This document shows, piece after piece, positions 1 to 64,000 of a DNA stretch of 64,000 nt. The translations under genes and the position numbers were made by a program. How positions within the stretch are numbered: position 1 is the stretch's first letter; each line of letters opens with the position of its first letter. Under the pieces are notes generated by a model. That model saw nothing but the letters and a program-made list of their open reading frames with translations, had not been told where the DNA came from and did not search any database. Source of the DNA: a virus (lineage: Duplodnaviria; Caudoviricetes); IMG/VR virus record IMGVR_UViG_3300032303_002965, positions 2,315-66,314 of that record. One strand, 5' to 3'.

Positions 1-1
1 T

Positions 2-466
2 GTTAATCAAAGCGCTTTAGGAAAACATCCTCTTGGAACATATGATGGATTACATTTAACTCAAGGAAGATATGTGACATGGAGTAGTGCTCAAATTAAT
101 AGTTCTTCTCCATATTTATTCTTAACAGATGATGGAGCAAATACTCTTGCTCAACGTAATCCAATTTCTCCTTTGTCTGGCCAACAATTCAGAGTTTATA
201 ATAGAACTGGCACTAATTCTGGTGAATTCGGTTTATTTGGTTGGCAAAATAATAATTTAATAATTGGCCCTCAACAAACAAGCTCTGGAATTCTTCGAGA
301 TTTAACTTTAACTGGTAACAATATCAATATCAGTGCTTCTGGTAATACAAATATCGTAGGTAATCTAACAATTAGTGGAAATGCAAATATTAGTGGTTCT
401 TATAATATTTACTCTCAAATAGAAAATGCAAAAAAATTAGCATTAGCATATGCTATAGCCCTATAA
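2..466 (+). CDS. Tail fibre-like protein, C-terminal part (5' end outside the window)
   Basis: Frame is open from base 2 (VNQSALGKHPLG...). N/G/S/T-rich beta repeats (GNNINISASGNTNIVGNLTISG), ending KKLALAYAIAL. Confidence 0.6.
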   Translation, partial: VNQSALGKHPLGTYDGLHLTQGRYVTWSSAQINSSSPYLFLTDDGANTLAQRNPISPLSGQQFRVYNRTGTNSGEFGLFGWQNNNLIIGPQQTSSGILRDLTLTGNNINISASGNTNIVGNLTISGNANISGSYNIYSQIENAKKLALAYAIAL

Positions 467-474
467 TATAAAAG

Positions 475-485
475 GTGTAATCTAT
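475..485 (+). promoter_or_regulatory. Putative late promoter motif GTGTAATCTAT
   Basis: Intergenic; motif starts 21 nt before the ATG at 496 and recurs before other structural genes. Confidence 0.6.
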
Positions 486-495
486 TTAAATATAT

Positions 496-1356
496 ATGAA
501 AAAACTTATAACAGGATATCAGTTCTTAGCAAGTAACAAAATTGTTAATTTTCCAACATCTCTTTACGGACCTCAAAATCCAGTAAATCTTGAGAGTCTA
601 CTACTAATTACTAATGTAAGTAGCGGACAAATAATATATAATTTTGCAGATTCAACAGCCACAGGAATAGCTAATTCAACTAGCGGATTTTTATTGGGTT
701 ATAATACCACATCAATGGCGAATACTGATAAATTGCAAATATTTTATGATGTGCCAAGTGAAGAGTATGATTTTTGCTCTGGTTATCTTACTGGATATAT
801 TACTGGATCTGGAACTAGCACAGGATTATATTCATCATCAGTTCCAGTTGAATTTGGAGCAGTTGGAGGACGAGCAGTTGATGTAGCTTCTGGATTTTTT
901 CCTCAATACGGTAGAAATGCAAATGCAGTATTAAATATTGACTCTCAAGGTGGTGGCGCACTAACTCTTCAAGCAGATCTTGATAAAGATATTGATAGTG
1001 TCACAGCATTTCCTCCAGTTGGTGGTTATGCTAGCAATTATTCCATACAAACTGGAGTTGGTACAATACTAAGTGGCAATAATAGTAGACTTGCTTGGGG
1101 TATTACTAATTATGGCACAGGAAATATTTATCTTAAATTTGGTGCAGGAGCAACGGTAACAACTGGCGTTAGCTTTGGAGTAACTGGCGCTGTTATAACT
1201 GGCAGTAGTTTTAATCTTATATTAAAAAGTGGAAATACTGAATTTGATAATAACGGCGGCAACTTTCTTGATTTTACTCCAAAGTATAATGGTCCAGTTA
1301 GTGTTGCTCAATATCCTAATATTAATATTAAATACATTTCTTGGGAACTAGTTTAA
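496..1356 (+). CDS. Virion structural / fibre-associated protein
   Basis: G/T/S-rich, beta-type sequence. The N-terminus MKKLITGYQF...LLLITNV...IIYNFAD resembles proteins I recall following tail fibre genes in aquatic phages. Confidence 0.45.
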   Translation: MKKLITGYQFLASNKIVNFPTSLYGPQNPVNLESLLLITNVSSGQIIYNFADSTATGIANSTSGFLLGYNTTSMANTDKLQIFYDVPSEEYDFCSGYLTGYITGSGTSTGLYSSSVPVEFGAVGGRAVDVASGFFPQYGRNANAVLNIDSQGGGALTLQADLDKDIDSVTAFPPVGGYASNYSIQTGVGTILSGNNSRLAWGITNYGTGNIYLKFGAGATVTTGVSFGVTGAVITGSSFNLILKSGNTEFDNNGGNFLDFTPKYNGPVSVAQYPNINIKYISWELV

Positions 1357-1357
1357 T

Positions 1358-1633
1358 ATGAAAGAAAAAAAAATTATAATAAATAGTCCAGAAGTTAGTG
1401 AAGAGTTAGTTAAATTTTTTAAAAGTATAAATTTTCAGCACTGGGATAATTCAGATCATACAGTCACAAGAGATGCAAAGTATGGATATACTATAGTTCC
1501 AGGCGCAATTAAGAATGGTGATCAACCAGCTCCAGAAGAGCAAGACAATAGAGAAATTATTGGTTGGCAATTTATTTGCCTTGTTCCAGATGATTTTGTT
1601 GCTCCAGAAGGCGTTTCAATTGAAGAAATTTAA
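1358..1633 (+). CDS. Hypothetical protein (91 aa)
   Basis: Tightly packed between co-oriented genes. Confidence 0.6.
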   Translation: MKEKKIIINSPEVSEELVKFFKSINFQHWDNSDHTVTRDAKYGYTIVPGAIKNGDQPAPEEQDNREIIGWQFICLVPDDFVAPEGVSIEEI

Positions 1634-2410
1634 ATGTATAACAGATACTATGATATTGATGTTGATGCAAAAGCTTACGCAAACAGAATCGTAAAAGCTG
1701 GTGGAAGAATTCCGTCTGATATAGGTAGCGTTAGTGATTTTATAAGAAAATTAAAAATTAATGGATTATGGATTGATATTTTAGATGTTTGGTTAATGAG
1801 AAAAGACCATAATATTGGAACTGGAACAACTGTATATGCTCTTAAAAATGATAGATATAATGCCACAATGTCTTCTGCTTCTATGGTTTGGGATAATACT
1901 GGAATTATAAAAAATGTATCTACGCAATATCTTTCTGTTCCACTAGTTTCCACAGGAGGAAGAGTTAATAGAAGTATAATTGGAGTTTCAAAAAAAGCCT
2001 CAGCAAATCATGAAGTTATATCTTATGGAACTATTTCTGCAGTAAGATTCGCTTTAAGAGTTGACGTTGCAGTAGATAAAGTTAGATTAGACGCTTATAA
2101 TGGATCAATAAATGATAGTTTTGGAAGTACAAATATTACAGCTAATTTTAATCAACTTGCTGCAAGTTATGATACTAATACTTTACTTTTTAAAGCTAAT
2201 AATTTAACAGCAACAACATCAAATATATCAATGAGTTTTGCGCCTTCATCTTTAATATTTTTTGGTGGATGGGATCCAACTCAAATTTCACTAGGATTAA
2301 GCACAACATCTTTTGGATTAATTTCAGATAGAGCTTTTTCATCAGCACAGATTGATACTTTTTATTCTATAATGAAAAATACAATAGGAAAGGGTTTAGA
2401 TTTGCCATGA
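1634..2410 (+). CDS. LamG/ConA-like adhesin paralogue 1 of 5
   Basis: Shares N-terminal (D.D...Y..RI...G....D..SV..F...LK...LW) and C-terminal (Y...K.T.GKGL.LP) motifs with the next four ORFs. Confidence 0.6.
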   Translation: MYNRYYDIDVDAKAYANRIVKAGGRIPSDIGSVSDFIRKLKINGLWIDILDVWLMRKDHNIGTGTTVYALKNDRYNATMSSASMVWDNTGIIKNVSTQYLSVPLVSTGGRVNRSIIGVSKKASANHEVISYGTISAVRFALRVDVAVDKVRLDAYNGSINDSFGSTNITANFNQLAASYDTNTLLFKANNLTATTSNISMSFAPSSLIFFGGWDPTQISLGLSTTSFGLISDRAFSSAQIDTFYSIMKNTIGKGLDLP

Positions 2411-3171
2411 GATTTTACGATCTTGATATTGATGTTAAAAATTATGCAAAGCGCATAATCGACGCTGGATATAAATGTCCAACTGACATTAATAGCGTTA
2501 GTGATTTTGCAAAAGGATTAAAAATTTTAAATTTATGGGGAAACATGATTTGTTGGCCATTAAGATCAAATCAAAACGCTGGAGCTGGAACTACAGCATA
2601 TTCTTTTGGTGGATTAGGAATTTATAATGGAATACTAACAAATGGACCTATTTGGACTGCAAATGGTATTAATTTTGATGGTATAGATGACTATATCACA
2701 ACTCCATTTACAACTGGACTTTCAGAATTTTCTGCATTTTCAATCTCAACAAAAAATATACTTTCTCAAATTATGATAGAAATTGCAAAAGACGATGAAG
2801 GTTCAAATAGAGAATGGGACATTTTTGGAGATTTAAGTGGATACAATCAAGCATATTTATGGAATCCAACACTTACAAATAATACTGGTCCTGCAGTTGT
2901 AACTATACCTAAATTATTATGCTTAAGAGCAAGTTCATCTGTATTTAAATTTAGAAGAAATAACGAATCAGACTCAACAAGTACAGTTGGCGCTTTAACC
3001 CAAGGAAACGCAAAAGTCACTATTGGCGCAAATTCAGCTGGAACAAATCGTTTTTTTAAAGGAACAATATCTACAAGTATACTTTTTAATTTAGCTCTTT
3101 CAGATTCAGATACATCATCTGTTTATTCTTTATATAAATCTACTCTTGGCAAAGGATTGAATTTACCATGA
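2407..3171 (+). CDS. LamG/ConA-like adhesin paralogue 2 of 5
   Basis: GILTNGPIWTANGINFDGIDDYIT is a typical LamG-like start motif; FFKGTISTSILFNLALS is a typical LamG end. ATGA overlaps on both sides. Confidence 0.7.
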   Translation: MRFYDLDIDVKNYAKRIIDAGYKCPTDINSVSDFAKGLKILNLWGNMICWPLRSNQNAGAGTTAYSFGGLGIYNGILTNGPIWTANGINFDGIDDYITTPFTTGLSEFSAFSISTKNILSQIMIEIAKDDEGSNREWDIFGDLSGYNQAYLWNPTLTNNTGPAVVTIPKLLCLRASSSVFKFRRNNESDSTSTVGALTQGNAKVTIGANSAGTNRFFKGTISTSILFNLALSDSDTSSVYSLYKSTLGKGLNLP

Positions 3172-3953
3172 AATATTATAAACTAGACAGAGACACAAAA
3201 GCCTATTTAAAAAGAATGGCTGTTGATGGAATTAAAACTCCAGCTGATATTTATTCTGTTAATGATTTTGTTGTTGGATTAAAAGATTTCAATTTATGGG
3301 GAAATATCGCATTTTGGCCATTAAGATCATTACAAAATGCGGGATCTGGCAATATAGTTTATTCACTCGGTGGATTAAGAATGCGAACCGCAACACATGA
3401 TGGAGTTTGGACAAGTAACGGTATATCTCTTTCCAGCACACAACAAATCAGTGCAAGTTTAATTGATCTTGGTCAAGATGTTACAGTTTTATTTTGTGGT
3501 GCAGGAAATGGAACTACTTATAGTTCTTATCCAATGATATTTGGTGTTCAGTCTTCTTCTACTTTTTATTCTAACGAGATACGTTTTGCATCAAATGGTG
3601 GAGCTGGAGACGCTCAAGGATTTCACAGAAATTCAAGTGGAGATTTTCTTACTAGTACCGCAGTTTTAAATGGAATGTCTGCTTCTACTAATTTTGTTTT
3701 TCATTCTATTTCATCTTCAGTTGGTGGAACCATAAGGATTAGAAATCTTCGAAATGGAACATCAGCAAGCGGAGCATCTCCAACATCTGGAACTGCAACA
3801 TTAAATAGACTTCAAATAAATGGTAGATGGAACGCTGGCTCTTTAGATCTTGCAAATCCAATGACTGCTTCGTTTTGTGCAATTTTTTTACCAAGTAATA
3901 TAAATTCAATTGATTTAATTTATTCATTTTATAAATCTACTCTTGGCAAAGGA
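3133..3953 (+). repeat. Identical 24-bp direct repeat TATAAATCTACTCTTGGCAAAGGA at 3133-3156 and 3930-3953
   Basis: Read directly; lies at the 3' ends of paralogues 2 and 3. Confidence 0.9.
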
Positions 3954-3968
3954 CTTGGACTACCATGA
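3168..3968 (+). CDS. LamG/ConA-like adhesin paralogue 3 of 5
   Basis: Same terminal motifs; WPLRS.QNAG block; ATGA overlaps. Confidence 0.62.
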   Translation: MKYYKLDRDTKAYLKRMAVDGIKTPADIYSVNDFVVGLKDFNLWGNIAFWPLRSLQNAGSGNIVYSLGGLRMRTATHDGVWTSNGISLSSTQQISASLIDLGQDVTVLFCGAGNGTTYSSYPMIFGVQSSSTFYSNEIRFASNGGAGDAQGFHRNSSGDFLTSTAVLNGMSASTNFVFHSISSSVGGTIRIRNLRNGTSASGASPTSGTATLNRLQINGRWNAGSLDLANPMTASFCAIFLPSNINSIDLIYSFYKSTLGKGLGLP

Positions 3969-4777
3969 GATTTTATCAATTAGACAACGATACAAAAAAA
4001 TATATAAAGCGCCTTAATTACAATGGATTTAAAACTCCAACTGATATCTATTCTGTTGATCAATTTATCAGAGGATTAAAAGATTTGGGTATTTGGGTAA
4101 ATTTTGTTGATGGTTGGTTTTTAAGAGGTAACCAAAATGCTGGCTTAGGATCTAACGCTTATTCTTTTAGAAATGGAACATATAATGCAACTCTTATTAA
4201 TGGCCCAGTTTGGCATGGTAATGGAATTAATTTTACAACAACACAATATGGTTATAGTTTAATTAATAATCTTGATCAAGATGTTACTTTAGTTTTTGTA
4301 GGAGCAGGAAATAGACAAGCTTTTACTGGTTTTGGTCAAATTTTTGGAGTTCAAATTGATGGAGTTTATGCTAATAACGAAATAAGAATACAAGATGCTG
4401 GAGGAGGTGGAACTAATATAACATTAAGTCATAGAAATTCATCTCATTCTTCAGATAGATTTGCTACATCAATTAGTAACCCTCTTAATAATAGTCAAAA
4501 TTATACTATGCTTTTTGGTAGTGCAAAAATAAATACTATATTAAGTATAAAAAATTTAAATACTCAAACTTCTAATACAGGCACTTCTGCTGGACAAGGA
4601 ACAGCAACTCTTAATAGAATGCAACTAAATGGAAGATGGGAAGGATCTTCAAATGCTTTAGGAGTTAATATGACCTCTTCGCTTTGCATGATATTTTCTC
4701 CTCAAATAGATTTTGCATCAACTTCTATTTATGATTTATACAAGTCTACAGCAGGAAAAGAACTAGCTCTACCATGA
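3965..4777 (+). CDS. LamG/ConA-like adhesin paralogue 4 of 5
   Basis: Same terminal motifs; NATLINGPVWHGNGINF; GTATLNRMQLNGRW shared with paralogue 3. Confidence 0.62.
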   Translation: MRFYQLDNDTKKYIKRLNYNGFKTPTDIYSVDQFIRGLKDLGIWVNFVDGWFLRGNQNAGLGSNAYSFRNGTYNATLINGPVWHGNGINFTTTQYGYSLINNLDQDVTLVFVGAGNRQAFTGFGQIFGVQIDGVYANNEIRIQDAGGGGTNITLSHRNSSHSSDRFATSISNPLNNSQNYTMLFGSAKINTILSIKNLNTQTSNTGTSAGQGTATLNRMQLNGRWEGSSNALGVNMTSSLCMIFSPQIDFASTSIYDLYKSTAGKELALP

Positions 4778-5595
4778 TAACTAATAGAACATATGGAATG
4801 GATGCAGACGTTATTGCATATAACGCAAGAATAGTAGCTGGTGGTAATCAAAGCTTAAGTATGCAAAGTTTAAGACAATTAAATCAATTTGTAATTTCGA
4901 TTAAAAAAATGGGTTTATGGGCAAATATGGTCTGCTGGCCATTAAGAGCAAATCAAAATGCTGGAAGCGCAAACACTATTTACAGTTTAGGCGGATTACA
5001 GACATCAAATGCGATAAAAACAGGAGGAAGTTGGGGGCCAGATGGAATTTTCTTTTCTGGTTCAACTGAGTATATGTTATCTGACCTAACAAATACACCA
5101 AAGGATATCACTCTCTTTGTTGTAGCGAAAGGAAACGGAACAACATATAGTTCATTTCCTTATATTGGAGGGGTTTATCATCCATCTTTTTACTATACAT
5201 CATCTCTCGCCCTTGGCAACGCAACTGCAGGTAATGGACTTCTGATGGGCGTTGGACAACCATCTACCTATTCTACTACTTCAACTATTAGTAATGGATT
5301 AAGTAGTTCATCCTCTTTTGTTGCGTTGTGTGGTTCTTATAAAAGAAACTCAGTTTTTAATGTTAGGAATCTGTCTGCATCAACTATTGGAGTACAGAGT
5401 TCATATCCAACAGATGAATCTACAACTATTACAAAAATGGTTCTTAATGGAAGGTGGAATAACGGAAGTATTGAACAAGCAAATCCCATGACATCTTCTT
5501 TTTTTGCAATTATTACGCCAAATTGCGACTCTATCATATCGAATTTTCATTCGCTTTATAAAACCACCCTTGGCCAAGATTTAGGTTTACCATAA
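4774..5595 (+). CDS. LamG/ConA-like adhesin paralogue 5 of 5
   Basis: Same terminal motifs (YKTTLGQDLGLP); WPLRANQNAG; NGRW...NPMTSSF. Confidence 0.62.
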   Translation: MITNRTYGMDADVIAYNARIVAGGNQSLSMQSLRQLNQFVISIKKMGLWANMVCWPLRANQNAGSANTIYSLGGLQTSNAIKTGGSWGPDGIFFSGSTEYMLSDLTNTPKDITLFVVAKGNGTTYSSFPYIGGVYHPSFYYTSSLALGNATAGNGLLMGVGQPSTYSTTSTISNGLSSSSSFVALCGSYKRNSVFNVRNLSASTIGVQSSYPTDESTTITKMVLNGRWNNGSIEQANPMTSSFFAIITPNCDSIISNFHSLYKTTLGQDLGLP

Positions 5596-5600
5596 CTAAA

Positions 5601-5611
5601 GTGTAATATAT
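5601..5611 (+). promoter_or_regulatory. Putative late promoter motif GTGTAATATAT
   Basis: Intergenic; motif starts 15 nt before the ATG at 5616. Confidence 0.6.
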
Positions 5612-5615
5612 TTAT

Positions 5616-5786
5616 ATGATACTAAACAATCCAATTTACATCAATCAAACTGATGCAGATGTTAGATATACTAAAGCAGGAAATTATTATGTAAAAGTAG
5701 CTAGAACTGGAGATCAAACAATATCACAAGATACAGATACAATTAATCAGTTGGCACTTGGACTAAGATGGAAGTATTTAAATTAA
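5616..5786 (+). CDS. Small ORF (56 aa) absent from the ORF track
   Basis: Translated by hand: MILNNPIYINQTDADVRYTKAGNYYVKVARTGDQTISQDTDTINQLALGLRWKYLN. Preceded by the late motif. Confidence 0.6.
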   Translation: MILNNPIYINQTDADVRYTKAGNYYVKVARTGDQTISQDTDTINQLALGLRWKYLN

Positions 5787-5822
5787 AATACCTTATAATT
5801 TGATTATAATATATATTATATA

Positions 5823-5833
5823 GTGTAATATGT
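5823..5833 (+). promoter_or_regulatory. Putative late promoter motif GTGTAATATGT
   Basis: Motif starts 14 nt before the ATG at 5837. Confidence 0.55.
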
Positions 5834-5836
5834 ATT

Positions 5837-6352
5837 ATGACCTATAAAATAGTAGATCTAGCTACAGAATTATATGACGAATTAGGTGAACCAGTTGATG
5901 TTAGTATACCTTCTATAGCTTATTGGCTTAGAAGCAATATTGGTGATCTTAATATCATGATAAATAAAAAATTTTATATAGACGATGCAACATTAGAGGT
6001 TGCTTCTGAAGACACTGATCTATTTGGAAATGTAGAAAAAAGCATATTCAAAATGATATATAGCATTCATTACTATGAAAGATTATTTCGTAATGCATTA
6101 TATGCTGCAACTCAAGATAGCGTTATAAGCATTAGTGATGAAGGCAGTTCAGTAACAAAAATTAATAAAAATGAAATGGCAAAAACATATGCAATGCTTA
6201 GAAAGCAAATAAATGACGAACTTACTGTTTTAACCAAGAACTATAATCTTAATGAAGCTAAACCATTACAAGTCGCTGGAGACGATACAGTTCCTGGTCT
6301 TTATCCTGGCGAAGTTAAAAATGGTACTATATATAATAGGTCTATCACATAA
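5837..6352 (+). CDS. Putative head-tail adaptor / neck protein
   Basis: Helical 171-aa protein, first of four small genes ahead of the tail tube gene. Call is positional. Confidence 0.4.
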   Translation: MTYKIVDLATELYDELGEPVDVSIPSIAYWLRSNIGDLNIMINKKFYIDDATLEVASEDTDLFGNVEKSIFKMIYSIHYYERLFRNALYAATQDSVISISDEGSSVTKINKNEMAKTYAMLRKQINDELTVLTKNYNLNEAKPLQVAGDDTVPGLYPGEVKNGTIYNRSIT

Positions 6353-6795
6353 TGCCAAGTTTATTAACAGATATAGAAATTGCAAATGCAACTGGAGTTA
6401 TGGGAGATCTTTTTGATACATTCTCTAGACCAATAACAGTATACAAAGAACCAAAAAAAATTATTAATCAATTATCTACTAATAGTCTTCCTGGATATGG
6501 TGAAGCAGCGATTAAACAAAATATTACCTATATTCCTGTAAGTGGAGTTTTTGAAGCAAAAATAAAATATAATCCAAAACAAGATCTTGAATTATTACCA
6601 GAATTAAAAAGCCGCGTCAGTAAAGGGGTTATTAAAATAAAAGTTGAAAAAGAAGCTAGAGATTTCATAATGAAAAATGGTAAAACAGAAAAAGTTATGG
6701 TTGATGGAAAACCATATAATGTTATAACAGATGATACAATGAAAAGATTTATTACAGCAGAGTATTTTGTATTTTTTCTAGAGGCAGCATCATAA
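6352..6795 (+). CDS. Putative head-closure protein
   Basis: 147-aa beta-rich protein in the adaptor-closure-neck-terminator position. Confidence 0.4.
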   Translation: MPSLLTDIEIANATGVMGDLFDTFSRPITVYKEPKKIINQLSTNSLPGYGEAAIKQNITYIPVSGVFEAKIKYNPKQDLELLPELKSRVSKGVIKIKVEKEARDFIMKNGKTEKVMVDGKPYNVITDDTMKRFITAEYFVFFLEAAS

Positions 6796-7412
6796 TGAAA
6801 TTTAAATTAAATAAAAATGATTTATCTAAAACAATATCAACTAATCCAGCAGTTGTAAAAGTTATTCGTGAACAAGTTAAACAACTTGTAGAAGAATATG
6901 TTGAAAAAAGCAAGCAAGAAATGATTAATGATTTTGAGAATCATTCAGTTACAAAAGAAATTGATAATGGTCCAGAAGCAGCTAATATTTCAAATACTCT
7001 CGCTGGAGATGGAAATCTTTTTAGTTATATTGGATTTGATGAAGGAAGCAATCCAACAGAAATTATAAAAGATATATTAATAAATGACACAAAAGTTGAA
7101 AATAAACCTACAATTTCTGTAAATGGCAAAGATTTAAAAATTACGTTTCCTGTATCAGGACCAACTTTAAACGAAATTGAATCTGTAACACCTATGCCAT
7201 TTGAAGGTGGTCGCAGTTGGGTTCGTGGCGTTGAAAAAGGTATTTCTGGATTTAGCTACTATATATTTAAAAAATATCTTAAAGGTAGCCGTTCTAGTAC
7301 TGGGCTTCAAACAGAATCAGAAATTCGCACTGGTTCATTTAAACCTACCCCATATATTTCTACAATTTTGAAAAAATTTTATTCAAAAGTCAATGCAAAA
7401 TTTAATGTATGA
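6795..7412 (+). CDS. Putative neck / tail-completion protein
   Basis: Position, plus a basic C-terminal segment (FKPTPYISTILKKF) typical of such proteins. Confidence 0.35.
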   Translation: MKFKLNKNDLSKTISTNPAVVKVIREQVKQLVEEYVEKSKQEMINDFENHSVTKEIDNGPEAANISNTLAGDGNLFSYIGFDEGSNPTEIIKDILINDTKVENKPTISVNGKDLKITFPVSGPTLNEIESVTPMPFEGGRSWVRGVEKGISGFSYYIFKKYLKGSRSSTGLQTESEIRTGSFKPTPYISTILKKFYSKVNAKFNV

Positions 7413-8260
7413 AAGCTCAATTTGAAAATATTTTAATGAGTAGTATGATGCTTTGGTTTGATCATACATTGATTAAAAAAGGCGAAGCCTTTAGCAATTA
7501 TAATAGTGAATTTTATCCTATTACAAATATATTTAATGGTTATTATACTTATGGTGCACCTTTTAAAAATTTAATAAGAGATGAATCTATAACTGGAGTT
7601 AATATTATTAGTGGAGTTTATTTAAATAATAATTTTATTAGAACTGGTCAAAGTGGTTTAGTAGCAATTAACGCAGATCAAGGACAACTTTACTTTAATT
7701 CAGAACTAAATAATCCAACTATAAGTGGCAATTATGCTGTGAAAGATTATGGTATATATTTGACTAATGAAAACGAAGAAAAGATATTATTTGAAACAAA
7801 ATTCAATTTAAACCCAAAAACAACAGAAAATCCTACAGGATTACCTATTAATGCTCAAACTTATCCAGCAATTTATCTTAAAAATAATGGTGGTAATAAT
7901 GAACCATTAGCTTTTGGAGGTTTAGATAGCACAAATATTAATGTACGAGCTATAGTGATTTCTGATTCTATATATAGTATGGATGCAGTAACAACCATAT
8001 TTAAAGATGTTGTTCGCACATATATTCCTCTTATTCAACCAAATGAGATGCCATTTAATAGTTTAAATGGGTTAAAATTTAGTTATAATTATGATCTTCT
8101 TACCACAGGCAGAGCAGGAACTGTTAATAGCGCATATATAAAAAATATATATGTTAGCAAAAATGTGGTTAATAGAAGTCAATATCAAGATCTTAATCCA
8201 GATGCAATATCATCTTTTATTGATTTTGAGCTTGAAATATATAGATATCCAAGATCATAA
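7409..8260 (+). CDS. Putative tail terminator protein
   Basis: Directly upstream of the tube gene; ends with a beta-strand (SFIDFELEIYR). Confidence 0.4.
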   Translation: MKAQFENILMSSMMLWFDHTLIKKGEAFSNYNSEFYPITNIFNGYYTYGAPFKNLIRDESITGVNIISGVYLNNNFIRTGQSGLVAINADQGQLYFNSELNNPTISGNYAVKDYGIYLTNENEEKILFETKFNLNPKTTENPTGLPINAQTYPAIYLKNNGGNNEPLAFGGLDSTNINVRAIVISDSIYSMDAVTTIFKDVVRTYIPLIQPNEMPFNSLNGLKFSYNYDLLTTGRAGTVNSAYIKNIYVSKNVVNRSQYQDLNPDAISSFIDFELEIYRYPRS

Positions 8261-8291
8261 TATAAAAAATAAGCAAAATATCAAAAAATAA

Positions 8292-8302
8292 GTGTAAATA
8301 AA
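8292..8302 (+). promoter_or_regulatory. Putative late promoter motif GTGTAAATAAA, with AGGAG RBS downstream
   Basis: Intergenic before 8324; AGGAG at 8311-8315. Confidence 0.55.
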
Positions 8303-8323
8303 GTAAATATAGGAGATTTTAAT

Positions 8324-9415
8324 ATGCCAAGAAATAGAATTATTTATCAATCAGAAGCTCTTTACGCAGGACCAAGTCCAGCAACAGGAGATCACTTTTC
8401 AGCTGGAAATACAGGAAACAATTTAGTTAATCAATTGCACAGAGTTCAAAGTGCAAATTACAGCTTTAACATCGCTCGTCAAGATGTTAATCAATTCGGT
8501 GAACTTGGAGCTATTGATCGCGTAATCTTAGAATCTCCTACAGTTTCTCTTGATTTCAGCTATATTTTAAATAGTTTTGGTAATGAAGAATCTTTAGGTT
8601 TTGGTCCTTTAGATAGTACTGATGTAACATGTATTTCTGGAATTCTTAACAAAACCGCAGATGAAAGAAATTATTTCATTCGTACAGTAGCAGAAGGAAG
8701 TGATGCACTTTCAATCGGAACTGGTGCAGCTAACCAAAACGTTATTGCTATTGGAAACGGATTTATCACCTCATATTCTACAGAAGCTTCTGTTGGCAAT
8801 TTCCCAACAGCTACTGTTAATGTTGAAGGTCTTAATATGCAATTTGATGCTGGAGTAACTGGAAATTATATTCCAGCTGTTACCCCAAGTAATGGTGCAA
8901 AAATTACAAGTAAAAAATATGCACTACCTACAGCAGTAAGTTCTATTGCTCAAGGTGGAGTAAGTGCTTTGCGCCCAGGAGATATTAATTTTACTCTAGA
9001 TCAACCATCAGGTGGTGCTACAATTACTGATGCAAAAATTCAAAGTTATACAATCAGTTTTGATCTAGCTCGTACCCCACTACAAAAACTCGGAAGTAAG
9101 TTTGCTTTCGCAAGAGAAATCAACTTCCCAGTTACAGTTAACATGCAAATCCAAGCAGAACTTGGTGAGCTAACAACTGGTACTCTAGCTGATATTATCA
9201 CTGCAGATAGAACCTACGATCTACAAGTCACTCTAAAACATCCAACAAGTGGCACAGATCACATGATCTACAAAGTTGAAGGAGCAAAATTAGATAGTCA
9301 AGAATTCTCAAGCTCCATCGGTGCTAACAAAGCAGTAACACTAAACTTCTCTACTCAAATTGGAGGTCCAAGTCAATCAAGTATCGGACTATTCATGAGT
9401 GGATTAAAAGACTAA
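8324..9415 (+). CDS. Major tail tube protein
   Basis: Strong RBS and a downstream terminator. Tube-like motif RVQSANYSFNIARQDVNQFG occurs in duplicated form (KIQSYTISFDLARTPLQKLG). Upstream of chaperones and tape measure. Confidence 0.7.
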   Translation: MPRNRIIYQSEALYAGPSPATGDHFSAGNTGNNLVNQLHRVQSANYSFNIARQDVNQFGELGAIDRVILESPTVSLDFSYILNSFGNEESLGFGPLDSTDVTCISGILNKTADERNYFIRTVAEGSDALSIGTGAANQNVIAIGNGFITSYSTEASVGNFPTATVNVEGLNMQFDAGVTGNYIPAVTPSNGAKITSKKYALPTAVSSIAQGGVSALRPGDINFTLDQPSGGATITDAKIQSYTISFDLARTPLQKLGSKFAFAREINFPVTVNMQIQAELGELTTGTLADIITADRTYDLQVTLKHPTSGTDHMIYKVEGAKLDSQEFSSSIGANKAVTLNFSTQIGGPSQSSIGLFMSGLKD

Positions 9416-9441
9416 TATACAGAATAGTTAAAGATATAAAG

Positions 9442-9478
9442 TACCCCGCTAAGTTTAATCTTGGCGGGGTATTTTTTT
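9442..9478 (+). terminator. Rho-independent terminator
   Basis: Stem TACCCCGCTAAG / CTTGGCGGGGTA (one G-U pair), 6-nt loop, then seven T. Confidence 0.88.
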
Positions 9479-9479
9479 G

Positions 9480-9490
9480 GTGTAATATAT
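9480..9490 (+). promoter_or_regulatory. Putative late promoter motif GTGTAATATAT
   Basis: Immediately after the terminator and before the ORF at 9519. Confidence 0.6.
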
Positions 9491-9518
9491 AGTAAGGTAA
9501 AAGGTCAAAGGTAAATCT

Positions 9519-9749
9519 ATGGAAAAAGGCGATCCTATTAAGGAATATGTTGTATTTCAACTTCGTAGAAAAATAACTAATTTATATAAACAATTTTTAT
9601 TTATTCTTGAAGATATTGATAATTCAAAGTATAATATGTCTGATGAAGCATATCAAAAATTTAGAAAAAGAGTTCTTGATTATGGCAACGATACAATAAG
9701 AGAAGTCGAAGAAGATATTTCTAAATTTGATTTTAATTTAAAACAATGA
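9519..9749 (+). CDS. Hypothetical protein (76 aa)
   Basis: Preceded by AAGG repeats and the late motif; ATGA overlap with the next gene. Confidence 0.6.
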   Translation: MEKGDPIKEYVVFQLRRKITNLYKQFLFILEDIDNSKYNMSDEAYQKFRKRVLDYGNDTIREVEEDISKFDFNLKQ

Positions 9750-10006
9750 AAAAAGTTATTTTAAAATATAGAGAAGAAGATGTTATTAAAGGTAATTTAG
9801 ATCTTCAATCTATACAAAGATCTTTAAGAGAATATGGAATTATTAAACCTACTTTTGAAGTAGTAACAAATCCAAAATTTTTAACAAATGTTTATGATAA
9901 TTGGACTCAAGAAAAGCGCAATAGCTTTATTCACTTATTAGGTGGTCGAGTTCAATTTAAAAAAATAAAGAAATACATAGATTCAATAGAAAGGAATAAG
10001 GAATAA
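9746..10006 (+). CDS. Hypothetical protein (86 aa)
   Basis: Translationally coupled on both sides. Confidence 0.55.
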   Translation: MKKVILKYREEDVIKGNLDLQSIQRSLREYGIIKPTFEVVTNPKFLTNVYDNWTQEKRNSFIHLLGGRVQFKKIKKYIDSIERNKE

Positions 10007-10785
10007 TGAAAAAACTATTTGAATTCACAGTACCAAAAGAGATTGAAGTCGAAGAGATTGAGATTTCTAAAAATGAAAAAGGCGAAGAAATAAAAACTAC
10101 TAAAAAAATTAAGAAAAAAGAACAAGTAAAACTTTTTCTTCGTAAACCAACTAGAGCACTTTTTGATGAAGCTGAATTATTTTATGGTGTTCGTTTATCA
10201 GAAGGAATTAAAGCTGGTCTTTTAACAAGAGCTTTGCTATCTAAAAGATTTACAAATGATGGTGGAGTTCTTAGTGAAGAAGAGAAGAACGTATATGCAA
10301 CTCTTTATGTAGCACTTTTTGAAAGACAAAATGAATTTCAAAAATTAAGCATTAAAGATGAATCTGAAAGAACTGAAGAAGAGAAAGCTAGATATAAACA
10401 AGTCATTGCAGAACTGACAGAATTAAGAACTCAAATTCAAGATTTTGAAACAGCGCAAGCTAGTCTTTTTGATCAAACTGCTGAAAATAGAGCTAGAAAT
10501 AAAACCATTCTTTGGTGGGTATTACAATTAGCTTATACTGTTGATGAAAAAGGCGAAGAAAATCCATTCTTTGGTGATGGAACTTATGAAAATAAAATAA
10601 GAATCTACGATAATATGGAAGAGAATGGTTCTGATTTTGAATCTCTTGCATGCAGAAAACTTGCTTATTTTGTAAGCTTTTGGTACGTAGGCCGTGCATC
10701 TTCTCAAGAAGAGTTTGAAAAACTTGCTGCGGCAACACTAGAAACTACTATACCAACAGAGTCTAAAGCAGATACGAATGAATGA
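10006..10785 (+). CDS. Putative tail assembly chaperone
   Basis: Between tube and tape measure genes; charged and helical, with a coiled coil. Confidence 0.5.
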   Translation: MKKLFEFTVPKEIEVEEIEISKNEKGEEIKTTKKIKKKEQVKLFLRKPTRALFDEAELFYGVRLSEGIKAGLLTRALLSKRFTNDGGVLSEEEKNVYATLYVALFERQNEFQKLSIKDESERTEEEKARYKQVIAELTELRTQIQDFETAQASLFDQTAENRARNKTILWWVLQLAYTVDEKGEENPFFGDGTYENKIRIYDNMEENGSDFESLACRKLAYFVSFWYVGRASSQEEFEKLAAATLETTIPTESKADTNE

Positions 10786-11792
10786 TCAATACAAACCTAA
10801 AGATTATTTTTTCTGAAATAATCAAAGGATATTCAAAAAAGAATATCGAAGGTATTGGTACTTTATTTTTTAAGCACATTAATAATCAAGATTCTGCGGA
10901 TATTGATATTTATAATCAGCAATTTACTGAAAAGGCAAAAAGCATGGGTTTGCCTACAGAAAAAGAGCAAGAAGCATATTTAATAAAAGAAGATCTTTGG
11001 CAAGAAAGCAAAAATAAAAGAATAATTGAATTAGAAAAATTTGTTAATAATTTAAAAGTTACTAAAAGTAAACTTTTTATCAAATCTCAAATTGATCAAA
11101 TTAATAAAGAAATAGATAAAAATGATGCTGAATTAAAAGCTCTTAAACATGAAAGAAAAGATCTAATAGGATTTACTGTCGAGGATTATACATTTAAAAA
11201 GATTAATGAATATTATATGTATGTTTCTTTGTTTAAAGACGAATTTTTAAAAGAGCGCTTTTTTAAAGAATCTGATTATGAAGAGTTAGATAATAATGAA
11301 ATTATTTTATTAATTAAAAATTATAACGAAGTAACTAATAAATTCAGCGATCATAATCTAAAAAAAATAAGTTTAATGGGCCATTTTTCTAATATTTTTC
11401 AACTTAGCAAAGATGATCCTTTTATTTTTTATGGAAAGCCTCTTGTTGAATTAAGTTTTTATCAAATTGAATTATTTAGTTATGGACGATATTTTAAAAA
11501 TATATTAACTAATGCAAAAACTAAACCTCCTCAATATTTAATGCAAGATCCAGAAGGTCTTATAGAATGGTTTGAAGGTTCTAAAAATGTCGAAGATATA
11601 CTTAATAAAAATAGTAAAGTTGCTCAAAAAGATAATGTTGCCACTTCCATTGTGGGCGCTTCTTATGAAGATTTAAAACGTTTAGGAGTAAAAACAGAAG
11701 ATAAAGGATCAGACATTGATTTAGCCAAAGAAGCTGCTAAAAAAGGCGGAAAATTAAATATGGAAGATCTAATGAAGTTGCACGGATTATAA
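10782..11792 (+). CDS. Putative second tail assembly chaperone
   Basis: Directly before the tape measure gene; helical. Similar overall layout to the previous ORF (coiled coil, then aromatic C-terminal block). Confidence 0.45.
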   Translation: MINTNLKIIFSEIIKGYSKKNIEGIGTLFFKHINNQDSADIDIYNQQFTEKAKSMGLPTEKEQEAYLIKEDLWQESKNKRIIELEKFVNNLKVTKSKLFIKSQIDQINKEIDKNDAELKALKHERKDLIGFTVEDYTFKKINEYYMYVSLFKDEFLKERFFKESDYEELDNNEIILLIKNYNEVTNKFSDHNLKKISLMGHFSNIFQLSKDDPFIFYGKPLVELSFYQIELFSYGRYFKNILTNAKTKPPQYLMQDPEGLIEWFEGSKNVEDILNKNSKVAQKDNVATSIVGASYEDLKRLGVKTEDKGSDIDLAKEAAKKGGKLNMEDLMKLHGL

Positions 11793-11836
11793 GAAAAGAA
11801 TATTATATCCTTTAGCCTAATATTTTTCCAATAAAT

Positions 11837-11847
11837 GTGTAATTTAT
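11837..11847 (+). promoter_or_regulatory. Putative late promoter motif GTGTAATTTAT
   Basis: Intergenic before the tape measure gene, followed by AGGAAAAAGG. Confidence 0.6.
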
Positions 11848-11864
11848 AATAGGAAAAAGGAACT

Positions 11865-14800
11865 ATGGCTCAAAATATAGGTGAGGCACAGATTGGCTTA
11901 TCAGTAGATACCTCTAGAATGGAGAGGGATGTATCCGCAGCCTTAAAAAGGCTTGAAAGTAGAGGATTTAATCTTGGTGCAGGTATAAATGCTAAATCAT
12001 TTACTCAACCCCTTGGACGTATAACAGGAGCAGCAAATGAGTTTCAAAAATCATTAGATGCATCTAATGCTCGTGTTATCGCATTCGGTGCATCTGCTGG
12101 AGCAATATATAATGTACAACGAGCTTTTACAGCTTTAATTGGAAGCACAATAGATGTACAAAAATCTTTAACAGATATTAATGTTATTTTAGGCGCAAGC
12201 TCAAAAACTTTAGGACAATTTAGTGATCAGCTTTTTGAGATAGCAAGAAATAGTGGTCAGGCATTTTCAACTGTTGCTACTGCAGCAGGTGAACTTGCTC
12301 GTCAAGGTTTAAGCGTAGAACAAACGTTAAAAAGAACAAGTGATGCACTTATTTTAGCTCGTCTTTCTGGATTAGATGCTGCTTCTAGCGTAGAAGCTCT
12401 TACTGCTTCTATTAATTCATTTAATAATTCTGCATTAGATTCAACTCAAATAGTCAATAAATTAGCTAGTGTTGATGCTGCTTTTGCTGTTAGTTCTGCT
12501 GATCTTGCAGAAGCTTTAAAACGAGTAGGTAGTTCTGCTCAAGATGTTGGAGTAAATTTTGATGAATTACTTGCTATTGTTGCAAGCGTTAATCAAACAA
12601 CCGCTAGAGGTGGTGCAGTAATTGGAAATTCATTAAAGACTATTTTTACAAGAGTTCAAAGACCAGAAGTTCTTAATCAATTAGAATCTTTAGGTGTTGC
12701 TGTAAGAGATTTACAAGGAAATACAGCTCCAGCAATTCAAATCTTAACAGGTCTTGCTCAAAAATTTGATGGATTAGCAGATGCTCAAAAATCTCAAGTT
12801 GCGGAACTAGTTGGTGGAGTTTTCCAAATTAACGTTTTAAAAGCTGCTTTAGGAGATTTAAGTAGAGAGTATTCTGTTTATGGAAATGCTTTAAAAATTT
12901 CAACTAATGCTAGTAATGAAGCTATTGTAAGAAATCAAGAATTAAATAAAACTCTTGCAGCTTTATTAAATAGAACTTTAGCTAATTTAACTAAAGTTGG
13001 AAGTGAAATTGGAGCTTTAAGTTTTCAACCTGCAATAGAAAAAGTATTAGGAGGTTTAAATACTGCATTAGAAGGTTTTGATGTTAAAGGTGATAGTATT
13101 GGTAGTAAAATAGGAAAAGGTATTTTTGAAGGAATTGGTTCTTTTATATCTGGCCCAGGGCTTGCATTATTAATTGGAGTATTTGGAAAAATATTTCTTA
13201 ATTTAGGTAAATTTACAAGTGATGCAATCAAAACAGTATTAGGTCTAAATAGAGAAGCTCAAACTCAAGCTCAAATTCAAGAAAGAATTAACAGTATATT
13301 ATCTCAAAATCCTGCGCTAGTACAAAATATTTTAAATAAACAAATTTCTTTATTACAAGTTGAAAAAGATATTCTAACTATTATTGAGGCTCAGGCTCAA
13401 GCGCGTAAACAATCTACAGCTATTGCAACAACATTAACTCAAGGACTAATATCTAGAGGTGTTACAGCAGAAAAAGGAGTCATAACGACTACACGAGCTA
13501 AAAGTCAAGGATTTATTCCAAACTTTAATGCAAATCGTGAGATAATGGGAGCAATAGCAGGTGGATATATGCCAGGTCAAGTACGCTCTATGAATATTCC
13601 AAATTATGGAAGAGTAACTTATAATGATGCAGAAACAGTAAAACAATTTTCTGGATTATCTCAACCTGGAATTATGCCACCAGCTAATAGCGATGCAGGA
13701 AAAGCTTATAAACAAAAGTTTAAAGATAAATATGGTATTGATCCTTATGCTAGTAGTGGATTTATTCCTAATTTTGCAGGAGAACGAACTAAAGAAAGGT
13801 ATCCTTATGTTGCTGTAAAATCAACGGATCGAAAAGCTCTATCTAAACAGTTTAAAGCTTCAGAAGAGGCGGACGCTTCTGACGGGTATACAAGAGCTAC
13901 AAAAAAAGGAAATATTGTAAATAGTAGATCAGTAGATCGTTATGGAGCTTTATATCCTTCATTTAGTCAAAATGTGCCAGGAAAAGCTGTTGGAATATCA
14001 GGTGGAAATAAATATGGTTTTATTACATATCCATTTCCTGGAGGTAATTTTGATATAAATGAAAATTTATACGAGACTGTTCGTCAAAATTTAATAAATA
14101 TATCTTCAGATTATTTTAAACAATTAATTACTCAACCAAAAATTATAGATACAACAAGATTTAAAACTAATATAGCTTCTAATTTAAGTCGTAGTGCTGT
14201 AGAAAGTAGTCTAGGTCAAGTTTTTGAAGCTGGAATAAAATCTTCAATTAGTTCTTTATCTTTAAGTGAAACAGCTAATTTTGATTTAAATAAATCTGAA
14301 TTATCTGATATCCAACAAAAATTTCAATTACCTTATGGTGGGTTTGGGAGTACTTATTTAGCAGACTTAAAGAATTCTCTTTCTGAGGGAAATTTAAATA
14401 GTATGGCAGGAAAAATTTCAACAGCTTCTGGAGAAAAATTTTCTGCACAAGATACGATAAGAGCTAAAAAAACTCAATCTCTGCTTCAAAAAGAATTCAC
14501 TAAAAAAGGATATGAAAAGCTTTCTGGTGCAGAAGCTGCATATGTAAGATCAGGTAAATTTAAAAGTCGAGGTTTTATTCCAAACTTCTCTCCATTAGAT
14601 AAAGCTTTAAGTACTGAAGGAAAGATGGGTGGAAGAGGAGTATTAGATTTTAAACCTGGACTTGGATTGTATGTTAGAGATGGAAAAACTCAACCAAATT
14701 TTGCAGCAGTAATGAGAGATCATCCAGAAGGAATTGGAAATGCAATTAAAAATTCTAAAATAGCACAAGGTTTATTTGCAAATCAAGGTTTTGTACCAAA

Positions 14801-17800
14801 TATGTTGCCAATAAGACAAGCTGTTATGAGTACTTATGGTAAATATGTTGGTCCTGCTGGATCATTAACTCAAATGGTCAGACCAACAATTTCTGGAACT
14901 TCATTAGCTGGAGGAGTGTCTGATCAATCAAGCGCCCAATTACAAAGAGCTATAGATAAAATTACAAGAAGTTTTGATAAAGGATCTTTAGATGTAGATC
15001 AAGCTACAAAACAAATTTCAAATAGATTACAGTCATATACTGGCGTAGCTGGAAAAAAACTAGCAGAAGCTGAAACTTCAATAAGTAAAACATTAGCAGC
15101 TAGACAAGAGGTATCTTCTAAAGGTTTTATTGGGTCTGCTATTGGTGGAATCAGTAATTTAAATACAAAATTTGAAAATACAACATTTGGTAAAATAAGT
15201 AAAGGTTTAGAATCAAAAGCCTTAGTAGCATCTTTTGCTGCACCAATAGTTGCAGAAACAATTGGAAATTTCATACCTGGTGGACAAACATCTCGTGGAG
15301 GTAGAACTGTTTCTGCAGCAGCTTCTGGAATTGGAGATATTGCATCTTATGCTTCTATTGGTAGTCTTTTTGGACCAATCGGGACAGCTGTAGGAGGAAT
15401 AGTTGGTACAATAAGTGCAGGTACTAAAGTTTGGTCAGCATTTAATGATAAAACAATAGACTATACTTTAAGTTTAGATACTGCAAAACAAAAATTAAAT
15501 GATATGACCTTCGCTGTGCAGAATATTAATTCTGCAACAGAAAATTTAGATCGTTTTCAAGCTGGAGATTTTGGAGGAGTTAAAGATCCAAAAACACAAG
15601 CAGAATTAATTGCTAAAGAAAATGAAAAACTTGCAGAAGGCTTATCTAAATTAGATAAGTCTGTACGAGATCAATATTTAGCGTTTGTTAAAGAAGGAAA
15701 TAAACCTGAAGCACAAGCAATTTTAAACATGGCGTTAGGAAAAGCTCAACAAGAAGCTATAAATCGACAATCCGTTTTAACTTTAGCTCAATTAGAAAAA
15801 GATAAGGTATTTAAACAACTTGGTCAGGGCGGAATTCAAGGTTTAGCAGCAGAATCTCAAGTAAAAAGTGCAATAGAACCATTATTTAAAGACCTTTCGT
15901 TAGAGCAATTAAAATTAATTAAAGAAACCAATAGTAAAGACAGTTTAAAAACAGCAATAGAGTCTGCTTTACCAAAAATTCCCCCAGAACTTAGAGATCA
16001 ATTAGTTCAATTACTATCTAATAATCGTCAATTATTAGATGGAGTAATAAATATCAAAGAAATCGCACGAACAATTAATCAAGATCAAAAATCTGGCAAG
16101 CCAATTGGTCCACAATCATTATCAGATATACAAAGAATTTTAAGTGCAGCAGTAACAACTGGAAAACCTTTAGATTTAACTGGATTTAACGCAAAAGGAA
16201 TTTTAGAATCTCCAGAGATAACAAAAGCCAAACAAGATGAAGCAATTAAATCTACAACAGATGCAATTATGGCTTTTGGATTAGAGACAAATGACACATC
16301 AAAAGCTACTCAAATGATAACAGATTATCTCCAACGAGCAACAATTATTATTAATGATTTTAATTCTGGATTGATCAGCGCAACAGAAAAAGAAAAACGA
16401 TTAGGAGCAATTAAAGAAGATATTTTATTAAAAGAACAAGCAAAATCTTTAACATCTAAAGATATCGCTTCAAGAAAAATGGAGTCACGTAATGCCCAAG
16501 GTATTTTTCAACCTGTCCAATCTTTTATGGATAGTTTTGGCGAAAATGGTCAAACAACTGTTGAAAGATTAAATCAATCTTTTTCTAGTCTTGCAGAGAA
16601 TATACAAACTGGATTTGAAGATGCATTTGGCGCATTTGTTGATGGAACAAAGACAGCAGATGAAGCTTTCCAAAGTATGTTATTAAATATATCTCAACAA
16701 ATTATCAAAGAACAATTTAGTATAGGAATGAGAAGTTTACTTGGTGGATTAACAGGTGGAGGTGGATATGGTGGAACATCAGATAATGGTAGTGGTTTAT
16801 TAGGAGGAATATTTAATTCTATTTTTGGTGGAATGGGTAAAGCAAAGGGTGGTATAATTAAAAAATATAGTTATGGTGGTCATGTTCAAGGTGGAAGTGG
16901 AGTTCGTGATGATGTACCAGCTATGTTGACAGGTGGAGAATATGTTTTAAGAAAAAATGCTGTTAATAAATATGGCAAAGGCATGCTAGATATGTTGAAT
17001 CGTGGAGGTATGGTTAGAGGTTATGCTGGAGGAGGATCAGTATCTAGTACATTAGCTAATCAATACGATCTTTATGGTCCAGGAGGAGATCTTCTTATGG
17101 GAGGATATACTCCAGAAGCATTTAAAAGAACTATTACTGGTCCAGAACAATTAGGTAATGTTCCTGATATCAAAGGAGTATTTAATATATCAGATATGTT
17201 AAGCTCAAGAGCTATAACTGATGAAAATAATCCAATGAATCAGTTAAGAACTGAAAAATTTAATGAATTACTTGGTTACCAACAAAATGTATCAAGTTTT
17301 AAAACTAGTTATAACGAAAGTATGCGTCAAGTTGAAGAGCAAAGAAAACAAGCTCAAGAAGAAGCAGATAGAATTAATGCTGCAAATCAATCTGCTTATA
17401 ATCGCCAAGTAACTCAAGGTTTTATAGGAGGTTTACTTAGTGTGGGGTTAAGTGCATTTGGTGCGGCTGGTGGTATTGGAGGATTACTTGGTGGAACATT
17501 TGGTAATGCTATTGGAGGAGCTGCTACTGGAGGAGCTGCTGCTTCTGGAGGAATATTTAGCGCTGCTGGAATTGGATCAATATTTCAAGGTGTTGGAGAA
17601 AGACTTATTAATCCAATTATGGGTCTTTTTGGTGGAGGAGGTGGACAAACAACTGTAGGAATGAATCCATATCAACAAAAAGAATTTCAAAAAAGCTTAA
17701 CACAAAGTATTCAAGGCAGTATAAATAATTATTCTGTTACATCTCCAGGATTAGGAGCACTTGGAGCTCCTGGATACGGCGGATATGGTTTTGGTATGGG

Positions 17801-20276
17801 AGGTGGAGGAGGAGGAATTCAACCAACTTATTATGGTGCAGGAGCAGGTGCAAATGTAGGATTATATGGTGGCGTGAATCCATTTGCTGCGGGTTTAGGA
17901 TTTGGAACATTTACTCAAAATCCAAATGCAATTAATCCATATCTTGTACAACCTGCTGCAGTTATTCCTGCTGCTGGAGTAATTCAACCACAACCATTAA
18001 ATGTTGGAAGTGTTAGTTTTGGAAGAGGATTTGCAAATGGAGGAATAGTTAAAGGATATAAGATGGGTGGTGGAGTTGAATTATCTCAAGCTGTTATTAA
18101 TAGTATTATGAGATCTGAAGGAAGAACTGGTATACAATCAGGAATAAGAGAATATTTTGGTTTTAGAGCTGGAACAAGACAATTTAAAGAAATTCAAATG
18201 ATGGTTAATAAATTTGGATCTGATAGTCCAGTAACAAAAGGTTTAGTTGGTCAACTTCTTACTGAAAGAGCAACTAATGCTGGTGCTTTGAATTTTAAAG
18301 ATCCTGGAGTTCAAGCAGCAGTTATGAGCATGGCTCACATGAGAGGAGAAGGCGGTGCACAAGCAATTTTAAATTCGGTAGCAGGACAATCAATTAAAGA
18401 AAGTGGTAAATTAACACAATCTACAATCAATAAAATTAATACAATGGACCCATTACTTTTTCAATCTATGTTAAGACAAAAAAGATTAGAATATGATAAA
18501 GCAATATATGGAAACAAAATAGATAGTACAGTTATTAAAGGAAGAACAGTAACAGGAAAATGGTGGGATTTGTTTGGAAAAGGTTTAACAAATAGATATG
18601 AAAGAGAACAAGAATTTTTTAGCTCATTATCTGTACCAGAATTTAAAAATTTAGCTCAAAATATAAAAGCAAGTCCTCAAATAGCTTCAAATCAAAACAA
18701 TATTGGAGTTCCAATCTCTACACTTGGTGGTTTTCTTGGACTTTCTAAAATAGCAGATCTTGGAGCTATGGGAACAGCATCAGGAATGAGACCGCTTACA
18801 TCACAGCCTGCATATATGTTTAATAGTATAAAAAATGCAGGCGCATTAAATTCTTTTGAAAAACTTATGCCAAAACAGTTGGTTAATCCTGCAGAAGCTG
18901 GACAAATATTAAAATCATATAATAGTATAGCAGGAAAAGGAGCGCAGACATTTGAACAATTAATGCCTAAACAATTAGTTGCTCCTGGTGAAGCTGCTAA
19001 TATTTTGAAATACGCACAGAGTGGAGCATTAAAACCTTCATTATTAAGTAGATCTTTAAGTGGTCTAAAAAGTTTTGGGGCAGGCATGCTTAAAGGTGCT
19101 GCTTTTGCTCCAGCAACAGAATTTTTAACTCCTCCTTCATTAGGACCAACACAAGGGACAATTCCATATGAAATAGAAATGGGATGGAGAGATCAAAGAA
19201 CTGGAGAATTAACTCCTTTAGGAAAACAAGTTCTTGGAGAAGACGCTAATACTCCTACTCTTGCATTACCAAGTAATCAAGCTCCTCAAACTGTAACTCC
19301 AGGAAGTTTATATGACCAAGTAGGTCTTGCACGTAATCCATTATCATTAAATCCTCAAATTCCAAGTTATTTAAATAGATTTGCTCCATTTTTTGGAAAT
19401 GGAGAAAATTATTTTAATTCTTTTGGAAGAACAGGTTTCAATAATTATATGAGTTATTTAGGTCTTGGAGCAGGAACATCTTTAAGTAGTTTATCATCAT
19501 TTAATTTCCCTATGACTCCTACTACTTTAGGTGCATATGCATTTTCTAATTCTCCTTTTGGTGGTAGTGCAGTCACTTATGGAACAGGAGTCGCTTCAGC
19601 ATCACCTACTTATTTTAGTGCAGGTAGTAGATTAGGAGCTACTCCAAGTTGGGCAAGTAGAGCAACTGGTGGACCTATCTTTGGTGGATCATCATATAAA
19701 GATGATGTTCCTGCTATGTTAATGGGTGGAGAATATGTAATTCGTAAAGATATTGTAGACAGAATGGGGCAACCATTTTTTGATCGTTTAAATAGAGGGC
19801 AAGTTAATGCTTTTGCTGATGGTGGTCCAGTTGGTACAGGACTTCCTTCTACTGCAAGTGAAACACAACAAAATGATGGTGGAAATAAAGCTCAATTTTC
19901 TGATTCATTTACAAAGCTAGTAAAATCTCTTGATTCTTTAAATAAAAATATTGAAGAACAAACTCAAGGAATTAAATCTCAAACAGAACAACAAAGTACG
20001 ACAACTGATAAGACTAGCTCAAATGGATTAACTAATAATATTACTATTAATGTAAATGTTGATAATAAAGGTGGAACTAGTGAAACTACTGATCAAAATA
20101 CAACAGATCAACAAGGTGGAAATGGAAACGATTCAGAAAAAGCAAGAAAGTCATTAGAACGTTCCAGAGCTTTGTCTGAATTATTAAAATCTCAAGTATT
20201 GAAAGTAATAGTAGAAGAGCAAAGACCTGGTGGAGTACTATATCAAGGCTCTAAAGGACGAGATCTTGGCCGTTAA
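11865..20276 (+). CDS. Tail tape measure protein with inserted modules (2803 aa)
   Basis: TP901-type core near the N-terminus (ELARQGL...DKLASVDAAFAVSSADLAEAL.R.G.SA...GV.FDEL...GNSLKTIFTR) and GG-box motifs (DDVPAML.GGEYV) near the C-terminus. Confidence 0.93.
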   Translation: MAQNIGEAQIGLSVDTSRMERDVSAALKRLESRGFNLGAGINAKSFTQPLGRITGAANEFQKSLDASNARVIAFGASAGAIYNVQRAFTALIGSTIDVQKSLTDINVILGASSKTLGQFSDQLFEIARNSGQAFSTVATAAGELARQGLSVEQTLKRTSDALILARLSGLDAASSVEALTASINSFNNSALDSTQIVNKLASVDAAFAVSSADLAEALKRVGSSAQDVGVNFDELLAIVASVNQTTARGGAVIGNSLKTIFTRVQRPEVLNQLESLGVAVRDLQGNTAPAIQILTGLAQKFDGLADAQKSQVAELVGGVFQINVLKAALGDLSREYSVYGNALKISTNASNEAIVRNQELNKTLAALLNRTLANLTKVGSEIGALSFQPAIEKVLGGLNTALEGFDVKGDSIGSKIGKGIFEGIGSFISGPGLALLIGVFGKIFLNLGKFTSDAIKTVLGLNREAQTQAQIQERINSILSQNPALVQNILNKQISLLQVEKDILTIIEAQAQARKQSTAIATTLTQGLISRGVTAEKGVITTTRAKSQGFIPNFNANREIMGAIAGGYMPGQVRSMNIPNYGRVTYNDAETVKQFSGLSQPGIMPPANSDAGKAYKQKFKDKYGIDPYASSGFIPNFAGERTKERYPYVAVKSTDRKALSKQFKASEEADASDGYTRATKKGNIVNSRSVDRYGALYPSFSQNVPGKAVGISGGNKYGFITYPFPGGNFDINENLYETVRQNLINISSDYFKQLITQPKIIDTTRFKTNIASNLSRSAVESSLGQVFEAGIKSSISSLSLSETANFDLNKSELSDIQQKFQLPYGGFGSTYLADLKNSLSEGNLNSMAGKISTASGEKFSAQDTIRAKKTQSLLQKEFTKKGYEKLSGAEAAYVRSGKFKSRGFIPNFSPLDKALSTEGKMGGRGVLDFKPGLGLYVRDGKTQPNFAAVMRDHPEGIGNAIKNSKIAQGLFANQGFVPNMLPIRQAVMSTYGKYVGPAGSLTQMVRPTISGTSLAGGVSDQSSAQLQRAIDKITRSFDKGSLDVDQATKQISNRLQSYTGVAGKKLAEAETSISKTLAARQEVSSKGFIGSAIGGISNLNTKFENTTFGKISKGLESKALVASFAAPIVAETIGNFIPGGQTSRGGRTVSAAASGIGDIASYASIGSLFGPIGTAVGGIVGTISAGTKVWSAFNDKTIDYTLSLDTAKQKLNDMTFAVQNINSATENLDRFQAGDFGGVKDPKTQAELIAKENEKLAEGLSKLDKSVRDQYLAFVKEGNKPEAQAILNMALGKAQQEAINRQSVLTLAQLEKDKVFKQLGQGGIQGLAAESQVKSAIEPLFKDLSLEQLKLIKETNSKDSLKTAIESALPKIPPELRDQLVQLLSNNRQLLDGVINIKEIARTINQDQKSGKPIGPQSLSDIQRILSAAVTTGKPLDLTGFNAKGILESPEITKAKQDEAIKSTTDAIMAFGLETNDTSKATQMITDYLQRATIIINDFNSGLISATEKEKRLGAIKEDILLKEQAKSLTSKDIASRKMESRNAQGIFQPVQSFMDSFGENGQTTVERLNQSFSSLAENIQTGFEDAFGAFVDGTKTADEAFQSMLLNISQQIIKEQFSIGMRSLLGGLTGGGGYGGTSDNGSGLLGGIFNSIFGGMGKAKGGIIKKYSYGGHVQGGSGVRDDVPAMLTGGEYVLRKNAVNKYGKGMLDMLNRGGMVRGYAGGGSVSSTLANQYDLYGPGGDLLMGGYTPEAFKRTITGPEQLGNVPDIKGVFNISDMLSSRAITDENNPMNQLRTEKFNELLGYQQNVSSFKTSYNESMRQVEEQRKQAQEEADRINAANQSAYNRQVTQGFIGGLLSVGLSAFGAAGGIGGLLGGTFGNAIGGAATGGAAASGGIFSAAGIGSIFQGVGERLINPIMGLFGGGGGQTTVGMNPYQQKEFQKSLTQSIQGSINNYSVTSPGLGALGAPGYGGYGFGMGGGGGGIQPTYYGAGAGANVGLYGGVNPFAAGLGFGTFTQNPNAINPYLVQPAAVIPAAGVIQPQPLNVGSVSFGRGFANGGIVKGYKMGGGVELSQAVINSIMRSEGRTGIQSGIREYFGFRAGTRQFKEIQMMVNKFGSDSPVTKGLVGQLLTERATNAGALNFKDPGVQAAVMSMAHMRGEGGAQAILNSVAGQSIKESGKLTQSTINKINTMDPLLFQSMLRQKRLEYDKAIYGNKIDSTVIKGRTVTGKWWDLFGKGLTNRYEREQEFFSSLSVPEFKNLAQNIKASPQIASNQNNIGVPISTLGGFLGLSKIADLGAMGTASGMRPLTSQPAYMFNSIKNAGALNSFEKLMPKQLVNPAEAGQILKSYNSIAGKGAQTFEQLMPKQLVAPGEAANILKYAQSGALKPSLLSRSLSGLKSFGAGMLKGAAFAPATEFLTPPSLGPTQGTIPYEIEMGWRDQRTGELTPLGKQVLGEDANTPTLALPSNQAPQTVTPGSLYDQVGLARNPLSLNPQIPSYLNRFAPFFGNGENYFNSFGRTGFNNYMSYLGLGAGTSLSSLSSFNFPMTPTTLGAYAFSNSPFGGSAVTYGTGVASASPTYFSAGSRLGATPSWASRATGGPIFGGSSYKDDVPAMLMGGEYVIRKDIVDRMGQPFFDRLNRGQVNAFADGGPVGTGLPSTASETQQNDGGNKAQFSDSFTKLVKSLDSLNKNIEEQTQGIKSQTEQQSTTTDKTSSNGLTNNITINVNVDNKGGTSETTDQNTTDQQGGNGNDSEKARKSLERSRALSELLKSQVLKVIVEEQRPGGVLYQGSKGRDLGR
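18090..18620 (+). other. GH108-like muramidase with PG-binding-3-like tail, inside the tape measure protein
   Basis: IMRSEG...AAVMSMAHMRGEGGAQAILNSVAG...GKLTQSTINKIN...RLEYDKAI...FGKGLTNR parallels the GH108 pattern (EGG...AVNSG...LQ...G.IG..T..A.N...R..FY...F.KGW.NR). Confidence 0.65.
18855..19010 (+). repeat. Two-copy repeat with a 96-bp (32-aa) period in the tape measure gene
   Basis: FEKLMPKQLVNPAEAGQILK at 18855 and FEQLMPKQLVAPGEAANILK at 18951. Confidence 0.85.
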
Positions 20277-23200
20277 TTATTGATGTTGAAATACAAAGGT
20301 TTGCTCTTTTTGATCACCACTTTTATCTATAATGACTACCCTTATAGCAAAAGTTTGTTGATTTTTAACCCATTCATTGTATTTATTAATTATATCTTGA
20401 TATAATTGGCTATTTTTATTAGAATAATTAAATGTAGGCAAATATAGTTGAATTGGATATTCTTTAACTATTTCATTGAACATATGTTGCTCAATAATAT
20501 CTGAACCAGCCCATTCATTAGAGCTAATGCTTAAATTATTAGTTTGTTTCATAAATATTAATATTTTATGAATAGTTACTTCATGTTCTGGATAAAAAGC
20601 TAAAATTAAATGTAAATATTGATCTTGACGGGTTGGTTTTTGATATGTATAAAGGTGATTTGTTAAACTATAAGATTTTGTATCAAAAAACCAACTGGTA
20701 GAACCTAAAACTTGTTTTTTTGCTTCTATAATTTTACCATAATCTAAAAATTCATTACTTTGATTTGCTATGTATCTACTTAAAATATAAAATTGATTTT
20801 TTGGTGCTCTTGAATTAATAACATCATTTTGAGATGCACAACAACTTTTCACGCAATCTGTTCCATTTGATATTTTCAATAAATCTGGTGGACATTGTTT
20901 TATAGCAACAAATTCATTTTTTGTAAGATTAGAGCATAATAAATAAAAATCACCAAAATCTGGTTCATCTTCTAAATCTTTTACTATTTTCATCTTAGTT
21001 GGATATACAATAAAAGATATCATTTTTTTAGAATCTACAATATTTTTTGCATCAATTTGTTCTCCATTTAATATAGGATCATTTTCAATTCCACAAGAAG
21101 ATATAAATTTTGCTATAAAATAGTGATAATTTATTCCATTAATTTCTTTAATTCCTTTTTCTAATATAGAATCTGTACCAGATATGCCTTGAACTATAAA
21201 GTCTTCTGCATCTGGAATATCTAAAACAAATTCAATTATTGAGTATGTATCATTTCCTTGTATACCCACACTAATTACTTTAATAGAATATATATTTTTT
21301 GATGAAAATAATTTTAAATCATTTCCAATATTTTTAAAATCTGGTGTTGATGGAGATTCTTGATCTCCAATATTTCCTGGATCATATACCCCTAAAAACG
21401 AAGGATTTGGAACATAAATACCAGTAGGAACATCTTCTGGATAATCATTTATTGGATCTAATACAGAAGATCCATATTTATAACTATCTAAACATCTATA
21501 TGTAGATCTATATTTATTATCACTAGGATATCCGCCAGTAATTAAAGCTTGAGATCTTGGAAAATAGTTAAAAAATTGTGGACCAAATGCGATGCCATCT
21601 TTATAAAAATCAAGCATTCTGGCTCCTTGATTATTTAAATTATTTTTAACATAATCACTATCTGGCCAAGAAATATAAGAATAACTTTCTGGAGTAAAGA
21701 AATAGACTATTCCTTGATAACTAGCTGCTATAGTAGATTCATAATTTTCTCTTTTTTTAATAAATTTATTTAAATATATATACTTATCTATAAGAGATGT
21801 ATTTTCTAAAAATCCAAGAATATGATTATTTGTATAAGATGATGGTACATAATTTAAATAAAAATTTAAAGCTGATGTTTCCAAACGATTTAAATAATAT
21901 AATTTAACACGAAATATATTGTCATTACATAAAATACTATTTTTATTTAAATACGTTTTTAATGTATAATTTAATCCAATTTGATTATCAGAAACAGTCA
22001 ATGAATGATTTTTACTTTGTTCTGCTAATAGAGAAGCTTGAGATAAATTATCTATAAGAATAGCAACATCTTGATATTTTTGCTGATTAGAGTCATTTAT
22101 GTTATTTGTATATTTTTCTGGAAATAAAATAATTCCATCAATTAATTCATCTTCTGGAAGTCCATTTTTAAATTCAAAAACTATTCCATTATCGCCTTCT
22201 CTATAGTAATTTTTAAATAATTCTTTTATTCTTTCTTCATTTATTTGTTTATGATTTATTTTAAATATTTTATATCCATTTTCATTTGAATAATTATTTA
22301 ATACTGAACCTCCAGTAATTAAATCGTTTATATTTCCTCCTGCAGAAGAATTTCCTAAATGATCTATTGCTTCTATAACAGTATAATAATTATTATAATA
22401 TCCGATATCATATACTGGAATATAACTTTTCATTTCTTGATTTGATATCCCAGTTCTTAAAAGCTGACCGCTTATAAATTCACCTTGACTTTGCAAATCT
22501 TGATTATAAATAAAACTTCCATCATTATATTGGCCTTCAATATATTTAATATGTTTATTACCATAAGCTAGAAAATTTTCATCATAATTTAATGATGTAT
22601 ACCTACTATTAATCGAAGGAATTTGTTCATCATTTTGATTATAAATTGTTGTTATATTTTCTGTAGGTTCAAAAATTGAAAATTCATTAACAGTTAAATG
22701 TGGACTATTTCTTAGTCTAATATCATTATCTGTTTTTCTTAATGATGTTGAATCTAAAAATAAATTATTATTATCATTATAAATAAATCTATCTACAAAA
22801 TTTATAGTTGTATCTAAATATGATTGAAAATTAAAAGTTTTTACTTCTGGCGTATATTTTCTAACTTCTTCGGAAGATTCAGCAATAAAATCATATTCCC
22901 AACCAAATATAGTTTTATCTGTAGTTAAGGATATTTCATTTCCAGTAGCATAAACCATTTTGCCAGATACGCCATCATAATAATTTATATTTTTTATATT
23001 TATTTCTTTTATGAAATTTTGTTGTTCTATTTTTCCTGTTACTAAAAGTCCTGTAGATTCATAACCCAAAGGACTTTCTGTAAAAATAGCAATTTCATAA
23101 AATCCTTCCGTTTTAGGAACATAATAATAATATTGCTCTTGTTTAGAATATGGTATACTGTTTATTAAATAATTTGTTTCATTAGAGTTAGGTCTTGTGG

Positions 23201-23351
23201 ATATTGTATATTCTTTTGCGTAAAAATTATATTTTTTAATATCGCCAGTATTTGATATAGGATTAATTTTAAATCTAAATCCCTTAATAAATTTTGTTAC
23301 ATTTATTAAATCTGATTCTATATTTGGATCTGGTGGATAAAATAATGACAT
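20277..23351 (-). CDS. Tail-tip associated protein (1024 aa), possible continuation of J
   Basis: Starts 1 nt after the J stop. FN3-like N-terminus (GFRFKINP...YYYYVPKTEGFYEIAIFTESPLGYES). Confidence 0.5.
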   Translation of the reverse strand: MSLFYPPDPNIESDLINVTKFIKGFRFKINPISNTGDIKKYNFYAKEYTISTRPNSNETNYLINSIPYSKQEQYYYYVPKTEGFYEIAIFTESPLGYESTGLLVTGKIEQQNFIKEINIKNINYYDGVSGKMVYATGNEISLTTDKTIFGWEYDFIAESSEEVRKYTPEVKTFNFQSYLDTTINFVDRFIYNDNNNLFLDSTSLRKTDNDIRLRNSPHLTVNEFSIFEPTENITTIYNQNDEQIPSINSRYTSLNYDENFLAYGNKHIKYIEGQYNDGSFIYNQDLQSQGEFISGQLLRTGISNQEMKSYIPVYDIGYYNNYYTVIEAIDHLGNSSAGGNINDLITGGSVLNNYSNENGYKIFKINHKQINEERIKELFKNYYREGDNGIVFEFKNGLPEDELIDGIILFPEKYTNNINDSNQQKYQDVAILIDNLSQASLLAEQSKNHSLTVSDNQIGLNYTLKTYLNKNSILCNDNIFRVKLYYLNRLETSALNFYLNYVPSSYTNNHILGFLENTSLIDKYIYLNKFIKKRENYESTIAASYQGIVYFFTPESYSYISWPDSDYVKNNLNNQGARMLDFYKDGIAFGPQFFNYFPRSQALITGGYPSDNKYRSTYRCLDSYKYGSSVLDPINDYPEDVPTGIYVPNPSFLGVYDPGNIGDQESPSTPDFKNIGNDLKLFSSKNIYSIKVISVGIQGNDTYSIIEFVLDIPDAEDFIVQGISGTDSILEKGIKEINGINYHYFIAKFISSCGIENDPILNGEQIDAKNIVDSKKMISFIVYPTKMKIVKDLEDEPDFGDFYLLCSNLTKNEFVAIKQCPPDLLKISNGTDCVKSCCASQNDVINSRAPKNQFYILSRYIANQSNEFLDYGKIIEAKKQVLGSTSWFFDTKSYSLTNHLYTYQKPTRQDQYLHLILAFYPEHEVTIHKILIFMKQTNNLSISSNEWAGSDIIEQHMFNEIVKEYPIQLYLPTFNYSNKNSQLYQDIINKYNEWVKNQQTFAIRVVIIDKSGDQKEQTFVFQHQ

Positions 23352-23352
23352 A

Positions 23353-26300
23353 TTAAATATTATCTGTTAATGAGAACTTATCTTCATTATATTGAAGCGC
23401 AGTTATTTTATACAAATAATCCTCTTTTTCTTCTAAATCAAGAATTCTAAATTTTTGTGTTTTATCCATATATGGTTCTAGTGATGCTCCAGGATAAATT
23501 CCAGTAGTAGAAATACCACTAACACTAGGACTATTTATATAGTTATAAAAATTTGGATCTACTTCTAATGTCCAAACTGTATTTTTTAATAAAGTATGCT
23601 GACTATCATCTAGAGGAAAACTTGATAAATTAATTCTAGTAAAACCAGAGTAATTAATTCCTGTTTCTTCTGATACAAAATCAAAGAAATTTGGACCATT
23701 TAAAGATAATCCTAAATCTCTATGCTGTACTTGACTTCTTCTTAATAGATTTTCATCAATTTGATTGACTGTTGTTGTTTGTCCATTAATATTAAGTGGT
23801 ATTGATATACCACTAGTATTTTGCATATATAGTTCTGTTGCTTTATCTCCAGAAGGCGTTCCTACTTCAATATTTCCTGCAGGAGTCAATACATTAAATT
23901 TACATCCACTAATAACGTTCTTATATCCAGTAATATTTTGATATTTTAAATCTAAAACAGCATAATTTTTATTTAAATCAAGAGCTCTTCCGCCAAGAAT
24001 TTTATTTTGTCTATTTTCATCTTGCACAAGAATAACATCTCCTGGTTTTAAGTATAAAGCAGGTAAACTCGTTTCAAATATAACAATTTCTGCTTCAAGA
24101 TTTTCTGATAATAAAGTCCATCTTCCTAATCTTTCAGCTTGACCTTCACTTGTGCATCCAAAAGCAGTCACATCCATTTCTCGTATACCAAATCTAATTA
24201 AACCTTCTCTATTTTCTATGTATTTAACCGCAGGTTTAAAAAAGTTATCTTTGTTATTATAACGAACTAAAATAACGTTTCTTCTAACTCGTTTGCTTGT
24301 ATCATTATAAGTAAATTCGCCATTTTTAATATTTGAATTATTGAATAAATAAATTGGTTCTTTTGGTTTGTCTTGAGAAGTGAATATTAATCCTGCATTA
24401 TAATAAACAATTGCTCTAAAAATACTAGCCATATCATTTATTACTTTATAAGCATCTTCTCTAGTACTAATTAGAATATTACATGTAAATCTTGGTTCTA
24501 ATCCTCCTCTACCATCGCTTACTAATTGATCACAATATTTACTAATATCATATAAAGTCCATTTATCAATAAATTTAGAATTTACATATTTTCCTAATCC
24601 AAATCTATTATTCGTTACTAAATCATAAAAACACCAAGCAGGATTATCAGTCCAGCCAATTTTAAAAGTTCCATCCCAAGTTCCAGAATATGTTTTACTA
24701 AAAGGATTATAATTACTTGGAATTTTCACTTTTAATAATCTTACATCATAATATCTTTGAGGAATAGATGTAAAATATCTTGCATCAAAAGTGCTTAAAA
24801 CAGAAGCTGTATGTGGAAATATTAAACGATCTTGATAGATTTCTGTAATAGAATCTGCACCACATTCTATCAATATATTTGCATCAACAGACTCTTCATG
24901 TAATGCTTCAATTTCTACTTCCCAACCAATAGTATTTTTATCTACAATTTTATCTAATCCTAACCATTCAAAAGTTTCTATATAACCACCTTTAAGAATT
25001 TTACCTATACAATTAATTCTCCAATAATCAAAAGTTTGACCATTTTTTTGATATGTTACGGTTTCAACAACTTGTCCTTCATTATTTGTGCCACGATTTA
25101 TTTTTTTTAATTTAAGATTAAAATATGCACCAAGTCTATCTATTCTTCCACTAGTAGCATTATTTTCTGCTGAATCAAAAGACTCCCAAATAGTTAAATC
25201 AACAATAGTTTTACTTAATGCTGAAATTTTTATATGGAATCTTAATCCATAAAGATCTTGAGTTAAAATATTAAAAGATTTTTTATATGTTCTTGATGTT
25301 CCATCTTTAAATACTCTTTTACCAAAAATCCTCTGACCGATTGTTTTTGTTAAAGTCAATAATTTTGGAATTTTTGCTTCTGAAGAAACGACAGCTCCAT
25401 CATTTGAGAATATGTAAATATTTTCTAAAGGTATTCCATTTCCAATTTTTTGAGTATTTAAATCTTCACTAATATTAATTTCTTTTAAATTTTGCGCGTG
25501 AGTGTGTTGAGGAGCTTTATCTGCATTATCAAATTTTATTTTTATGAAATCAAAATTTAAAGATCCTTTTGATCCATCGCTATATGTATCATCGGCTAAT
25601 GGTGTTTCATTCCAATATATTGATCTTATAAATGAACTTATTCCTGGATATTTATTTACTTGAACACCTTTTTTTGACCAACCAATATCTCCAATTTGTG
25701 GACATTGTTCTGGATAATCTCTTCTATTATCTTCGCTACATTGATTTGGTTTAATTTCGTAATCTGTTATTCCCTCAATTGGGCCTTCACTTAATACGTC
25801 TAATACGCTAATATTTGAAAGAGTTGTAATACCAATATCTTTAGATTCTAAAAATGTATTTGTATATCTAAATCCATATCCATTTATTGTTTTTGAAGCG
25901 CCAATTTGAGATATTAGTTTATCACAATTTCCTGGTATTGCAGAGTTAACAAGAGTATAGTTATAATATTCAGGAACATATCCAAGATATCTAGCTGTTC
26001 TTTCATCTGTAACTTCTCCACCATTATAATAACCATAACCACCCATATTATGTACAAATATTCCTTCTGCAATATAAGTATGATATTTTTCTACTTCTAA
26101 ATTATAAACAGGCTCTTCTGTATCATAAATTATATCTAAAATTTTAATTTTCTTTTTGTTAAAAGTTATTAAATGATCTCCTGCTTTTAATTTCTTTAAA
26201 GGAACATATAGATTATTATCAGTTAAAAATGGATGCTCCATATTAGAACGGATAATTTTTCCATTTTCTAATAATACTTTGTATACTTTATCTGGTATCA

Positions 26301-29300
26301 AATCATGATCTAATACTTTTACAACTTTTGAAATTTGAATATTTTGATTTTCATCACATGCATATATTTTATCTTCAATTTGAAAATCTTGAATATTTTT
26401 CCATCCATTAGGAGTAAATATTTTTGTATCTTTTGGAAAACACCTTGTGCCATACTGCTTAGGAGGAACATAATGAACGCATTGATATACATCTCCTGCT
26501 CTTTGAGTATATGTGCCAACATATAAAACTATTGGAGTATAATCATATGCACTTTTTCTAATCTCTGTATTAAAAGTACAAGTATCTGCAAATCTAATAT
26601 AAAAAAGATATGTTCCTCGTGAATTTGGAATACCTAATGGATATTTTGGTAAACTAGATTTACTTAATGTTTTATTAGCTTCATTTCCTACTTTTGTTAA
26701 TGTTGCTCCTCCACCAATGGCAAAGAAATAAATTTGATATTCTGGACTTATATTCGCTCCTCCATTTATTTGTATTTGAATTGTTGGTAAATTATCAATT
26801 GGATTAGCGCTAAATGAAGTTTTAACTAAATTTGTCGCAATTAAATTTAAATCTTGATATATTGGAGTAGATACAGGTCCAAATGAATTAGGATCTGGTT
26901 TATAACATGTATTACCTAAAGCATCAACAAATGGACTAAATCCATCTGTTATAGAATATGCGCCTTCAACATTAATAGCTACTTCTGGTCTAGTTCCGTT
27001 ATTATTTAATGTATTTACTGTTGGATCTTCTACATACATCCAAAATTTACTTTCATTTGTTAAATTTGTACTTGGACGAAATTCTACAAAATCCATATCT
27101 TTACCTTTTTTATAAGTATCTGATTTATCATTTGGACTAAATGTAAAATCTCTTGTTGGTATAGTTTGAGGTCTTCCATTTCCTTTTTTTGGATCAATTA
27201 TATAAGCAGCTTCATCATTAGTTATTTTTTTAAATTCAAAAATTTCATCCCCATATGTTCTAAATTTAATTGATATTATATTTTTTCCTATATTTTCAGT
27301 AGATGCAACTGGTAATTTTATGCTTAAAGGAAAGGCATTCCCAACAGATGCATCATTATATGAATATGGCGCGACATTAAATACTATGTATATATCATCA
27401 CTTTTGCCTTGAGTATTTGCTGCACAAACTTTTAATATTCCTCTACCTGCATGATTTAATTTACCTGTTAATTTACAAGTTGATGCATTAAAAGTTAATC
27501 CATTAAAAAATGAATTAGAGGGAAATGAAGATATATTATAGAATTTTTTTTCATCTGCTTCTTTTCCATCCATATTAGTAAAATTTGCCAAAGAAAGATC
27601 TACAGCATTACTTGTTGATTTCGCAGATGGATCAAATGTATAATTATAAATATAAGAAGGAGCATCTATAACTGGTTTAGATTTTAATTTTTTATTTGAA
27701 GATTGCTCTCCAGAAACTATTAAAAGTTTAAAAGTTATTTCCTGTCCACGACTACGATCATCATTATATATTATAAAATCAACAAGACTTCCATTAACTT
27801 CATTTTGAATATCATCAGAAATTAAACCACTTATACTTTGATCATCATCGTTATATGTTAAACCTAATTTATTTAAAATATCTTTTGTTGTTTCCGATAG
27901 TTCTATGTACCATGGACCATTTTTAATATTAGTTTTAAATTGATAATAAGATAATTGTCCTTTAAAGGCCACTAAAATTGGAGAACTAGTAACAAAAATT
28001 GGATCATTATCTAATGAATCTTTTACAACTATTGTTGTACTTTGTTGAGAATATAAAGGTTTTGTGTTACTTAAAGTAGTTGAAATTATGTTTCCAGTAT
28101 AGTAACCTACTTTTAATATTTGTTTTTTAGTTAAATAACTAAGTGTTGATATAGGATTAAATTCATTAAATTTTAACAAATCATTAGGGGCAACATTAAC
28201 ATCACTACTTTCTTTAAAACCAATAAATCCATTATATTCATATTTTACAGCCAATGAATTTGTAATCACTTGAGAAGCAAAATTTAATTTAGCTTTTGTA
28301 TTACTTCCTCCAATTGTATATGGAGCAATTATATCATCTTCAATTATAAAACTTCTTTTATCTATTATGCTTTTAATTTTTGCATATCTTGAAGATAAAA
28401 GACCATCCTTTGGATCAAAATATATAGAAGAAGATGTATCTTTTGATAAATAATCTGCCGCATTTAAAATACTTATATTTTTATCACTTATTGTTGTAGG
28501 TACATTATATATTGTTTTAATTATTTCTGCTGTACCACTTGTAGTTCCTTTTTTTATGTTTGAAATCCTAAATGTATTATTTGTTAGATAAGTAATCTCA
28601 TAAGTACCATTACCTATTGTTGGTGTACCTGTTTTAAATCTTATATAAACTTTATCACCATTTGATAAATTATGATTATTTAATGTAAAATCTATATATG
28701 TTGCTGCAGGTTGATTATAAGTTATATTATTAAATTCAATATTTTTTCCAGAGATTTTTCTTAAAAAATTTACATTAGAATTATTTGTAAAATGAAAAAT
28801 ATATAAATTTTTAGAATTATCTTCTGCTAAAGCTGAAGGTCTATTTAATTTTAAAGATCTTGTTGATGATATATATACATTTCCAGAAGTTACTTGAGAT
28901 ACTGTTGATCCTACTGTAAATCTATTTCCATCTAGAATACTTAAAATAAGATAATAATCACTTTTTGCTGAACCATTAATAAATTGTAAAAATATCTCAG
29001 TTCCAATGTCATTTCTATCTTTATTTTGAACATAACCATGATTATTAATCGTTAAAGTAATTGTTTGTCCATTTTGTGCATATGATCCATATGCGTTATT
29101 AGTTATGTTAAAACTATTACTTGATTCTTGACCTTTACCAACAAATGTAGTCACTTCTTTTGTATTTAAATTTAATTTTCTAATACAATGATTTTTTCTA
29201 TCAGCTATAAAAATTCCTGTATGATTATTGAAAGATAAACTTCCACTTTCTGTACATAAACTTACTGGATAATTAAACCTAGCACTTGACCCTGTGTGAT

Positions 29301-30546
29301 CTAAATAATTTGGTTGGCAAGCTGTTCCAGCAATAGTACTAACAGGAAAATTTAAATTTGGATTTAAATCTATTACTCTAATAGTATGATTATTTGTATC
29401 TGCAATATATAATCCTGTTCCATTTGCTAACGTTAATCCTCTTGGAAAATGAAATCTAGCTCCTGTGCCATTAATAGCATCTCCTGTTCCAAATTCTCCT
29501 GCTTTTCCAGCTATTGTTGTAACTTGACCTGCTACGCCAGATAAAGTAATTCTACGAATAGTATGATTTTCTGTATCTGCAATATATAAATTATTTCCAC
29601 TATAATCAATAATAACGCTATTAGGTTTATTAAATCTAGCATTAGTTTGTACACCATCATTTGACCCAGATTCTTCTGATAAACCAGCTAAAATAGTTGT
29701 ATCAGTTCTATAATATAAAACATTTGAAATTGTTTGTGTTGTTTGAGTTATTTTACAAATTCTATGATTATTTGTATCTGCAACATAAATACTATTATCT
29801 CCAGTTTTTATACAAATTCCTCTTGGATGATTAAAAGCTGTTGTACTTGATGTCCAAGCGCGAGTATTTGATCTTACATATGTTGAGCCTACCCCTGTAC
29901 CAATAAGTCCATTATATCCAGCAAAAATAAATGGAGTATCATTTTTATTTAATTTATATATTAAATTAGATTCTGGAGATGTATAATATCCAACTCCATT
30001 TTGATCAAAACAAATTCCCAAAATATTGTTTTCTTCAAGATAGAGATTATGATTTTTATAACCTATATTATCTGTATCTTTTGTTGTTATAATTATATCT
30101 TTAGAACCAGAATTTTTAATATATTCTGCTTGTATTAAGCCAACTAAATTTCCATCACCATCATATTTACTTACATCGGGTGATAAATTTGTATAATCTA
30201 TATGAAAATTAGAAATTTTAGCTGTAGTTACAGTATCATTTGGAGTACCAAATGCAGTCATTCCTTTTGTAAAATCCCATATAAACCAAAAACCCGCATT
30301 TCTATCTATACCTCTTATATAAGCTGGTTCATTTTGAACTTTTGCTAATCCTGCTCCTGGACTTGCTGTAAAAATTGGATTATAGGCGTCAACCATATCA
30401 GCAACATTAGCTGAGATGCCTAAATCAGTAGGTTCTCCAATATCATTATAAGAATATATATTAGAAAAATCATGTCCATTAGCGCCTCTCCATGCTATTC
30501 CGTCAATATATTTATTTGGATCGCAATTTTTACATTTTCTCGCCAT
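23353..30546 (-). CDS. Central tail tip / host-specificity protein J-like (2397 aa), with NHL and Ig-like front end and a Hint domain
   Basis: J motifs VLDVLSEGPIEG, TDNPAWCFYDL.TN.RFGLG, EPRFTCN, GCTSEGQA.R.GRW.L..E and PGDVI.V.D. NHL repeats (FNHPRGI..., IYVADT.NH.IR). Confidence 0.9.
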   Translation of the reverse strand: MARKCKNCDPNKYIDGIAWRGANGHDFSNIYSYNDIGEPTDLGISANVADMVDAYNPIFTASPGAGLAKVQNEPAYIRGIDRNAGFWFIWDFTKGMTAFGTPNDTVTTAKISNFHIDYTNLSPDVSKYDGDGNLVGLIQAEYIKNSGSKDIIITTKDTDNIGYKNHNLYLEENNILGICFDQNGVGYYTSPESNLIYKLNKNDTPFIFAGYNGLIGTGVGSTYVRSNTRAWTSSTTAFNHPRGICIKTGDNSIYVADTNNHRICKITQTTQTISNVLYYRTDTTILAGLSEESGSNDGVQTNARFNKPNSVIIDYSGNNLYIADTENHTIRRITLSGVAGQVTTIAGKAGEFGTGDAINGTGARFHFPRGLTLANGTGLYIADTNNHTIRVIDLNPNLNFPVSTIAGTACQPNYLDHTGSSARFNYPVSLCTESGSLSFNNHTGIFIADRKNHCIRKLNLNTKEVTTFVGKGQESSNSFNITNNAYGSYAQNGQTITLTINNHGYVQNKDRNDIGTEIFLQFINGSAKSDYYLILSILDGNRFTVGSTVSQVTSGNVYISSTRSLKLNRPSALAEDNSKNLYIFHFTNNSNVNFLRKISGKNIEFNNITYNQPAATYIDFTLNNHNLSNGDKVYIRFKTGTPTIGNGTYEITYLTNNTFRISNIKKGTTSGTAEIIKTIYNVPTTISDKNISILNAADYLSKDTSSSIYFDPKDGLLSSRYAKIKSIIDKRSFIIEDDIIAPYTIGGSNTKAKLNFASQVITNSLAVKYEYNGFIGFKESSDVNVAPNDLLKFNEFNPISTLSYLTKKQILKVGYYTGNIISTTLSNTKPLYSQQSTTIVVKDSLDNDPIFVTSSPILVAFKGQLSYYQFKTNIKNGPWYIELSETTKDILNKLGLTYNDDDQSISGLISDDIQNEVNGSLVDFIIYNDDRSRGQEITFKLLIVSGEQSSNKKLKSKPVIDAPSYIYNYTFDPSAKSTSNAVDLSLANFTNMDGKEADEKKFYNISSFPSNSFFNGLTFNASTCKLTGKLNHAGRGILKVCAANTQGKSDDIYIVFNVAPYSYNDASVGNAFPLSIKLPVASTENIGKNIISIKFRTYGDEIFEFKKITNDEAAYIIDPKKGNGRPQTIPTRDFTFSPNDKSDTYKKGKDMDFVEFRPSTNLTNESKFWMYVEDPTVNTLNNNGTRPEVAINVEGAYSITDGFSPFVDALGNTCYKPDPNSFGPVSTPIYQDLNLIATNLVKTSFSANPIDNLPTIQIQINGGANISPEYQIYFFAIGGGATLTKVGNEANKTLSKSSLPKYPLGIPNSRGTYLFYIRFADTCTFNTEIRKSAYDYTPIVLYVGTYTQRAGDVYQCVHYVPPKQYGTRCFPKDTKIFTPNGWKNIQDFQIEDKIYACDENQNIQISKVVKVLDHDLIPDKVYKVLLENGKIIRSNMEHPFLTDNNLYVPLKKLKAGDHLITFNKKKIKILDIIYDTEEPVYNLEVEKYHTYIAEGIFVHNMGGYGYYNGGEVTDERTARYLGYVPEYYNYTLVNSAIPGNCDKLISQIGASKTINGYGFRYTNTFLESKDIGITTLSNISVLDVLSEGPIEGITDYEIKPNQCSEDNRRDYPEQCPQIGDIGWSKKGVQVNKYPGISSFIRSIYWNETPLADDTYSDGSKGSLNFDFIKIKFDNADKAPQHTHAQNLKEINISEDLNTQKIGNGIPLENIYIFSNDGAVVSSEAKIPKLLTLTKTIGQRIFGKRVFKDGTSRTYKKSFNILTQDLYGLRFHIKISALSKTIVDLTIWESFDSAENNATSGRIDRLGAYFNLKLKKINRGTNNEGQVVETVTYQKNGQTFDYWRINCIGKILKGGYIETFEWLGLDKIVDKNTIGWEVEIEALHEESVDANILIECGADSITEIYQDRLIFPHTASVLSTFDARYFTSIPQRYYDVRLLKVKIPSNYNPFSKTYSGTWDGTFKIGWTDNPAWCFYDLVTNNRFGLGKYVNSKFIDKWTLYDISKYCDQLVSDGRGGLEPRFTCNILISTREDAYKVINDMASIFRAIVYYNAGLIFTSQDKPKEPIYLFNNSNIKNGEFTYNDTSKRVRRNVILVRYNNKDNFFKPAVKYIENREGLIRFGIREMDVTAFGCTSEGQAERLGRWTLLSENLEAEIVIFETSLPALYLKPGDVILVQDENRQNKILGGRALDLNKNYAVLDLKYQNITGYKNVISGCKFNVLTPAGNIEVGTPSGDKATELYMQNTSGISIPLNINGQTTTVNQIDENLLRRSQVQHRDLGLSLNGPNFFDFVSEETGINYSGFTRINLSSFPLDDSQHTLLKNTVWTLEVDPNFYNYINSPSVSGISTTGIYPGASLEPYMDKTQKFRILDLEEKEDYLYKITALQYNEDKFSLTDNI
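26047..26442 (-). other. Hint domain (mini-intein / bacterial intein-like), 132 aa
   Basis: CFPKDTKIFTPNG (block A), SNMEHPF (block B, TxxH variant), VYNLEVEKYHTYIAEGIFVHN (blocks F/G). The +1 residue is Met; no endonuclease domain. Confidence 0.92.
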
Positions 30547-30547
30547 T

Positions 30548-31432
30548 TTATTTACTTCCTAATGAACTTCTTTCTAATGAATTTCCAACAATATCTCTAA
30601 GTTGTAAAGCTTTGCCTTTTAGATCGAATGTATAACTTTGTCCTGGGAAATTTCTTTGCCCCGCGTCTGCTGGTGGAGATCCGTTTGAATAAATATTAGT
30701 TCTAGATTGAATACGATATAATTGATCATAAGAAGAAAATACTTGATGGCTTCCAATAATCAATCTACCATATCCAATTGGAACAGGTCCACCCTCTCCT
30801 TGAGTATTGACTGGACCATTAAATAAATAAGATGGTTCTCCACCTTGACTAGGAGACGCTTCAAAATCTGCAGAAGGATTAGCTATACTTTGCGGACTCA
30901 CCATAGGAGGTGGTTTCATCATTAACATAGATACTCCTAAAGCTAACAAACCTATAATTGCTGGAATTGCAATGCTTAATCCTATCCCAGGAGCAAATAT
31001 TCCAACTACTAACGCTAAAAATATAGCAAAAAATCCTTTACCACCACTTTTGCCTCCTCCACCTTTAGATCCACCACTTTTGCCTCCTCCACCACCACCA
31101 CCAGCTCCTTCAATAATAGGAACAACATCTATTGTTTGCAGCCCATTACTAAAATTCATAAAAGCTTCTGATTTATATAAATTTTCAATATGTTCTTTTT
31201 TTAAATCTTGATATTTTTCTGGAAGTTTTTCAAAGTCAGGCATCCAAAGGTCTCTTTGATTTATTAGTATTTCATATTTTGCATCTTCTTCTACTTTGCT
31301 TATAAAATATTTAGTAAATTTACCAGTATTTACATCAATAGCTTGAAAAGCTTCTGCAACGCTATCAACTTGTAAATTCCATTCTTTACCAAGTTTTTCG
31401 CCTATATCACCATGTAATCTAACCTTTACCAT
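30548..31432 (-). CDS. Tail assembly protein I-like
   Basis: MVKVRLHGDIG...W.L.V.SVAEA..AI; IDVVP.IEG; PSYLFNGPVNT..EGGPVPIGYGRL.IGS. Confidence 0.88.
   Translation of the reverse strand: MVKVRLHGDIGEKLGKEWNLQVDSVAEAFQAIDVNTGKFTKYFISKVEEDAKYEILINQRDLWMPDFEKLPEKYQDLKKEHIENLYKSEAFMNFSNGLQTIDVVPIIEGAGGGGGGGKSGGSKGGGGKSGGKGFFAIFLALVVGIFAPGIGLSIAIPAIIGLLALGVSMLMMKPPPMVSPQSIANPSADFEASPSQGGEPSYLFNGPVNTQGEGGPVPIGYGRLIIGSHQVFSSYDQLYRIQSRTNIYSNGSPPADAGQRNFPGQSYTFDLKGKALQLRDIVGNSLERSSLGSK
31041..31093. repeat. 23-bp direct repeat with 30-bp period, encoding a GGGGKSGG linker
   Basis: CCACCACTTTTGCCTCCTCCACC at 31041-31063 and 31071-31093. Confidence 0.85.
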
Positions 31433-31433
31433 A

Positions 31434-32183
31434 TTAAACCTTGCTCCTATGCCTTAAAATATATGATGTATATTTTTTCAGCAAATTATCATATATAGTT
31501 ACACAAGAAAAAGAATTATAAGGTTGATGCAAAATCGTGTCATTTTCGAGATAAATAGCACAATGAGATGGGTATTCTTCTGATATATTTGGATATGTAA
31601 CCATAATTCCATCATATTTTTTTAATTTAGTATTTTTATCTAACTGCAAAAATCCCTGCTCTTCAAAATTATTATGATATACTCCTTTAATATCTTTTAA
31701 AGATTTAGGATATGACATTCCATCTGGAAACCAAATATTAATTCCTGCTTCATTTTTTAAATAATCTTGGACTAAACTGAAACAATCTGAAATTTGAGTT
31801 ATATATGGTCTACCAATATAATTATTCTTTTTTGTATTTGCATAGTAAATATTAAATTTATCATATTTAATATTATAAAGAACATATATTAAATTATTTT
31901 TATTACTATTTATTTTATCAAATTCACTAAATTCAATATTTTCATCTATATGAGAATGATAACAACCTATTATTTTATAATTTAAAGAGCATTTTAAGTA
32001 TTCTCGTGGAGAAATTTCAAAAAAATTATTCTTATTTTTTGCTATATTTTTAGAAGGATATATATCAAATTCATATTTTTTTTCATCAAAAAATATTAAA
32101 CCACAAGATTCTTCAATTTTATTTTTTAAACATTCTTTTTTTATTTGATATTTAATTTTTTTATCAAATTCTATGTTATTCAT
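31434..32183 (-). CDS. Tail assembly protein K-like (JAB/MPN + NlpC/P60)
   Basis: EESCGLI...YHSH...FSEFD (JAB metal motif); DCFSLV.DY...HCAIYL (NlpC/P60 Cys and His). Confidence 0.9.
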   Translation of the reverse strand: MNNIEFDKKIKYQIKKECLKNKIEESCGLIFFDEKKYEFDIYPSKNIAKNKNNFFEISPREYLKCSLNYKIIGCYHSHIDENIEFSEFDKINSNKNNLIYVLYNIKYDKFNIYYANTKKNNYIGRPYITQISDCFSLVQDYLKNEAGINIWFPDGMSYPKSLKDIKGVYHNNFEEQGFLQLDKNTKLKKYDGIMVTYPNISEEYPSHCAIYLENDTILHQPYNSFSCVTIYDNLLKKYTSYILRHRSKV

Positions 32184-32189
32184 TTAAAA

Positions 32190-34601
32190 TTATTCTTGTG
32201 CTTGTTGAGAATTATATTTACCTTGTACAGATGGAAATCCTCCAAAAGGCAAAATTCCAATTAATTGATTTCCATCTACATCTAATGGAGCTTGAACTGT
32301 TTCTTTAAAAATTAGATCTCTTGATTCTACAAGACTTAAATTTTGACTTGATATTCCTGTGAATATTCCTACTCCAGAAATTTTTGATTCAGGAAAATTT
32401 GGATTATTTTTCCATCTTAATCTACAACCATTTAATGTTTTAGAACATGTATCAGCAATCCAATATCCAGTATTTGGAGGAGCATTTAAAGAACTTGGTT
32501 GATGATTAGTTCTGCAAACAAAATAATAGTTAATATAATTTTTTTGAACATATACAAAATCACCAATGTTATATCCTGTAGCATTAATTGACCAATATTC
32601 TTTATCTTTTAATTCTGTAAGTCCAGCGAAATGATATTCAAGGTTATGAATTGAATTTTCTAATTTTAAAAATGTTTTATCATTTTCATCTGCGACAGGT
32701 GGTGCGAATTTTATTCCTTTTGCTTTTTGATATTCTTCAATTGGAGTAACTGACATTGAACTATTTTCAGATGTTGACCGATTACAATTTCCAATTACTT
32801 CTCCATAAATTCCAGAATGAATTTTAGTTAATCTTCCTGGTTTAACATTTGTTGAACCATATTCATATAAACATCCTTCTCCTCTATATGCAAATGGACA
32901 ATTTTTAGATAATAATAATCTTGAAGGCAACTTTACTCCTTCTACATCAAGCAGAGAGGCAAGATCATAAGTAATACTAGATTTATCCTCTTGAGCTTTT
33001 CTATCAATATAGTAAATATCTGGAGTTAGTTCTAATTCATTAGCAAAAATATTTCTTACATCAATATTTAATATATCTCCTCCTAAATTGTTTACTGTAT
33101 TGAATATTTGGGGTACGCCACTAGGAATTCCTTCTTCAATGATATAATCTGTCATTAAAATTTGATAGTATTGAGTATTTAATGGAGTATTTAAATTACC
33201 AGTATTATAGCATGTTAATTTTAATCCTGTAGAAGAAATATTAGATACTTTATAATTAAAGAATTCATTATTTCCATTAGATTGAGCGTTAAAAATAATT
33301 TTTGGATTTGTATTAAAAGAAATTGGCAAAGTTATATTAATATCTCCAGAAGTTGCTGCACCAAAATTATAATTATTTTTTAAACTAACAAAATTTACTG
33401 TTTCTTTAGAAACAGGATTTAATCCTGTAAAAAAACCTGTATTAATTGATAATGCAAATAAATCTACTGGATTTTTAATAGATTCAGAAAATAAAATTTC
33501 TGCGCCAGTATAATCTGCAGAAATGAATTTACTATAAGAAAAATCTTTTAAATTTTCAAATCTTTCTCTAATTGATATAAAATGATTTAATTCTCCAGAG
33601 TTTAAACCAATATTTGTTTCAAAAGAAATGCTTTCTATATTAGAAGATTCTGTAACTAAATTTTTTCCAGAAATATATTTTTTGTTTACTACATATTTTA
33701 AATAATTATTATCATATATATTTTTTAAATAATTATTATTGGTGAAAAAATAATTAATATTTGATTTTTTTGCATCAAATATAAAAACATTAGAAGAGAA
33801 TATTTCGTTTAAATTCAGAGCATTATTAAGGTCATTTGAATAAGTTAATTTAAAATGATCTGAAGAATTTGTATAAAAATTTTGTTTTATTCCTCCATAA
33901 ATTTCTAAACCATCATCTGTTTTTGGTGAAGTAAAAATCGCTTTATTACTTACGTCTGCAAAATTAGAAGCTAAAGATATTTCTGGATAATATATTGCCC
34001 ATACTAATGAATTTGTTGGAATGTTTTTAGTTGTTCTAACAGAAAGAACATCTCCATCTCTAGAAGCCCAAGGTACATCAATTAAATCTTGAAAAGGATT
34101 AACTCCTCCAACAAAATTATCTCCAGGCAAATATCTAGCAAATGTTTTTCTTCTAGTTACTTTCGCGCCAGCAAGATCTTTTAATTCATTTATTTGCATT
34201 CTTAAATATTTAAAAAATGAATTATATTCATCATCTAAAAATTGACTTGATATTTTTAATTTTGGAGCAGGAATTGTTCCATTAGAAGTTATATCAAATT
34301 GTTCACCATAAACTGGAAATGGAAAATAATAATTAGGACTACCATCTATATCTTTACCAAAAATAATGATTCCTCGATTTATATTGAATAAATTAAAATC
34401 ATTATGAATTCGTAGAATACCTTTTTTAATTGGACCAGAAAGATTACCATAATCTTTAGTGGCAGGTTTTATATCTGTTAAATCTATTTCAAATAAGTAA
34501 ATTGGAGTTGATGGTTCAAGAGAATGAATATGAGTATTTATATCTCTTTGAGATTCTAATAATTGTATAAAATATTCTTCGGGTGAAATTATATCAGGCA
34601 T
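32190..34601 (-). CDS. Minor tail protein L-like, enlarged (803 aa)
   Basis: GAKVTRRKTFARYL..NF; IYYIDRK; LP.R....NCPF.YRGEGC.Y; D.CSK.L.GC.LR (four conserved Cys); LPFGGFP. Confidence 0.9.
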   Translation of the reverse strand: MPDIISPEEYFIQLLESQRDINTHIHSLEPSTPIYLFEIDLTDIKPATKDYGNLSGPIKKGILRIHNDFNLFNINRGIIIFGKDIDGSPNYYFPFPVYGEQFDITSNGTIPAPKLKISSQFLDDEYNSFFKYLRMQINELKDLAGAKVTRRKTFARYLPGDNFVGGVNPFQDLIDVPWASRDGDVLSVRTTKNIPTNSLVWAIYYPEISLASNFADVSNKAIFTSPKTDDGLEIYGGIKQNFYTNSSDHFKLTYSNDLNNALNLNEIFSSNVFIFDAKKSNINYFFTNNNYLKNIYDNNYLKYVVNKKYISGKNLVTESSNIESISFETNIGLNSGELNHFISIRERFENLKDFSYSKFISADYTGAEILFSESIKNPVDLFALSINTGFFTGLNPVSKETVNFVSLKNNYNFGAATSGDINITLPISFNTNPKIIFNAQSNGNNEFFNYKVSNISSTGLKLTCYNTGNLNTPLNTQYYQILMTDYIIEEGIPSGVPQIFNTVNNLGGDILNIDVRNIFANELELTPDIYYIDRKAQEDKSSITYDLASLLDVEGVKLPSRLLLSKNCPFAYRGEGCLYEYGSTNVKPGRLTKIHSGIYGEVIGNCNRSTSENSSMSVTPIEEYQKAKGIKFAPPVADENDKTFLKLENSIHNLEYHFAGLTELKDKEYWSINATGYNIGDFVYVQKNYINYYFVCRTNHQPSSLNAPPNTGYWIADTCSKTLNGCRLRWKNNPNFPESKISGVGIFTGISSQNLSLVESRDLIFKETVQAPLDVDGNQLIGILPFGGFPSVQGKYNSQQAQE

Positions 34602-34606
34602 ATAAA

Positions 34607-35155
34607 TTAACCAGATGTCTCTTCGAATTTAGCTTTAATACCATAGTTATCTTTAAAAGCAAAATTTGTTTCCCATTCTCTACAAACATATCTTGTTTTG
34701 TAAGTTGTATCAGCGTAAATATTGGGTGGACTATATGCAAAAGATTTTTTTGCTCCTTTTTCTATTAAAAAATGTAAAATAGCTTTTGCTTCTTGCTCTG
34801 TTCTTTGATCAAAATTGAACTGTAATGTTTTTAAATCTGAATTTAAACTTTGAGTAATTCTTTGCTCATAACCATTTCCAAATCTAATGGTTTTAACATC
34901 TGGTTTATGTTGAATAGTTGAAGTATAAGAAGGAGTCCATACAAATAAAGGTAATTTTAATCCATTTTGTAATGTGGTCACGCCACCCCAATAAATTGCT
35001 CCATTTGCTGTATCAGGTTCATTTTCTGACGCTTTTACATGGTCTTGTAATGAATACCAAAAATATCCATGATATTTAATTACTTCATGTTTTGCAATAA
35101 AAGTGCCTATATTAATGACGCTCCAATTAAGGATATTATCGTATACTGATGCCAT
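34607..35155 (-). CDS. Minor tail protein M-like with a short N-terminal extension
   Basis: PDVKTIRFGNGYEQRI..SLN...L.F.FD.R...EA..I..FL....AKKSF.Y.PP. Confidence 0.88.
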   Translation of the reverse strand: MASVYDNILNWSVINIGTFIAKHEVIKYHGYFWYSLQDHVKASENEPDTANGAIYWGGVTTLQNGLKLPLFVWTPSYTSTIQHKPDVKTIRFGNGYEQRITQSLNSDLKTLQFNFDQRTEQEAKAILHFLIEKGAKKSFAYSPPNIYADTTYKTRYVCREWETNFAFKDNYGIKAKFEETSG

Positions 35156-35177
35156 AAACCTTTTTCCTTTATACTAT

Positions 35178-35197
35178 TTACACTTAAAGGGGTGTAA
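35178..35197. promoter_or_regulatory. Back-to-back divergent late promoter motifs (TTACAC at 35178-35183; GTGTAA at 35192-35197)
   Basis: The only intergenic gap between the divergent blocks contains one motif copy per strand, each followed by an AAGG-type RBS. Confidence 0.7.
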
Positions 35198-35219
35198 TTT
35201 ATACCAAGGTATAAGGAAA

Positions 35220-36026
35220 ATGCTTTCAAGATTTACAAGAGAATTTAATAGATTTTATTTAAATAATGAGCCTATAACTGGTGTTCAGAATATAGCTTCT
35301 AGTTATCAATCTCCAGCTGCACCAATTAAATATTTAGGATGTACAGATACTACCGCAGAATTCGCTCCTATTGGAGGATATATTGGCGCTTTAGATGTTA
35401 CAAATTTATTCATAAACTCTGATCCTTATATTAATTATATTGGTGAAGATGGAGCCAATTTAAGAATAGAATATGGCAATAATCAATTTATTATGAATAG
35501 TGGATACCTATCAGATTATACATTTGAATGTAATATTGGCTCTATTCCTACTATTAATGCTAAATGGAATATTTATAGTGATTTTGGAAGTGGAATAAGT
35601 AATCCATTAAGCTTTACTATGGATGAATCTCAATTAAATATAGTTAATCCTGGAGACTTAGAGATTGTATTTCCAGAGTTAGAAACAGAAAAAATAAACA
35701 ATTTAAATTTAAATATAAAATGCACAAGATTACCAATTTTTGATGTATCTCAAATAAAACCCGTAGAAGTAAAATTACAATATCCTATAACTTTAACTGT
35801 ATCATTTAGTATATCTTTAGGTACATATAAAGCTAAAAATATATTTGATTTTCCAAGGAAGAAAAATGCATATGATTTTGTTATTAATTTAAGAAAAAAT
35901 AACTCTAGTACTTTAGTAAATTCTTTCAAAGTCAATAATGCTCTTTTAACTTCTGAAGACTTAAATATGGATGTAGATGGAAGTGCATTGATGAAACTAA
36001 CATATACAAGTATTATTAATAGATAG
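35220..36026 (+). CDS. Tail-tube-fold paralogue 1 (start revised to ATG 35220)
   Basis: ITGVQNIASSYQSP..PIKYLG and a second half (INNLNLNIKCTRLPIFDV...YPITLTVSF) mirror the tube gene. AAGGAAA precedes ATG 35220; the longer track start overlaps gene M. Confidence 0.55.
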   Translation: MLSRFTREFNRFYLNNEPITGVQNIASSYQSPAAPIKYLGCTDTTAEFAPIGGYIGALDVTNLFINSDPYINYIGEDGANLRIEYGNNQFIMNSGYLSDYTFECNIGSIPTINAKWNIYSDFGSGISNPLSFTMDESQLNIVNPGDLEIVFPELETEKINNLNLNIKCTRLPIFDVSQIKPVEVKLQYPITLTVSFSISLGTYKAKNIFDFPRKKNAYDFVINLRKNNSSTLVNSFKVNNALLTSEDLNMDVDGSALMKLTYTSIINR

Positions 36027-36036
36027 TGTAATTTAT
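36026..36036 (+). promoter_or_regulatory. Putative late promoter motif GTGTAATTTAT
   Basis: Before the ATG at 36060, with AAGGAG/AAGGA RBS. Confidence 0.6.
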
Positions 36037-36059
36037 ATACGGATAAAGGAGTAAGGAAA

Positions 36060-36851
36060 ATGGCAAGAATATATTATGATCAATGTGAAATAAGTATTAA
36101 TAATACAGGTATTTTAGCTGTATCTGCTAATATAAATACTGAGATCGCTTTAGGTCCAGTTTACACTTTAGGAAAAAGAAAACCTTTTAGACAACAAGTT
36201 ACTACAGGTCCAAGCAATAGCACTTTCCAAATACAATATTTAATTAATCCTACTGGCGATCCAGCTTTTAATACTGTAAGTGAAATTAAAAACTTTATTT
36301 CTGCTCCTACAAATTATAACGGAATCACAATTGCTTTGGCAGGAATAACTGGTTATTCATGTTATTTAAATAATTATGCTGTAAAAATTGAACCTAATAA
36401 TGTTATTACTGCCCAAGCTACATATATAACATATAATCAATTATCTGGAAATATAGATACTAAAATAAATCCAAATTCTGCTTCTGCTAGTAGCATAGCT
36501 CATAGCTCAAGAACAAATTTAATTTCTGGTAAAACTATAGGAACAAATGATACTTATAATTTCAGTTATACATTTGCTGCTAATTTAAATCCTATTTATA
36601 CTTTAGGTAAAAGAGAACCTGTAGAGGTAAAACCTGTTCGCGCACAAGAAACAGTTGTTATGACTGAAAATATATTTAATAAATTGGTTTATACAGGTGA
36701 AAATGTTCCTATGAAAATTAATTTATCTGGACTTTTAGATACTGGAAGTTTTACAATAGAAATGCCAGATGCATTTATTAATAATAGTACATTAGAATCT
36801 AGTTTAGATGATATTGTTAAAACTACAAAAACAATTAACCAATATTATTAA
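36060..36851 (+). CDS. Tail-tube-fold paralogue 2
   Basis: Internal duplication: ALGPVYTLGKRKP and NLNPIYTLGKREP. Confidence 0.55.
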   Translation: MARIYYDQCEISINNTGILAVSANINTEIALGPVYTLGKRKPFRQQVTTGPSNSTFQIQYLINPTGDPAFNTVSEIKNFISAPTNYNGITIALAGITGYSCYLNNYAVKIEPNNVITAQATYITYNQLSGNIDTKINPNSASASSIAHSSRTNLISGKTIGTNDTYNFSYTFAANLNPIYTLGKREPVEVKPVRAQETVVMTENIFNKLVYTGENVPMKINLSGLLDTGSFTIEMPDAFINNSTLESSLDDIVKTTKTINQYY

Positions 36852-36853
36852 TC

Positions 36854-37822
36854 ATGTTTTATACTTCCAAAAATCTTTTAATTAAAATAAATGACCAAGA
36901 AATTTCAACTTTGGAAGCACAACTTTCGTATGAAGCTCAAATTACACCATATATTGAAGTAGGACAAAGACATGCAGATAAGATAACGCCAACAGCACCA
37001 ATTCAAGGAAATTTAAGTTTTTCTTACAATATAACTGGTGAAGATCCGATTAAAAATTTAATACCTTTAGATGGACCACTTAGTTTCGATTTTGGAGGTA
37101 TAAAACAAACTGGTTATTTAAAAGGTTTAAATGTAAGATTTTCACCACATTCTCCAATTGTATCAAATGCTACAATTAATTTTTTTAAAGCCCCAACTGG
37201 AAATTTTTCTCCAGTTTTTAATGAAAATAATTTAGATAAAAATTTATTACATATAGATGGAGTATCAATAAATAATTTTAATAATGAATTTATTACTGGA
37301 GATATTTTAAATGCTAATTTTACTTATGATGCAGATATAACTCCAGAAGTTCATATAGGAGATGAATCTGAGCAAAGATGCGTTTTTGGATTAAAGCAAA
37401 GTACAATGACGTTAAATTTTAATAATTTCAATCCAGAAATTAAAATCTCTGGACAGCGAGTTGCAATCGCATTGAGTTTAAAGTCTTTTACAGAAACATC
37501 AATTCAAGAGTCTTATACATGTACGGGATTTTTAACAAGAAAAAATTTTCAAGGACGTACAGATGATGTTTTAACTTCAGAAATTACAATCAGACAGTTC
37601 AATCTTATTCCTGAAGTTTTAATAGAAAGTATATCTCCAACCACAGGAACAGCAGGAGATATTGTAAAATTAATTGGTAAAAATTTTAATTATGTCACAG
37701 ATGTATTTTTTGACGATACTCATGCAAATTTTACTGTTATTAATAATAATTTAATTAATGCTACGGTTCCAAGATTACAAAAAGGACTAGATGTAAAAAT
37801 AAGTATTACATCTTTAGCATAA
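36854..37822 (+). CDS. Tail-tube-fold paralogue 3 with C-terminal IPT/TIG domain
   Basis: AQLSYEAQITPYIEVG and ANFTYDADITPEVHIG. C-terminal IESISPTTGTAGDIVKLIGKNF...VFF...NLINATVP. Confidence 0.6.
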   Translation: MFYTSKNLLIKINDQEISTLEAQLSYEAQITPYIEVGQRHADKITPTAPIQGNLSFSYNITGEDPIKNLIPLDGPLSFDFGGIKQTGYLKGLNVRFSPHSPIVSNATINFFKAPTGNFSPVFNENNLDKNLLHIDGVSINNFNNEFITGDILNANFTYDADITPEVHIGDESEQRCVFGLKQSTMTLNFNNFNPEIKISGQRVAIALSLKSFTETSIQESYTCTGFLTRKNFQGRTDDVLTSEITIRQFNLIPEVLIESISPTTGTAGDIVKLIGKNFNYVTDVFFDDTHANFTVINNNLINATVPRLQKGLDVKISITSLA

Positions 37823-37823
37823 A

Positions 37824-40451
37824 ATGGCAATATCATATTATACAGGTTCATTTAGATTCTCTCCACCAAAACCATTTCTAATTGGAGTATTAACCCAAAC
37901 AGGTCATGCTAAAGATATTATCAGAATAACAGGACAAAATTTAGATTATGTAAATACGGTTTTTTTAGAAAATGATATTTGTCAATTTCAAAAAATTAGT
38001 CAAAATTCTTTATCTTTTACTGTGCCAGATAATCCAAATACAGGATTTATTGAAATAACAAATCAAACATTTTTTCCATTAAGAGGACCAGATGTTATTT
38101 TTGCAACAGGTATAGAACCAAAATTTAAAATTGAATTAGGTCAAAATCAAAAATATATAAATTTATCAAACGTATATCAACAAAATATTTACAGTAAAGA
38201 TTCTATATATCTTTATAAAATAAAAAATACAGGAGTTAATAATTTTGTAGTAGAATTAAGTAAAAATCCTTTTAGAAATGAAGCAGTCAATTTTATTTCT
38301 ACTTTATATACAGGTCAAATAAATAGTGGTCAATTTCAAGTATATCAAACAGGAATTAACAATGGTCAGTTTAATTATTTTATTCCTTTATTACAAAATA
38401 TATCTGATCCATATATTAGTATTATTGATCAAATTAATACTGGTGATGGATTTTATGGTAATTTTGTTTCTGGTTTTTCGCCTAATGGATTTTATCTTAA
38501 TTTCACAGATTATCTTAACGAAGATATAACTTTAAATATTGGTGTCTATAAAACAGGTTTATGTATTTTTAACTCTGGATATCATTTTGCAAATTATTAT
38601 GATATAACTGGATCTGGAACATATTTTGGTATTAAATACCCTGGAAATATTCAATTAGATAAAGATGTCCAAATATTAACTAATATTGCAGTAAATTCTA
38701 ATAATTCTAATAAGAATTTTTATGTTTCAAAAATTTACGAGATAAATGAAACTGGTTTTTATTTTGGTTTATCTAAAAATATTGTAAATAATGATTCAAT
38801 AAAAGTTCAATATTTAGTTTTGAAAAACAGCGGAGAATATTTACAATCAATATATAATAAATTTTTAGCTTCTAATGAATCTTTTATATCAGATAATAAA
38901 TCGCCATTTTATCCTGTTTCTGATGTTAATTCTGTTGATCCAATTATTGGTTCATCTGGTGATGTAATAAATTTAAAAGGTATTAGTTTTAATTTTATAA
39001 CAGGAATACAAGTCGCAACAGTACCATTATTTGATGATATAGAATATATATTTGCTGTAGGATCAAATAATTTTAATAGTCAAAATCTTTCTTTAATTGT
39101 TCCAGGAGCAGCTGCGACAACAAATGTAATTCCTACTCCAACTTTTATTATAAATACTATTGGAAATAGAACAGTAAAACAAATGTTAAATTCTAATGAT
39201 TTCGTTGTTCAAACCTCTCTAAATCCATTAAATTGTGATATCTCTTTGAATCAAATTGTTAATAAAGACAAAGAAAATAGTTATTTTAATATAGTAGACC
39301 TAAGACCATTTGATTATGTTAGCGGAAAACCTATATTTTTAAGAGGTACAGGATTAGATCAAACATTTTACGAAAATCATACTTTTACATTTAAAAGTAT
39401 TTCTGGAGATAACAATCTCCAATCATTTACAACTGGATTATTTTCTGGATATAATTCTTATTTTATAAATTTACCTAGCGGATTTAAACCAACAGGAATT
39501 TCTAGCGGAGGATATTCTCCATTTTATTCTTTAGCATTTACTGGAAAAGAAAAAGATTATTATTCTTATATTTCTGGAAAATCTTCTTCTGGGTTCTATA
39601 TTAATTTTAACAAAAATTTAAACTATGATCTGTCTTTGAATTGTTTATTAATCAATAATATATCTTCTGGATTTTATTTTGATAAAGCCACATATAATTC
39701 TTCTGGCATTCAAATGCCATCTATTGAAACTGAAACAAAAATTAATTTTACAAATGATTATTTATTTAATCCATTTATCTTGACTAGCATCGAATATAGC
39801 GGAGGATTAAATACTACAGGATATAGATATAGCATAAATAATTTACAAAAAAACTCTTTTAAAACATTTTTACCTTATAGAACTGGAGATTCAATAAAAA
39901 TTAATTACTGCACAATAATTAATCCTGATGCAAATTTATCTACATTTGAATATAATGGAGCAAGTAGTTTTTATAAAAAAACTTATCTTTTTACTGGTAG
40001 TTTAGATTCTATATATGAATACGTAAATGTTAATAATATTAATAAAAGAAATAAAAATAATCTATCATTCGAATTACCCTATACAGAAAACTATATAAAT
40101 GGTCCAATAAAAATTAAAGGATTATTTGATAATAATAATGAAACTAATTTAAAAATAGTAGAAACCCCAAAAATAACAGGTTTAGAACCAGAATCTATTG
40201 TAACTGGACAACCTTTTAAAGTTTTAGGTAAAAGCTTTAAAAAACCAATACTTTTAGATGGAACTGGGTATAATTCAACTAATATTAACTTAAAATACTC
40301 TGATAATATATATCTTGAAAATGATAATAATTTAAGAATAAATGCTTTTATTTTAGATGTAAATACTATTAGCGGTATAATACCTGCTGTGGATAATCCT
40401 CCTGGTAATTATGCTGTTCAGGTTATTACGGAAAAAGGAGATTTGTTCTAA
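37824..40451 (+). CDS. Fibre/baseplate appendage protein with IPT/TIG and repeated H-type-lectin-like modules
   Basis: IPT motifs (IIRITGQNL, VINLKGISF, FKVLGKSF) and four approximately 70-aa modules ending in ..GF(Y/F).. Confidence 0.55.
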   Translation: MAISYYTGSFRFSPPKPFLIGVLTQTGHAKDIIRITGQNLDYVNTVFLENDICQFQKISQNSLSFTVPDNPNTGFIEITNQTFFPLRGPDVIFATGIEPKFKIELGQNQKYINLSNVYQQNIYSKDSIYLYKIKNTGVNNFVVELSKNPFRNEAVNFISTLYTGQINSGQFQVYQTGINNGQFNYFIPLLQNISDPYISIIDQINTGDGFYGNFVSGFSPNGFYLNFTDYLNEDITLNIGVYKTGLCIFNSGYHFANYYDITGSGTYFGIKYPGNIQLDKDVQILTNIAVNSNNSNKNFYVSKIYEINETGFYFGLSKNIVNNDSIKVQYLVLKNSGEYLQSIYNKFLASNESFISDNKSPFYPVSDVNSVDPIIGSSGDVINLKGISFNFITGIQVATVPLFDDIEYIFAVGSNNFNSQNLSLIVPGAAATTNVIPTPTFIINTIGNRTVKQMLNSNDFVVQTSLNPLNCDISLNQIVNKDKENSYFNIVDLRPFDYVSGKPIFLRGTGLDQTFYENHTFTFKSISGDNNLQSFTTGLFSGYNSYFINLPSGFKPTGISSGGYSPFYSLAFTGKEKDYYSYISGKSSSGFYINFNKNLNYDLSLNCLLINNISSGFYFDKATYNSSGIQMPSIETETKINFTNDYLFNPFILTSIEYSGGLNTTGYRYSINNLQKNSFKTFLPYRTGDSIKINYCTIINPDANLSTFEYNGASSFYKKTYLFTGSLDSIYEYVNVNNINKRNKNNLSFELPYTENYINGPIKIKGLFDNNNETNLKIVETPKITGLEPESIVTGQPFKVLGKSFKKPILLDGTGYNSTNINLKYSDNIYLENDNNLRINAFILDVNTISGIIPAVDNPPGNYAVQVITEKGDLF

Positions 40452-43400
40452 TGGCTTTTACAGGTTATTTTAAATTATTAAGTTCACCGCCAAGAATTAC
40501 CTCTCCTAATTTAATTGCAAAGACTGGAGATACGATATATATATCTGGTAAAAACTTTAAATATAATATTAATCAAATTTCTGGTAGAAATATTTATGAT
40601 TCTTCTTTAGATTTTTACTATTATAGTGGATTAAATAATACATCTACAGAAAACGTTGTTAGCTTCACAATACCTCAAGAAATTACTCCTTCAAATTATG
40701 GTATATATTTATATAATAATTCTGGTATATCAGAAAATTTTATAAATTTAAAAATAATTGGTGCACCTTCTTTTAGTGGATTAGATAAAATTTCTGGAAC
40801 ATCTTCTGATTATATAAGAATTAGTGGTGCAAATTTTTATCCTTTAACTAATTTTCAATTAATAAATAATTCTGGAGTAAGATATACTCCAGAACAAGAT
40901 ACAGGTTTATATTCAATTTCATCAATATTAGCAGATGAAGCAGGAACAGGATATCAAATTGGTACAAGATACTCTTTAACTGGTAAAAAACTATTTAATT
41001 CAACTTCTAGTGGAGTTTTTGAAATTACTTCTACTGGAATATCTGGATCATTATATGAAATATCAATAATAAATTCTGGATTATTTACAGTTATTGATGA
41101 ATCTGTACCTTTAAGATATAACATACCTTTATCAAATTCTAATACAACTGAAACTGGAACGATTAGTATATTTTATGATAAATACGAAAATACAGGAAAT
41201 ATACAATTTATAGAGTTTAAAGTTCCTAAAAATATTAATGGTTTGCATAGTGGAATTATAGAAAATTTAAGATTTAAAAATGATGAAGCTACAATCTTTA
41301 CTGGATTTAATGCTGTAGGTGTACCAATTATTTATGGTTTTGAACCATTAACTGGAAATGTTGATGAACAAATTGTTACATTATCTGGAAAAAATTTCTC
41401 ATTTGTTAATAAAGTTTTTCTTGGCGCAAAAGAAGTATCTTTTAACAAATTCAACGATACAGGAATTAATTTTCTTATACCTAATCTTTCAGAAACAGAT
41501 TATATTACTATATCTGGATCATTCGGTGTTGATAAAAGCGATCAAATACTTAACGTTAATTATCCTAATATTTTTGCTTCAGGTTTTTATCCTAATGATA
41601 TTTTATTAGGCACAGGTTCTGTTATATCTATTTCTGGAAAATATTTACAAAGAATTAATTATATTGATTTAGAAAATTCTAAAATTTTAAGACCAGATAT
41701 CACTATCAATTCAAATGGAACATCTGCAACATTTACTTTACCAAATAATTTTAAAACATCAGAAGTAAAAATATTTTCTTTAGATTTTGCAAATACGGGT
41801 TTTCTTATCCGTTCTTCAAATACAGATAATAAATTAATTGCTAGCACAAAACTAGACGAAAAAAATATTAATTTTAGATATCTTTCTGGTGTGGAAGCTG
41901 CTAAGTATCTAGATGAAATAGAATTTTTTACATCAAATACAGTTTCTGGAGATTATGGAAATCTTTCTGGGGTAGATATATTTTTCTTATCTTCTACAGG
42001 TAATAAATTTATTACGGGAGACTATTCCATCTCTGGAATAAAAGTACAAGAAAGTGCGACTGGATTAAAAATAAAGATTCCTCGTGAAATAAAAAATCCT
42101 CAATGTCCAATTAAAATTAAAAGAAATAAATTTGGAGATGAGTATATATTATCTAGTACAAAACAGATCGATGTCCTTCCAACAATATATAATTATAAAA
42201 ATAATATTACAACTTCTAATACTGGTGAATTAATTATTTCTGGAATAAACGCTACAAATGTAAATCAAATATTTTTCAGCGGAAATAATTTAAAAGATGC
42301 TTTTGGATTTAAAAATTTAAGTCATGGTGAAGTAGAGATTTTATCAAAAAATATCAATCAAATTACTGGTTTTACTAGTGGAAATCTTACTGGATATACA
42401 GTATTTTCTGCAAAACTTGGTGGAAATTATGTTGGAGGAGGAAGTTTATTCTTATTTAATAATTATTATGATAGTGGCATAGGATATGAAACCTTAAATA
42501 TTAATCCAATATCATTTTTAGCAGCAAGAATTAGCGGTTTTCGTCCAAAAGATTCTGATATATTTACTAGTGAGAAAAGTATTAATGTAAGTTTGGATCG
42601 TCCTTTTACTTATAATATTAAAACAAATACAAATTGTAATATTTTTGAGGTTTATCCTTCTAATGAATTTGGAGCAGATAACCAATTAGGAGATCTTTTA
42701 AATAGATTAAACATAGGTCATAATGGACAAAATATTATATCTGGAGTTCCTGTTAGTGGTGGAAATTATTATTTTAAGATAAGAACTTTAAATGGTGATC
42801 GTATCGATGAAGGAATGTTATTACAAGTTAATATTAATGCCACCTCTGGAAGACAAGTTGATATTCCAGGAATTATTTATCAAGGAGATTGGAAATCTGA
42901 TTTTAGATACATAGGTGATGCTTCAAGACGAGATGTAGTTTTTTACGATCTTGGATTAACTTCTGGAACAAGTGGAACTCAAAGTGGCTCTAAATATTGG
43001 TATGCAGCAAAAAATAATATTGGAATTCCTCCAGCAACAACAGGAAGTGGTTCAGCATTTTGGATACAATTTTCTAATGAATTTAACGCAACAGCAACAA
43101 AAATTTTACTTGCAGAAGAATCAAATATTACTAATTCTTTAAATATAGGAAAAGGTGGAACATTTAGTGGATTTATAAAAAGCGTTAATGATGTTAACGC
43201 TAATACTGGAAGTGGATTTTTCCTAGGGTATGATAACAGTTATAATAGTGGTCTTGCTAAATTTAGAGTAGGAAATGATGATAATTATATTAAATTTGAT
43301 GGAATAGGATTAGATATTGTTGGTCCTTTATCTGGAGTTATTACAACTTCTAGAAATGTAAAAAATACTTATAATCAAGTAAAATCTAATTATTCTGTTG

Positions 43401-46400
43401 TTGTTGGTTTTAATAATTTAATTGAAACTGGTTCAGATAATTCAATGGTTATTGGATCTAATAATACAATTTTACAAGATAATCAAAGCACATTTATCTT
43501 TGGTGAAAATAATCAAGCTACTGGAAGTCAAAGAGCAGCAATTTCTGCTGGAAGTAAGAATATTATTACAGGAACAAAAGATTATATAAGTTTTGATTCA
43601 AATATTTTGGGAGGAAGAGAAAATTTTGTATTTGGTTCTTATTCAAATATAGTTGGAGGTAAAAATAACTATATTGATAGTGTTGGTTCTGGATATAATT
43701 CTATTTCTGATTATTTATTTGATGATGTTATAACTGGATTATCTGGATCTGGAATTTTTAACAAAACTATTAGCTATATAAAACCAAGAACAGATAATAA
43801 TTTAAGTATTTTAACTAGTTTAGAGTTAAAAGGAGTAGACATAGACGCAAGTGGATTAATTTTTCGTGAAAGATACTCTGCAGATACATTTGGAACAATA
43901 AAAAGACAAAGTATTTTAAATTTAAAAATTTCTGGTATAACAAGTAAAGATTATTCTTTATATTATGATAATCCAATATCTTTTGATACTGGTGTTTTTT
44001 CTGGTATTGCTAGTGGCACTATATCTGGAGTAGTAAATGGATATGGAAATGTCATTCTACAATCTGGAATTAGTTTATCTGGAGCTGGAACTGGACAAGG
44101 ACTTTTGGCAGGGACATTAACTGGAAGTGGTTTGTATAATATTGGTACAGGATATTACTATCAAAATTATTCTTATTCGGTTCCTGTGCTCAATAGTTTA
44201 TATGATACTGGAATTTTAAGTTCAACTACTACAGGACTAAGTGGAGTTTATAGTTTTATAGATATTGTAACAGGAACAGGTTCTGATATTAATTCAACAA
44301 GAGATAAATATGGATATCCAATTGGAAATATTAATAGCGGATTAATCGGAAAAATTTTAAATAGTGGTGGATTTAGAACAGCAAGAATTAGTGGTCTTAT
44401 TGATACTGCTCAATATATTTCTGGTAATGGACCTATTGGAATTAATTATACTTTACCTAGATCTAATGATTTTGCTCAAGGATTTCAAACTGAATTCGTA
44501 GGATATTATACTGGATTTATAGGGACAACCAATAAAAATAGTGGAATTTATTTGTATTTTTATACTCCAGAAAATGATATTCCAACTGGGAATTCTGGAA
44601 ATGCTGCAGGTTTAGGATATGTTATAAATTTCAGTCCTAGAGATTCTAAAGTTAGTATATATTGGGCCGATAGTCAAACTCCTTTAGTTCAAAGTAGTGC
44701 TTTAGGAGAATTGAATAATGTTGGACAAACTATTAATAATTGGCCCTTAACAGGTAAAGTCGTATTTCAAACAGGGAAATTTGATGTTTATTTAAATAGA
44801 TTTGGTATAGGAGATATGGGATATCAACAAGTAATTACTGGATATATTGATCCATTATTTACAACTAGAAATAAATCTAATAGAGGATTTGGTTATGGTT
44901 CATTTGGAAATTCTGTTTCGACTTCTACTGCTGCGATAAGAGATATTAAATTTAATGTTGGTACAAGAAATCTTATTAAAGAGACTGGAGTATTCAAAGG
45001 TTTAATATCTCCTTTTTATTGTGAAACAGATGGTCCACTTGATGTATATTCTTCATCAGCAAGAATTAATTATAATTTAGGCACCACAGGAGTATTTGAT
45101 AAATTCAGTGGAGAATTTTATACTAATAATAAAGATGTTTCGAGTTTTTATTGGCTTGCAAAAGGAACAGTATTTCCAAATACAAGTCCTTCTACAGGAG
45201 ATAGTTATCCACAAATATATAGTTCTAATCCTCCTGATTGGGACGGATATCAAATGATATTAGATCCAATACAACAAAATATAAGTTTATATTGGGGAAA
45301 AGATCAAATTTCATCATTATCTAGATCACAAATATCTTTATGGGATAAAATTTCATTTGTTGGAAATTATTATAATACAAATTATTTTCCTCCTGTAGTT
45401 AGTTTAGATGTTTATGAAAATGATAATTTTTTAGGTACATTATTTGATGTATATACAGGCTTTCCATCTCTTCCTCCAAGATTATTATCGTATGATTATT
45501 ATAGTTTTGCAACCATTCCTGGAATAAATGCTAATTCAAGAAATCTTGGTATTAATGTAGAAAAAAGTTTTGTTAATGCAATTAATCAAAGTAGTGCTGT
45601 TAGAAAAAATTCTATAAGAGATTTTAAATTTTCTGGTTGGAGTCCAGCTCTTGGTGGAACTTCATTTAAAACAATTAATGATTTAAATCAAAATCAAAAT
45701 ATGCCAACTGGTACATTACATGTTAGTACAGGCGTAGGTTTAAATTCTGATTTTAATTATGATTATTTATATATGAATACCATGACTAGTGGATTAATTA
45801 CTGGTCGTGAATCAAGATTTATATCAGGTCCTGGACAAATTACAGCTTTTAGTAGTGGAATATTAGACGTAAATAACTTATATTATACAAATAGTCTTGG
45901 TACAAGGACTTTTCAAAAAACTCCATTCGTAACTGGTATAAAAAGATTATATAATTTTGATACTTCGGTAACATACACAACTCATGAATTAATTACAACA
46001 GCAAAACATGTTATTATTCCATTAGATAAAAATAAAGATTTTGTAAATGATGTTGTATCAAATAATAATTCTAGTTATAGTATTTCTGCTTGGCTTTATC
46101 CACAAGCTCCATTAGTAGCAAATCAAAAAAATGCAAAAGACACTACTGGAAATTTTGCAAGTACTCAAATTTTTATATCTTTTAATGAAGGTGAACTTGA
46201 GAACACTTATCCAAATGAAAGTGTACCAGGTACTAATAGTTTTGGATTATTTGCAGGAATAGTTGAAACAAGTGGATATAAAGACGTTGTATATCCTGGA
46301 GTATTTCAAACAGGAGCATACAATAGAATAAGTTATGGTGGTGATAGTTTAACTACTTTAGCAAATTATGCTTTAGTTACAAATCCTGGAGTAACAACTC

Positions 46401-49099
46401 CAGCACCTGATCCATATATTAATACTGGCGCATTTCTTTTCGGTTCATATAATGGATGGGATCAAACATATGATTTAAATAAAAAGAATAATTATGGATA
46501 TGTTGATGATTATTTTTATTATCCTTATTTAGATATTAATTATGTATTTAGTGAAGAAAGTGGAAGAGCTTTTACTACAGGAGCAAATTCTGCAGTAGGA
46601 GAAAGAGCATTTTCTACTTTAGATAATTTTATATCAAGACCAACATATGGCGTTTCATCTAAAATGACATTAACTCCTAATAACTGGAATCATGTTGTAT
46701 ACTCTCATGAGAGTTTACCTACCGCCGCAAAATATAGATATTATATAAATGGAAATTTAGTAGCTTCTGGATATAAGAGTTATATTGGAAAACAAGCTCA
46801 ACCAATAAACCCAGAAATTGATTTTATTATTCTTGGTGGAACAATTTTAAAATCTGGTGGAGATACTGATACTACTAAGAATACATTAAAAAGAATTCTA
46901 TGTAATACATTCAATGGATATATTGGAGAACTTAGAATTGATGATTATGCAGTAACAGGATTGAGATATAATGTTCCTACAAGCTTATCTGATAGTGAAA
47001 GTGCTATATTTTATATTAATGGAGCAGAAAAAGGCTATAAATTAAAAGAAAAAAACAAAGAATATGTATTCTCACCAACTACTGGATTTTTAAAAGTACA
47101 AGATTCATTTAATCAAGTATTTTATACTGGAGTTTTTTACGAAAATGTATTCAATCTTGATTCTTGGTCAAATGTTCCATTAGAAAATCTTTATTCTGGA
47201 TCATTTGAAAGAAATACAGGGGTAGGTTCAAATACTTCTCCATTACAATTTAATATTTATAAAACTGGTGTTAGTAAATTTATAACTTCTACATGGAATG
47301 AAGGACAAGCAATTGTATTTCCTAATAAATTTAATAAAAATGTAGATCCTAATTTTAATTTAATATGTTTATATAATATATTTGGCACAGGAGATTATTC
47401 TGGAAATTATTATACAACAGGATTTCAAGTATCAGGATTAAGTGATACTGGATTTTATTTATTCTCTAATCAGAGACTTGATCATACTATAACAGGTAAT
47501 TTTTATATTGGACAAACTGGTATATTTACTGGAATTGATATTAATAATAAATTTTTTGAAATTAATTCTATTAGATTAAGTGGATCAAGATCTGATTTAA
47601 TTGGAGATAATTTTATCCTTTCTGGAAGTGGACTAATTCCAATAACAAGAAATATGCCTCAAAAAAATCCAGTAAGAATTTTTGGAAATGTTTATTGTGA
47701 ATCTGGATCAAGTAATGATAAACAAATCGTTGATTATTATAATTTTATATATACTACTGGTACACCATATTATATATCATTTTATACAAATCAACTTAAT
47801 CAAACAGGTTGGGCAAGTAGTAATGCTTTTTCTACTTCTACTCGTAATGTATTTTGGTTTACTGGATCATCTGGTAGTCAAGGATATTCTGGACAAAGTG
47901 GACAATCTGGGTCTGGAATTATAAATATTCTTCGTTCAAATAATTCTCATTTTATTGATTTTAATTTTACAGCCACAAATAATTCTGTTGGTTTTTCTGG
48001 TCCTGTTATTCTTAATTTTACAACAACTTTATTTAAAAGTGGAATAAGTGATTCTACATTTTTACCAATAACAGAAAAAACATATTCATTAGGTTATGGA
48101 ACTCAAACTCTTTCATTTACTGGGTTATTCGCTGCGAATAGTGGAGATAAAATATTATTATCTGGACAGAAAAGTACTCAATTAATTATTTATCCTAATT
48201 ATTTAAAAATAATAGGAGAATCAATACTAAATAATACAGGTTCATTTTATATTAAACTTAGTCCATCTGGATTAAAAACAAAACAATTTTTAACTGATGA
48301 TTTAAAAAGTAAAAATCAAAAATTAACAGGATTAAGATTTGATTATATAATAACTGATCTTGAAGTTAATTATTTAAGTCTAAAAAAAGTTCTTGGAGAA
48401 TCTACATTTGGTAGAATATCTTCTATTGGATTTGATGATGTGGGAAGTTCATCTATATTTGGAGGAACTGGAAATTATATTAAAGGGCTTGTTAATACCA
48501 TAGGAGGAGGAATTCAAAATAAAATTATTGGAGATTATAACGTTATTCCTGGAGGAAGATCTAATATAATTATAGATGAACCTGCAACTAATATTCCTCC
48601 ACAAGTATATTTTTCAACAATTCTAGGTGGTAATTTTAATAAAATTTCTGGTAATATTGTTGATGGAGTAATTCTAGGTGGAGAAAATAATTTAATGATA
48701 AATAATGCACGAGAAGCAAATAGGGAATTAATAGCTTCGTCAATTATTGGTGGAAAAAATAATCTTGTCTCTGGTTCTTATTCTACTATTATAGGAGGAA
48801 CAGATAATGTAATTAGCGGAAATTATTCTTATAATCTTGGTAGAAATATTATTAATAATACAAGTGGATCTATTGTTATTGGTGATGGAACAATAACTGG
48901 AAAAAGAAGTTTAAATAGAAATGCATTGACATTACATTTTAATAGTGGAATTTATATTACAGGAGTTGGAGCAGGCACAGCACCAATAATATTTGATTTA
49001 AATTCAATTCCAAGTTGGGATGGTTCTACTCCACCAGCACCAGTTCCAATTGGAGGTATATATAGAAATGCTTCCAGTTTACAAATTAGACTTTCTTAA
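40451..49099 (+). CDS. Giant tail fibre / adhesin (2882 aa)
   Basis: IPT repeats, a putative Ig domain, duplicated lectin-like modules, a LamG domain (YSISAWLYP...WNHVV...YYINGNL...FNGYIGELRI), and GGxxNxI trimeric beta repeats at the C-terminus. Confidence 0.8.
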   Translation: MAFTGYFKLLSSPPRITSPNLIAKTGDTIYISGKNFKYNINQISGRNIYDSSLDFYYYSGLNNTSTENVVSFTIPQEITPSNYGIYLYNNSGISENFINLKIIGAPSFSGLDKISGTSSDYIRISGANFYPLTNFQLINNSGVRYTPEQDTGLYSISSILADEAGTGYQIGTRYSLTGKKLFNSTSSGVFEITSTGISGSLYEISIINSGLFTVIDESVPLRYNIPLSNSNTTETGTISIFYDKYENTGNIQFIEFKVPKNINGLHSGIIENLRFKNDEATIFTGFNAVGVPIIYGFEPLTGNVDEQIVTLSGKNFSFVNKVFLGAKEVSFNKFNDTGINFLIPNLSETDYITISGSFGVDKSDQILNVNYPNIFASGFYPNDILLGTGSVISISGKYLQRINYIDLENSKILRPDITINSNGTSATFTLPNNFKTSEVKIFSLDFANTGFLIRSSNTDNKLIASTKLDEKNINFRYLSGVEAAKYLDEIEFFTSNTVSGDYGNLSGVDIFFLSSTGNKFITGDYSISGIKVQESATGLKIKIPREIKNPQCPIKIKRNKFGDEYILSSTKQIDVLPTIYNYKNNITTSNTGELIISGINATNVNQIFFSGNNLKDAFGFKNLSHGEVEILSKNINQITGFTSGNLTGYTVFSAKLGGNYVGGGSLFLFNNYYDSGIGYETLNINPISFLAARISGFRPKDSDIFTSEKSINVSLDRPFTYNIKTNTNCNIFEVYPSNEFGADNQLGDLLNRLNIGHNGQNIISGVPVSGGNYYFKIRTLNGDRIDEGMLLQVNINATSGRQVDIPGIIYQGDWKSDFRYIGDASRRDVVFYDLGLTSGTSGTQSGSKYWYAAKNNIGIPPATTGSGSAFWIQFSNEFNATATKILLAEESNITNSLNIGKGGTFSGFIKSVNDVNANTGSGFFLGYDNSYNSGLAKFRVGNDDNYIKFDGIGLDIVGPLSGVITTSRNVKNTYNQVKSNYSVVVGFNNLIETGSDNSMVIGSNNTILQDNQSTFIFGENNQATGSQRAAISAGSKNIITGTKDYISFDSNILGGRENFVFGSYSNIVGGKNNYIDSVGSGYNSISDYLFDDVITGLSGSGIFNKTISYIKPRTDNNLSILTSLELKGVDIDASGLIFRERYSADTFGTIKRQSILNLKISGITSKDYSLYYDNPISFDTGVFSGIASGTISGVVNGYGNVILQSGISLSGAGTGQGLLAGTLTGSGLYNIGTGYYYQNYSYSVPVLNSLYDTGILSSTTTGLSGVYSFIDIVTGTGSDINSTRDKYGYPIGNINSGLIGKILNSGGFRTARISGLIDTAQYISGNGPIGINYTLPRSNDFAQGFQTEFVGYYTGFIGTTNKNSGIYLYFYTPENDIPTGNSGNAAGLGYVINFSPRDSKVSIYWADSQTPLVQSSALGELNNVGQTINNWPLTGKVVFQTGKFDVYLNRFGIGDMGYQQVITGYIDPLFTTRNKSNRGFGYGSFGNSVSTSTAAIRDIKFNVGTRNLIKETGVFKGLISPFYCETDGPLDVYSSSARINYNLGTTGVFDKFSGEFYTNNKDVSSFYWLAKGTVFPNTSPSTGDSYPQIYSSNPPDWDGYQMILDPIQQNISLYWGKDQISSLSRSQISLWDKISFVGNYYNTNYFPPVVSLDVYENDNFLGTLFDVYTGFPSLPPRLLSYDYYSFATIPGINANSRNLGINVEKSFVNAINQSSAVRKNSIRDFKFSGWSPALGGTSFKTINDLNQNQNMPTGTLHVSTGVGLNSDFNYDYLYMNTMTSGLITGRESRFISGPGQITAFSSGILDVNNLYYTNSLGTRTFQKTPFVTGIKRLYNFDTSVTYTTHELITTAKHVIIPLDKNKDFVNDVVSNNNSSYSISAWLYPQAPLVANQKNAKDTTGNFASTQIFISFNEGELENTYPNESVPGTNSFGLFAGIVETSGYKDVVYPGVFQTGAYNRISYGGDSLTTLANYALVTNPGVTTPAPDPYINTGAFLFGSYNGWDQTYDLNKKNNYGYVDDYFYYPYLDINYVFSEESGRAFTTGANSAVGERAFSTLDNFISRPTYGVSSKMTLTPNNWNHVVYSHESLPTAAKYRYYINGNLVASGYKSYIGKQAQPINPEIDFIILGGTILKSGGDTDTTKNTLKRILCNTFNGYIGELRIDDYAVTGLRYNVPTSLSDSESAIFYINGAEKGYKLKEKNKEYVFSPTTGFLKVQDSFNQVFYTGVFYENVFNLDSWSNVPLENLYSGSFERNTGVGSNTSPLQFNIYKTGVSKFITSTWNEGQAIVFPNKFNKNVDPNFNLICLYNIFGTGDYSGNYYTTGFQVSGLSDTGFYLFSNQRLDHTITGNFYIGQTGIFTGIDINNKFFEINSIRLSGSRSDLIGDNFILSGSGLIPITRNMPQKNPVRIFGNVYCESGSSNDKQIVDYYNFIYTTGTPYYISFYTNQLNQTGWASSNAFSTSTRNVFWFTGSSGSQGYSGQSGQSGSGIINILRSNNSHFIDFNFTATNNSVGFSGPVILNFTTTLFKSGISDSTFLPITEKTYSLGYGTQTLSFTGLFAANSGDKILLSGQKSTQLIIYPNYLKIIGESILNNTGSFYIKLSPSGLKTKQFLTDDLKSKNQKLTGLRFDYIITDLEVNYLSLKKVLGESTFGRISSIGFDDVGSSSIFGGTGNYIKGLVNTIGGGIQNKIIGDYNVIPGGRSNIIIDEPATNIPPQVYFSTILGGNFNKISGNIVDGVILGGENNLMINNAREANRELIASSIIGGKNNLVSGSYSTIIGGTDNVISGNYSYNLGRNIINNTSGSIVIGDGTITGKRSLNRNALTLHFNSGIYITGVGAGTAPIIFDLNSIPSWDGSTPPAPVPIGGIYRNASSLQIRLS

Positions 49100-49874
49100 G
49101 TCTTTCTATTAATTCAAATACTTTACTTTTTGGAATATCTTTTGCAGAATTAAAATTATCTGCATTTTCAAACTTTTCTTTGACTAATTTCTTTTTTAAA
49201 ACCTCAAATGAAATATTTTTTTCTTGCATGATCTTATCAAGAAGAGCTGTAGGATTCATTGGATTATCTTTTTCTGTCTCTTCTTTTGAAATCAAACCTA
49301 ATTTAGCATCTCCCAATTCTTCTTGAGATACAATATTAATTTTTAAGAAATTACGTACACAACGAACAAAAGCTCTATTTTCAGCTATTGCTGCTAAGAA
49401 ATAACGAGCAAAATCTTTAGTATTCACTAAAGAAGCGTCTGCAAGAGCTTCAAATGATACTATACGATTCTCTGTTTCATAATTTGGAACCCAAGTAATT
49501 TTACAAGATGTAGCGAAATAATTATCTGTTGCTGTTACTACTTTGTATTCTACGCTAGTAAAACCTCTAATTTGAGCAAGTTCTTTTATGCCTCCCAAAA
49601 GAATTAATAAATCTTTATCTTCTAATTTGGAAACATCTGTCTCTTGTGTTCTTTGACGATTTGGAACAAGATATTGAGATTTAACCATAGCTCTCCAATT
49701 AATCGAACCATCATCATTAAATTGATAAGTTATATTATCATTCTCTAATAAACCATATTGATTTCTAATGAATAACTTTGGAGGTAAAATTTTAGCTTGG
49801 AGGATTGTTATATCTGTTTTAATAGACTCTGCTTTAGAGAGTTCTGAACTTCCAATTGATATTGTTTGTTCCAT
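49086..49874 (-). CDS. Possible Rad52/Sak-like single-strand annealing protein
   Basis: LLILLGGIKELA..RG...A.AENRAFVRCVRNFLKI..VSQEEL resembles the SSAP core; charged C-terminal tail. Confidence 0.4.
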   Translation of the reverse strand: MEQTISIGSSELSKAESIKTDITILQAKILPPKLFIRNQYGLLENDNITYQFNDDGSINWRAMVKSQYLVPNRQRTQETDVSKLEDKDLLILLGGIKELAQIRGFTSVEYKVVTATDNYFATSCKITWVPNYETENRIVSFEALADASLVNTKDFARYFLAAIAENRAFVRCVRNFLKINIVSQEELGDAKLGLISKEETEKDNPMNPTALLDKIMQEKNISFEVLKKKLVKEKFENADNFNSAKDIPKSKVFELIERLKKV

Positions 49875-49880
49875 TTAATG

Positions 49881-49909
49881 ATATTACTATACTTTTATTT
49901 TTATGTCAA
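49881..49909 (-). promoter_or_regulatory. sigma70-type promoter TTGACA-N17-TAATAT
   Basis: -35 at 49904-49909, -10 at 49881-49886, 17-nt spacer. Confidence 0.7.
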
Positions 49910-51058
49910 CTCATAAATATAAAAATATTTTGCTTCTTCCCAAAAATCATCATTGTCAATTATTTCAATAGGTTTATCTGTAATTGGTATATTTGCTTTA
50001 TAAGCAGCTTTTGATGGATATATTTTTCCTTGACTGATGGTATATTTATTTGATTTATAATAAAGATTATTTAAATTATTATTAATAATATCATTTTTGG
50101 TGCTTTTTGGAGATCTATTTACTGGAGAAATATCCAAATATTTTAATTTTATGCTCTTTATAAAATCTTCAGATAAAGATGTAGAGATAACAAATGGTCT
50201 AGCTAACTTTTGTAATTGTTTTGCAAAAATTGGATTATGATCTTCTTTTATATCATAAATAACTTGATCAATATGAGGCTTAAAAGCATTTAAAAGATCA
50301 TAATTTATAGGTTTATTTGTTACTATTGAACAACGATTTCTTTTTAATTGTTCTGCAAGAATATTTTCATTAAATTCGTAATCCATTCTTACAATTAATG
50401 ATTCAATTTGAAATTGAGATATATCCGCTATTACCATATTTGGTACAGATTCTATTAATTTTCTATTATAAGATTCGCCCAAATAAATAGTATTAACATC
50501 GTTTTGTTGTAAATTTAAATATTTTAATACTTCATTGGCAATCTTTGCTGGATCAATTTTATTGATACTCTTTGGATTTTCTACAGCAGAATAACTTGGC
50601 TTTTTAGTTCTGTCTACTTCAAATATTTTATATTTAGATTTTTTATTAAAATATGGTCCAGCATTTTCTGGTCTACTATTAGAATATAAAGCTATGATTT
50701 TTTTATCATAATGACTTGCTATATGCACTCCAAAACTATCAACACCAAGATGTATTATGCTATTTTTAATAATATAAGCCGCTTGACTTATGCTAGTTTT
50801 TCCTTGCAAATGATAACAATTATCTATTGGTTTTTCATCTTTGCCACCAATTTGAATTATATGAATATTTTCAGCTTGTAGTTTTGGAAATATTTGATTT
50901 ATAACTTCTTGCCAATAATCATAACTCTTAGCATCATACTTGCTATATGGCTGAAAAGATATATACTTCTCAAATGGAATTGGACAATATTTATCATAGA
51001 TAAATGGCTCATCTATTTTAAGACCACAGTTTAGAGCATATGTTTCAATTAGATGCAT
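49901..51058 (-). CDS. Glycosyltransferase GT9-like C-terminal domain fused to an unknown domain
   Basis: AKSYDYWQEVI...IIQIGG...GKTSISQAAYIIKNSIIHLGVDSFGVHIAS...KIIALYS...GPY. Confidence 0.72.
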   Translation of the reverse strand: MHLIETYALNCGLKIDEPFIYDKYCPIPFEKYISFQPYSKYDAKSYDYWQEVINQIFPKLQAENIHIIQIGGKDEKPIDNCYHLQGKTSISQAAYIIKNSIIHLGVDSFGVHIASHYDKKIIALYSNSRPENAGPYFNKKSKYKIFEVDRTKKPSYSAVENPKSINKIDPAKIANEVLKYLNLQQNDVNTIYLGESYNRKLIESVPNMVIADISQFQIESLIVRMDYEFNENILAEQLKRNRCSIVTNKPINYDLLNAFKPHIDQVIYDIKEDHNPIFAKQLQKLARPFVISTSLSEDFIKSIKLKYLDISPVNRSPKSTKNDIINNNLNNLYYKSNKYTISQGKIYPSKAAYKANIPITDKPIEIIDNDDFWEEAKYFYIYELT

Positions 51059-52964
51059 ATTTATAATCCTTATAAGCTATTTTAGTTTTACCATTATGTA
51101 AATATGTTAAAAATCTTTGAGTCTGAGAATATGGTAAAAATGCAATATCAAAAAATCCTTTATGATCTCCTGCTCCTTCAAGCCAAATTAAACTATCCAT
51201 TTGTTGAACATATGGTATCACTTTATGTATATATGGATTAGCGTCAAGAATATCAAAATATTCTTGCTTAGTTGCGACATATAAATTATATTCGGGATAT
51301 TGTTCTTTTATAGATTTAAATAAACTAGTAGATAAAAATACATCTCCAATACTTTCTGGGATTACATATAATAATCTTTTACCTTCGTCATTTTTATCTA
51401 AAAGATCTTCAAATGATATTTTTTTTAACTCTTGATTTTTTTGATTGGCTATTTGTCTAAAATAGTTTTCTATATCTATTCTTTTTGCTCCTTTGCCCAA
51501 CTCATTAAGCCAATGTTTTAAACCATCGTCATTTTCGTTTATTTCTTTCATTTTTAATATATTATGATACATACATTTTAACCATTCTGTATTATTTTTA
51601 ATTTCTGGAATATTAAAATATGGATCTTTTTCTTCAATATTAATTGACAAATCTTTATCAGCAAAATTACAATTGTCTATGAAATCTTCTAATATTTTTC
51701 CAATAGTTTCAATAGAATAATTTTTAATTGTCCATTCTCTTGCTTGTTTTTCAAGTTTAGTTTTTTCTTCTTTAGACATAGAATATACTTTTTGTAAATT
51801 CGATGCAATAGATTTTGGACATGTAGATGCTTTAATAAATTCTGTACCATGCTCTCTATACTCTGACCATTCTAAAGGCAAACTACAGGCATCTTCTTGA
51901 CACATTTCTTCTCCGCAACTATAATTTGTAACTAATGTAATTAATTCGGTAAGTTTTGCTTCTTGAATAGGTATTTCTTGACCTCCACTAGTAAATGGAT
52001 GACAATAAACATCCATCAGATTATAAATTTCATTTAATTCTTCTTCTGTAACTCCAACGCCTACATTCGTGGTTATTTGAGATTTTTGAGATCTGCAATA
52101 TTTACAATCTTGATCTTGTCCTGTAAAATTTTTAACTTCATACTCACCACAAGCTCTACAAATATAAGTAGTATATATCTCTCTAGGATCAATATTATAT
52201 TCTTGAGCCAATTTAAGGATATTCCATCCTTCACTAAAATGAGTATGTAATAGTAATCCAGAGTTTTTTATATTATTTTGCTTTTTCCAAATGGCATAAC
52301 CTTCTAATAGATTAGGCACACTTTTTCTCAATTGATTTCTAAAAACGAAACCAATTAAAAATTTATTTTTATCAATATTAAACTTATTTCTGATGGCTAA
52401 TCTTTTTTCATCAGATAATCTAAAAAAGTTTTTAGTTTCTAATGCTCCATGAACAGTATTAACATGTTTATGAGCTAATTTATGTAATGCTTTTGTTGCA
52501 AAATCACTCCATATCCAATAATTTTTAACTTTAGGTGCACAATTTATAGCTGAATCAAGAATAGGTAAAGAATCTAAAGTAGTCCAAATAACAGAATTAA
52601 TTTTATTAAACCAAGGTTTATCTATAGCAAAATCTACTCCCCAAATATCTTGCGCAGCAATATAAACATCAGGTTTTTCTTGTTGAATAACTTCATCTAA
52701 AAGATAGGCCCCGTAGCTTGCCATTCTTGCTAGATGTGGGTCTTTATTGAGTTTTTCTAAATCTTCAGGATTTGTTGGTAATGAACCTAAACTTTTCCAT
52801 GGAGTTCTATCTAATTGGGGATTACCTTTTTGCATTCCACAACAATAATGTGCTATATCATATTTTCCAGTATTATATAAATATGACAATATAGCTTTAG
52901 AATTTCTACCAAAACCAGTTTTTGCTAAAGAAAAATCTGATTGAAAAACTACTTTTTTACGCAT
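51045..52964 (-). CDS. GT-B glycosyltransferase (GT4-like) with Cys4 insert and C-terminal GT9-like N-domain
   Basis: GFVFRNQLRKSVPNLLEG; ELNEIYNLMDVYCHPFTSGGQEIPIQEAKLT; C-terminal LLYVIPESIGDVFLSTSLFKSIKEQYPE..L.VAT...DILDANPYIHKVI. Confidence 0.85.
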   Translation of the reverse strand: MRKKVVFQSDFSLAKTGFGRNSKAILSYLYNTGKYDIAHYCCGMQKGNPQLDRTPWKSLGSLPTNPEDLEKLNKDPHLARMASYGAYLLDEVIQQEKPDVYIAAQDIWGVDFAIDKPWFNKINSVIWTTLDSLPILDSAINCAPKVKNYWIWSDFATKALHKLAHKHVNTVHGALETKNFFRLSDEKRLAIRNKFNIDKNKFLIGFVFRNQLRKSVPNLLEGYAIWKKQNNIKNSGLLLHTHFSEGWNILKLAQEYNIDPREIYTTYICRACGEYEVKNFTGQDQDCKYCRSQKSQITTNVGVGVTEEELNEIYNLMDVYCHPFTSGGQEIPIQEAKLTELITLVTNYSCGEEMCQEDACSLPLEWSEYREHGTEFIKASTCPKSIASNLQKVYSMSKEEKTKLEKQAREWTIKNYSIETIGKILEDFIDNCNFADKDLSINIEEKDPYFNIPEIKNNTEWLKCMYHNILKMKEINENDDGLKHWLNELGKGAKRIDIENYFRQIANQKNQELKKISFEDLLDKNDEGKRLLYVIPESIGDVFLSTSLFKSIKEQYPEYNLYVATKQEYFDILDANPYIHKVIPYVQQMDSLIWLEGAGDHKGFFDIAFLPYSQTQRFLTYLHNGKTKIAYKDYKYASN

Positions 52965-52969
52965 TTAAA

Positions 52970-53551
52970 TTACCAAAGATCTTCTTCGTTCTCAGATAAT
53001 ACGGACTCTTCTGTGTCCTCTACTTCATCCTTTTGCTTTTTTTGTTCAATAGCTTTAGATTTATTATTTTTAAGTCTTTTAATTTCTTCGCTTCTTTCTG
53101 TAGAAAGAATATGACTTAATCCAAATTTAATATATTCTGCAATTAAACGAGCTTCTGCGAAAGTAAAACCTATTAGAAAACTAATAGCTGGTTGAGCAGT
53201 TTGAGTTTTAGAATTTTTAATTACATTTAAACTATATCCAATTTGTTTTTCTTCTCTAATATATGGAGAAAATTTAATTCCTAACTTTTGATTTTCAGAA
53301 TTATGAAAAAAATCTGCAGTTCTGTTATTATCTAGTGCGTCAAGAATCCCACATACTTCGATTTTAGAAAGTTTAACTACTACTTTCTTCTCTGGATTTT
53401 GAGCGTTCTCAGAGAAACTTCCGATTTTCTTTTGATCATTCCAGCTGGCTTGTTTAATTAAATTTAAATAAAAATTGCCATCAAGATTATTGAAAGAAAA
53501 GCTACAAGCTGTGCCAGTTACTCTAGGTGTTGGTTTATAAATTTGTATCAT
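52970..53551 (-). CDS. Possible ssDNA-binding protein (PC4/Whirly-like)
   Basis: Repeated beta-strand-then-helix pattern and an acidic tail ending EESVLSENEEDLW; next to the polymerase. Confidence 0.4.
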   Translation of the reverse strand: MIQIYKPTPRVTGTACSFSFNNLDGNFYLNLIKQASWNDQKKIGSFSENAQNPEKKVVVKLSKIEVCGILDALDNNRTADFFHNSENQKLGIKFSPYIREEKQIGYSLNVIKNSKTQTAQPAISFLIGFTFAEARLIAEYIKFGLSHILSTERSEEIKRLKNNKSKAIEQKKQKDEVEDTEESVLSENEEDLW

Positions 53552-53558
53552 ATACTAA

Positions 53559-53587
53559 ATATTATCAGTTCTTTAATTAAAAGTCAA
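53559..53587 (-). promoter_or_regulatory. sigma70-type promoter TTGACT-N17-TAATAT
   Basis: -35 at 53582-53587, -10 at 53559-53564. Confidence 0.65.
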
Positions 53588-53588
53588 A

Positions 53589-56126
53589 TTATTTTTCTTT
53601 AACTTCTCCTAATTTCATATAGATTTTATGGTCTTGAATAGGTATTAAATCTGCAAATACAGTATCTTCTCCCTTTTTGCGTCCTTTAACTATCACAATA
53701 TTGCCTTCATCTGGTAGAATATTGTTCATTTCCTTGCACTCATCTATCTTGTCATTGAAGATTAATGTAGTTAATTTAGAACTTTCATCTTGAATAGATA
53801 GCCTTAAATATCTTGTCTTTTTAGAGTTATTAGCTACTCCTAGATATTGCTCTTTTATTATACCTATAAATAATACTGGTAATCCTTCTGGAGCTTCATT
53901 GACTTCTCTTATATTTAATAAATCTGGCTTTTGATCAGAGAATATGTCCTTTAATGTAGTATTATATGTATAGCCCAATAGCTTATTTTCATAATACCAA
54001 TTAGCAAATCTTTCATTTCTGCTGTTTTGTTCGTATATTTTCTTATAAGGATCATACGATTTTCTTATAGTTTCTAGTCTTGTATTTTTGATAATCTGCT
54101 TGCCTTTTTCATCTTTTGTATTATTTAAGAATTTAATTATTTTAAATAGATCATAATCAAACTTTTCTCCATACATCATGCAATATTTTTGCTCGTTTTG
54201 GGTTAATATATTCCATAGTTGAGCTTCTAGTACTACCTTGCTTCTTGATTGTTTAAAATTCTCTAAAGCACCAGCTTGAATCAATGGAGATAAAACTCTA
54301 ATAGATAATTTAGCTTGTTGAGCGGACTTAAATACATCAAATTTTGTAGCATACTTGCTTCTAAAGTTATTTAACCTCTCGATTGATTTATCGCTAATTC
54401 CTTTGATAGATAACAATCCAAATCTAATATCATTTCCTTCAACACTAAAATCCATTTCAGAATTAATAATATGTGGTGGTAGAAGTTTGATATTAAACAA
54501 ATCCATTTCTTTATGAATCTTTGATATTTCACTAATAGGATCTGGTTCATATCTTGTCATTTTCAATAAAGATAAGAAAAATTCCCTAGGGTATTTAAAC
54601 TTTAAATAAATTGTAATTGCTGCTAGACCTGCATAGCTTTGACTATGACTAGCATTAAATGAGTAATTCGCAGAATCTTCTAGAATTTTCCATAAAATTT
54701 CTCCAATTTCCTTTGGAAGATTGTTTGATGCACATTTTTTTTCGATCTTCTCTTTCCATTCTTTAATCTCTTCTACCTTCTTTTTACCTACGATTCTTCT
54801 TAAGATCTCCGCTTGATCTAATGTAAATCCGATTTTATGTGCCATTTGCATCAATTGTTCTTGATACAAAGCTAATCCACCAGTTCTTTTTAATGTTTCG
54901 TCAAAGAATGGATGAACAGATTGATACTCTCCTGTTTCTACATATTTCGCATATTGATCAACGAATTGTAACGCTCCAGGTCTTGCTAATGCTAATACTG
55001 CGCTTAATTCTTCTGAATTTCTTGGTCTGACTTTCCTGCAAACTTTAAAATTTGTATCCGCTTCGATTTGAAACAGTCCATGAGGGCTTCTTAGGTCTTG
55101 TAGCTGTTGATATATAAAAACGTCTTCTGTATCAATATCTTCAATTTTTAAATTGATCATACGGCACACATCATAAACAACTGAAACGCTTCTTAAACCT
55201 AGCAAATCAAGCTTTACATTAAATTGGCTAATATCATTCATATCAAAAGCACTAACTGGCTCTTTATCAGATGATAACTCTAGTGGGCATGCCTCAGATA
55301 AAGGTGCATGAGATATTTGAACTCCAGAAGGATGAACACCTTTATTTTTAATAAGATTTCTTAATTTTAAAGCTATGTTATAAATCTCTTGGTTTTCATC
55401 ACACCATTCTTTAAATTTTTCTACTTCATTATATGCTTCTGAAATATCTTTTACTTGTCCGAATACTTTTGGAATTAAACTGCTTACGCTTGTCATTTCC
55501 GTTTCACTTTTTTCTTCTACAATTTTACCACACTCTTTAATTAAGAGTTTTCCACTCAAGGTATTAAATGTCAAGATTTTACTAATTCTATTAGGAAAGA
55601 CTTCATTTAAAAATTCAATAACTTTATGACGATTATAATAACAAATATCTAAATCAACGTCACACATTAAACTTCCATCCAAGTATGTTATTCCATCAAC
55701 AACTTGCTTTTTAGCTCGAATCTTAGATATAAATCTTTCGAAATAAAGGTTATGTTTAATTGGGTCGATTTTAGTGACTCCAATTAAAAATAGAATTAAG
55801 CTACCTGCTGCACTGCCTCTTCCTAGACCAGTTGGAATTTCATTCTCTTTGCAATAATTAATAACCAACCATACAAGAATTATATAATCAATAAACCCAA
55901 GATCTTCAATAATTTCAAATTCGTGATCTAGTCGTTTTTTGTATTCTGACTTTTTAGGTAAATTGTTATAAGCTAGCTTTTTTAAGAAGTCTGTATTTGA
56001 AGCATCTTCGGATAAGCCTAGTTTTCTTTTATGATCTACTTTTACTTTAAATTCTGGTAATCTTACCCCATATAAGGGTAAATCAATTTTTTGAAATGAG
56101 TTTACAAAATCAAGCGTCTTCGTCAT
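53589..56126 (-). CDS. dnaE: DNA polymerase III alpha core lacking the PHP domain (likely start ATG 56126)
   Basis: GF.DYI..V; GLGRGSAAGSL..F.IG.T.IDP; catalytic DVDLD; HPSGV; KLDLLGL; YQEQLM; YSFNASHS..YA; IRFGLLSIKG; C-terminal OB fold. Confidence 0.93.
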   Translation of the reverse strand: MTKTLDFVNSFQKIDLPLYGVRLPEFKVKVDHKRKLGLSEDASNTDFLKKLAYNNLPKKSEYKKRLDHEFEIIEDLGFIDYIILVWLVINYCKENEIPTGLGRGSAAGSLILFLIGVTKIDPIKHNLYFERFISKIRAKKQVVDGITYLDGSLMCDVDLDICYYNRHKVIEFLNEVFPNRISKILTFNTLSGKLLIKECGKIVEEKSETEMTSVSSLIPKVFGQVKDISEAYNEVEKFKEWCDENQEIYNIALKLRNLIKNKGVHPSGVQISHAPLSEACPLELSSDKEPVSAFDMNDISQFNVKLDLLGLRSVSVVYDVCRMINLKIEDIDTEDVFIYQQLQDLRSPHGLFQIEADTNFKVCRKVRPRNSEELSAVLALARPGALQFVDQYAKYVETGEYQSVHPFFDETLKRTGGLALYQEQLMQMAHKIGFTLDQAEILRRIVGKKKVEEIKEWKEKIEKKCASNNLPKEIGEILWKILEDSANYSFNASHSQSYAGLAAITIYLKFKYPREFFLSLLKMTRYEPDPISEISKIHKEMDLFNIKLLPPHIINSEMDFSVEGNDIRFGLLSIKGISDKSIERLNNFRSKYATKFDVFKSAQQAKLSIRVLSPLIQAGALENFKQSRSKVVLEAQLWNILTQNEQKYCMMYGEKFDYDLFKIIKFLNNTKDEKGKQIIKNTRLETIRKSYDPYKKIYEQNSRNERFANWYYENKLLGYTYNTTLKDIFSDQKPDLLNIREVNEAPEGLPVLFIGIIKEQYLGVANNSKKTRYLRLSIQDESSKLTTLIFNDKIDECKEMNNILPDEGNIVIVKGRKKGEDTVFADLIPIQDHKIYMKLGEVKEK

Positions 56127-56364
56127 CTGTCTTTTTCTTGCGTTTTTTAGTTGATTTAAACTTGTTGATGGATTTATCAATGTTAGCTTGAAACTCTTTT
56201 AAACCCTCTCTCAAAGCAGAAAAAGATTTTTCTTCATTATTCAAAGAATAAAATACATCAGCTTTACTATTTGCCTTACCATGCTGCAAAGTAATAAATA
56301 GATAATCTATATTTTCCTTTTCTAGTTTAGATAGAATGTCGTATATATGATCCATTGATGCCAT
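56110..56364 (-). CDS. Hypothetical protein (84 aa), Lys-rich C-terminus
   Basis: Has its own sigma70-type promoter and overlaps the dnaE start. Confidence 0.6.
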   Translation of the reverse strand: MASMDHIYDILSKLEKENIDYLFITLQHGKANSKADVFYSLNNEEKSFSALREGLKEFQANIDKSINKFKSTKKRKKKTDDEDA

Positions 56365-56370
56365 ATGAGT

Positions 56371-56399
56371 ATTATATAACTTTGTTGATTAAAATGCAA
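56371..56399 (-). promoter_or_regulatory. sigma70-type promoter TTGCAT-N17-TATAAT
   Basis: -35 at 56394-56399, -10 at 56371-56376. Confidence 0.7.
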
Positions 56400-57041
56400 T
56401 CAAATATTAACCATGTATTTTATTTTATTCCAAACTTTGAAATTTAACTCTAAATCGGATAGAGCATTATGTAAGGAATTATAATCATGATCAATATCTA
56501 GATCTTTTCCTGCTGCGGTTAGATTAGTTTTAACATTTTTAACTTTTGTATGATAGAGCTTATACATATATTCTGGTAATGATTCTTTTTTAGAATCAAA
56601 AGCGTTTGAAGTCTTTATTCCTTTATATATTAAATTTGTATCTATGCTTTTAGAAATAAAATCGTAAGGTTTTAAATTCATGAATTTATAATATTCACTA
56701 AGAAGATATAAATCAAAACCCAATATATTGTGTCCAATTATATAGTCTGCTTTCTCAATCCACTCTCTTAAAGTAGGAAAGAACAACTCTGGATCAATAC
56801 CATTCTTTTGGATATTCTTTGGATCATATCTTGTTATTCTTGCTGCGTCTTTGCTTATTTTTAAGTCGGTCTTCCACTTTAAATAGATATCCTTACTGTC
56901 AATGATTTTATCTCCTTGACATTTTAGCATCGCAATTTGCCAAGGAATATTATGACAAAAATTAAGGCATAGATTTAGAGTTTCACAATCTATGAAAAGT
57001 AAAGTTTTATTCTTGTCGAATCTTAAAAGATGCTCGTCCAT
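56400..57041 (-). CDS. DEDDh 3'-5' exonuclease (DnaQ/epsilon-like)
   Basis: FIDCET (ExoI), GHNILGFDL (ExoII), HNALSDL (ExoIII). Confidence 0.88.
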   Translation of the reverse strand: MDEHLLRFDKNKTLLFIDCETLNLCLNFCHNIPWQIAMLKCQGDKIIDSKDIYLKWKTDLKISKDAARITRYDPKNIQKNGIDPELFFPTLREWIEKADYIIGHNILGFDLYLLSEYYKFMNLKPYDFISKSIDTNLIYKGIKTSNAFDSKKESLPEYMYKLYHTKVKNVKTNLTAAGKDLDIDHDYNSLHNALSDLELNFKVWNKIKYMVNI

Positions 57042-57042
57042 A

Positions 57043-57516
57043 TTAGAAATTTAGTGGATCAAATTTTATATTAACTTCTTCTGGTTGACCTAGATTCTTG
57101 AGCCAGTTAATGTATTCTTCTTCATTTAAAGTTGTCCAATCTCCTCCTTTTGATAAGTTATATATTGTATAGTAGCTTAAGTTCTTTAAGAATGCAACGA
57201 TATAAACATCTACTCCCAAGCTTTTTGCTACATGAGTTATAGTATATTTTTGAGTATCTCTAGTTTCAAATCGGTTTATTATGGCTTTAAAGTAATTTGG
57301 GCCTGGAACTCTATCGTCATCTATTCTGGTCATTTCTAATACTGCTACTGGAACCATTTGACTATCAATAACTCTCCATTCGATTTGATCTACATCAGTA
57401 GTATACAATTTATTTAATTTATACTTCCATAGTCTGTAATCTATAAGACGATCTTCTCTGTCTTCTCTTTGCCGAGTTTTTCCACCATATGAATTTACTT
57501 TTTTAATTAAGTTCAT
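57043..57516 (-). CDS. Hypothetical protein, possibly PD-(D/E)XK nuclease-like
   Basis: TTDVDQIEW...VAVLEMT pattern followed by a helix and VYIVAF strand. Confidence 0.35.
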   Translation of the reverse strand: MNLIKKVNSYGGKTRQREDREDRLIDYRLWKYKLNKLYTTDVDQIEWRVIDSQMVPVAVLEMTRIDDDRVPGPNYFKAIINRFETRDTQKYTITHVAKSLGVDVYIVAFLKNLSYYTIYNLSKGGDWTTLNEEEYINWLKNLGQPEEVNIKFDPLNF

Positions 57517-58274
57517 TTTTTATTTTGCTCCATCCAGCTTTCAAAACAGAATTCATTACTAGACATATGTTCCATTTCTGGCTTATTTAAAGTTGTTCTA
57601 TTATTAATACATCTGAATGTTAAAAAGCTTTTAAAGTCTTTTTTGTTCTTGTAATATATACTTTTACTTTTAAACAGATCTAAGTTATTTAATTTAGCAT
57701 AATCTGTCATTTTCTTCTTAACTAAAGGATCGAAAATCAAAGAATTATCTTCAATAAAAACAGAAGGTTTAAAATTTTCAACAAAAGGTAAACATTGATA
57801 TCCCTTAAGAGCATTATTAAATATAAAGTTGTCATAAAATGGTAAAGCTAACTTAATGTTATGACTAAAATTCTCCTTTAAAATATTCATATCTAGCCTT
57901 GGAGTATAATAAAATCCATCTGTACTTGCTTTTGTCCATAGTTTAATTAATGTTTTATATCCTTCATCTCCATCTGCAAATACTATAATTTTATGATGTT
58001 TCTTAAGTTCTTCTTCATTTTTATTTAAATGATTATCACAAAATACAAATTTAATACCGAAAATTAAATCAACATTTATGGCCTTTAAATTTTTATATGC
58101 TTGTAAGAAACCACTAAAACAATCTTCTACTAGAAATAACTTTTTTAATTTATTGTCTTTTGCTATTTGAATAATAGAATCTGGTTCGTTATCGTCTTGA
58201 ATGCCTTCCTCAAGAGTTAATATACTTTTACCTATTGAAAAATGACTTTTAAACAAAGGTATTATATTGTACAT
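57513..58274 (-). CDS. Stand-alone PHP domain of DNA polymerase III alpha, metal ligands degenerate
   Basis: PLFKSHFSIGKS; G...AYK......DLIFGI; A..DEGYK.LIKL.T.A..DGFYYTPRLD. Confidence 0.82.
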   Translation of the reverse strand: MYNIIPLFKSHFSIGKSILTLEEGIQDDNEPDSIIQIAKDNKLKKLFLVEDCFSGFLQAYKNLKAINVDLIFGIKFVFCDNHLNKNEEELKKHHKIIVFADGDEGYKTLIKLWTKASTDGFYYTPRLDMNILKENFSHNIKLALPFYDNFIFNNALKGYQCLPFVENFKPSVFIEDNSLIFDPLVKKKMTDYAKLNNLDLFKSKSIYYKNKKDFKSFLTFRCINNRTTLNKPEMEHMSSNEFCFESWMEQNKK

Positions 58275-58280
58275 AGAATA

Positions 58281-58309
58281 TTTATACTTTAATTTAAAAT
58301 ATGTGTCAA
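58281..58309 (-). promoter_or_regulatory. sigma70-type promoter TTGACA-N17-TATAAA
   Basis: -35 at 58304-58309, -10 at 58281-58286. Confidence 0.7.
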
Positions 58310-59298
58310 GTCAAATCTTGAAAATCATCTTTTGTTTTAGGAGACATTTCTTCAAGAATATCGTTTGTAGATTGATTAATAGATATATTGTTAAATCTTG
58401 GACATCCTGCATATTTTCTTTTTTCTATCTTAAATCCTTTTATATCTTTAAATTGACCATTAAAATTTGATTCTATAATCTCATTTTTATCATTTAATTT
58501 AACATAATATTCAAATGAGTCTTTATAGGGGCACTTCCAATTGCCTACTCCACACATCCATTTACTTTTAGGATTATCTGAAGCGAAATTTGATTCGGCA
58601 CTCTTAATATTAAAATTATTTATATATGTATTTACGTATTCTAAATAGTGCTCAAATCCTTTAATTTGATCATCGTCAAATTCAAGTTCTTGAATTGGTT
58701 GCTTCGGAAACCTCAAAAATAGAAAACGAACTATAGGTTTAAGTTTTGGCCATAATTTTTTACTAGCAAGACTATACATCATGGCTTGAATATTAGCTTC
58801 AAGGTCATCCCCTCTGAATTTAGCTTTAGAGCTTTTATAGTCAACTATTATCATTTTATTTTTCGTTTTAATTGGCTTATCTATAAAACCCTTAACATGA
58901 TATTTTGGGTTATCGCTTTTTATTTCAAATGCGTATTCTGGAGATACAATTTTACCATCTTCTCCATAAAAATCATGTTTTAGTCCAACGAGAATCATCT
59001 CATCTAAAATTTCAAAATTTGATATATCTAGTGGAGCTTGATTGATTAATTTAATAACTAATCGTTTTATAGCTTTACTACCTTTAATAGAATTGCTTTT
59101 AATGATAGAATAAAAATGTTTTTTATGTTTTTTATTTAAAAGAAGTTCAAAAATTTTGTGACAAACAGTACCTCTTAGTGCTCCATCATTATTTGTTTGA
59201 GGAACTTTAGTATGATAGTTATTCCAGTACACCCAAGAACATGTTTCAAGAGTTTTAATTCTAGAAGCTGATAATATTTTTACAGGTTTGTTTTCCAT
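58306..59298 (-). CDS. PD-(D/E)XK exonuclease, Cas4/AddB-like
   Basis: LSASRIKTLETC; GT..H..FE; KGFIDK...IVDYKSS; Q..MY; C-terminal cysteines (WMC, WKCP, GCP). Confidence 0.85.
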   Translation of the reverse strand: MENKPVKILSASRIKTLETCSWVYWNNYHTKVPQTNNDGALRGTVCHKIFELLLNKKHKKHFYSIIKSNSIKGSKAIKRLVIKLINQAPLDISNFEILDEMILVGLKHDFYGEDGKIVSPEYAFEIKSDNPKYHVKGFIDKPIKTKNKMIIVDYKSSKAKFRGDDLEANIQAMMYSLASKKLWPKLKPIVRFLFLRFPKQPIQELEFDDDQIKGFEHYLEYVNTYINNFNIKSAESNFASDNPKSKWMCGVGNWKCPYKDSFEYYVKLNDKNEIIESNFNGQFKDIKGFKIEKRKYAGCPRFNNISINQSTNDILEEMSPKTKDDFQDLT

Positions 59299-60188
59299 TG
59301 ATTTATTTCTTCTTTTGACATTTCGCCAAAGTCTTTTTTTGTTGGTAAAGCTATTTGTATTTGATGTCTATCAAAATGTTTTAATAATTTATCTTTGGTT
59401 TTTTCTGACGCTAAATTACCAGCTTTATTTTTGAATTCATCATTATTAAATGATATGTAAATTTTGCTTGGATTGAGTATTAACAAAGTATTTAATATGC
59501 TTGTACTTAAATTTAAACCAAATGTAACAATTGTATTTTTAATATCAGCTTCCCATAAACTTAACATATCGCCTATGCTTTCTACAAGAAAAATTTGTTT
59601 AGATTCTGATAATATATTAGAATTAACTTGAAGAGGATATCTCCAATTAGATTTATCTCCAATTAGTTTCCATTTAGGACAAAGTTTTTCATTTCGATTT
59701 AAAATATCTCTACCTGCTACTCCAATTAATTGTCTTTGTTTATCGAAAATAGGAAACACATATCTTCCTTTCATTCTTCCTTCTTTTAAAATGCCTCCTT
59801 CAAAAATATTCATTGTATTATCACAAATATTCCTTTTATTCCAAAATGAATGATCTTTGACTAAATTCGATAATACGTCTGAAGAATAACATTTAACTTG
59901 TTTTATTTCTGGTTTTTTATATACAGTATATCCAGTTGATGTTGGAGCTTTTTGATTGATCCATTCTTTTGCTTCGGTATTGTTTGGTAAATTTAAAGTC
60001 ATCCTAACTAAATCTTGCAAACTACCTGTTAAATTTTCTTTAAAATCTATCCATTTACCAGAGTCTTTATAAATAACTAGTACATTTTCATTATCTGAGT
60101 CTCTATATAAAGGTCTTGTACGATATTCTTTTGAATATTCTTTAAGATTGTAACCTAAATTAGATAGAACTTCTTTTATGTTGTCCAT
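59280..60188 (-). CDS. DNA primase (TOPRIM)
   Basis: GRYVFPI.D....L.GVAGR; PKWK; IFLVESIGDMLSLW; YISFNND...AG..A. Confidence 0.87.
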   Translation of the reverse strand: MDNIKEVLSNLGYNLKEYSKEYRTRPLYRDSDNENVLVIYKDSGKWIDFKENLTGSLQDLVRMTLNLPNNTEAKEWINQKAPTSTGYTVYKKPEIKQVKCYSSDVLSNLVKDHSFWNKRNICDNTMNIFEGGILKEGRMKGRYVFPIFDKQRQLIGVAGRDILNRNEKLCPKWKLIGDKSNWRYPLQVNSNILSESKQIFLVESIGDMLSLWEADIKNTIVTFGLNLSTSILNTLLILNPSKIYISFNNDEFKNKAGNLASEKTKDKLLKHFDRHQIQIALPTKKDFGEMSKEEINQWKTNL

Positions 60189-60832
60189 TGTAATGCTTCA
60201 CTAATAGTTGGAAATTCTTTCACAAAAATCTTTTTGCATTTATCAGCTATAATCCTATGTTCTTTTTGAGTATTTTGTTCTGTTCTTAAATCTATATAAT
60301 GAATCCAACTTCTCAAAGATCCTTTCATATACATTGTAGTTTGAGTAGTTAATGGTAAAATCATTCTTGCTATTTCTTTTGCTATGCCATTTTCTATCAT
60401 TTTATCATAAGCATTTGTTGAAAATATAATAGCTTTTTCAATAGAGTCTTTTAGATCTTCATACCTTAAGTCATTTGTGTCAAAAAGTTTTTCTCCAACT
60501 TGACGATTTTTATCTCCTTGAAGTCTTAATTCAATGTTTTCAAATTCTGTTGCAATGCTATATCTTTGACTAAATTCTTGGAAAGAAAATGATCTATGTC
60601 TTAGTATCTGAGCTGCGATTGCTCTGCTAGTTTTTATTTCTACTGTCATATCAACCATTTCAAATGGAGACCAATGTTTATGTTTGATTAAAAAGCCTAA
60701 TAATTTAGGTGCAGTTTCTATATTCATTTGATTAGATGGATTGCTAACCCTAGCGCAATAAGCTACCAAATCTTCTGCATTCTTTACGCCATCTATTTCG
60801 GGATTTGTAATAGAAACTAATTTCACGTTCAT
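60176..60832 (-). CDS. thyX: Flavin-dependent thymidylate synthase
   Basis: HWSPFE; SRAIAAQILRHRSFSFQEFSQRY; KEIARMILP; R...TQKEHR. Confidence 0.97.
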   Translation of the reverse strand: MNVKLVSITNPEIDGVKNAEDLVAYCARVSNPSNQMNIETAPKLLGFLIKHKHWSPFEMVDMTVEIKTSRAIAAQILRHRSFSFQEFSQRYSIATEFENIELRLQGDKNRQVGEKLFDTNDLRYEDLKDSIEKAIIFSTNAYDKMIENGIAKEIARMILPLTTQTTMYMKGSLRSWIHYIDLRTEQNTQKEHRIIADKCKKIFVKEFPTISEALQWTT

Positions 60833-62319
60833 AATAATTCTCCATCTTGATTATTTGTGTTGTCATCAAAATCTAATCTTTCATTTTCAGCATCTACAAT
60901 TTCTCTTAATGTTCCTCTTTCTTCTACATTAAAATTACCAACTTCAAAATTAATATAATTATTAAAATATTTAAATTCATTTTCTCCAGTTCTTCTACGA
61001 ACTAAATCATGATGACCAGTGCCTTCTCTGCCTTGAAATCTTGTCTTGATTGCAATTAACTTGTGTGTTCCAAATTGTTCTCCATCTGTTTGGATTTCAT
61101 CTTGAGTTTTTCTTCTAAAGATTCCTACAAAAGATGCAAACCATTGCATTCTATCTGATAGCGCAATTGCAGAGCTATCGTCTGTAACTTGATTAGCATT
61201 TCTATTGAAATTTTCTCCAGTTCTATTTAATTGCATGGCTGTTACAACTGGGCATTTAATTTCTTCAGCAATTCTTTTTAATTTATCAATTTTTTCTCCT
61301 ATAGCTTGATGTTCTGCCCAATTTTGGCTTACTTTTTCGCCAGTCAATTTTATATAATCATAAGCTATTAATGCTTGATTGCCTCTTCCTACTTTTGTAT
61401 AATACCATCTACGAATAATCGAAGATATTTCATCAATATTTTTATTTGCGACATGATAATGATAATGCGTCATACCTTTTACTTTTGGCCAAGCATCTCT
61501 AACTTTTTGTATCATTTCTGGATTTTTTCTCCAATTACCAGTCTCAATAAACCATAATGGAACTCCAGATATGCTTGCTACAAGTCTCATTTGAGTATCT
61601 AGGGTACTCATTTCTGTATCAAGGATAAGTGCTTTAGTATTTTTATTGCACATATTTGCTGTTTTATAACAAATATCATTTAACCATGTTGATTTACCTT
61701 GGCCAGGTCTACTTACTATAGAATAAATATTGCCATGTTTTAAACCTCCATATAGATTATTAAAATTGTTATAAGGAGTTCTTAAACCAGTTTCTTCTCT
61801 TGGGTTATTACCAATTTCTTCTATAATATTTTCCATCTCTTCAAAAAGATTAATTGGTTCACCTTCTAAATAATATTGAGTTACTTTATTATTATAAATT
61901 TCATCCACTTTAGATACTATTGAGTCAATACCATCTTCTGCATTTTCTTTTACATATTTTTTTACATTTTCAGCTGTTTCAAATAACTCTCTTCTTACTT
62001 TTAATTTACTTAATTCCTTGCAAGCATTAATTGTACCTTGAGAATTAATTTGTGTTAATGCTAAAGCATCAATATATGAAAATATATCAATTTCATCTTT
62101 GAATGAAATACCTAAATTTTTAATTTTTTGAGCTAGTAATACTTTATCAATTTTATTATTTTTATTCAATTCATCTTTGATGCAAGAAAAAATTGTACTA
62201 TGAACATCATTAAAAAAATCTTTTTCTGATATAAATCTTGATGTATCAAAAAATACTTCTGGATTTCTTATTAAACCACCTAAAACATGGCGTTCAACCT
62301 GTACTGAATATATGGGCAT
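60829..62319 (-). CDS. dnaB: Replicative DNA helicase
   Basis: Walker A SRPGQGKST; LDTEMS; YDYIKL; LKRIAEE..CPV..AMQLNR; K.RF.G..G. Confidence 0.93.
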   Translation of the reverse strand: MPIYSVQVERHVLGGLIRNPEVFFDTSRFISEKDFFNDVHSTIFSCIKDELNKNNKIDKVLLAQKIKNLGISFKDEIDIFSYIDALALTQINSQGTINACKELSKLKVRRELFETAENVKKYVKENAEDGIDSIVSKVDEIYNNKVTQYYLEGEPINLFEEMENIIEEIGNNPREETGLRTPYNNFNNLYGGLKHGNIYSIVSRPGQGKSTWLNDICYKTANMCNKNTKALILDTEMSTLDTQMRLVASISGVPLWFIETGNWRKNPEMIQKVRDAWPKVKGMTHYHYHVANKNIDEISSIIRRWYYTKVGRGNQALIAYDYIKLTGEKVSQNWAEHQAIGEKIDKLKRIAEEIKCPVVTAMQLNRTGENFNRNANQVTDDSSAIALSDRMQWFASFVGIFRRKTQDEIQTDGEQFGTHKLIAIKTRFQGREGTGHHDLVRRRTGENEFKYFNNYINFEVGNFNVEERGTLREIVDAENERLDFDDNTNNQDGELL

Positions 62320-62327
62320 ACAGTATA

Positions 62328-62356
62328 ATTGTAGTATGTATTTACTTTTTAGTCAA
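62328..62356 (-). promoter_or_regulatory. sigma70-type promoter TTGACT-N17-TACAAT
   Basis: -35 at 62351-62356, -10 at 62328-62333. Confidence 0.7.
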
Positions 62357-62605
62357 CTATTCTTTTCTTTTACGTTTACTTTTGCCTAAATCTGTAATAT
62401 TTTTAATCGTACATTCAATATTTAATGAGTTTATTGCTTCTGCCCAATAATTAACATATTGTTGTAAGGCCATAGCATTTAATTGATTATCAAATTTTGT
62501 CATTACTTGAGGATCTCCTTCTGCATTAAAATTAAATAAAATAAATCCGCCAAATGAATTTTCATTTAATGCTTGCAGTAATGACTTCGGAAATTCTTTC
62601 TGCAC
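62357..62605 (-). CDS. Hypothetical protein (82 aa)
   Basis: GTG start; fits between co-oriented genes. Confidence 0.55.
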   Translation of the reverse strand: MQKEFPKSLLQALNENSFGGFILFNFNAEGDPQVMTKFDNQLNAMALQQYVNYWAEAINSLNIECTIKNITDLGKSKRKRKE

Positions 62606-62618
62606 ATAAAAATTTACA

Positions 62619-63038
62619 CTAAAATATGTTAATATCGAAATTCTCTAGGAAGAAATTTGGGGATAAATTTTTTAAATCTTTTTCATATAATTCAATAAAT
62701 TTAAAATTATTTTTTTCTAGCCATTGAGCTTTTTTACAATCTCTTTTTATACTTTGAAGATAATTCATTCTAGAATTATTATGAAAAAATTCATTAAAGC
62801 TTTCGTGTTGATCTCCATTTACTTCAACTGCAATTCGTTTTGTTGCATTTAGTAAATCAACTTTCATTAAAGATCCGTAAACTGGAAACTCTTCATAAAC
62901 AATATGATTTTTCCAATATTGTTCAAAGAATTTTTTAACATTAAATTGTATTTTGCTTCTACTTGATTTGTCCCAATTAATTAAATATTTTGAAACATTT
63001 TTATTAACTAGTTTACCATTTAAGCTATACAACCTCAT
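62619..63038 (-). CDS. Endonuclease, Vsr/DUF559-like (PD-(D/E)XK superfamily)
   Basis: YEEFPV...VDLL....IAVEVNGDQH...RD..K..W.E.N. Confidence 0.7.
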   Translation of the reverse strand: MRLYSLNGKLVNKNVSKYLINWDKSSRSKIQFNVKKFFEQYWKNHIVYEEFPVYGSLMKVDLLNATKRIAVEVNGDQHESFNEFFHNNSRMNYLQSIKRDCKKAQWLEKNNFKFIELYEKDLKNLSPNFFLENFDINIF

Positions 63039-64000
63039 GCAGGAATTAGTTTTTTATATTTTTCAAAAAGAAAGTCTGTAATTTTTGGATTTTCTTCTAA
63101 ATATTTTCTAAAGTTATCCATTCCTTGATGTTGTTTTTGTAGATCAAGATCGTTATCTTTTAGTTCTTTAATAATCTCATCTCCTACTGTAATCCATGCT
63201 CCTTTAGCGGTAATGAATTGCCAAGCTAGAAGTTGATCAATAATTTCGTATTCTCTCCAAATTGATGTACCATTCTTTCTGCCATGTTTAATTGGGTATT
63301 CAACTTTATTATTAGTTGTCTCATTGGTAGACTTTTTAATTGAGACTTTAGCTGTATGACCAATAATCTTATTCTTAATGGCATCGTATCTTTCATTTGG
63401 CTTTTCAAGGATAAGATCTTTATTGAATCTTGGTTCAAATTCGATTATCCAATTTGCATAATGTAATAGTGCATTTCCACCAGTTGCAGTTGTTTGTCTA
63501 ATATCTTTATTTGCAGAATATGGATCAAGCTTAATGTCTGAACGAACTTGACTGATGAATATAGCCATATGTCCTCTCTTGGCCAATGCAATTGACATCT
63601 TCTTCATTAGAACTGATGAAATAACTGCTCCACCAGCTACTTTGGTTGCATCTGAAAGAGTTTTGCCAGCATCATTCTTTGGCATCAAACCATCAACCGA
63701 GTCTAAGATAAACAAATATTTCTTGTTCTCTGGATTATTCTTTACCAATTCTAGCATTAGTTCTGAAACTGTTTCAAAGATATTGGATTCAAAAACGAAG
63801 CAGTTTCCATCTTTCCAAGAATCAGGATCACTTACGAATTCTATTCCAGATCTTTCTTGAACTTCTTTGCCAAGTCTACCTTCTGCTTTAATTATTAAAC
63901 CTCTAGAATCTTTAACAGTTTTTAGAAAGTTCTTCATAACTTCTAATGCTTCGCTAGTTTTACCGCCTTCATTCATTCCAATAAAACGATGAAGTCCAGG
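63035..64000 (-). CDS. recA: RecA-like recombinase (5' end outside the window)
   Basis: Frame open to the window edge: PGLHRFIGMNEGGKTS (Walker A), LFILDSVDGL, IFISQVRS, GGNALLHYA, IGH..K..IKKS. Confidence 0.9.
   Translation of the reverse strand, partial: PGLHRFIGMNEGGKTSEALEVMKNFLKTVKDSRGLIIKAEGRLGKEVQERSGIEFVSDPDSWKDGNCFVFESNIFETVSELMLELVKNNPENKKYLFILDSVDGLMPKNDAGKTLSDATKVAGGAVISSVLMKKMSIALAKRGHMAIFISQVRSDIKLDPYSANKDIRQTTATGGNALLHYANWIIEFEPRFNKDLILEKPNERYDAIKNKIIGHTAKVSIKKSTNETTNNKVEYPIKHGRKNGTSIWREYEIIDQLLAWQFITAKGAWITVGDEIIKELKDNDLDLQKQHQGMDNFRKYLEENPKITDFLFEKYKKLIPA

What the first reader, a model, noticed from the sequence alone, without database searches (positions are those of the whole stretch)
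26047..26442. Self-processing tail tip? A Hint domain ending HN|Met separates a 1368-aa adhesin from the gpJ core
Seen: residues 1369-1500 of the J-like ORF form a complete 132-aa Hint fold (Cys1, block-B His, terminal His-Asn) with no endonuclease. The +1 residue is Met. The domain sits between a front end (NHL repeats, beta modules, Ig-like domains) and an 897-aa J core that would begin MGGYG. Established: canonical splicing needs Cys/Ser/Thr at +1, and type-A bacterial intein-like domains lacking it mainly cleave. Inference: the gene encodes a polyprotein that cuts itself into an adhesin and a tail-tip hub. The Cys1 thioester might also ligate the adhesin to another nucleophile, as hedgehog-type Hint domains do. 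I am not aware of this being described as a tail-tip assembly mechanism.
Basis: partly seen in the sequence, partly recalled or inferred. Interest (0 to 1): 0.85.

Follow-up and report, generated by a model that had tools for sequence, protein, structure and literature searches.

The report
Self-processing Hint domain in tail-tip J
An uncultured freshwater phage has joined a separate tail-tip accessory protein to its tail-tip hub protein J through a small intein-like (Hint) domain that cannot splice in the usual way and most likely cuts the two apart again after translation; sister phages carry the same two parts as separate genes, or fused without the domain.

Summary
Residues 1369-1500 of the 2397-aa J-like ORF (window 26047-26442, minus strand) form a complete 132-aa mini-Hint: Cys1, block-B His, terminal His-Asn, no endonuclease, Met at +1.

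It matches Pfam PT-HINT and the intein N/C-terminal models. AlphaFold gives pLDDT 97. The closest solved structure by sequence is the Clostridium thermocellum A-type bacterial intein-like (BIL) domain, 2LWY.

- In sister phages the 1368-aa front end is a separate gene. It ends exactly where the Hint begins.
- Free-standing J proteins in those phages begin exactly where the Hint ends.
- Other sister phages have the two parts fused without any Hint. One such protein is 90-95% identical to a Hint-bearing one.
- These three seam types interconvert at least 7 times on the J tree.
- None of about 40 Hint copies in this phage group has Cys, Ser or Thr at +1. The catalytic residues are invariant, and dN/dS is 0.08-0.40.

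Best reading: an active A-type-BIL/PT-HINT autoprocessing domain, mostly cleaving, with some amine-mediated splicing possible. Cleavage cannot be essential for assembly, because Hint-less fusions exist.

A related Hint sits in the Gly linker of gpI in nearly all relatives, though not in this window.

I found no paper describing Hint domains in tail-tip proteins. This scan has already noted the same class on other DNA (e1-3264484, e1-3482894, e1-5865214).

The parts
23353..30546 (-). J-like ORF, 2397 aa (P0001): front-end module, Hint, then a complete J
26443..30546 (-). N-extein, residues 1-1368. This is the tail-tip accessory ('front-end') module that is a separate 689-698-aa gene in sister phages. 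The N-terminal ~150 aa (MARKCKNCDPNK...) and the last ~130 aa are conserved; the middle is variable.
29371..29916 (-). NHL / teneurin-NHL beta-propeller repeats (residues ~211-392) in the variable middle
   Evidence: NHL 2.8e-21, TEN_NHL 2.3e-8
26443..26859 (-). Conserved pre-junction domain (residues ~1230-1368), ending ...GDVYQC...YGTR. Split-gene relatives end their accessory protein at this point.
26047..26442 (-). 132-aa mini-Hint domain (residues 1369-1500), A-type-BIL/PT-HINT-like, no endonuclease
26440..26442 (-). Cys1 codon (residue 1369), predicted thioester nucleophile; invariant in all copies
26233..26244 (-). Block B (N-M-E-H, residues 1435-1438). The His is invariant. The usual Thr is Asn in this phage.
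26047..26052 (-). Terminal His-Asn (residues 1499-1500), predicted site of Asn cyclisation and C-terminal cleavage; invariant
26044..26046 (-). +1 Met (residue 1501). It is not a nucleophile. It is probably the vestigial start codon of a formerly separate J gene; free-standing relatives start MG...
23356..26046 (-). C-extein, residues 1501-2397: a complete J. The canonical J N-terminal SEGPIEG motif is at residue 1586 (25771-25791).
23944..25158 (-). Stretch matching the lambda TipJ model (residues 1797-2201); it includes Phage-tail_3
30548..31432 (-). gpI homologue (294 aa): Ubl-like N-domain, Gly-rich linker, hydrophobic helices and plug domain. It has no Hint here, whereas nearly all close relatives carry a Hint in this linker.
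31434..35155 (-). gpK-like (249 aa), enlarged gpL-like (803 aa) and gpM-like (182 aa) genes; these give the lambda-type tail-tip context
   Evidence: Pfam labels of the same genes in relatives

Best explanation
The 132-aa segment is an active, endonuclease-free Hint domain of the A-type bacterial-intein-like / pretoxin-HINT kind. It sits exactly on the seam where a tail-tip accessory protein, a separate gene in sister phages, has been fused in frame to the N-terminus of a complete J protein.

After translation the predicted steps are as follows. (1) Cys1369, helped by block-B His1438, converts the Arg1368-Cys1369 peptide bond into a thioester. (2) Independently, Asn1500, helped by His1499, cyclises and breaks the Asn1500-Met1501 bond. 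This releases an 897-aa J whose N-terminus (MGG...) resembles that of free-standing J proteins. (3) No Cys, Ser or Thr is present at +1, so the canonical branched intermediate cannot form. The thioester is therefore resolved mainly by hydrolysis. That frees the 1368-aa accessory module, which then stays on the tip non-covalently, as it must in the split-gene phages. (4) A minor share may be religated by the new alpha-amine (BIL-type splicing), giving the fused form that Hint-less relatives make directly.

Shown: the fold, the motifs and their conservation, the seam position, and the series of seam types in sister phages. Inferred: that the chemistry happens, and the product ratio.
For: Fold and family. 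The best solved relative by sequence profile is the C. thermocellum A-type BIL 2LWY (3.5e-20). It shares the VYN...H.Y...VHN C-terminal motifs.

Catalytic residues: C1, block-B His and His-Asn are invariant over copies only 41-54% identical to the window's Hint. dN/dS of the Hint is 0.08-0.40, similar to the flanks.

+1 residue: never C, S or T in 14 + 18 J copies and about 18 gpI copies.

Seam position: free-standing J proteins P0030-32 start at the residue that follows the Hint. In their loci the preceding gene is the accessory module. It starts MPKKCKDCDPNK, as this ORF does, and ends ...GDVYVCNFVGYR-stop at the Hint's N-border.

Many +1 residues are G or MG, like a mature free-standing J N-terminus. 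The -1 residue is often R, as in the split proteins' C-termini.

Against: Hint-less in-frame fusions of the same two parts exist in sister phages: P0015, P0018-23, L015-17, L022, L024. An uncleaved fusion is therefore viable, and cleavage is not needed.

The three seam states interchange at least 7 times on the J tree. The Hint could be a nearly neutral passenger.

A-type BILs can splice without a +1 nucleophile.

Block-B Thr is Asn in this phage, which might weaken step 1.

There are no protein-level data.
Confidence: 0.58

Rival explanations
1. BIL-type splicing is the main outcome. The Hint excises itself, and the alpha-amine freed by Asn cyclisation attacks the Cys1 thioester. The mature product is then a 2265-aa front-end-J fusion, as in Hint-less relatives. 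On this view the Hint is a tolerated, selfish or neutral insertion in a flexible linker.
For: Hint-less fused alleles occur at 90-95% identity to Hint-bearing ones. The seam allele turns over frequently. A second Hint site lies in another flexible Gly linker, in gpI, and N-terminal poly-Gly sites occur in distant J proteins. A-type BIL splicing by aminolysis is documented (PMC4031507). +1 is often Gly, an unhindered amine.
Against: For tested A-type BILs, cleavage products dominate. Split-gene alleles show that the two parts also work as separate polypeptides. There is no homing endonuclease to explain spread, and the I and J Hints are separate old lineages rather than recent hops. In this phage +1 is Met and -1 is Arg, both bulky.
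Confidence: 0.25
2. Hedgehog- or BUBL-like ligation. The Cys1 thioester is attacked by an outside nucleophile, such as a Lys side chain of another tail protein or a cell-envelope molecule. This would attach the front-end module covalently elsewhere.
For: Structural and sequence similarity to Tetrahymena BUBL BIL2, which forms Lys isopeptide bonds without ATP (PMC8616854). In relatives the gpI Hint follows a ubiquitin-like domain plus a Gly run, the BUBL layout. +1 Lys dominates in the wider Hint family.
Against: No adduct-recognition region follows the Hint. There is no Lys near +1 in this J. Nothing in the sequence identifies an acceptor. Hint-less and split alleles lack any such chemistry at this seam.
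Confidence: 0.08
3. The Hint is catalytically silent and stays in the mature protein as a structural spacer.
For: Block-B Thr is replaced by Asn in this copy. Purifying selection alone does not prove catalysis.
Against: C1, the block-B His and the terminal His-Asn are invariant across about 40 diverged copies. It is hard to explain this for a mere spacer. The Hint-less alleles need no spacer.
Confidence: 0.05
4. A canonical class-1 mini-intein that splices by the standard four-step route.
For: It matches the intein N- and C-terminal models and mini-intein structures. An 'empty' allele exists.
Against: The +1 nucleophile is absent in every copy. The site is a gene-fusion seam, not a conserved site of an enzyme. 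Block F has Asn where splicing inteins usually have Asp (the role of that Asp is from my own knowledge).
Confidence: 0.02

Closest known systems
A-type bacterial intein-like (BIL) domains (Amitai 2003; Dassa 2004; C. thermocellum BIL, PDB 2LWY)
   Same: Mini-Hint fold, Cys1, block-B His, C-terminal His-Asn, no +1 nucleophile, no endonuclease. It lies between a variable region and the rest of a surface-exposed protein. It is the best solved-structure match by sequence. The expected chemistry is cleavage plus some aminolytic splicing.
   Different: The host protein is a phage tail-tip hub, and the position is the exact seam of a gene fusion. Natural split, fused and Hint-fused alleles exist side by side. 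I found no paper placing BILs in gpJ or gpI.
Pretoxin-HINT (Pfam PF07591) of polymorphic toxins
   Same: Best Pfam model, 46-52 bits against a cut-off of 27.7. Predicted role: autoproteolytic release of the downstream module.
   Different: The downstream module is a structural J protein of 897 aa, not a toxin. No immunity gene or toxin context is present.
Tetrahymena BUBL loci (Ubl domains flanked by BIL domains; BIL2, PDB 6Y75 and 6TMM)
   Same: Related fold and sequence. In relatives of this phage, gpI has the same order: ubiquitin-like domain, Gly run, Hint.
   Different: At the J seam no Ubl precedes the Hint. Isopeptide formation is untested here. This window's own gpI has no Hint.
Intramolecular chaperone autocleavage domains (Peptidase_S74) of tailspikes and fibres
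   Same: A self-cleaving module built into a phage adhesion protein (from my own knowledge).
   Different: Unrelated fold and chemistry (Ser-Lys dyad, C-terminal, released after trimerisation). No such domain was detected here.
Canonical mini-inteins (e.g. gp41-1, Mtu RecA, Npu DnaE)
   Same: Fold TM 0.83-0.89. Blocks A, B, F and G are recognisable.
   Different: No +1 Cys, Ser or Thr. Not inserted at a conserved site of a housekeeping enzyme.

Membership tests
HINT superfamily | Hint (horseshoe beta) fold | tested here: met
   AF2 pLDDT 97.3. Foldseek probability 1.00 and TM 0.83-0.89 to many inteins and BILs.
A-type BIL | N-terminal Cys or Ser nucleophile and block-B His | tested here: met
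   C1 and H70 are invariant in 15 aligned copies. The block-B Thr is Asn in this copy.
A-type BIL | C-terminal His-Asn | tested here: met
   VHN is invariant.
A-type BIL | No nucleophilic residue at +1 | tested here: met
   +1 is M here. It is M, I, R or G in other J copies and G in gpI copies.
A-type BIL | No homing endonuclease; located in variable or non-conserved regions of the host protein | tested here: met
   132 aa, no endonuclease hit. It lies at a linker or gene-fusion seam.
A-type BIL | Sequence closer to BILs than to inteins | tested here: met
   Profile against PDB sequences: 2LWY 3.5e-20; best intein 9.7e-17.
A-type BIL | Autocleavage and/or aminolytic splicing activity | not testable with these tools
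   Needs protein expression. Published for other members (PMC4031507).
Pretoxin-HINT (PF07591) | Score above Pfam's gathering cut-off | tested here: met
   46.1 bits (whole protein) and 51.7 bits (domain) against 27.7.
Pretoxin-HINT (PF07591) | Lies directly upstream of a C-terminal toxin domain in a polymorphic toxin | tested here: not met
   The downstream part is TipJ / Phage-tail_3.
Canonical class-1 intein | Cys, Ser or Thr at +1 for trans-esterification | tested here: not met
Canonical class-1 intein | Inserted at a conserved site of a host protein that is contiguous in intein-less alleles | tested here: inconclusive
   A Hint-less contiguous allele exists (P0015). However, the site is a variable seam, and the downstream linker also differs between the alleles.
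Hedgehog-type (Hog) autoprocessing domain | Hint followed by a sterol- or adduct-recognition region at the protein's C-terminus; no C-terminal His-Asn cleavage | tested here: not met
   The Hint ends in HN and is followed by an 897-aa J.
Lambda-type tail-tip protein J (C-extein) | TipJ / Phage-tail_3 core in an M-L-K-I-J gene context | tested here: met
   lambda_TipJ 2.4e-75 and Phage-tail_3 4.8e-16. Neighbours match tail PHROGs. 1763 phage records match the core.

The most novel reading that the evidence does not exclude
The Hint thioester may be used for ATP-independent covalent coupling during tail-tip assembly, as in Tetrahymena BUBL loci. At the J seam it would attach the accessory module to a Lys or other amine of a neighbouring tip protein. 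In the relatives' gpI it would attach the ubiquitin-like domain in the same way. That would make this a phage-encoded, E1/E2-free ubiquitin-like conjugation or cross-linking step in virion construction.
Probability: 0.08. Interest if true: 0.9.

Novelty: new variant of a known kind. Interest (0 to 1): 0.62.

Why it matters
This would be a post-translational route for building a phage tail tip: two structural proteins made as one chain and then separated, or rejoined, by a built-in Hint domain.

The phage group offers a natural series at one seam: separate genes, plain fusion, and Hint-bridged fusion. That makes a long-standing question about BIL domains directly testable, namely whether they mainly cleave, splice or ligate in their native context.

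It also shows that Hint domains can convert adjacent genes into a polyprotein without loss of function, which is relevant to how modular receptor-binding proteins evolve.

The parallel Hint in gpI lies in the linker where cleavage by the gpK JAB peptidase was predicted in 2006 (PMC1779556). This links the finding to the unresolved role of the ubiquitin-like domain of gpI.

Compact, endonuclease-free Hints with defined natural flanks could also be useful protein-engineering parts.

Tried and rejected
- Canonical intein reading: rejected because of the +1 residues.
- 'Exactly one Hint per tail-tip module': rejected. Eight distinct relatives carry Hints in both gpI and J.
- 'At least one Hint per module': 0 of about 21 phages lack both, and the two Hint-less-gpI phages that could be resolved (this window and the P0013 contig) both have the J Hint. 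Under independence this has p of about 0.2, so I make no claim.
- Recent hopping of the Hint between gpI and J within a genome: rejected. The gpI Hints form one clade (SH-aLRT support 99), separate from the J Hints.
- Internal translation start at Met1501: only a GAAGGA about 15 nt upstream, which is imposed by the Hint's own A-E-G codons. This is weak and was not pursued.
- Compositional sign of recent acquisition: none. GC is 0.23-0.27 in the Hint, like the flanks.
- Nucleotide search of 15 kb against deposited phages: no match.
- tblastn of the Hint against 50,697 deposited phages: two weak, unrelated hits.
- AlphaFold of the conserved N-terminal 175 aa of the accessory module: pLDDT 38.5, unusable.
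- Whole-genome and sequencing-run tools: not available for this window.
- Host identity: not obtained. All cluster members are named 'hypothetical protein' and come from freshwater or other metagenomes.
- L003's apparently free-standing J (P0033): an artefact of a single frameshift in an otherwise fused, Hint-less gene.
Full report
**1. What is there**

The minus-strand ORF 23353..30546 encodes 2397 aa. It closes a lambda-type tail-tip block. Upstream on the same strand lie homologues of gpM (182 aa), an enlarged gpL (803 aa), gpK (249 aa) and gpI (294 aa). The same genes in relatives carry Pfam Phage_min_tail, Phage_tail_L and Prok-JAB/NlpC_P60 labels.

Within the ORF:
- Residues 1-1368 hold NHL / teneurin-NHL repeats.
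- Residues 1369-1500 match PT-HINT, Intein_splicing and the intein N- and C-terminal models.
- Residues 1797-2201 match the lambda TipJ model at 2.4e-75.
- The J part finds 1763 deposited phage records. The front end and the Hint find none.

The Hint reads CFPKD ... SNMEHPF ... VYNLEVEKYHTYIAEGIFVHN, followed by MGGYG, exactly at 26047-26442. There is no endonuclease. AlphaFold2 gives pLDDT 97.3. Foldseek aligns the model to mini-inteins, to the C. thermocellum BIL and to Tetrahymena BUBL BIL2 at TM 0.83-0.89.

**2. The family and the +1 residue**

A database search with residues 1250-1700 returned 13 further J-like proteins of 1334-2402 aa with the same Hint at the same relative place. Their +1 residues are I, I, R, M, R, R, G, R, G, G, I, G, G.

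I fetched 80 IMG/VR loci through gpI, plus loci found by exact protein look-up. Scanning them with home-made HMMs gave the same result. Cys1 and His-Asn are invariant, and +1 is never Cys, Ser or Thr in any J or gpI copy.

In a 15-sequence alignment (41-54% identical to the window's Hint) the invariant positions include C1, H70, H131 and N132. Thr67 is conserved in the other 14 copies and is Asn only in this window.

Nei-Gojobori dN/dS for the Hint in five pairs is 0.08-0.40. This falls between the values of the upstream domain and the J core. The domain is maintained by selection.

**3. The Hint sits on a gene seam**

The closest shorter relatives of the J part (P0030-32, 971-983 aa, about 50% identity) are complete J proteins. 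Their first residues (MG..., then Y.Y..N..LTSSS.P.NC) align with the residues just after the Hint.

In their contigs the order is M, L, K, I, a 689-698-aa gene, then J. That extra gene begins MPKKCKDCDPNKFIEG, matching this ORF's MARKCKNCDPNKYIDG. It ends ...GTYTPRAGDVYVCNFVGYR-stop, and the window has ...GTYTQRAGDVYQC...YGTR immediately before Cys1. J follows with its own ribosome-binding site.

So the window's N-extein and C-extein are two separate proteins in sister phages, and the Hint replaces 'stop, spacer, start'. The +1 Met-Gly here, and in P0005 and L007, looks like the old J start.

**4. A third seam type**

P0015 (1744 aa) is 90% and 96% identical to P0010 (1872 aa) on the two sides of the seam but lacks the 131-aa Hint. 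The N-border is identical. The roughly 15-aa linker after the Hint differs. This suggests cassette exchange by recombination rather than a clean deletion.

P0018-23 and loci L015-17, L022, L024 and L025 are also fused without a Hint. L003 looks split only because of one frameshift.

On a maximum-likelihood tree of the J core (36 sequences) the three states need at least 7 changes. For example, split P0032 is sister to Hint-fused P0006, P0009 and L018.

Both a one-chain and a two-chain tail tip are therefore viable, and the seam allele turns over quickly. The middle of the front end is the most variable part (16-19% identity to relatives outside the P0002 pair). The Hint is 46-52% identical and J about 60%.

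**5. A second Hint site**

In every close relative examined except two, gpI is about 435-455 aa instead of 294. It carries a Hint of the same family in the Gly-rich linker between its ubiquitin-like N-domain and its C-terminal part...EG(A/S)GGGGG, Hint, then GGGGKG.... The exceptions are this window and the P0013 contig. Both of these have the J Hint.

The gpI Hints form one clade apart from the J Hints, so the two sites are old and independent.

Published background:
- Iyer et al. 2006 predicted that the gpK JAB peptidase cuts gpI at exactly this glycine linker (PMC1779556).
- Lambda cryo-EM shows that only the C-terminal part of gpI is ordered, as a plug inside the tip lumen (PMC11101478 and PMC10721106).

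Thus both Hint sites in this phage group are places where a chain break exists or has been predicted in related phages.

**6. Wider family**

A profile search of 1.84 billion representative proteins gave 9969 hits at E <= 1e-10.
- The nearest hits are mostly proteins with 3-5 tandem Hints.
- Among the listed domains +1 is Lys in 181, and Cys, Ser or Thr in a minority.
- Four distant J proteins carry one or two Hints at their N-terminus, behind a 20-33-aa leader ending GAGGG.
- By sequence profile the best solved structure is the A-type BIL 2LWY (3.5e-20), ahead of any intein.

**7. Mechanism**

Residues for step 1 (thioester) and step 3 (Asn cyclisation) are present and conserved. The step-2 nucleophile is absent.

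[quoted passage not shown] In that case splicing occurs by attack of the freed alpha-amine on the thioester (PMC4031507).

I therefore rank the outcomes as follows:
- Cleavage into accessory module, Hint and J: 0.58.
- Mainly aminolytic splicing by a near-neutral passenger: 0.25.
- BUBL- or Hedgehog-like ligation to another nucleophile: 0.08 (PMC8616854).
- A silent spacer: 0.05.
- A canonical intein: 0.02.

Two observations fit cleavage. The predicted new ends resemble the native ends of the split proteins, and +1 is often G or MG. The Hint-less fusions count against any claim that cleavage is required. The Thr-to-Asn change in block B could shift this particular copy towards C-terminal cleavage only. 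That is my inference.

**8. Novelty**

Full-text searches combining BIL, Hint or intein with tail, tail fibre, host specificity protein or tail tip found no description of Hint domains in gpJ or gpI. The phage inteins mentioned there are in terminase, RNR, helicase or dCTP deaminase. No deposited phage genome carries this Hint.

Earlier notes of this scan on other genomes describe the same class: a Hint at the N-terminus of J, and Gly-Hint-Lys modules on tail-tip proteins (e1-3264484, e1-3482894, e1-5865214). I treat those as leads only. reproduce part of them.

I class the finding as a new variant of a known kind, an A-type BIL / PT-HINT domain in a new structural context. Its special value is the natural three-state seam.

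Noticed in passing
window 30548-31432 (-); relatives L001:6608-7930, L003:5455-6771, L086:8638-9999: The gpI homologues of nearly all close relatives carry a Hint (+1 always Gly) in the poly-Gly linker after the ubiquitin-like domain. This is the layout of Tetrahymena BUBL loci, and the site where cleavage by the gpK JAB peptidase was predicted in 2006. This window's gpI has a clean Hint-less linker.
   Followed up: partly
proteins P0153-P0159, P0166, P0172 etc.: The nearest relatives of this Hint in a 1.84-billion-protein library are proteins with 3-5 back-to-back Hint domains. The domains are separated by 2-5 residues, each ending VHN followed by Lys. Pfam found only a Tim44-like or subtilase/PKD partner in two of them. 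Their function is unexplained.
   Followed up: partly
proteins P0175, P0206, P0233, P0283: Distant J proteins carry one or two Hints at the extreme N-terminus. The Hints follow a 20-33-aa leader ending GAGGG, which resembles the last strand and Gly run of the gpI ubiquitin-like domain. These could be remnants of gpI-J fusions.
   Followed up: partly
proteins P0024, P0025, P0028: Related Hints with non-nucleophilic +1 (Q, N, G) interrupt alpha-2-macroglobulin-family proteins. One of them is labelled Patescibacteria.
   Followed up: no
window 32190-34601 (-): The gpL homologue has 803 aa (764-849 aa in relatives), against 232 aa in lambda. The extra ~570 aa gave only a short phrog_4199 match.
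   Followed up: no
window 20277-23351 (-): A 1024-aa ORF directly after J has no PHROG hit. It is conserved in size and position in relatives (1017-1037 aa in L003, L004, L086 and the P0013 contig). It is probably a further tip or fibre protein.
   Followed up: no
window 11865-20276 (+) versus 20277-35155 (-); L086: The tape-measure gene converges on the M-L-K-I-J block from the opposite strand. The same convergent layout is present in relative L086 (a 2839-aa PhageMin_Tail gene on the opposite strand after the gene downstream of J). It is therefore a conserved arrangement of this phage group, not an inversion private to this window.
   Followed up: partly
L003:9040-9520: The apparently split accessory/J gene pair in this Logan contig comes from a single frameshift in an A-rich stretch. 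It is probably an assembly error.
   Followed up: yes
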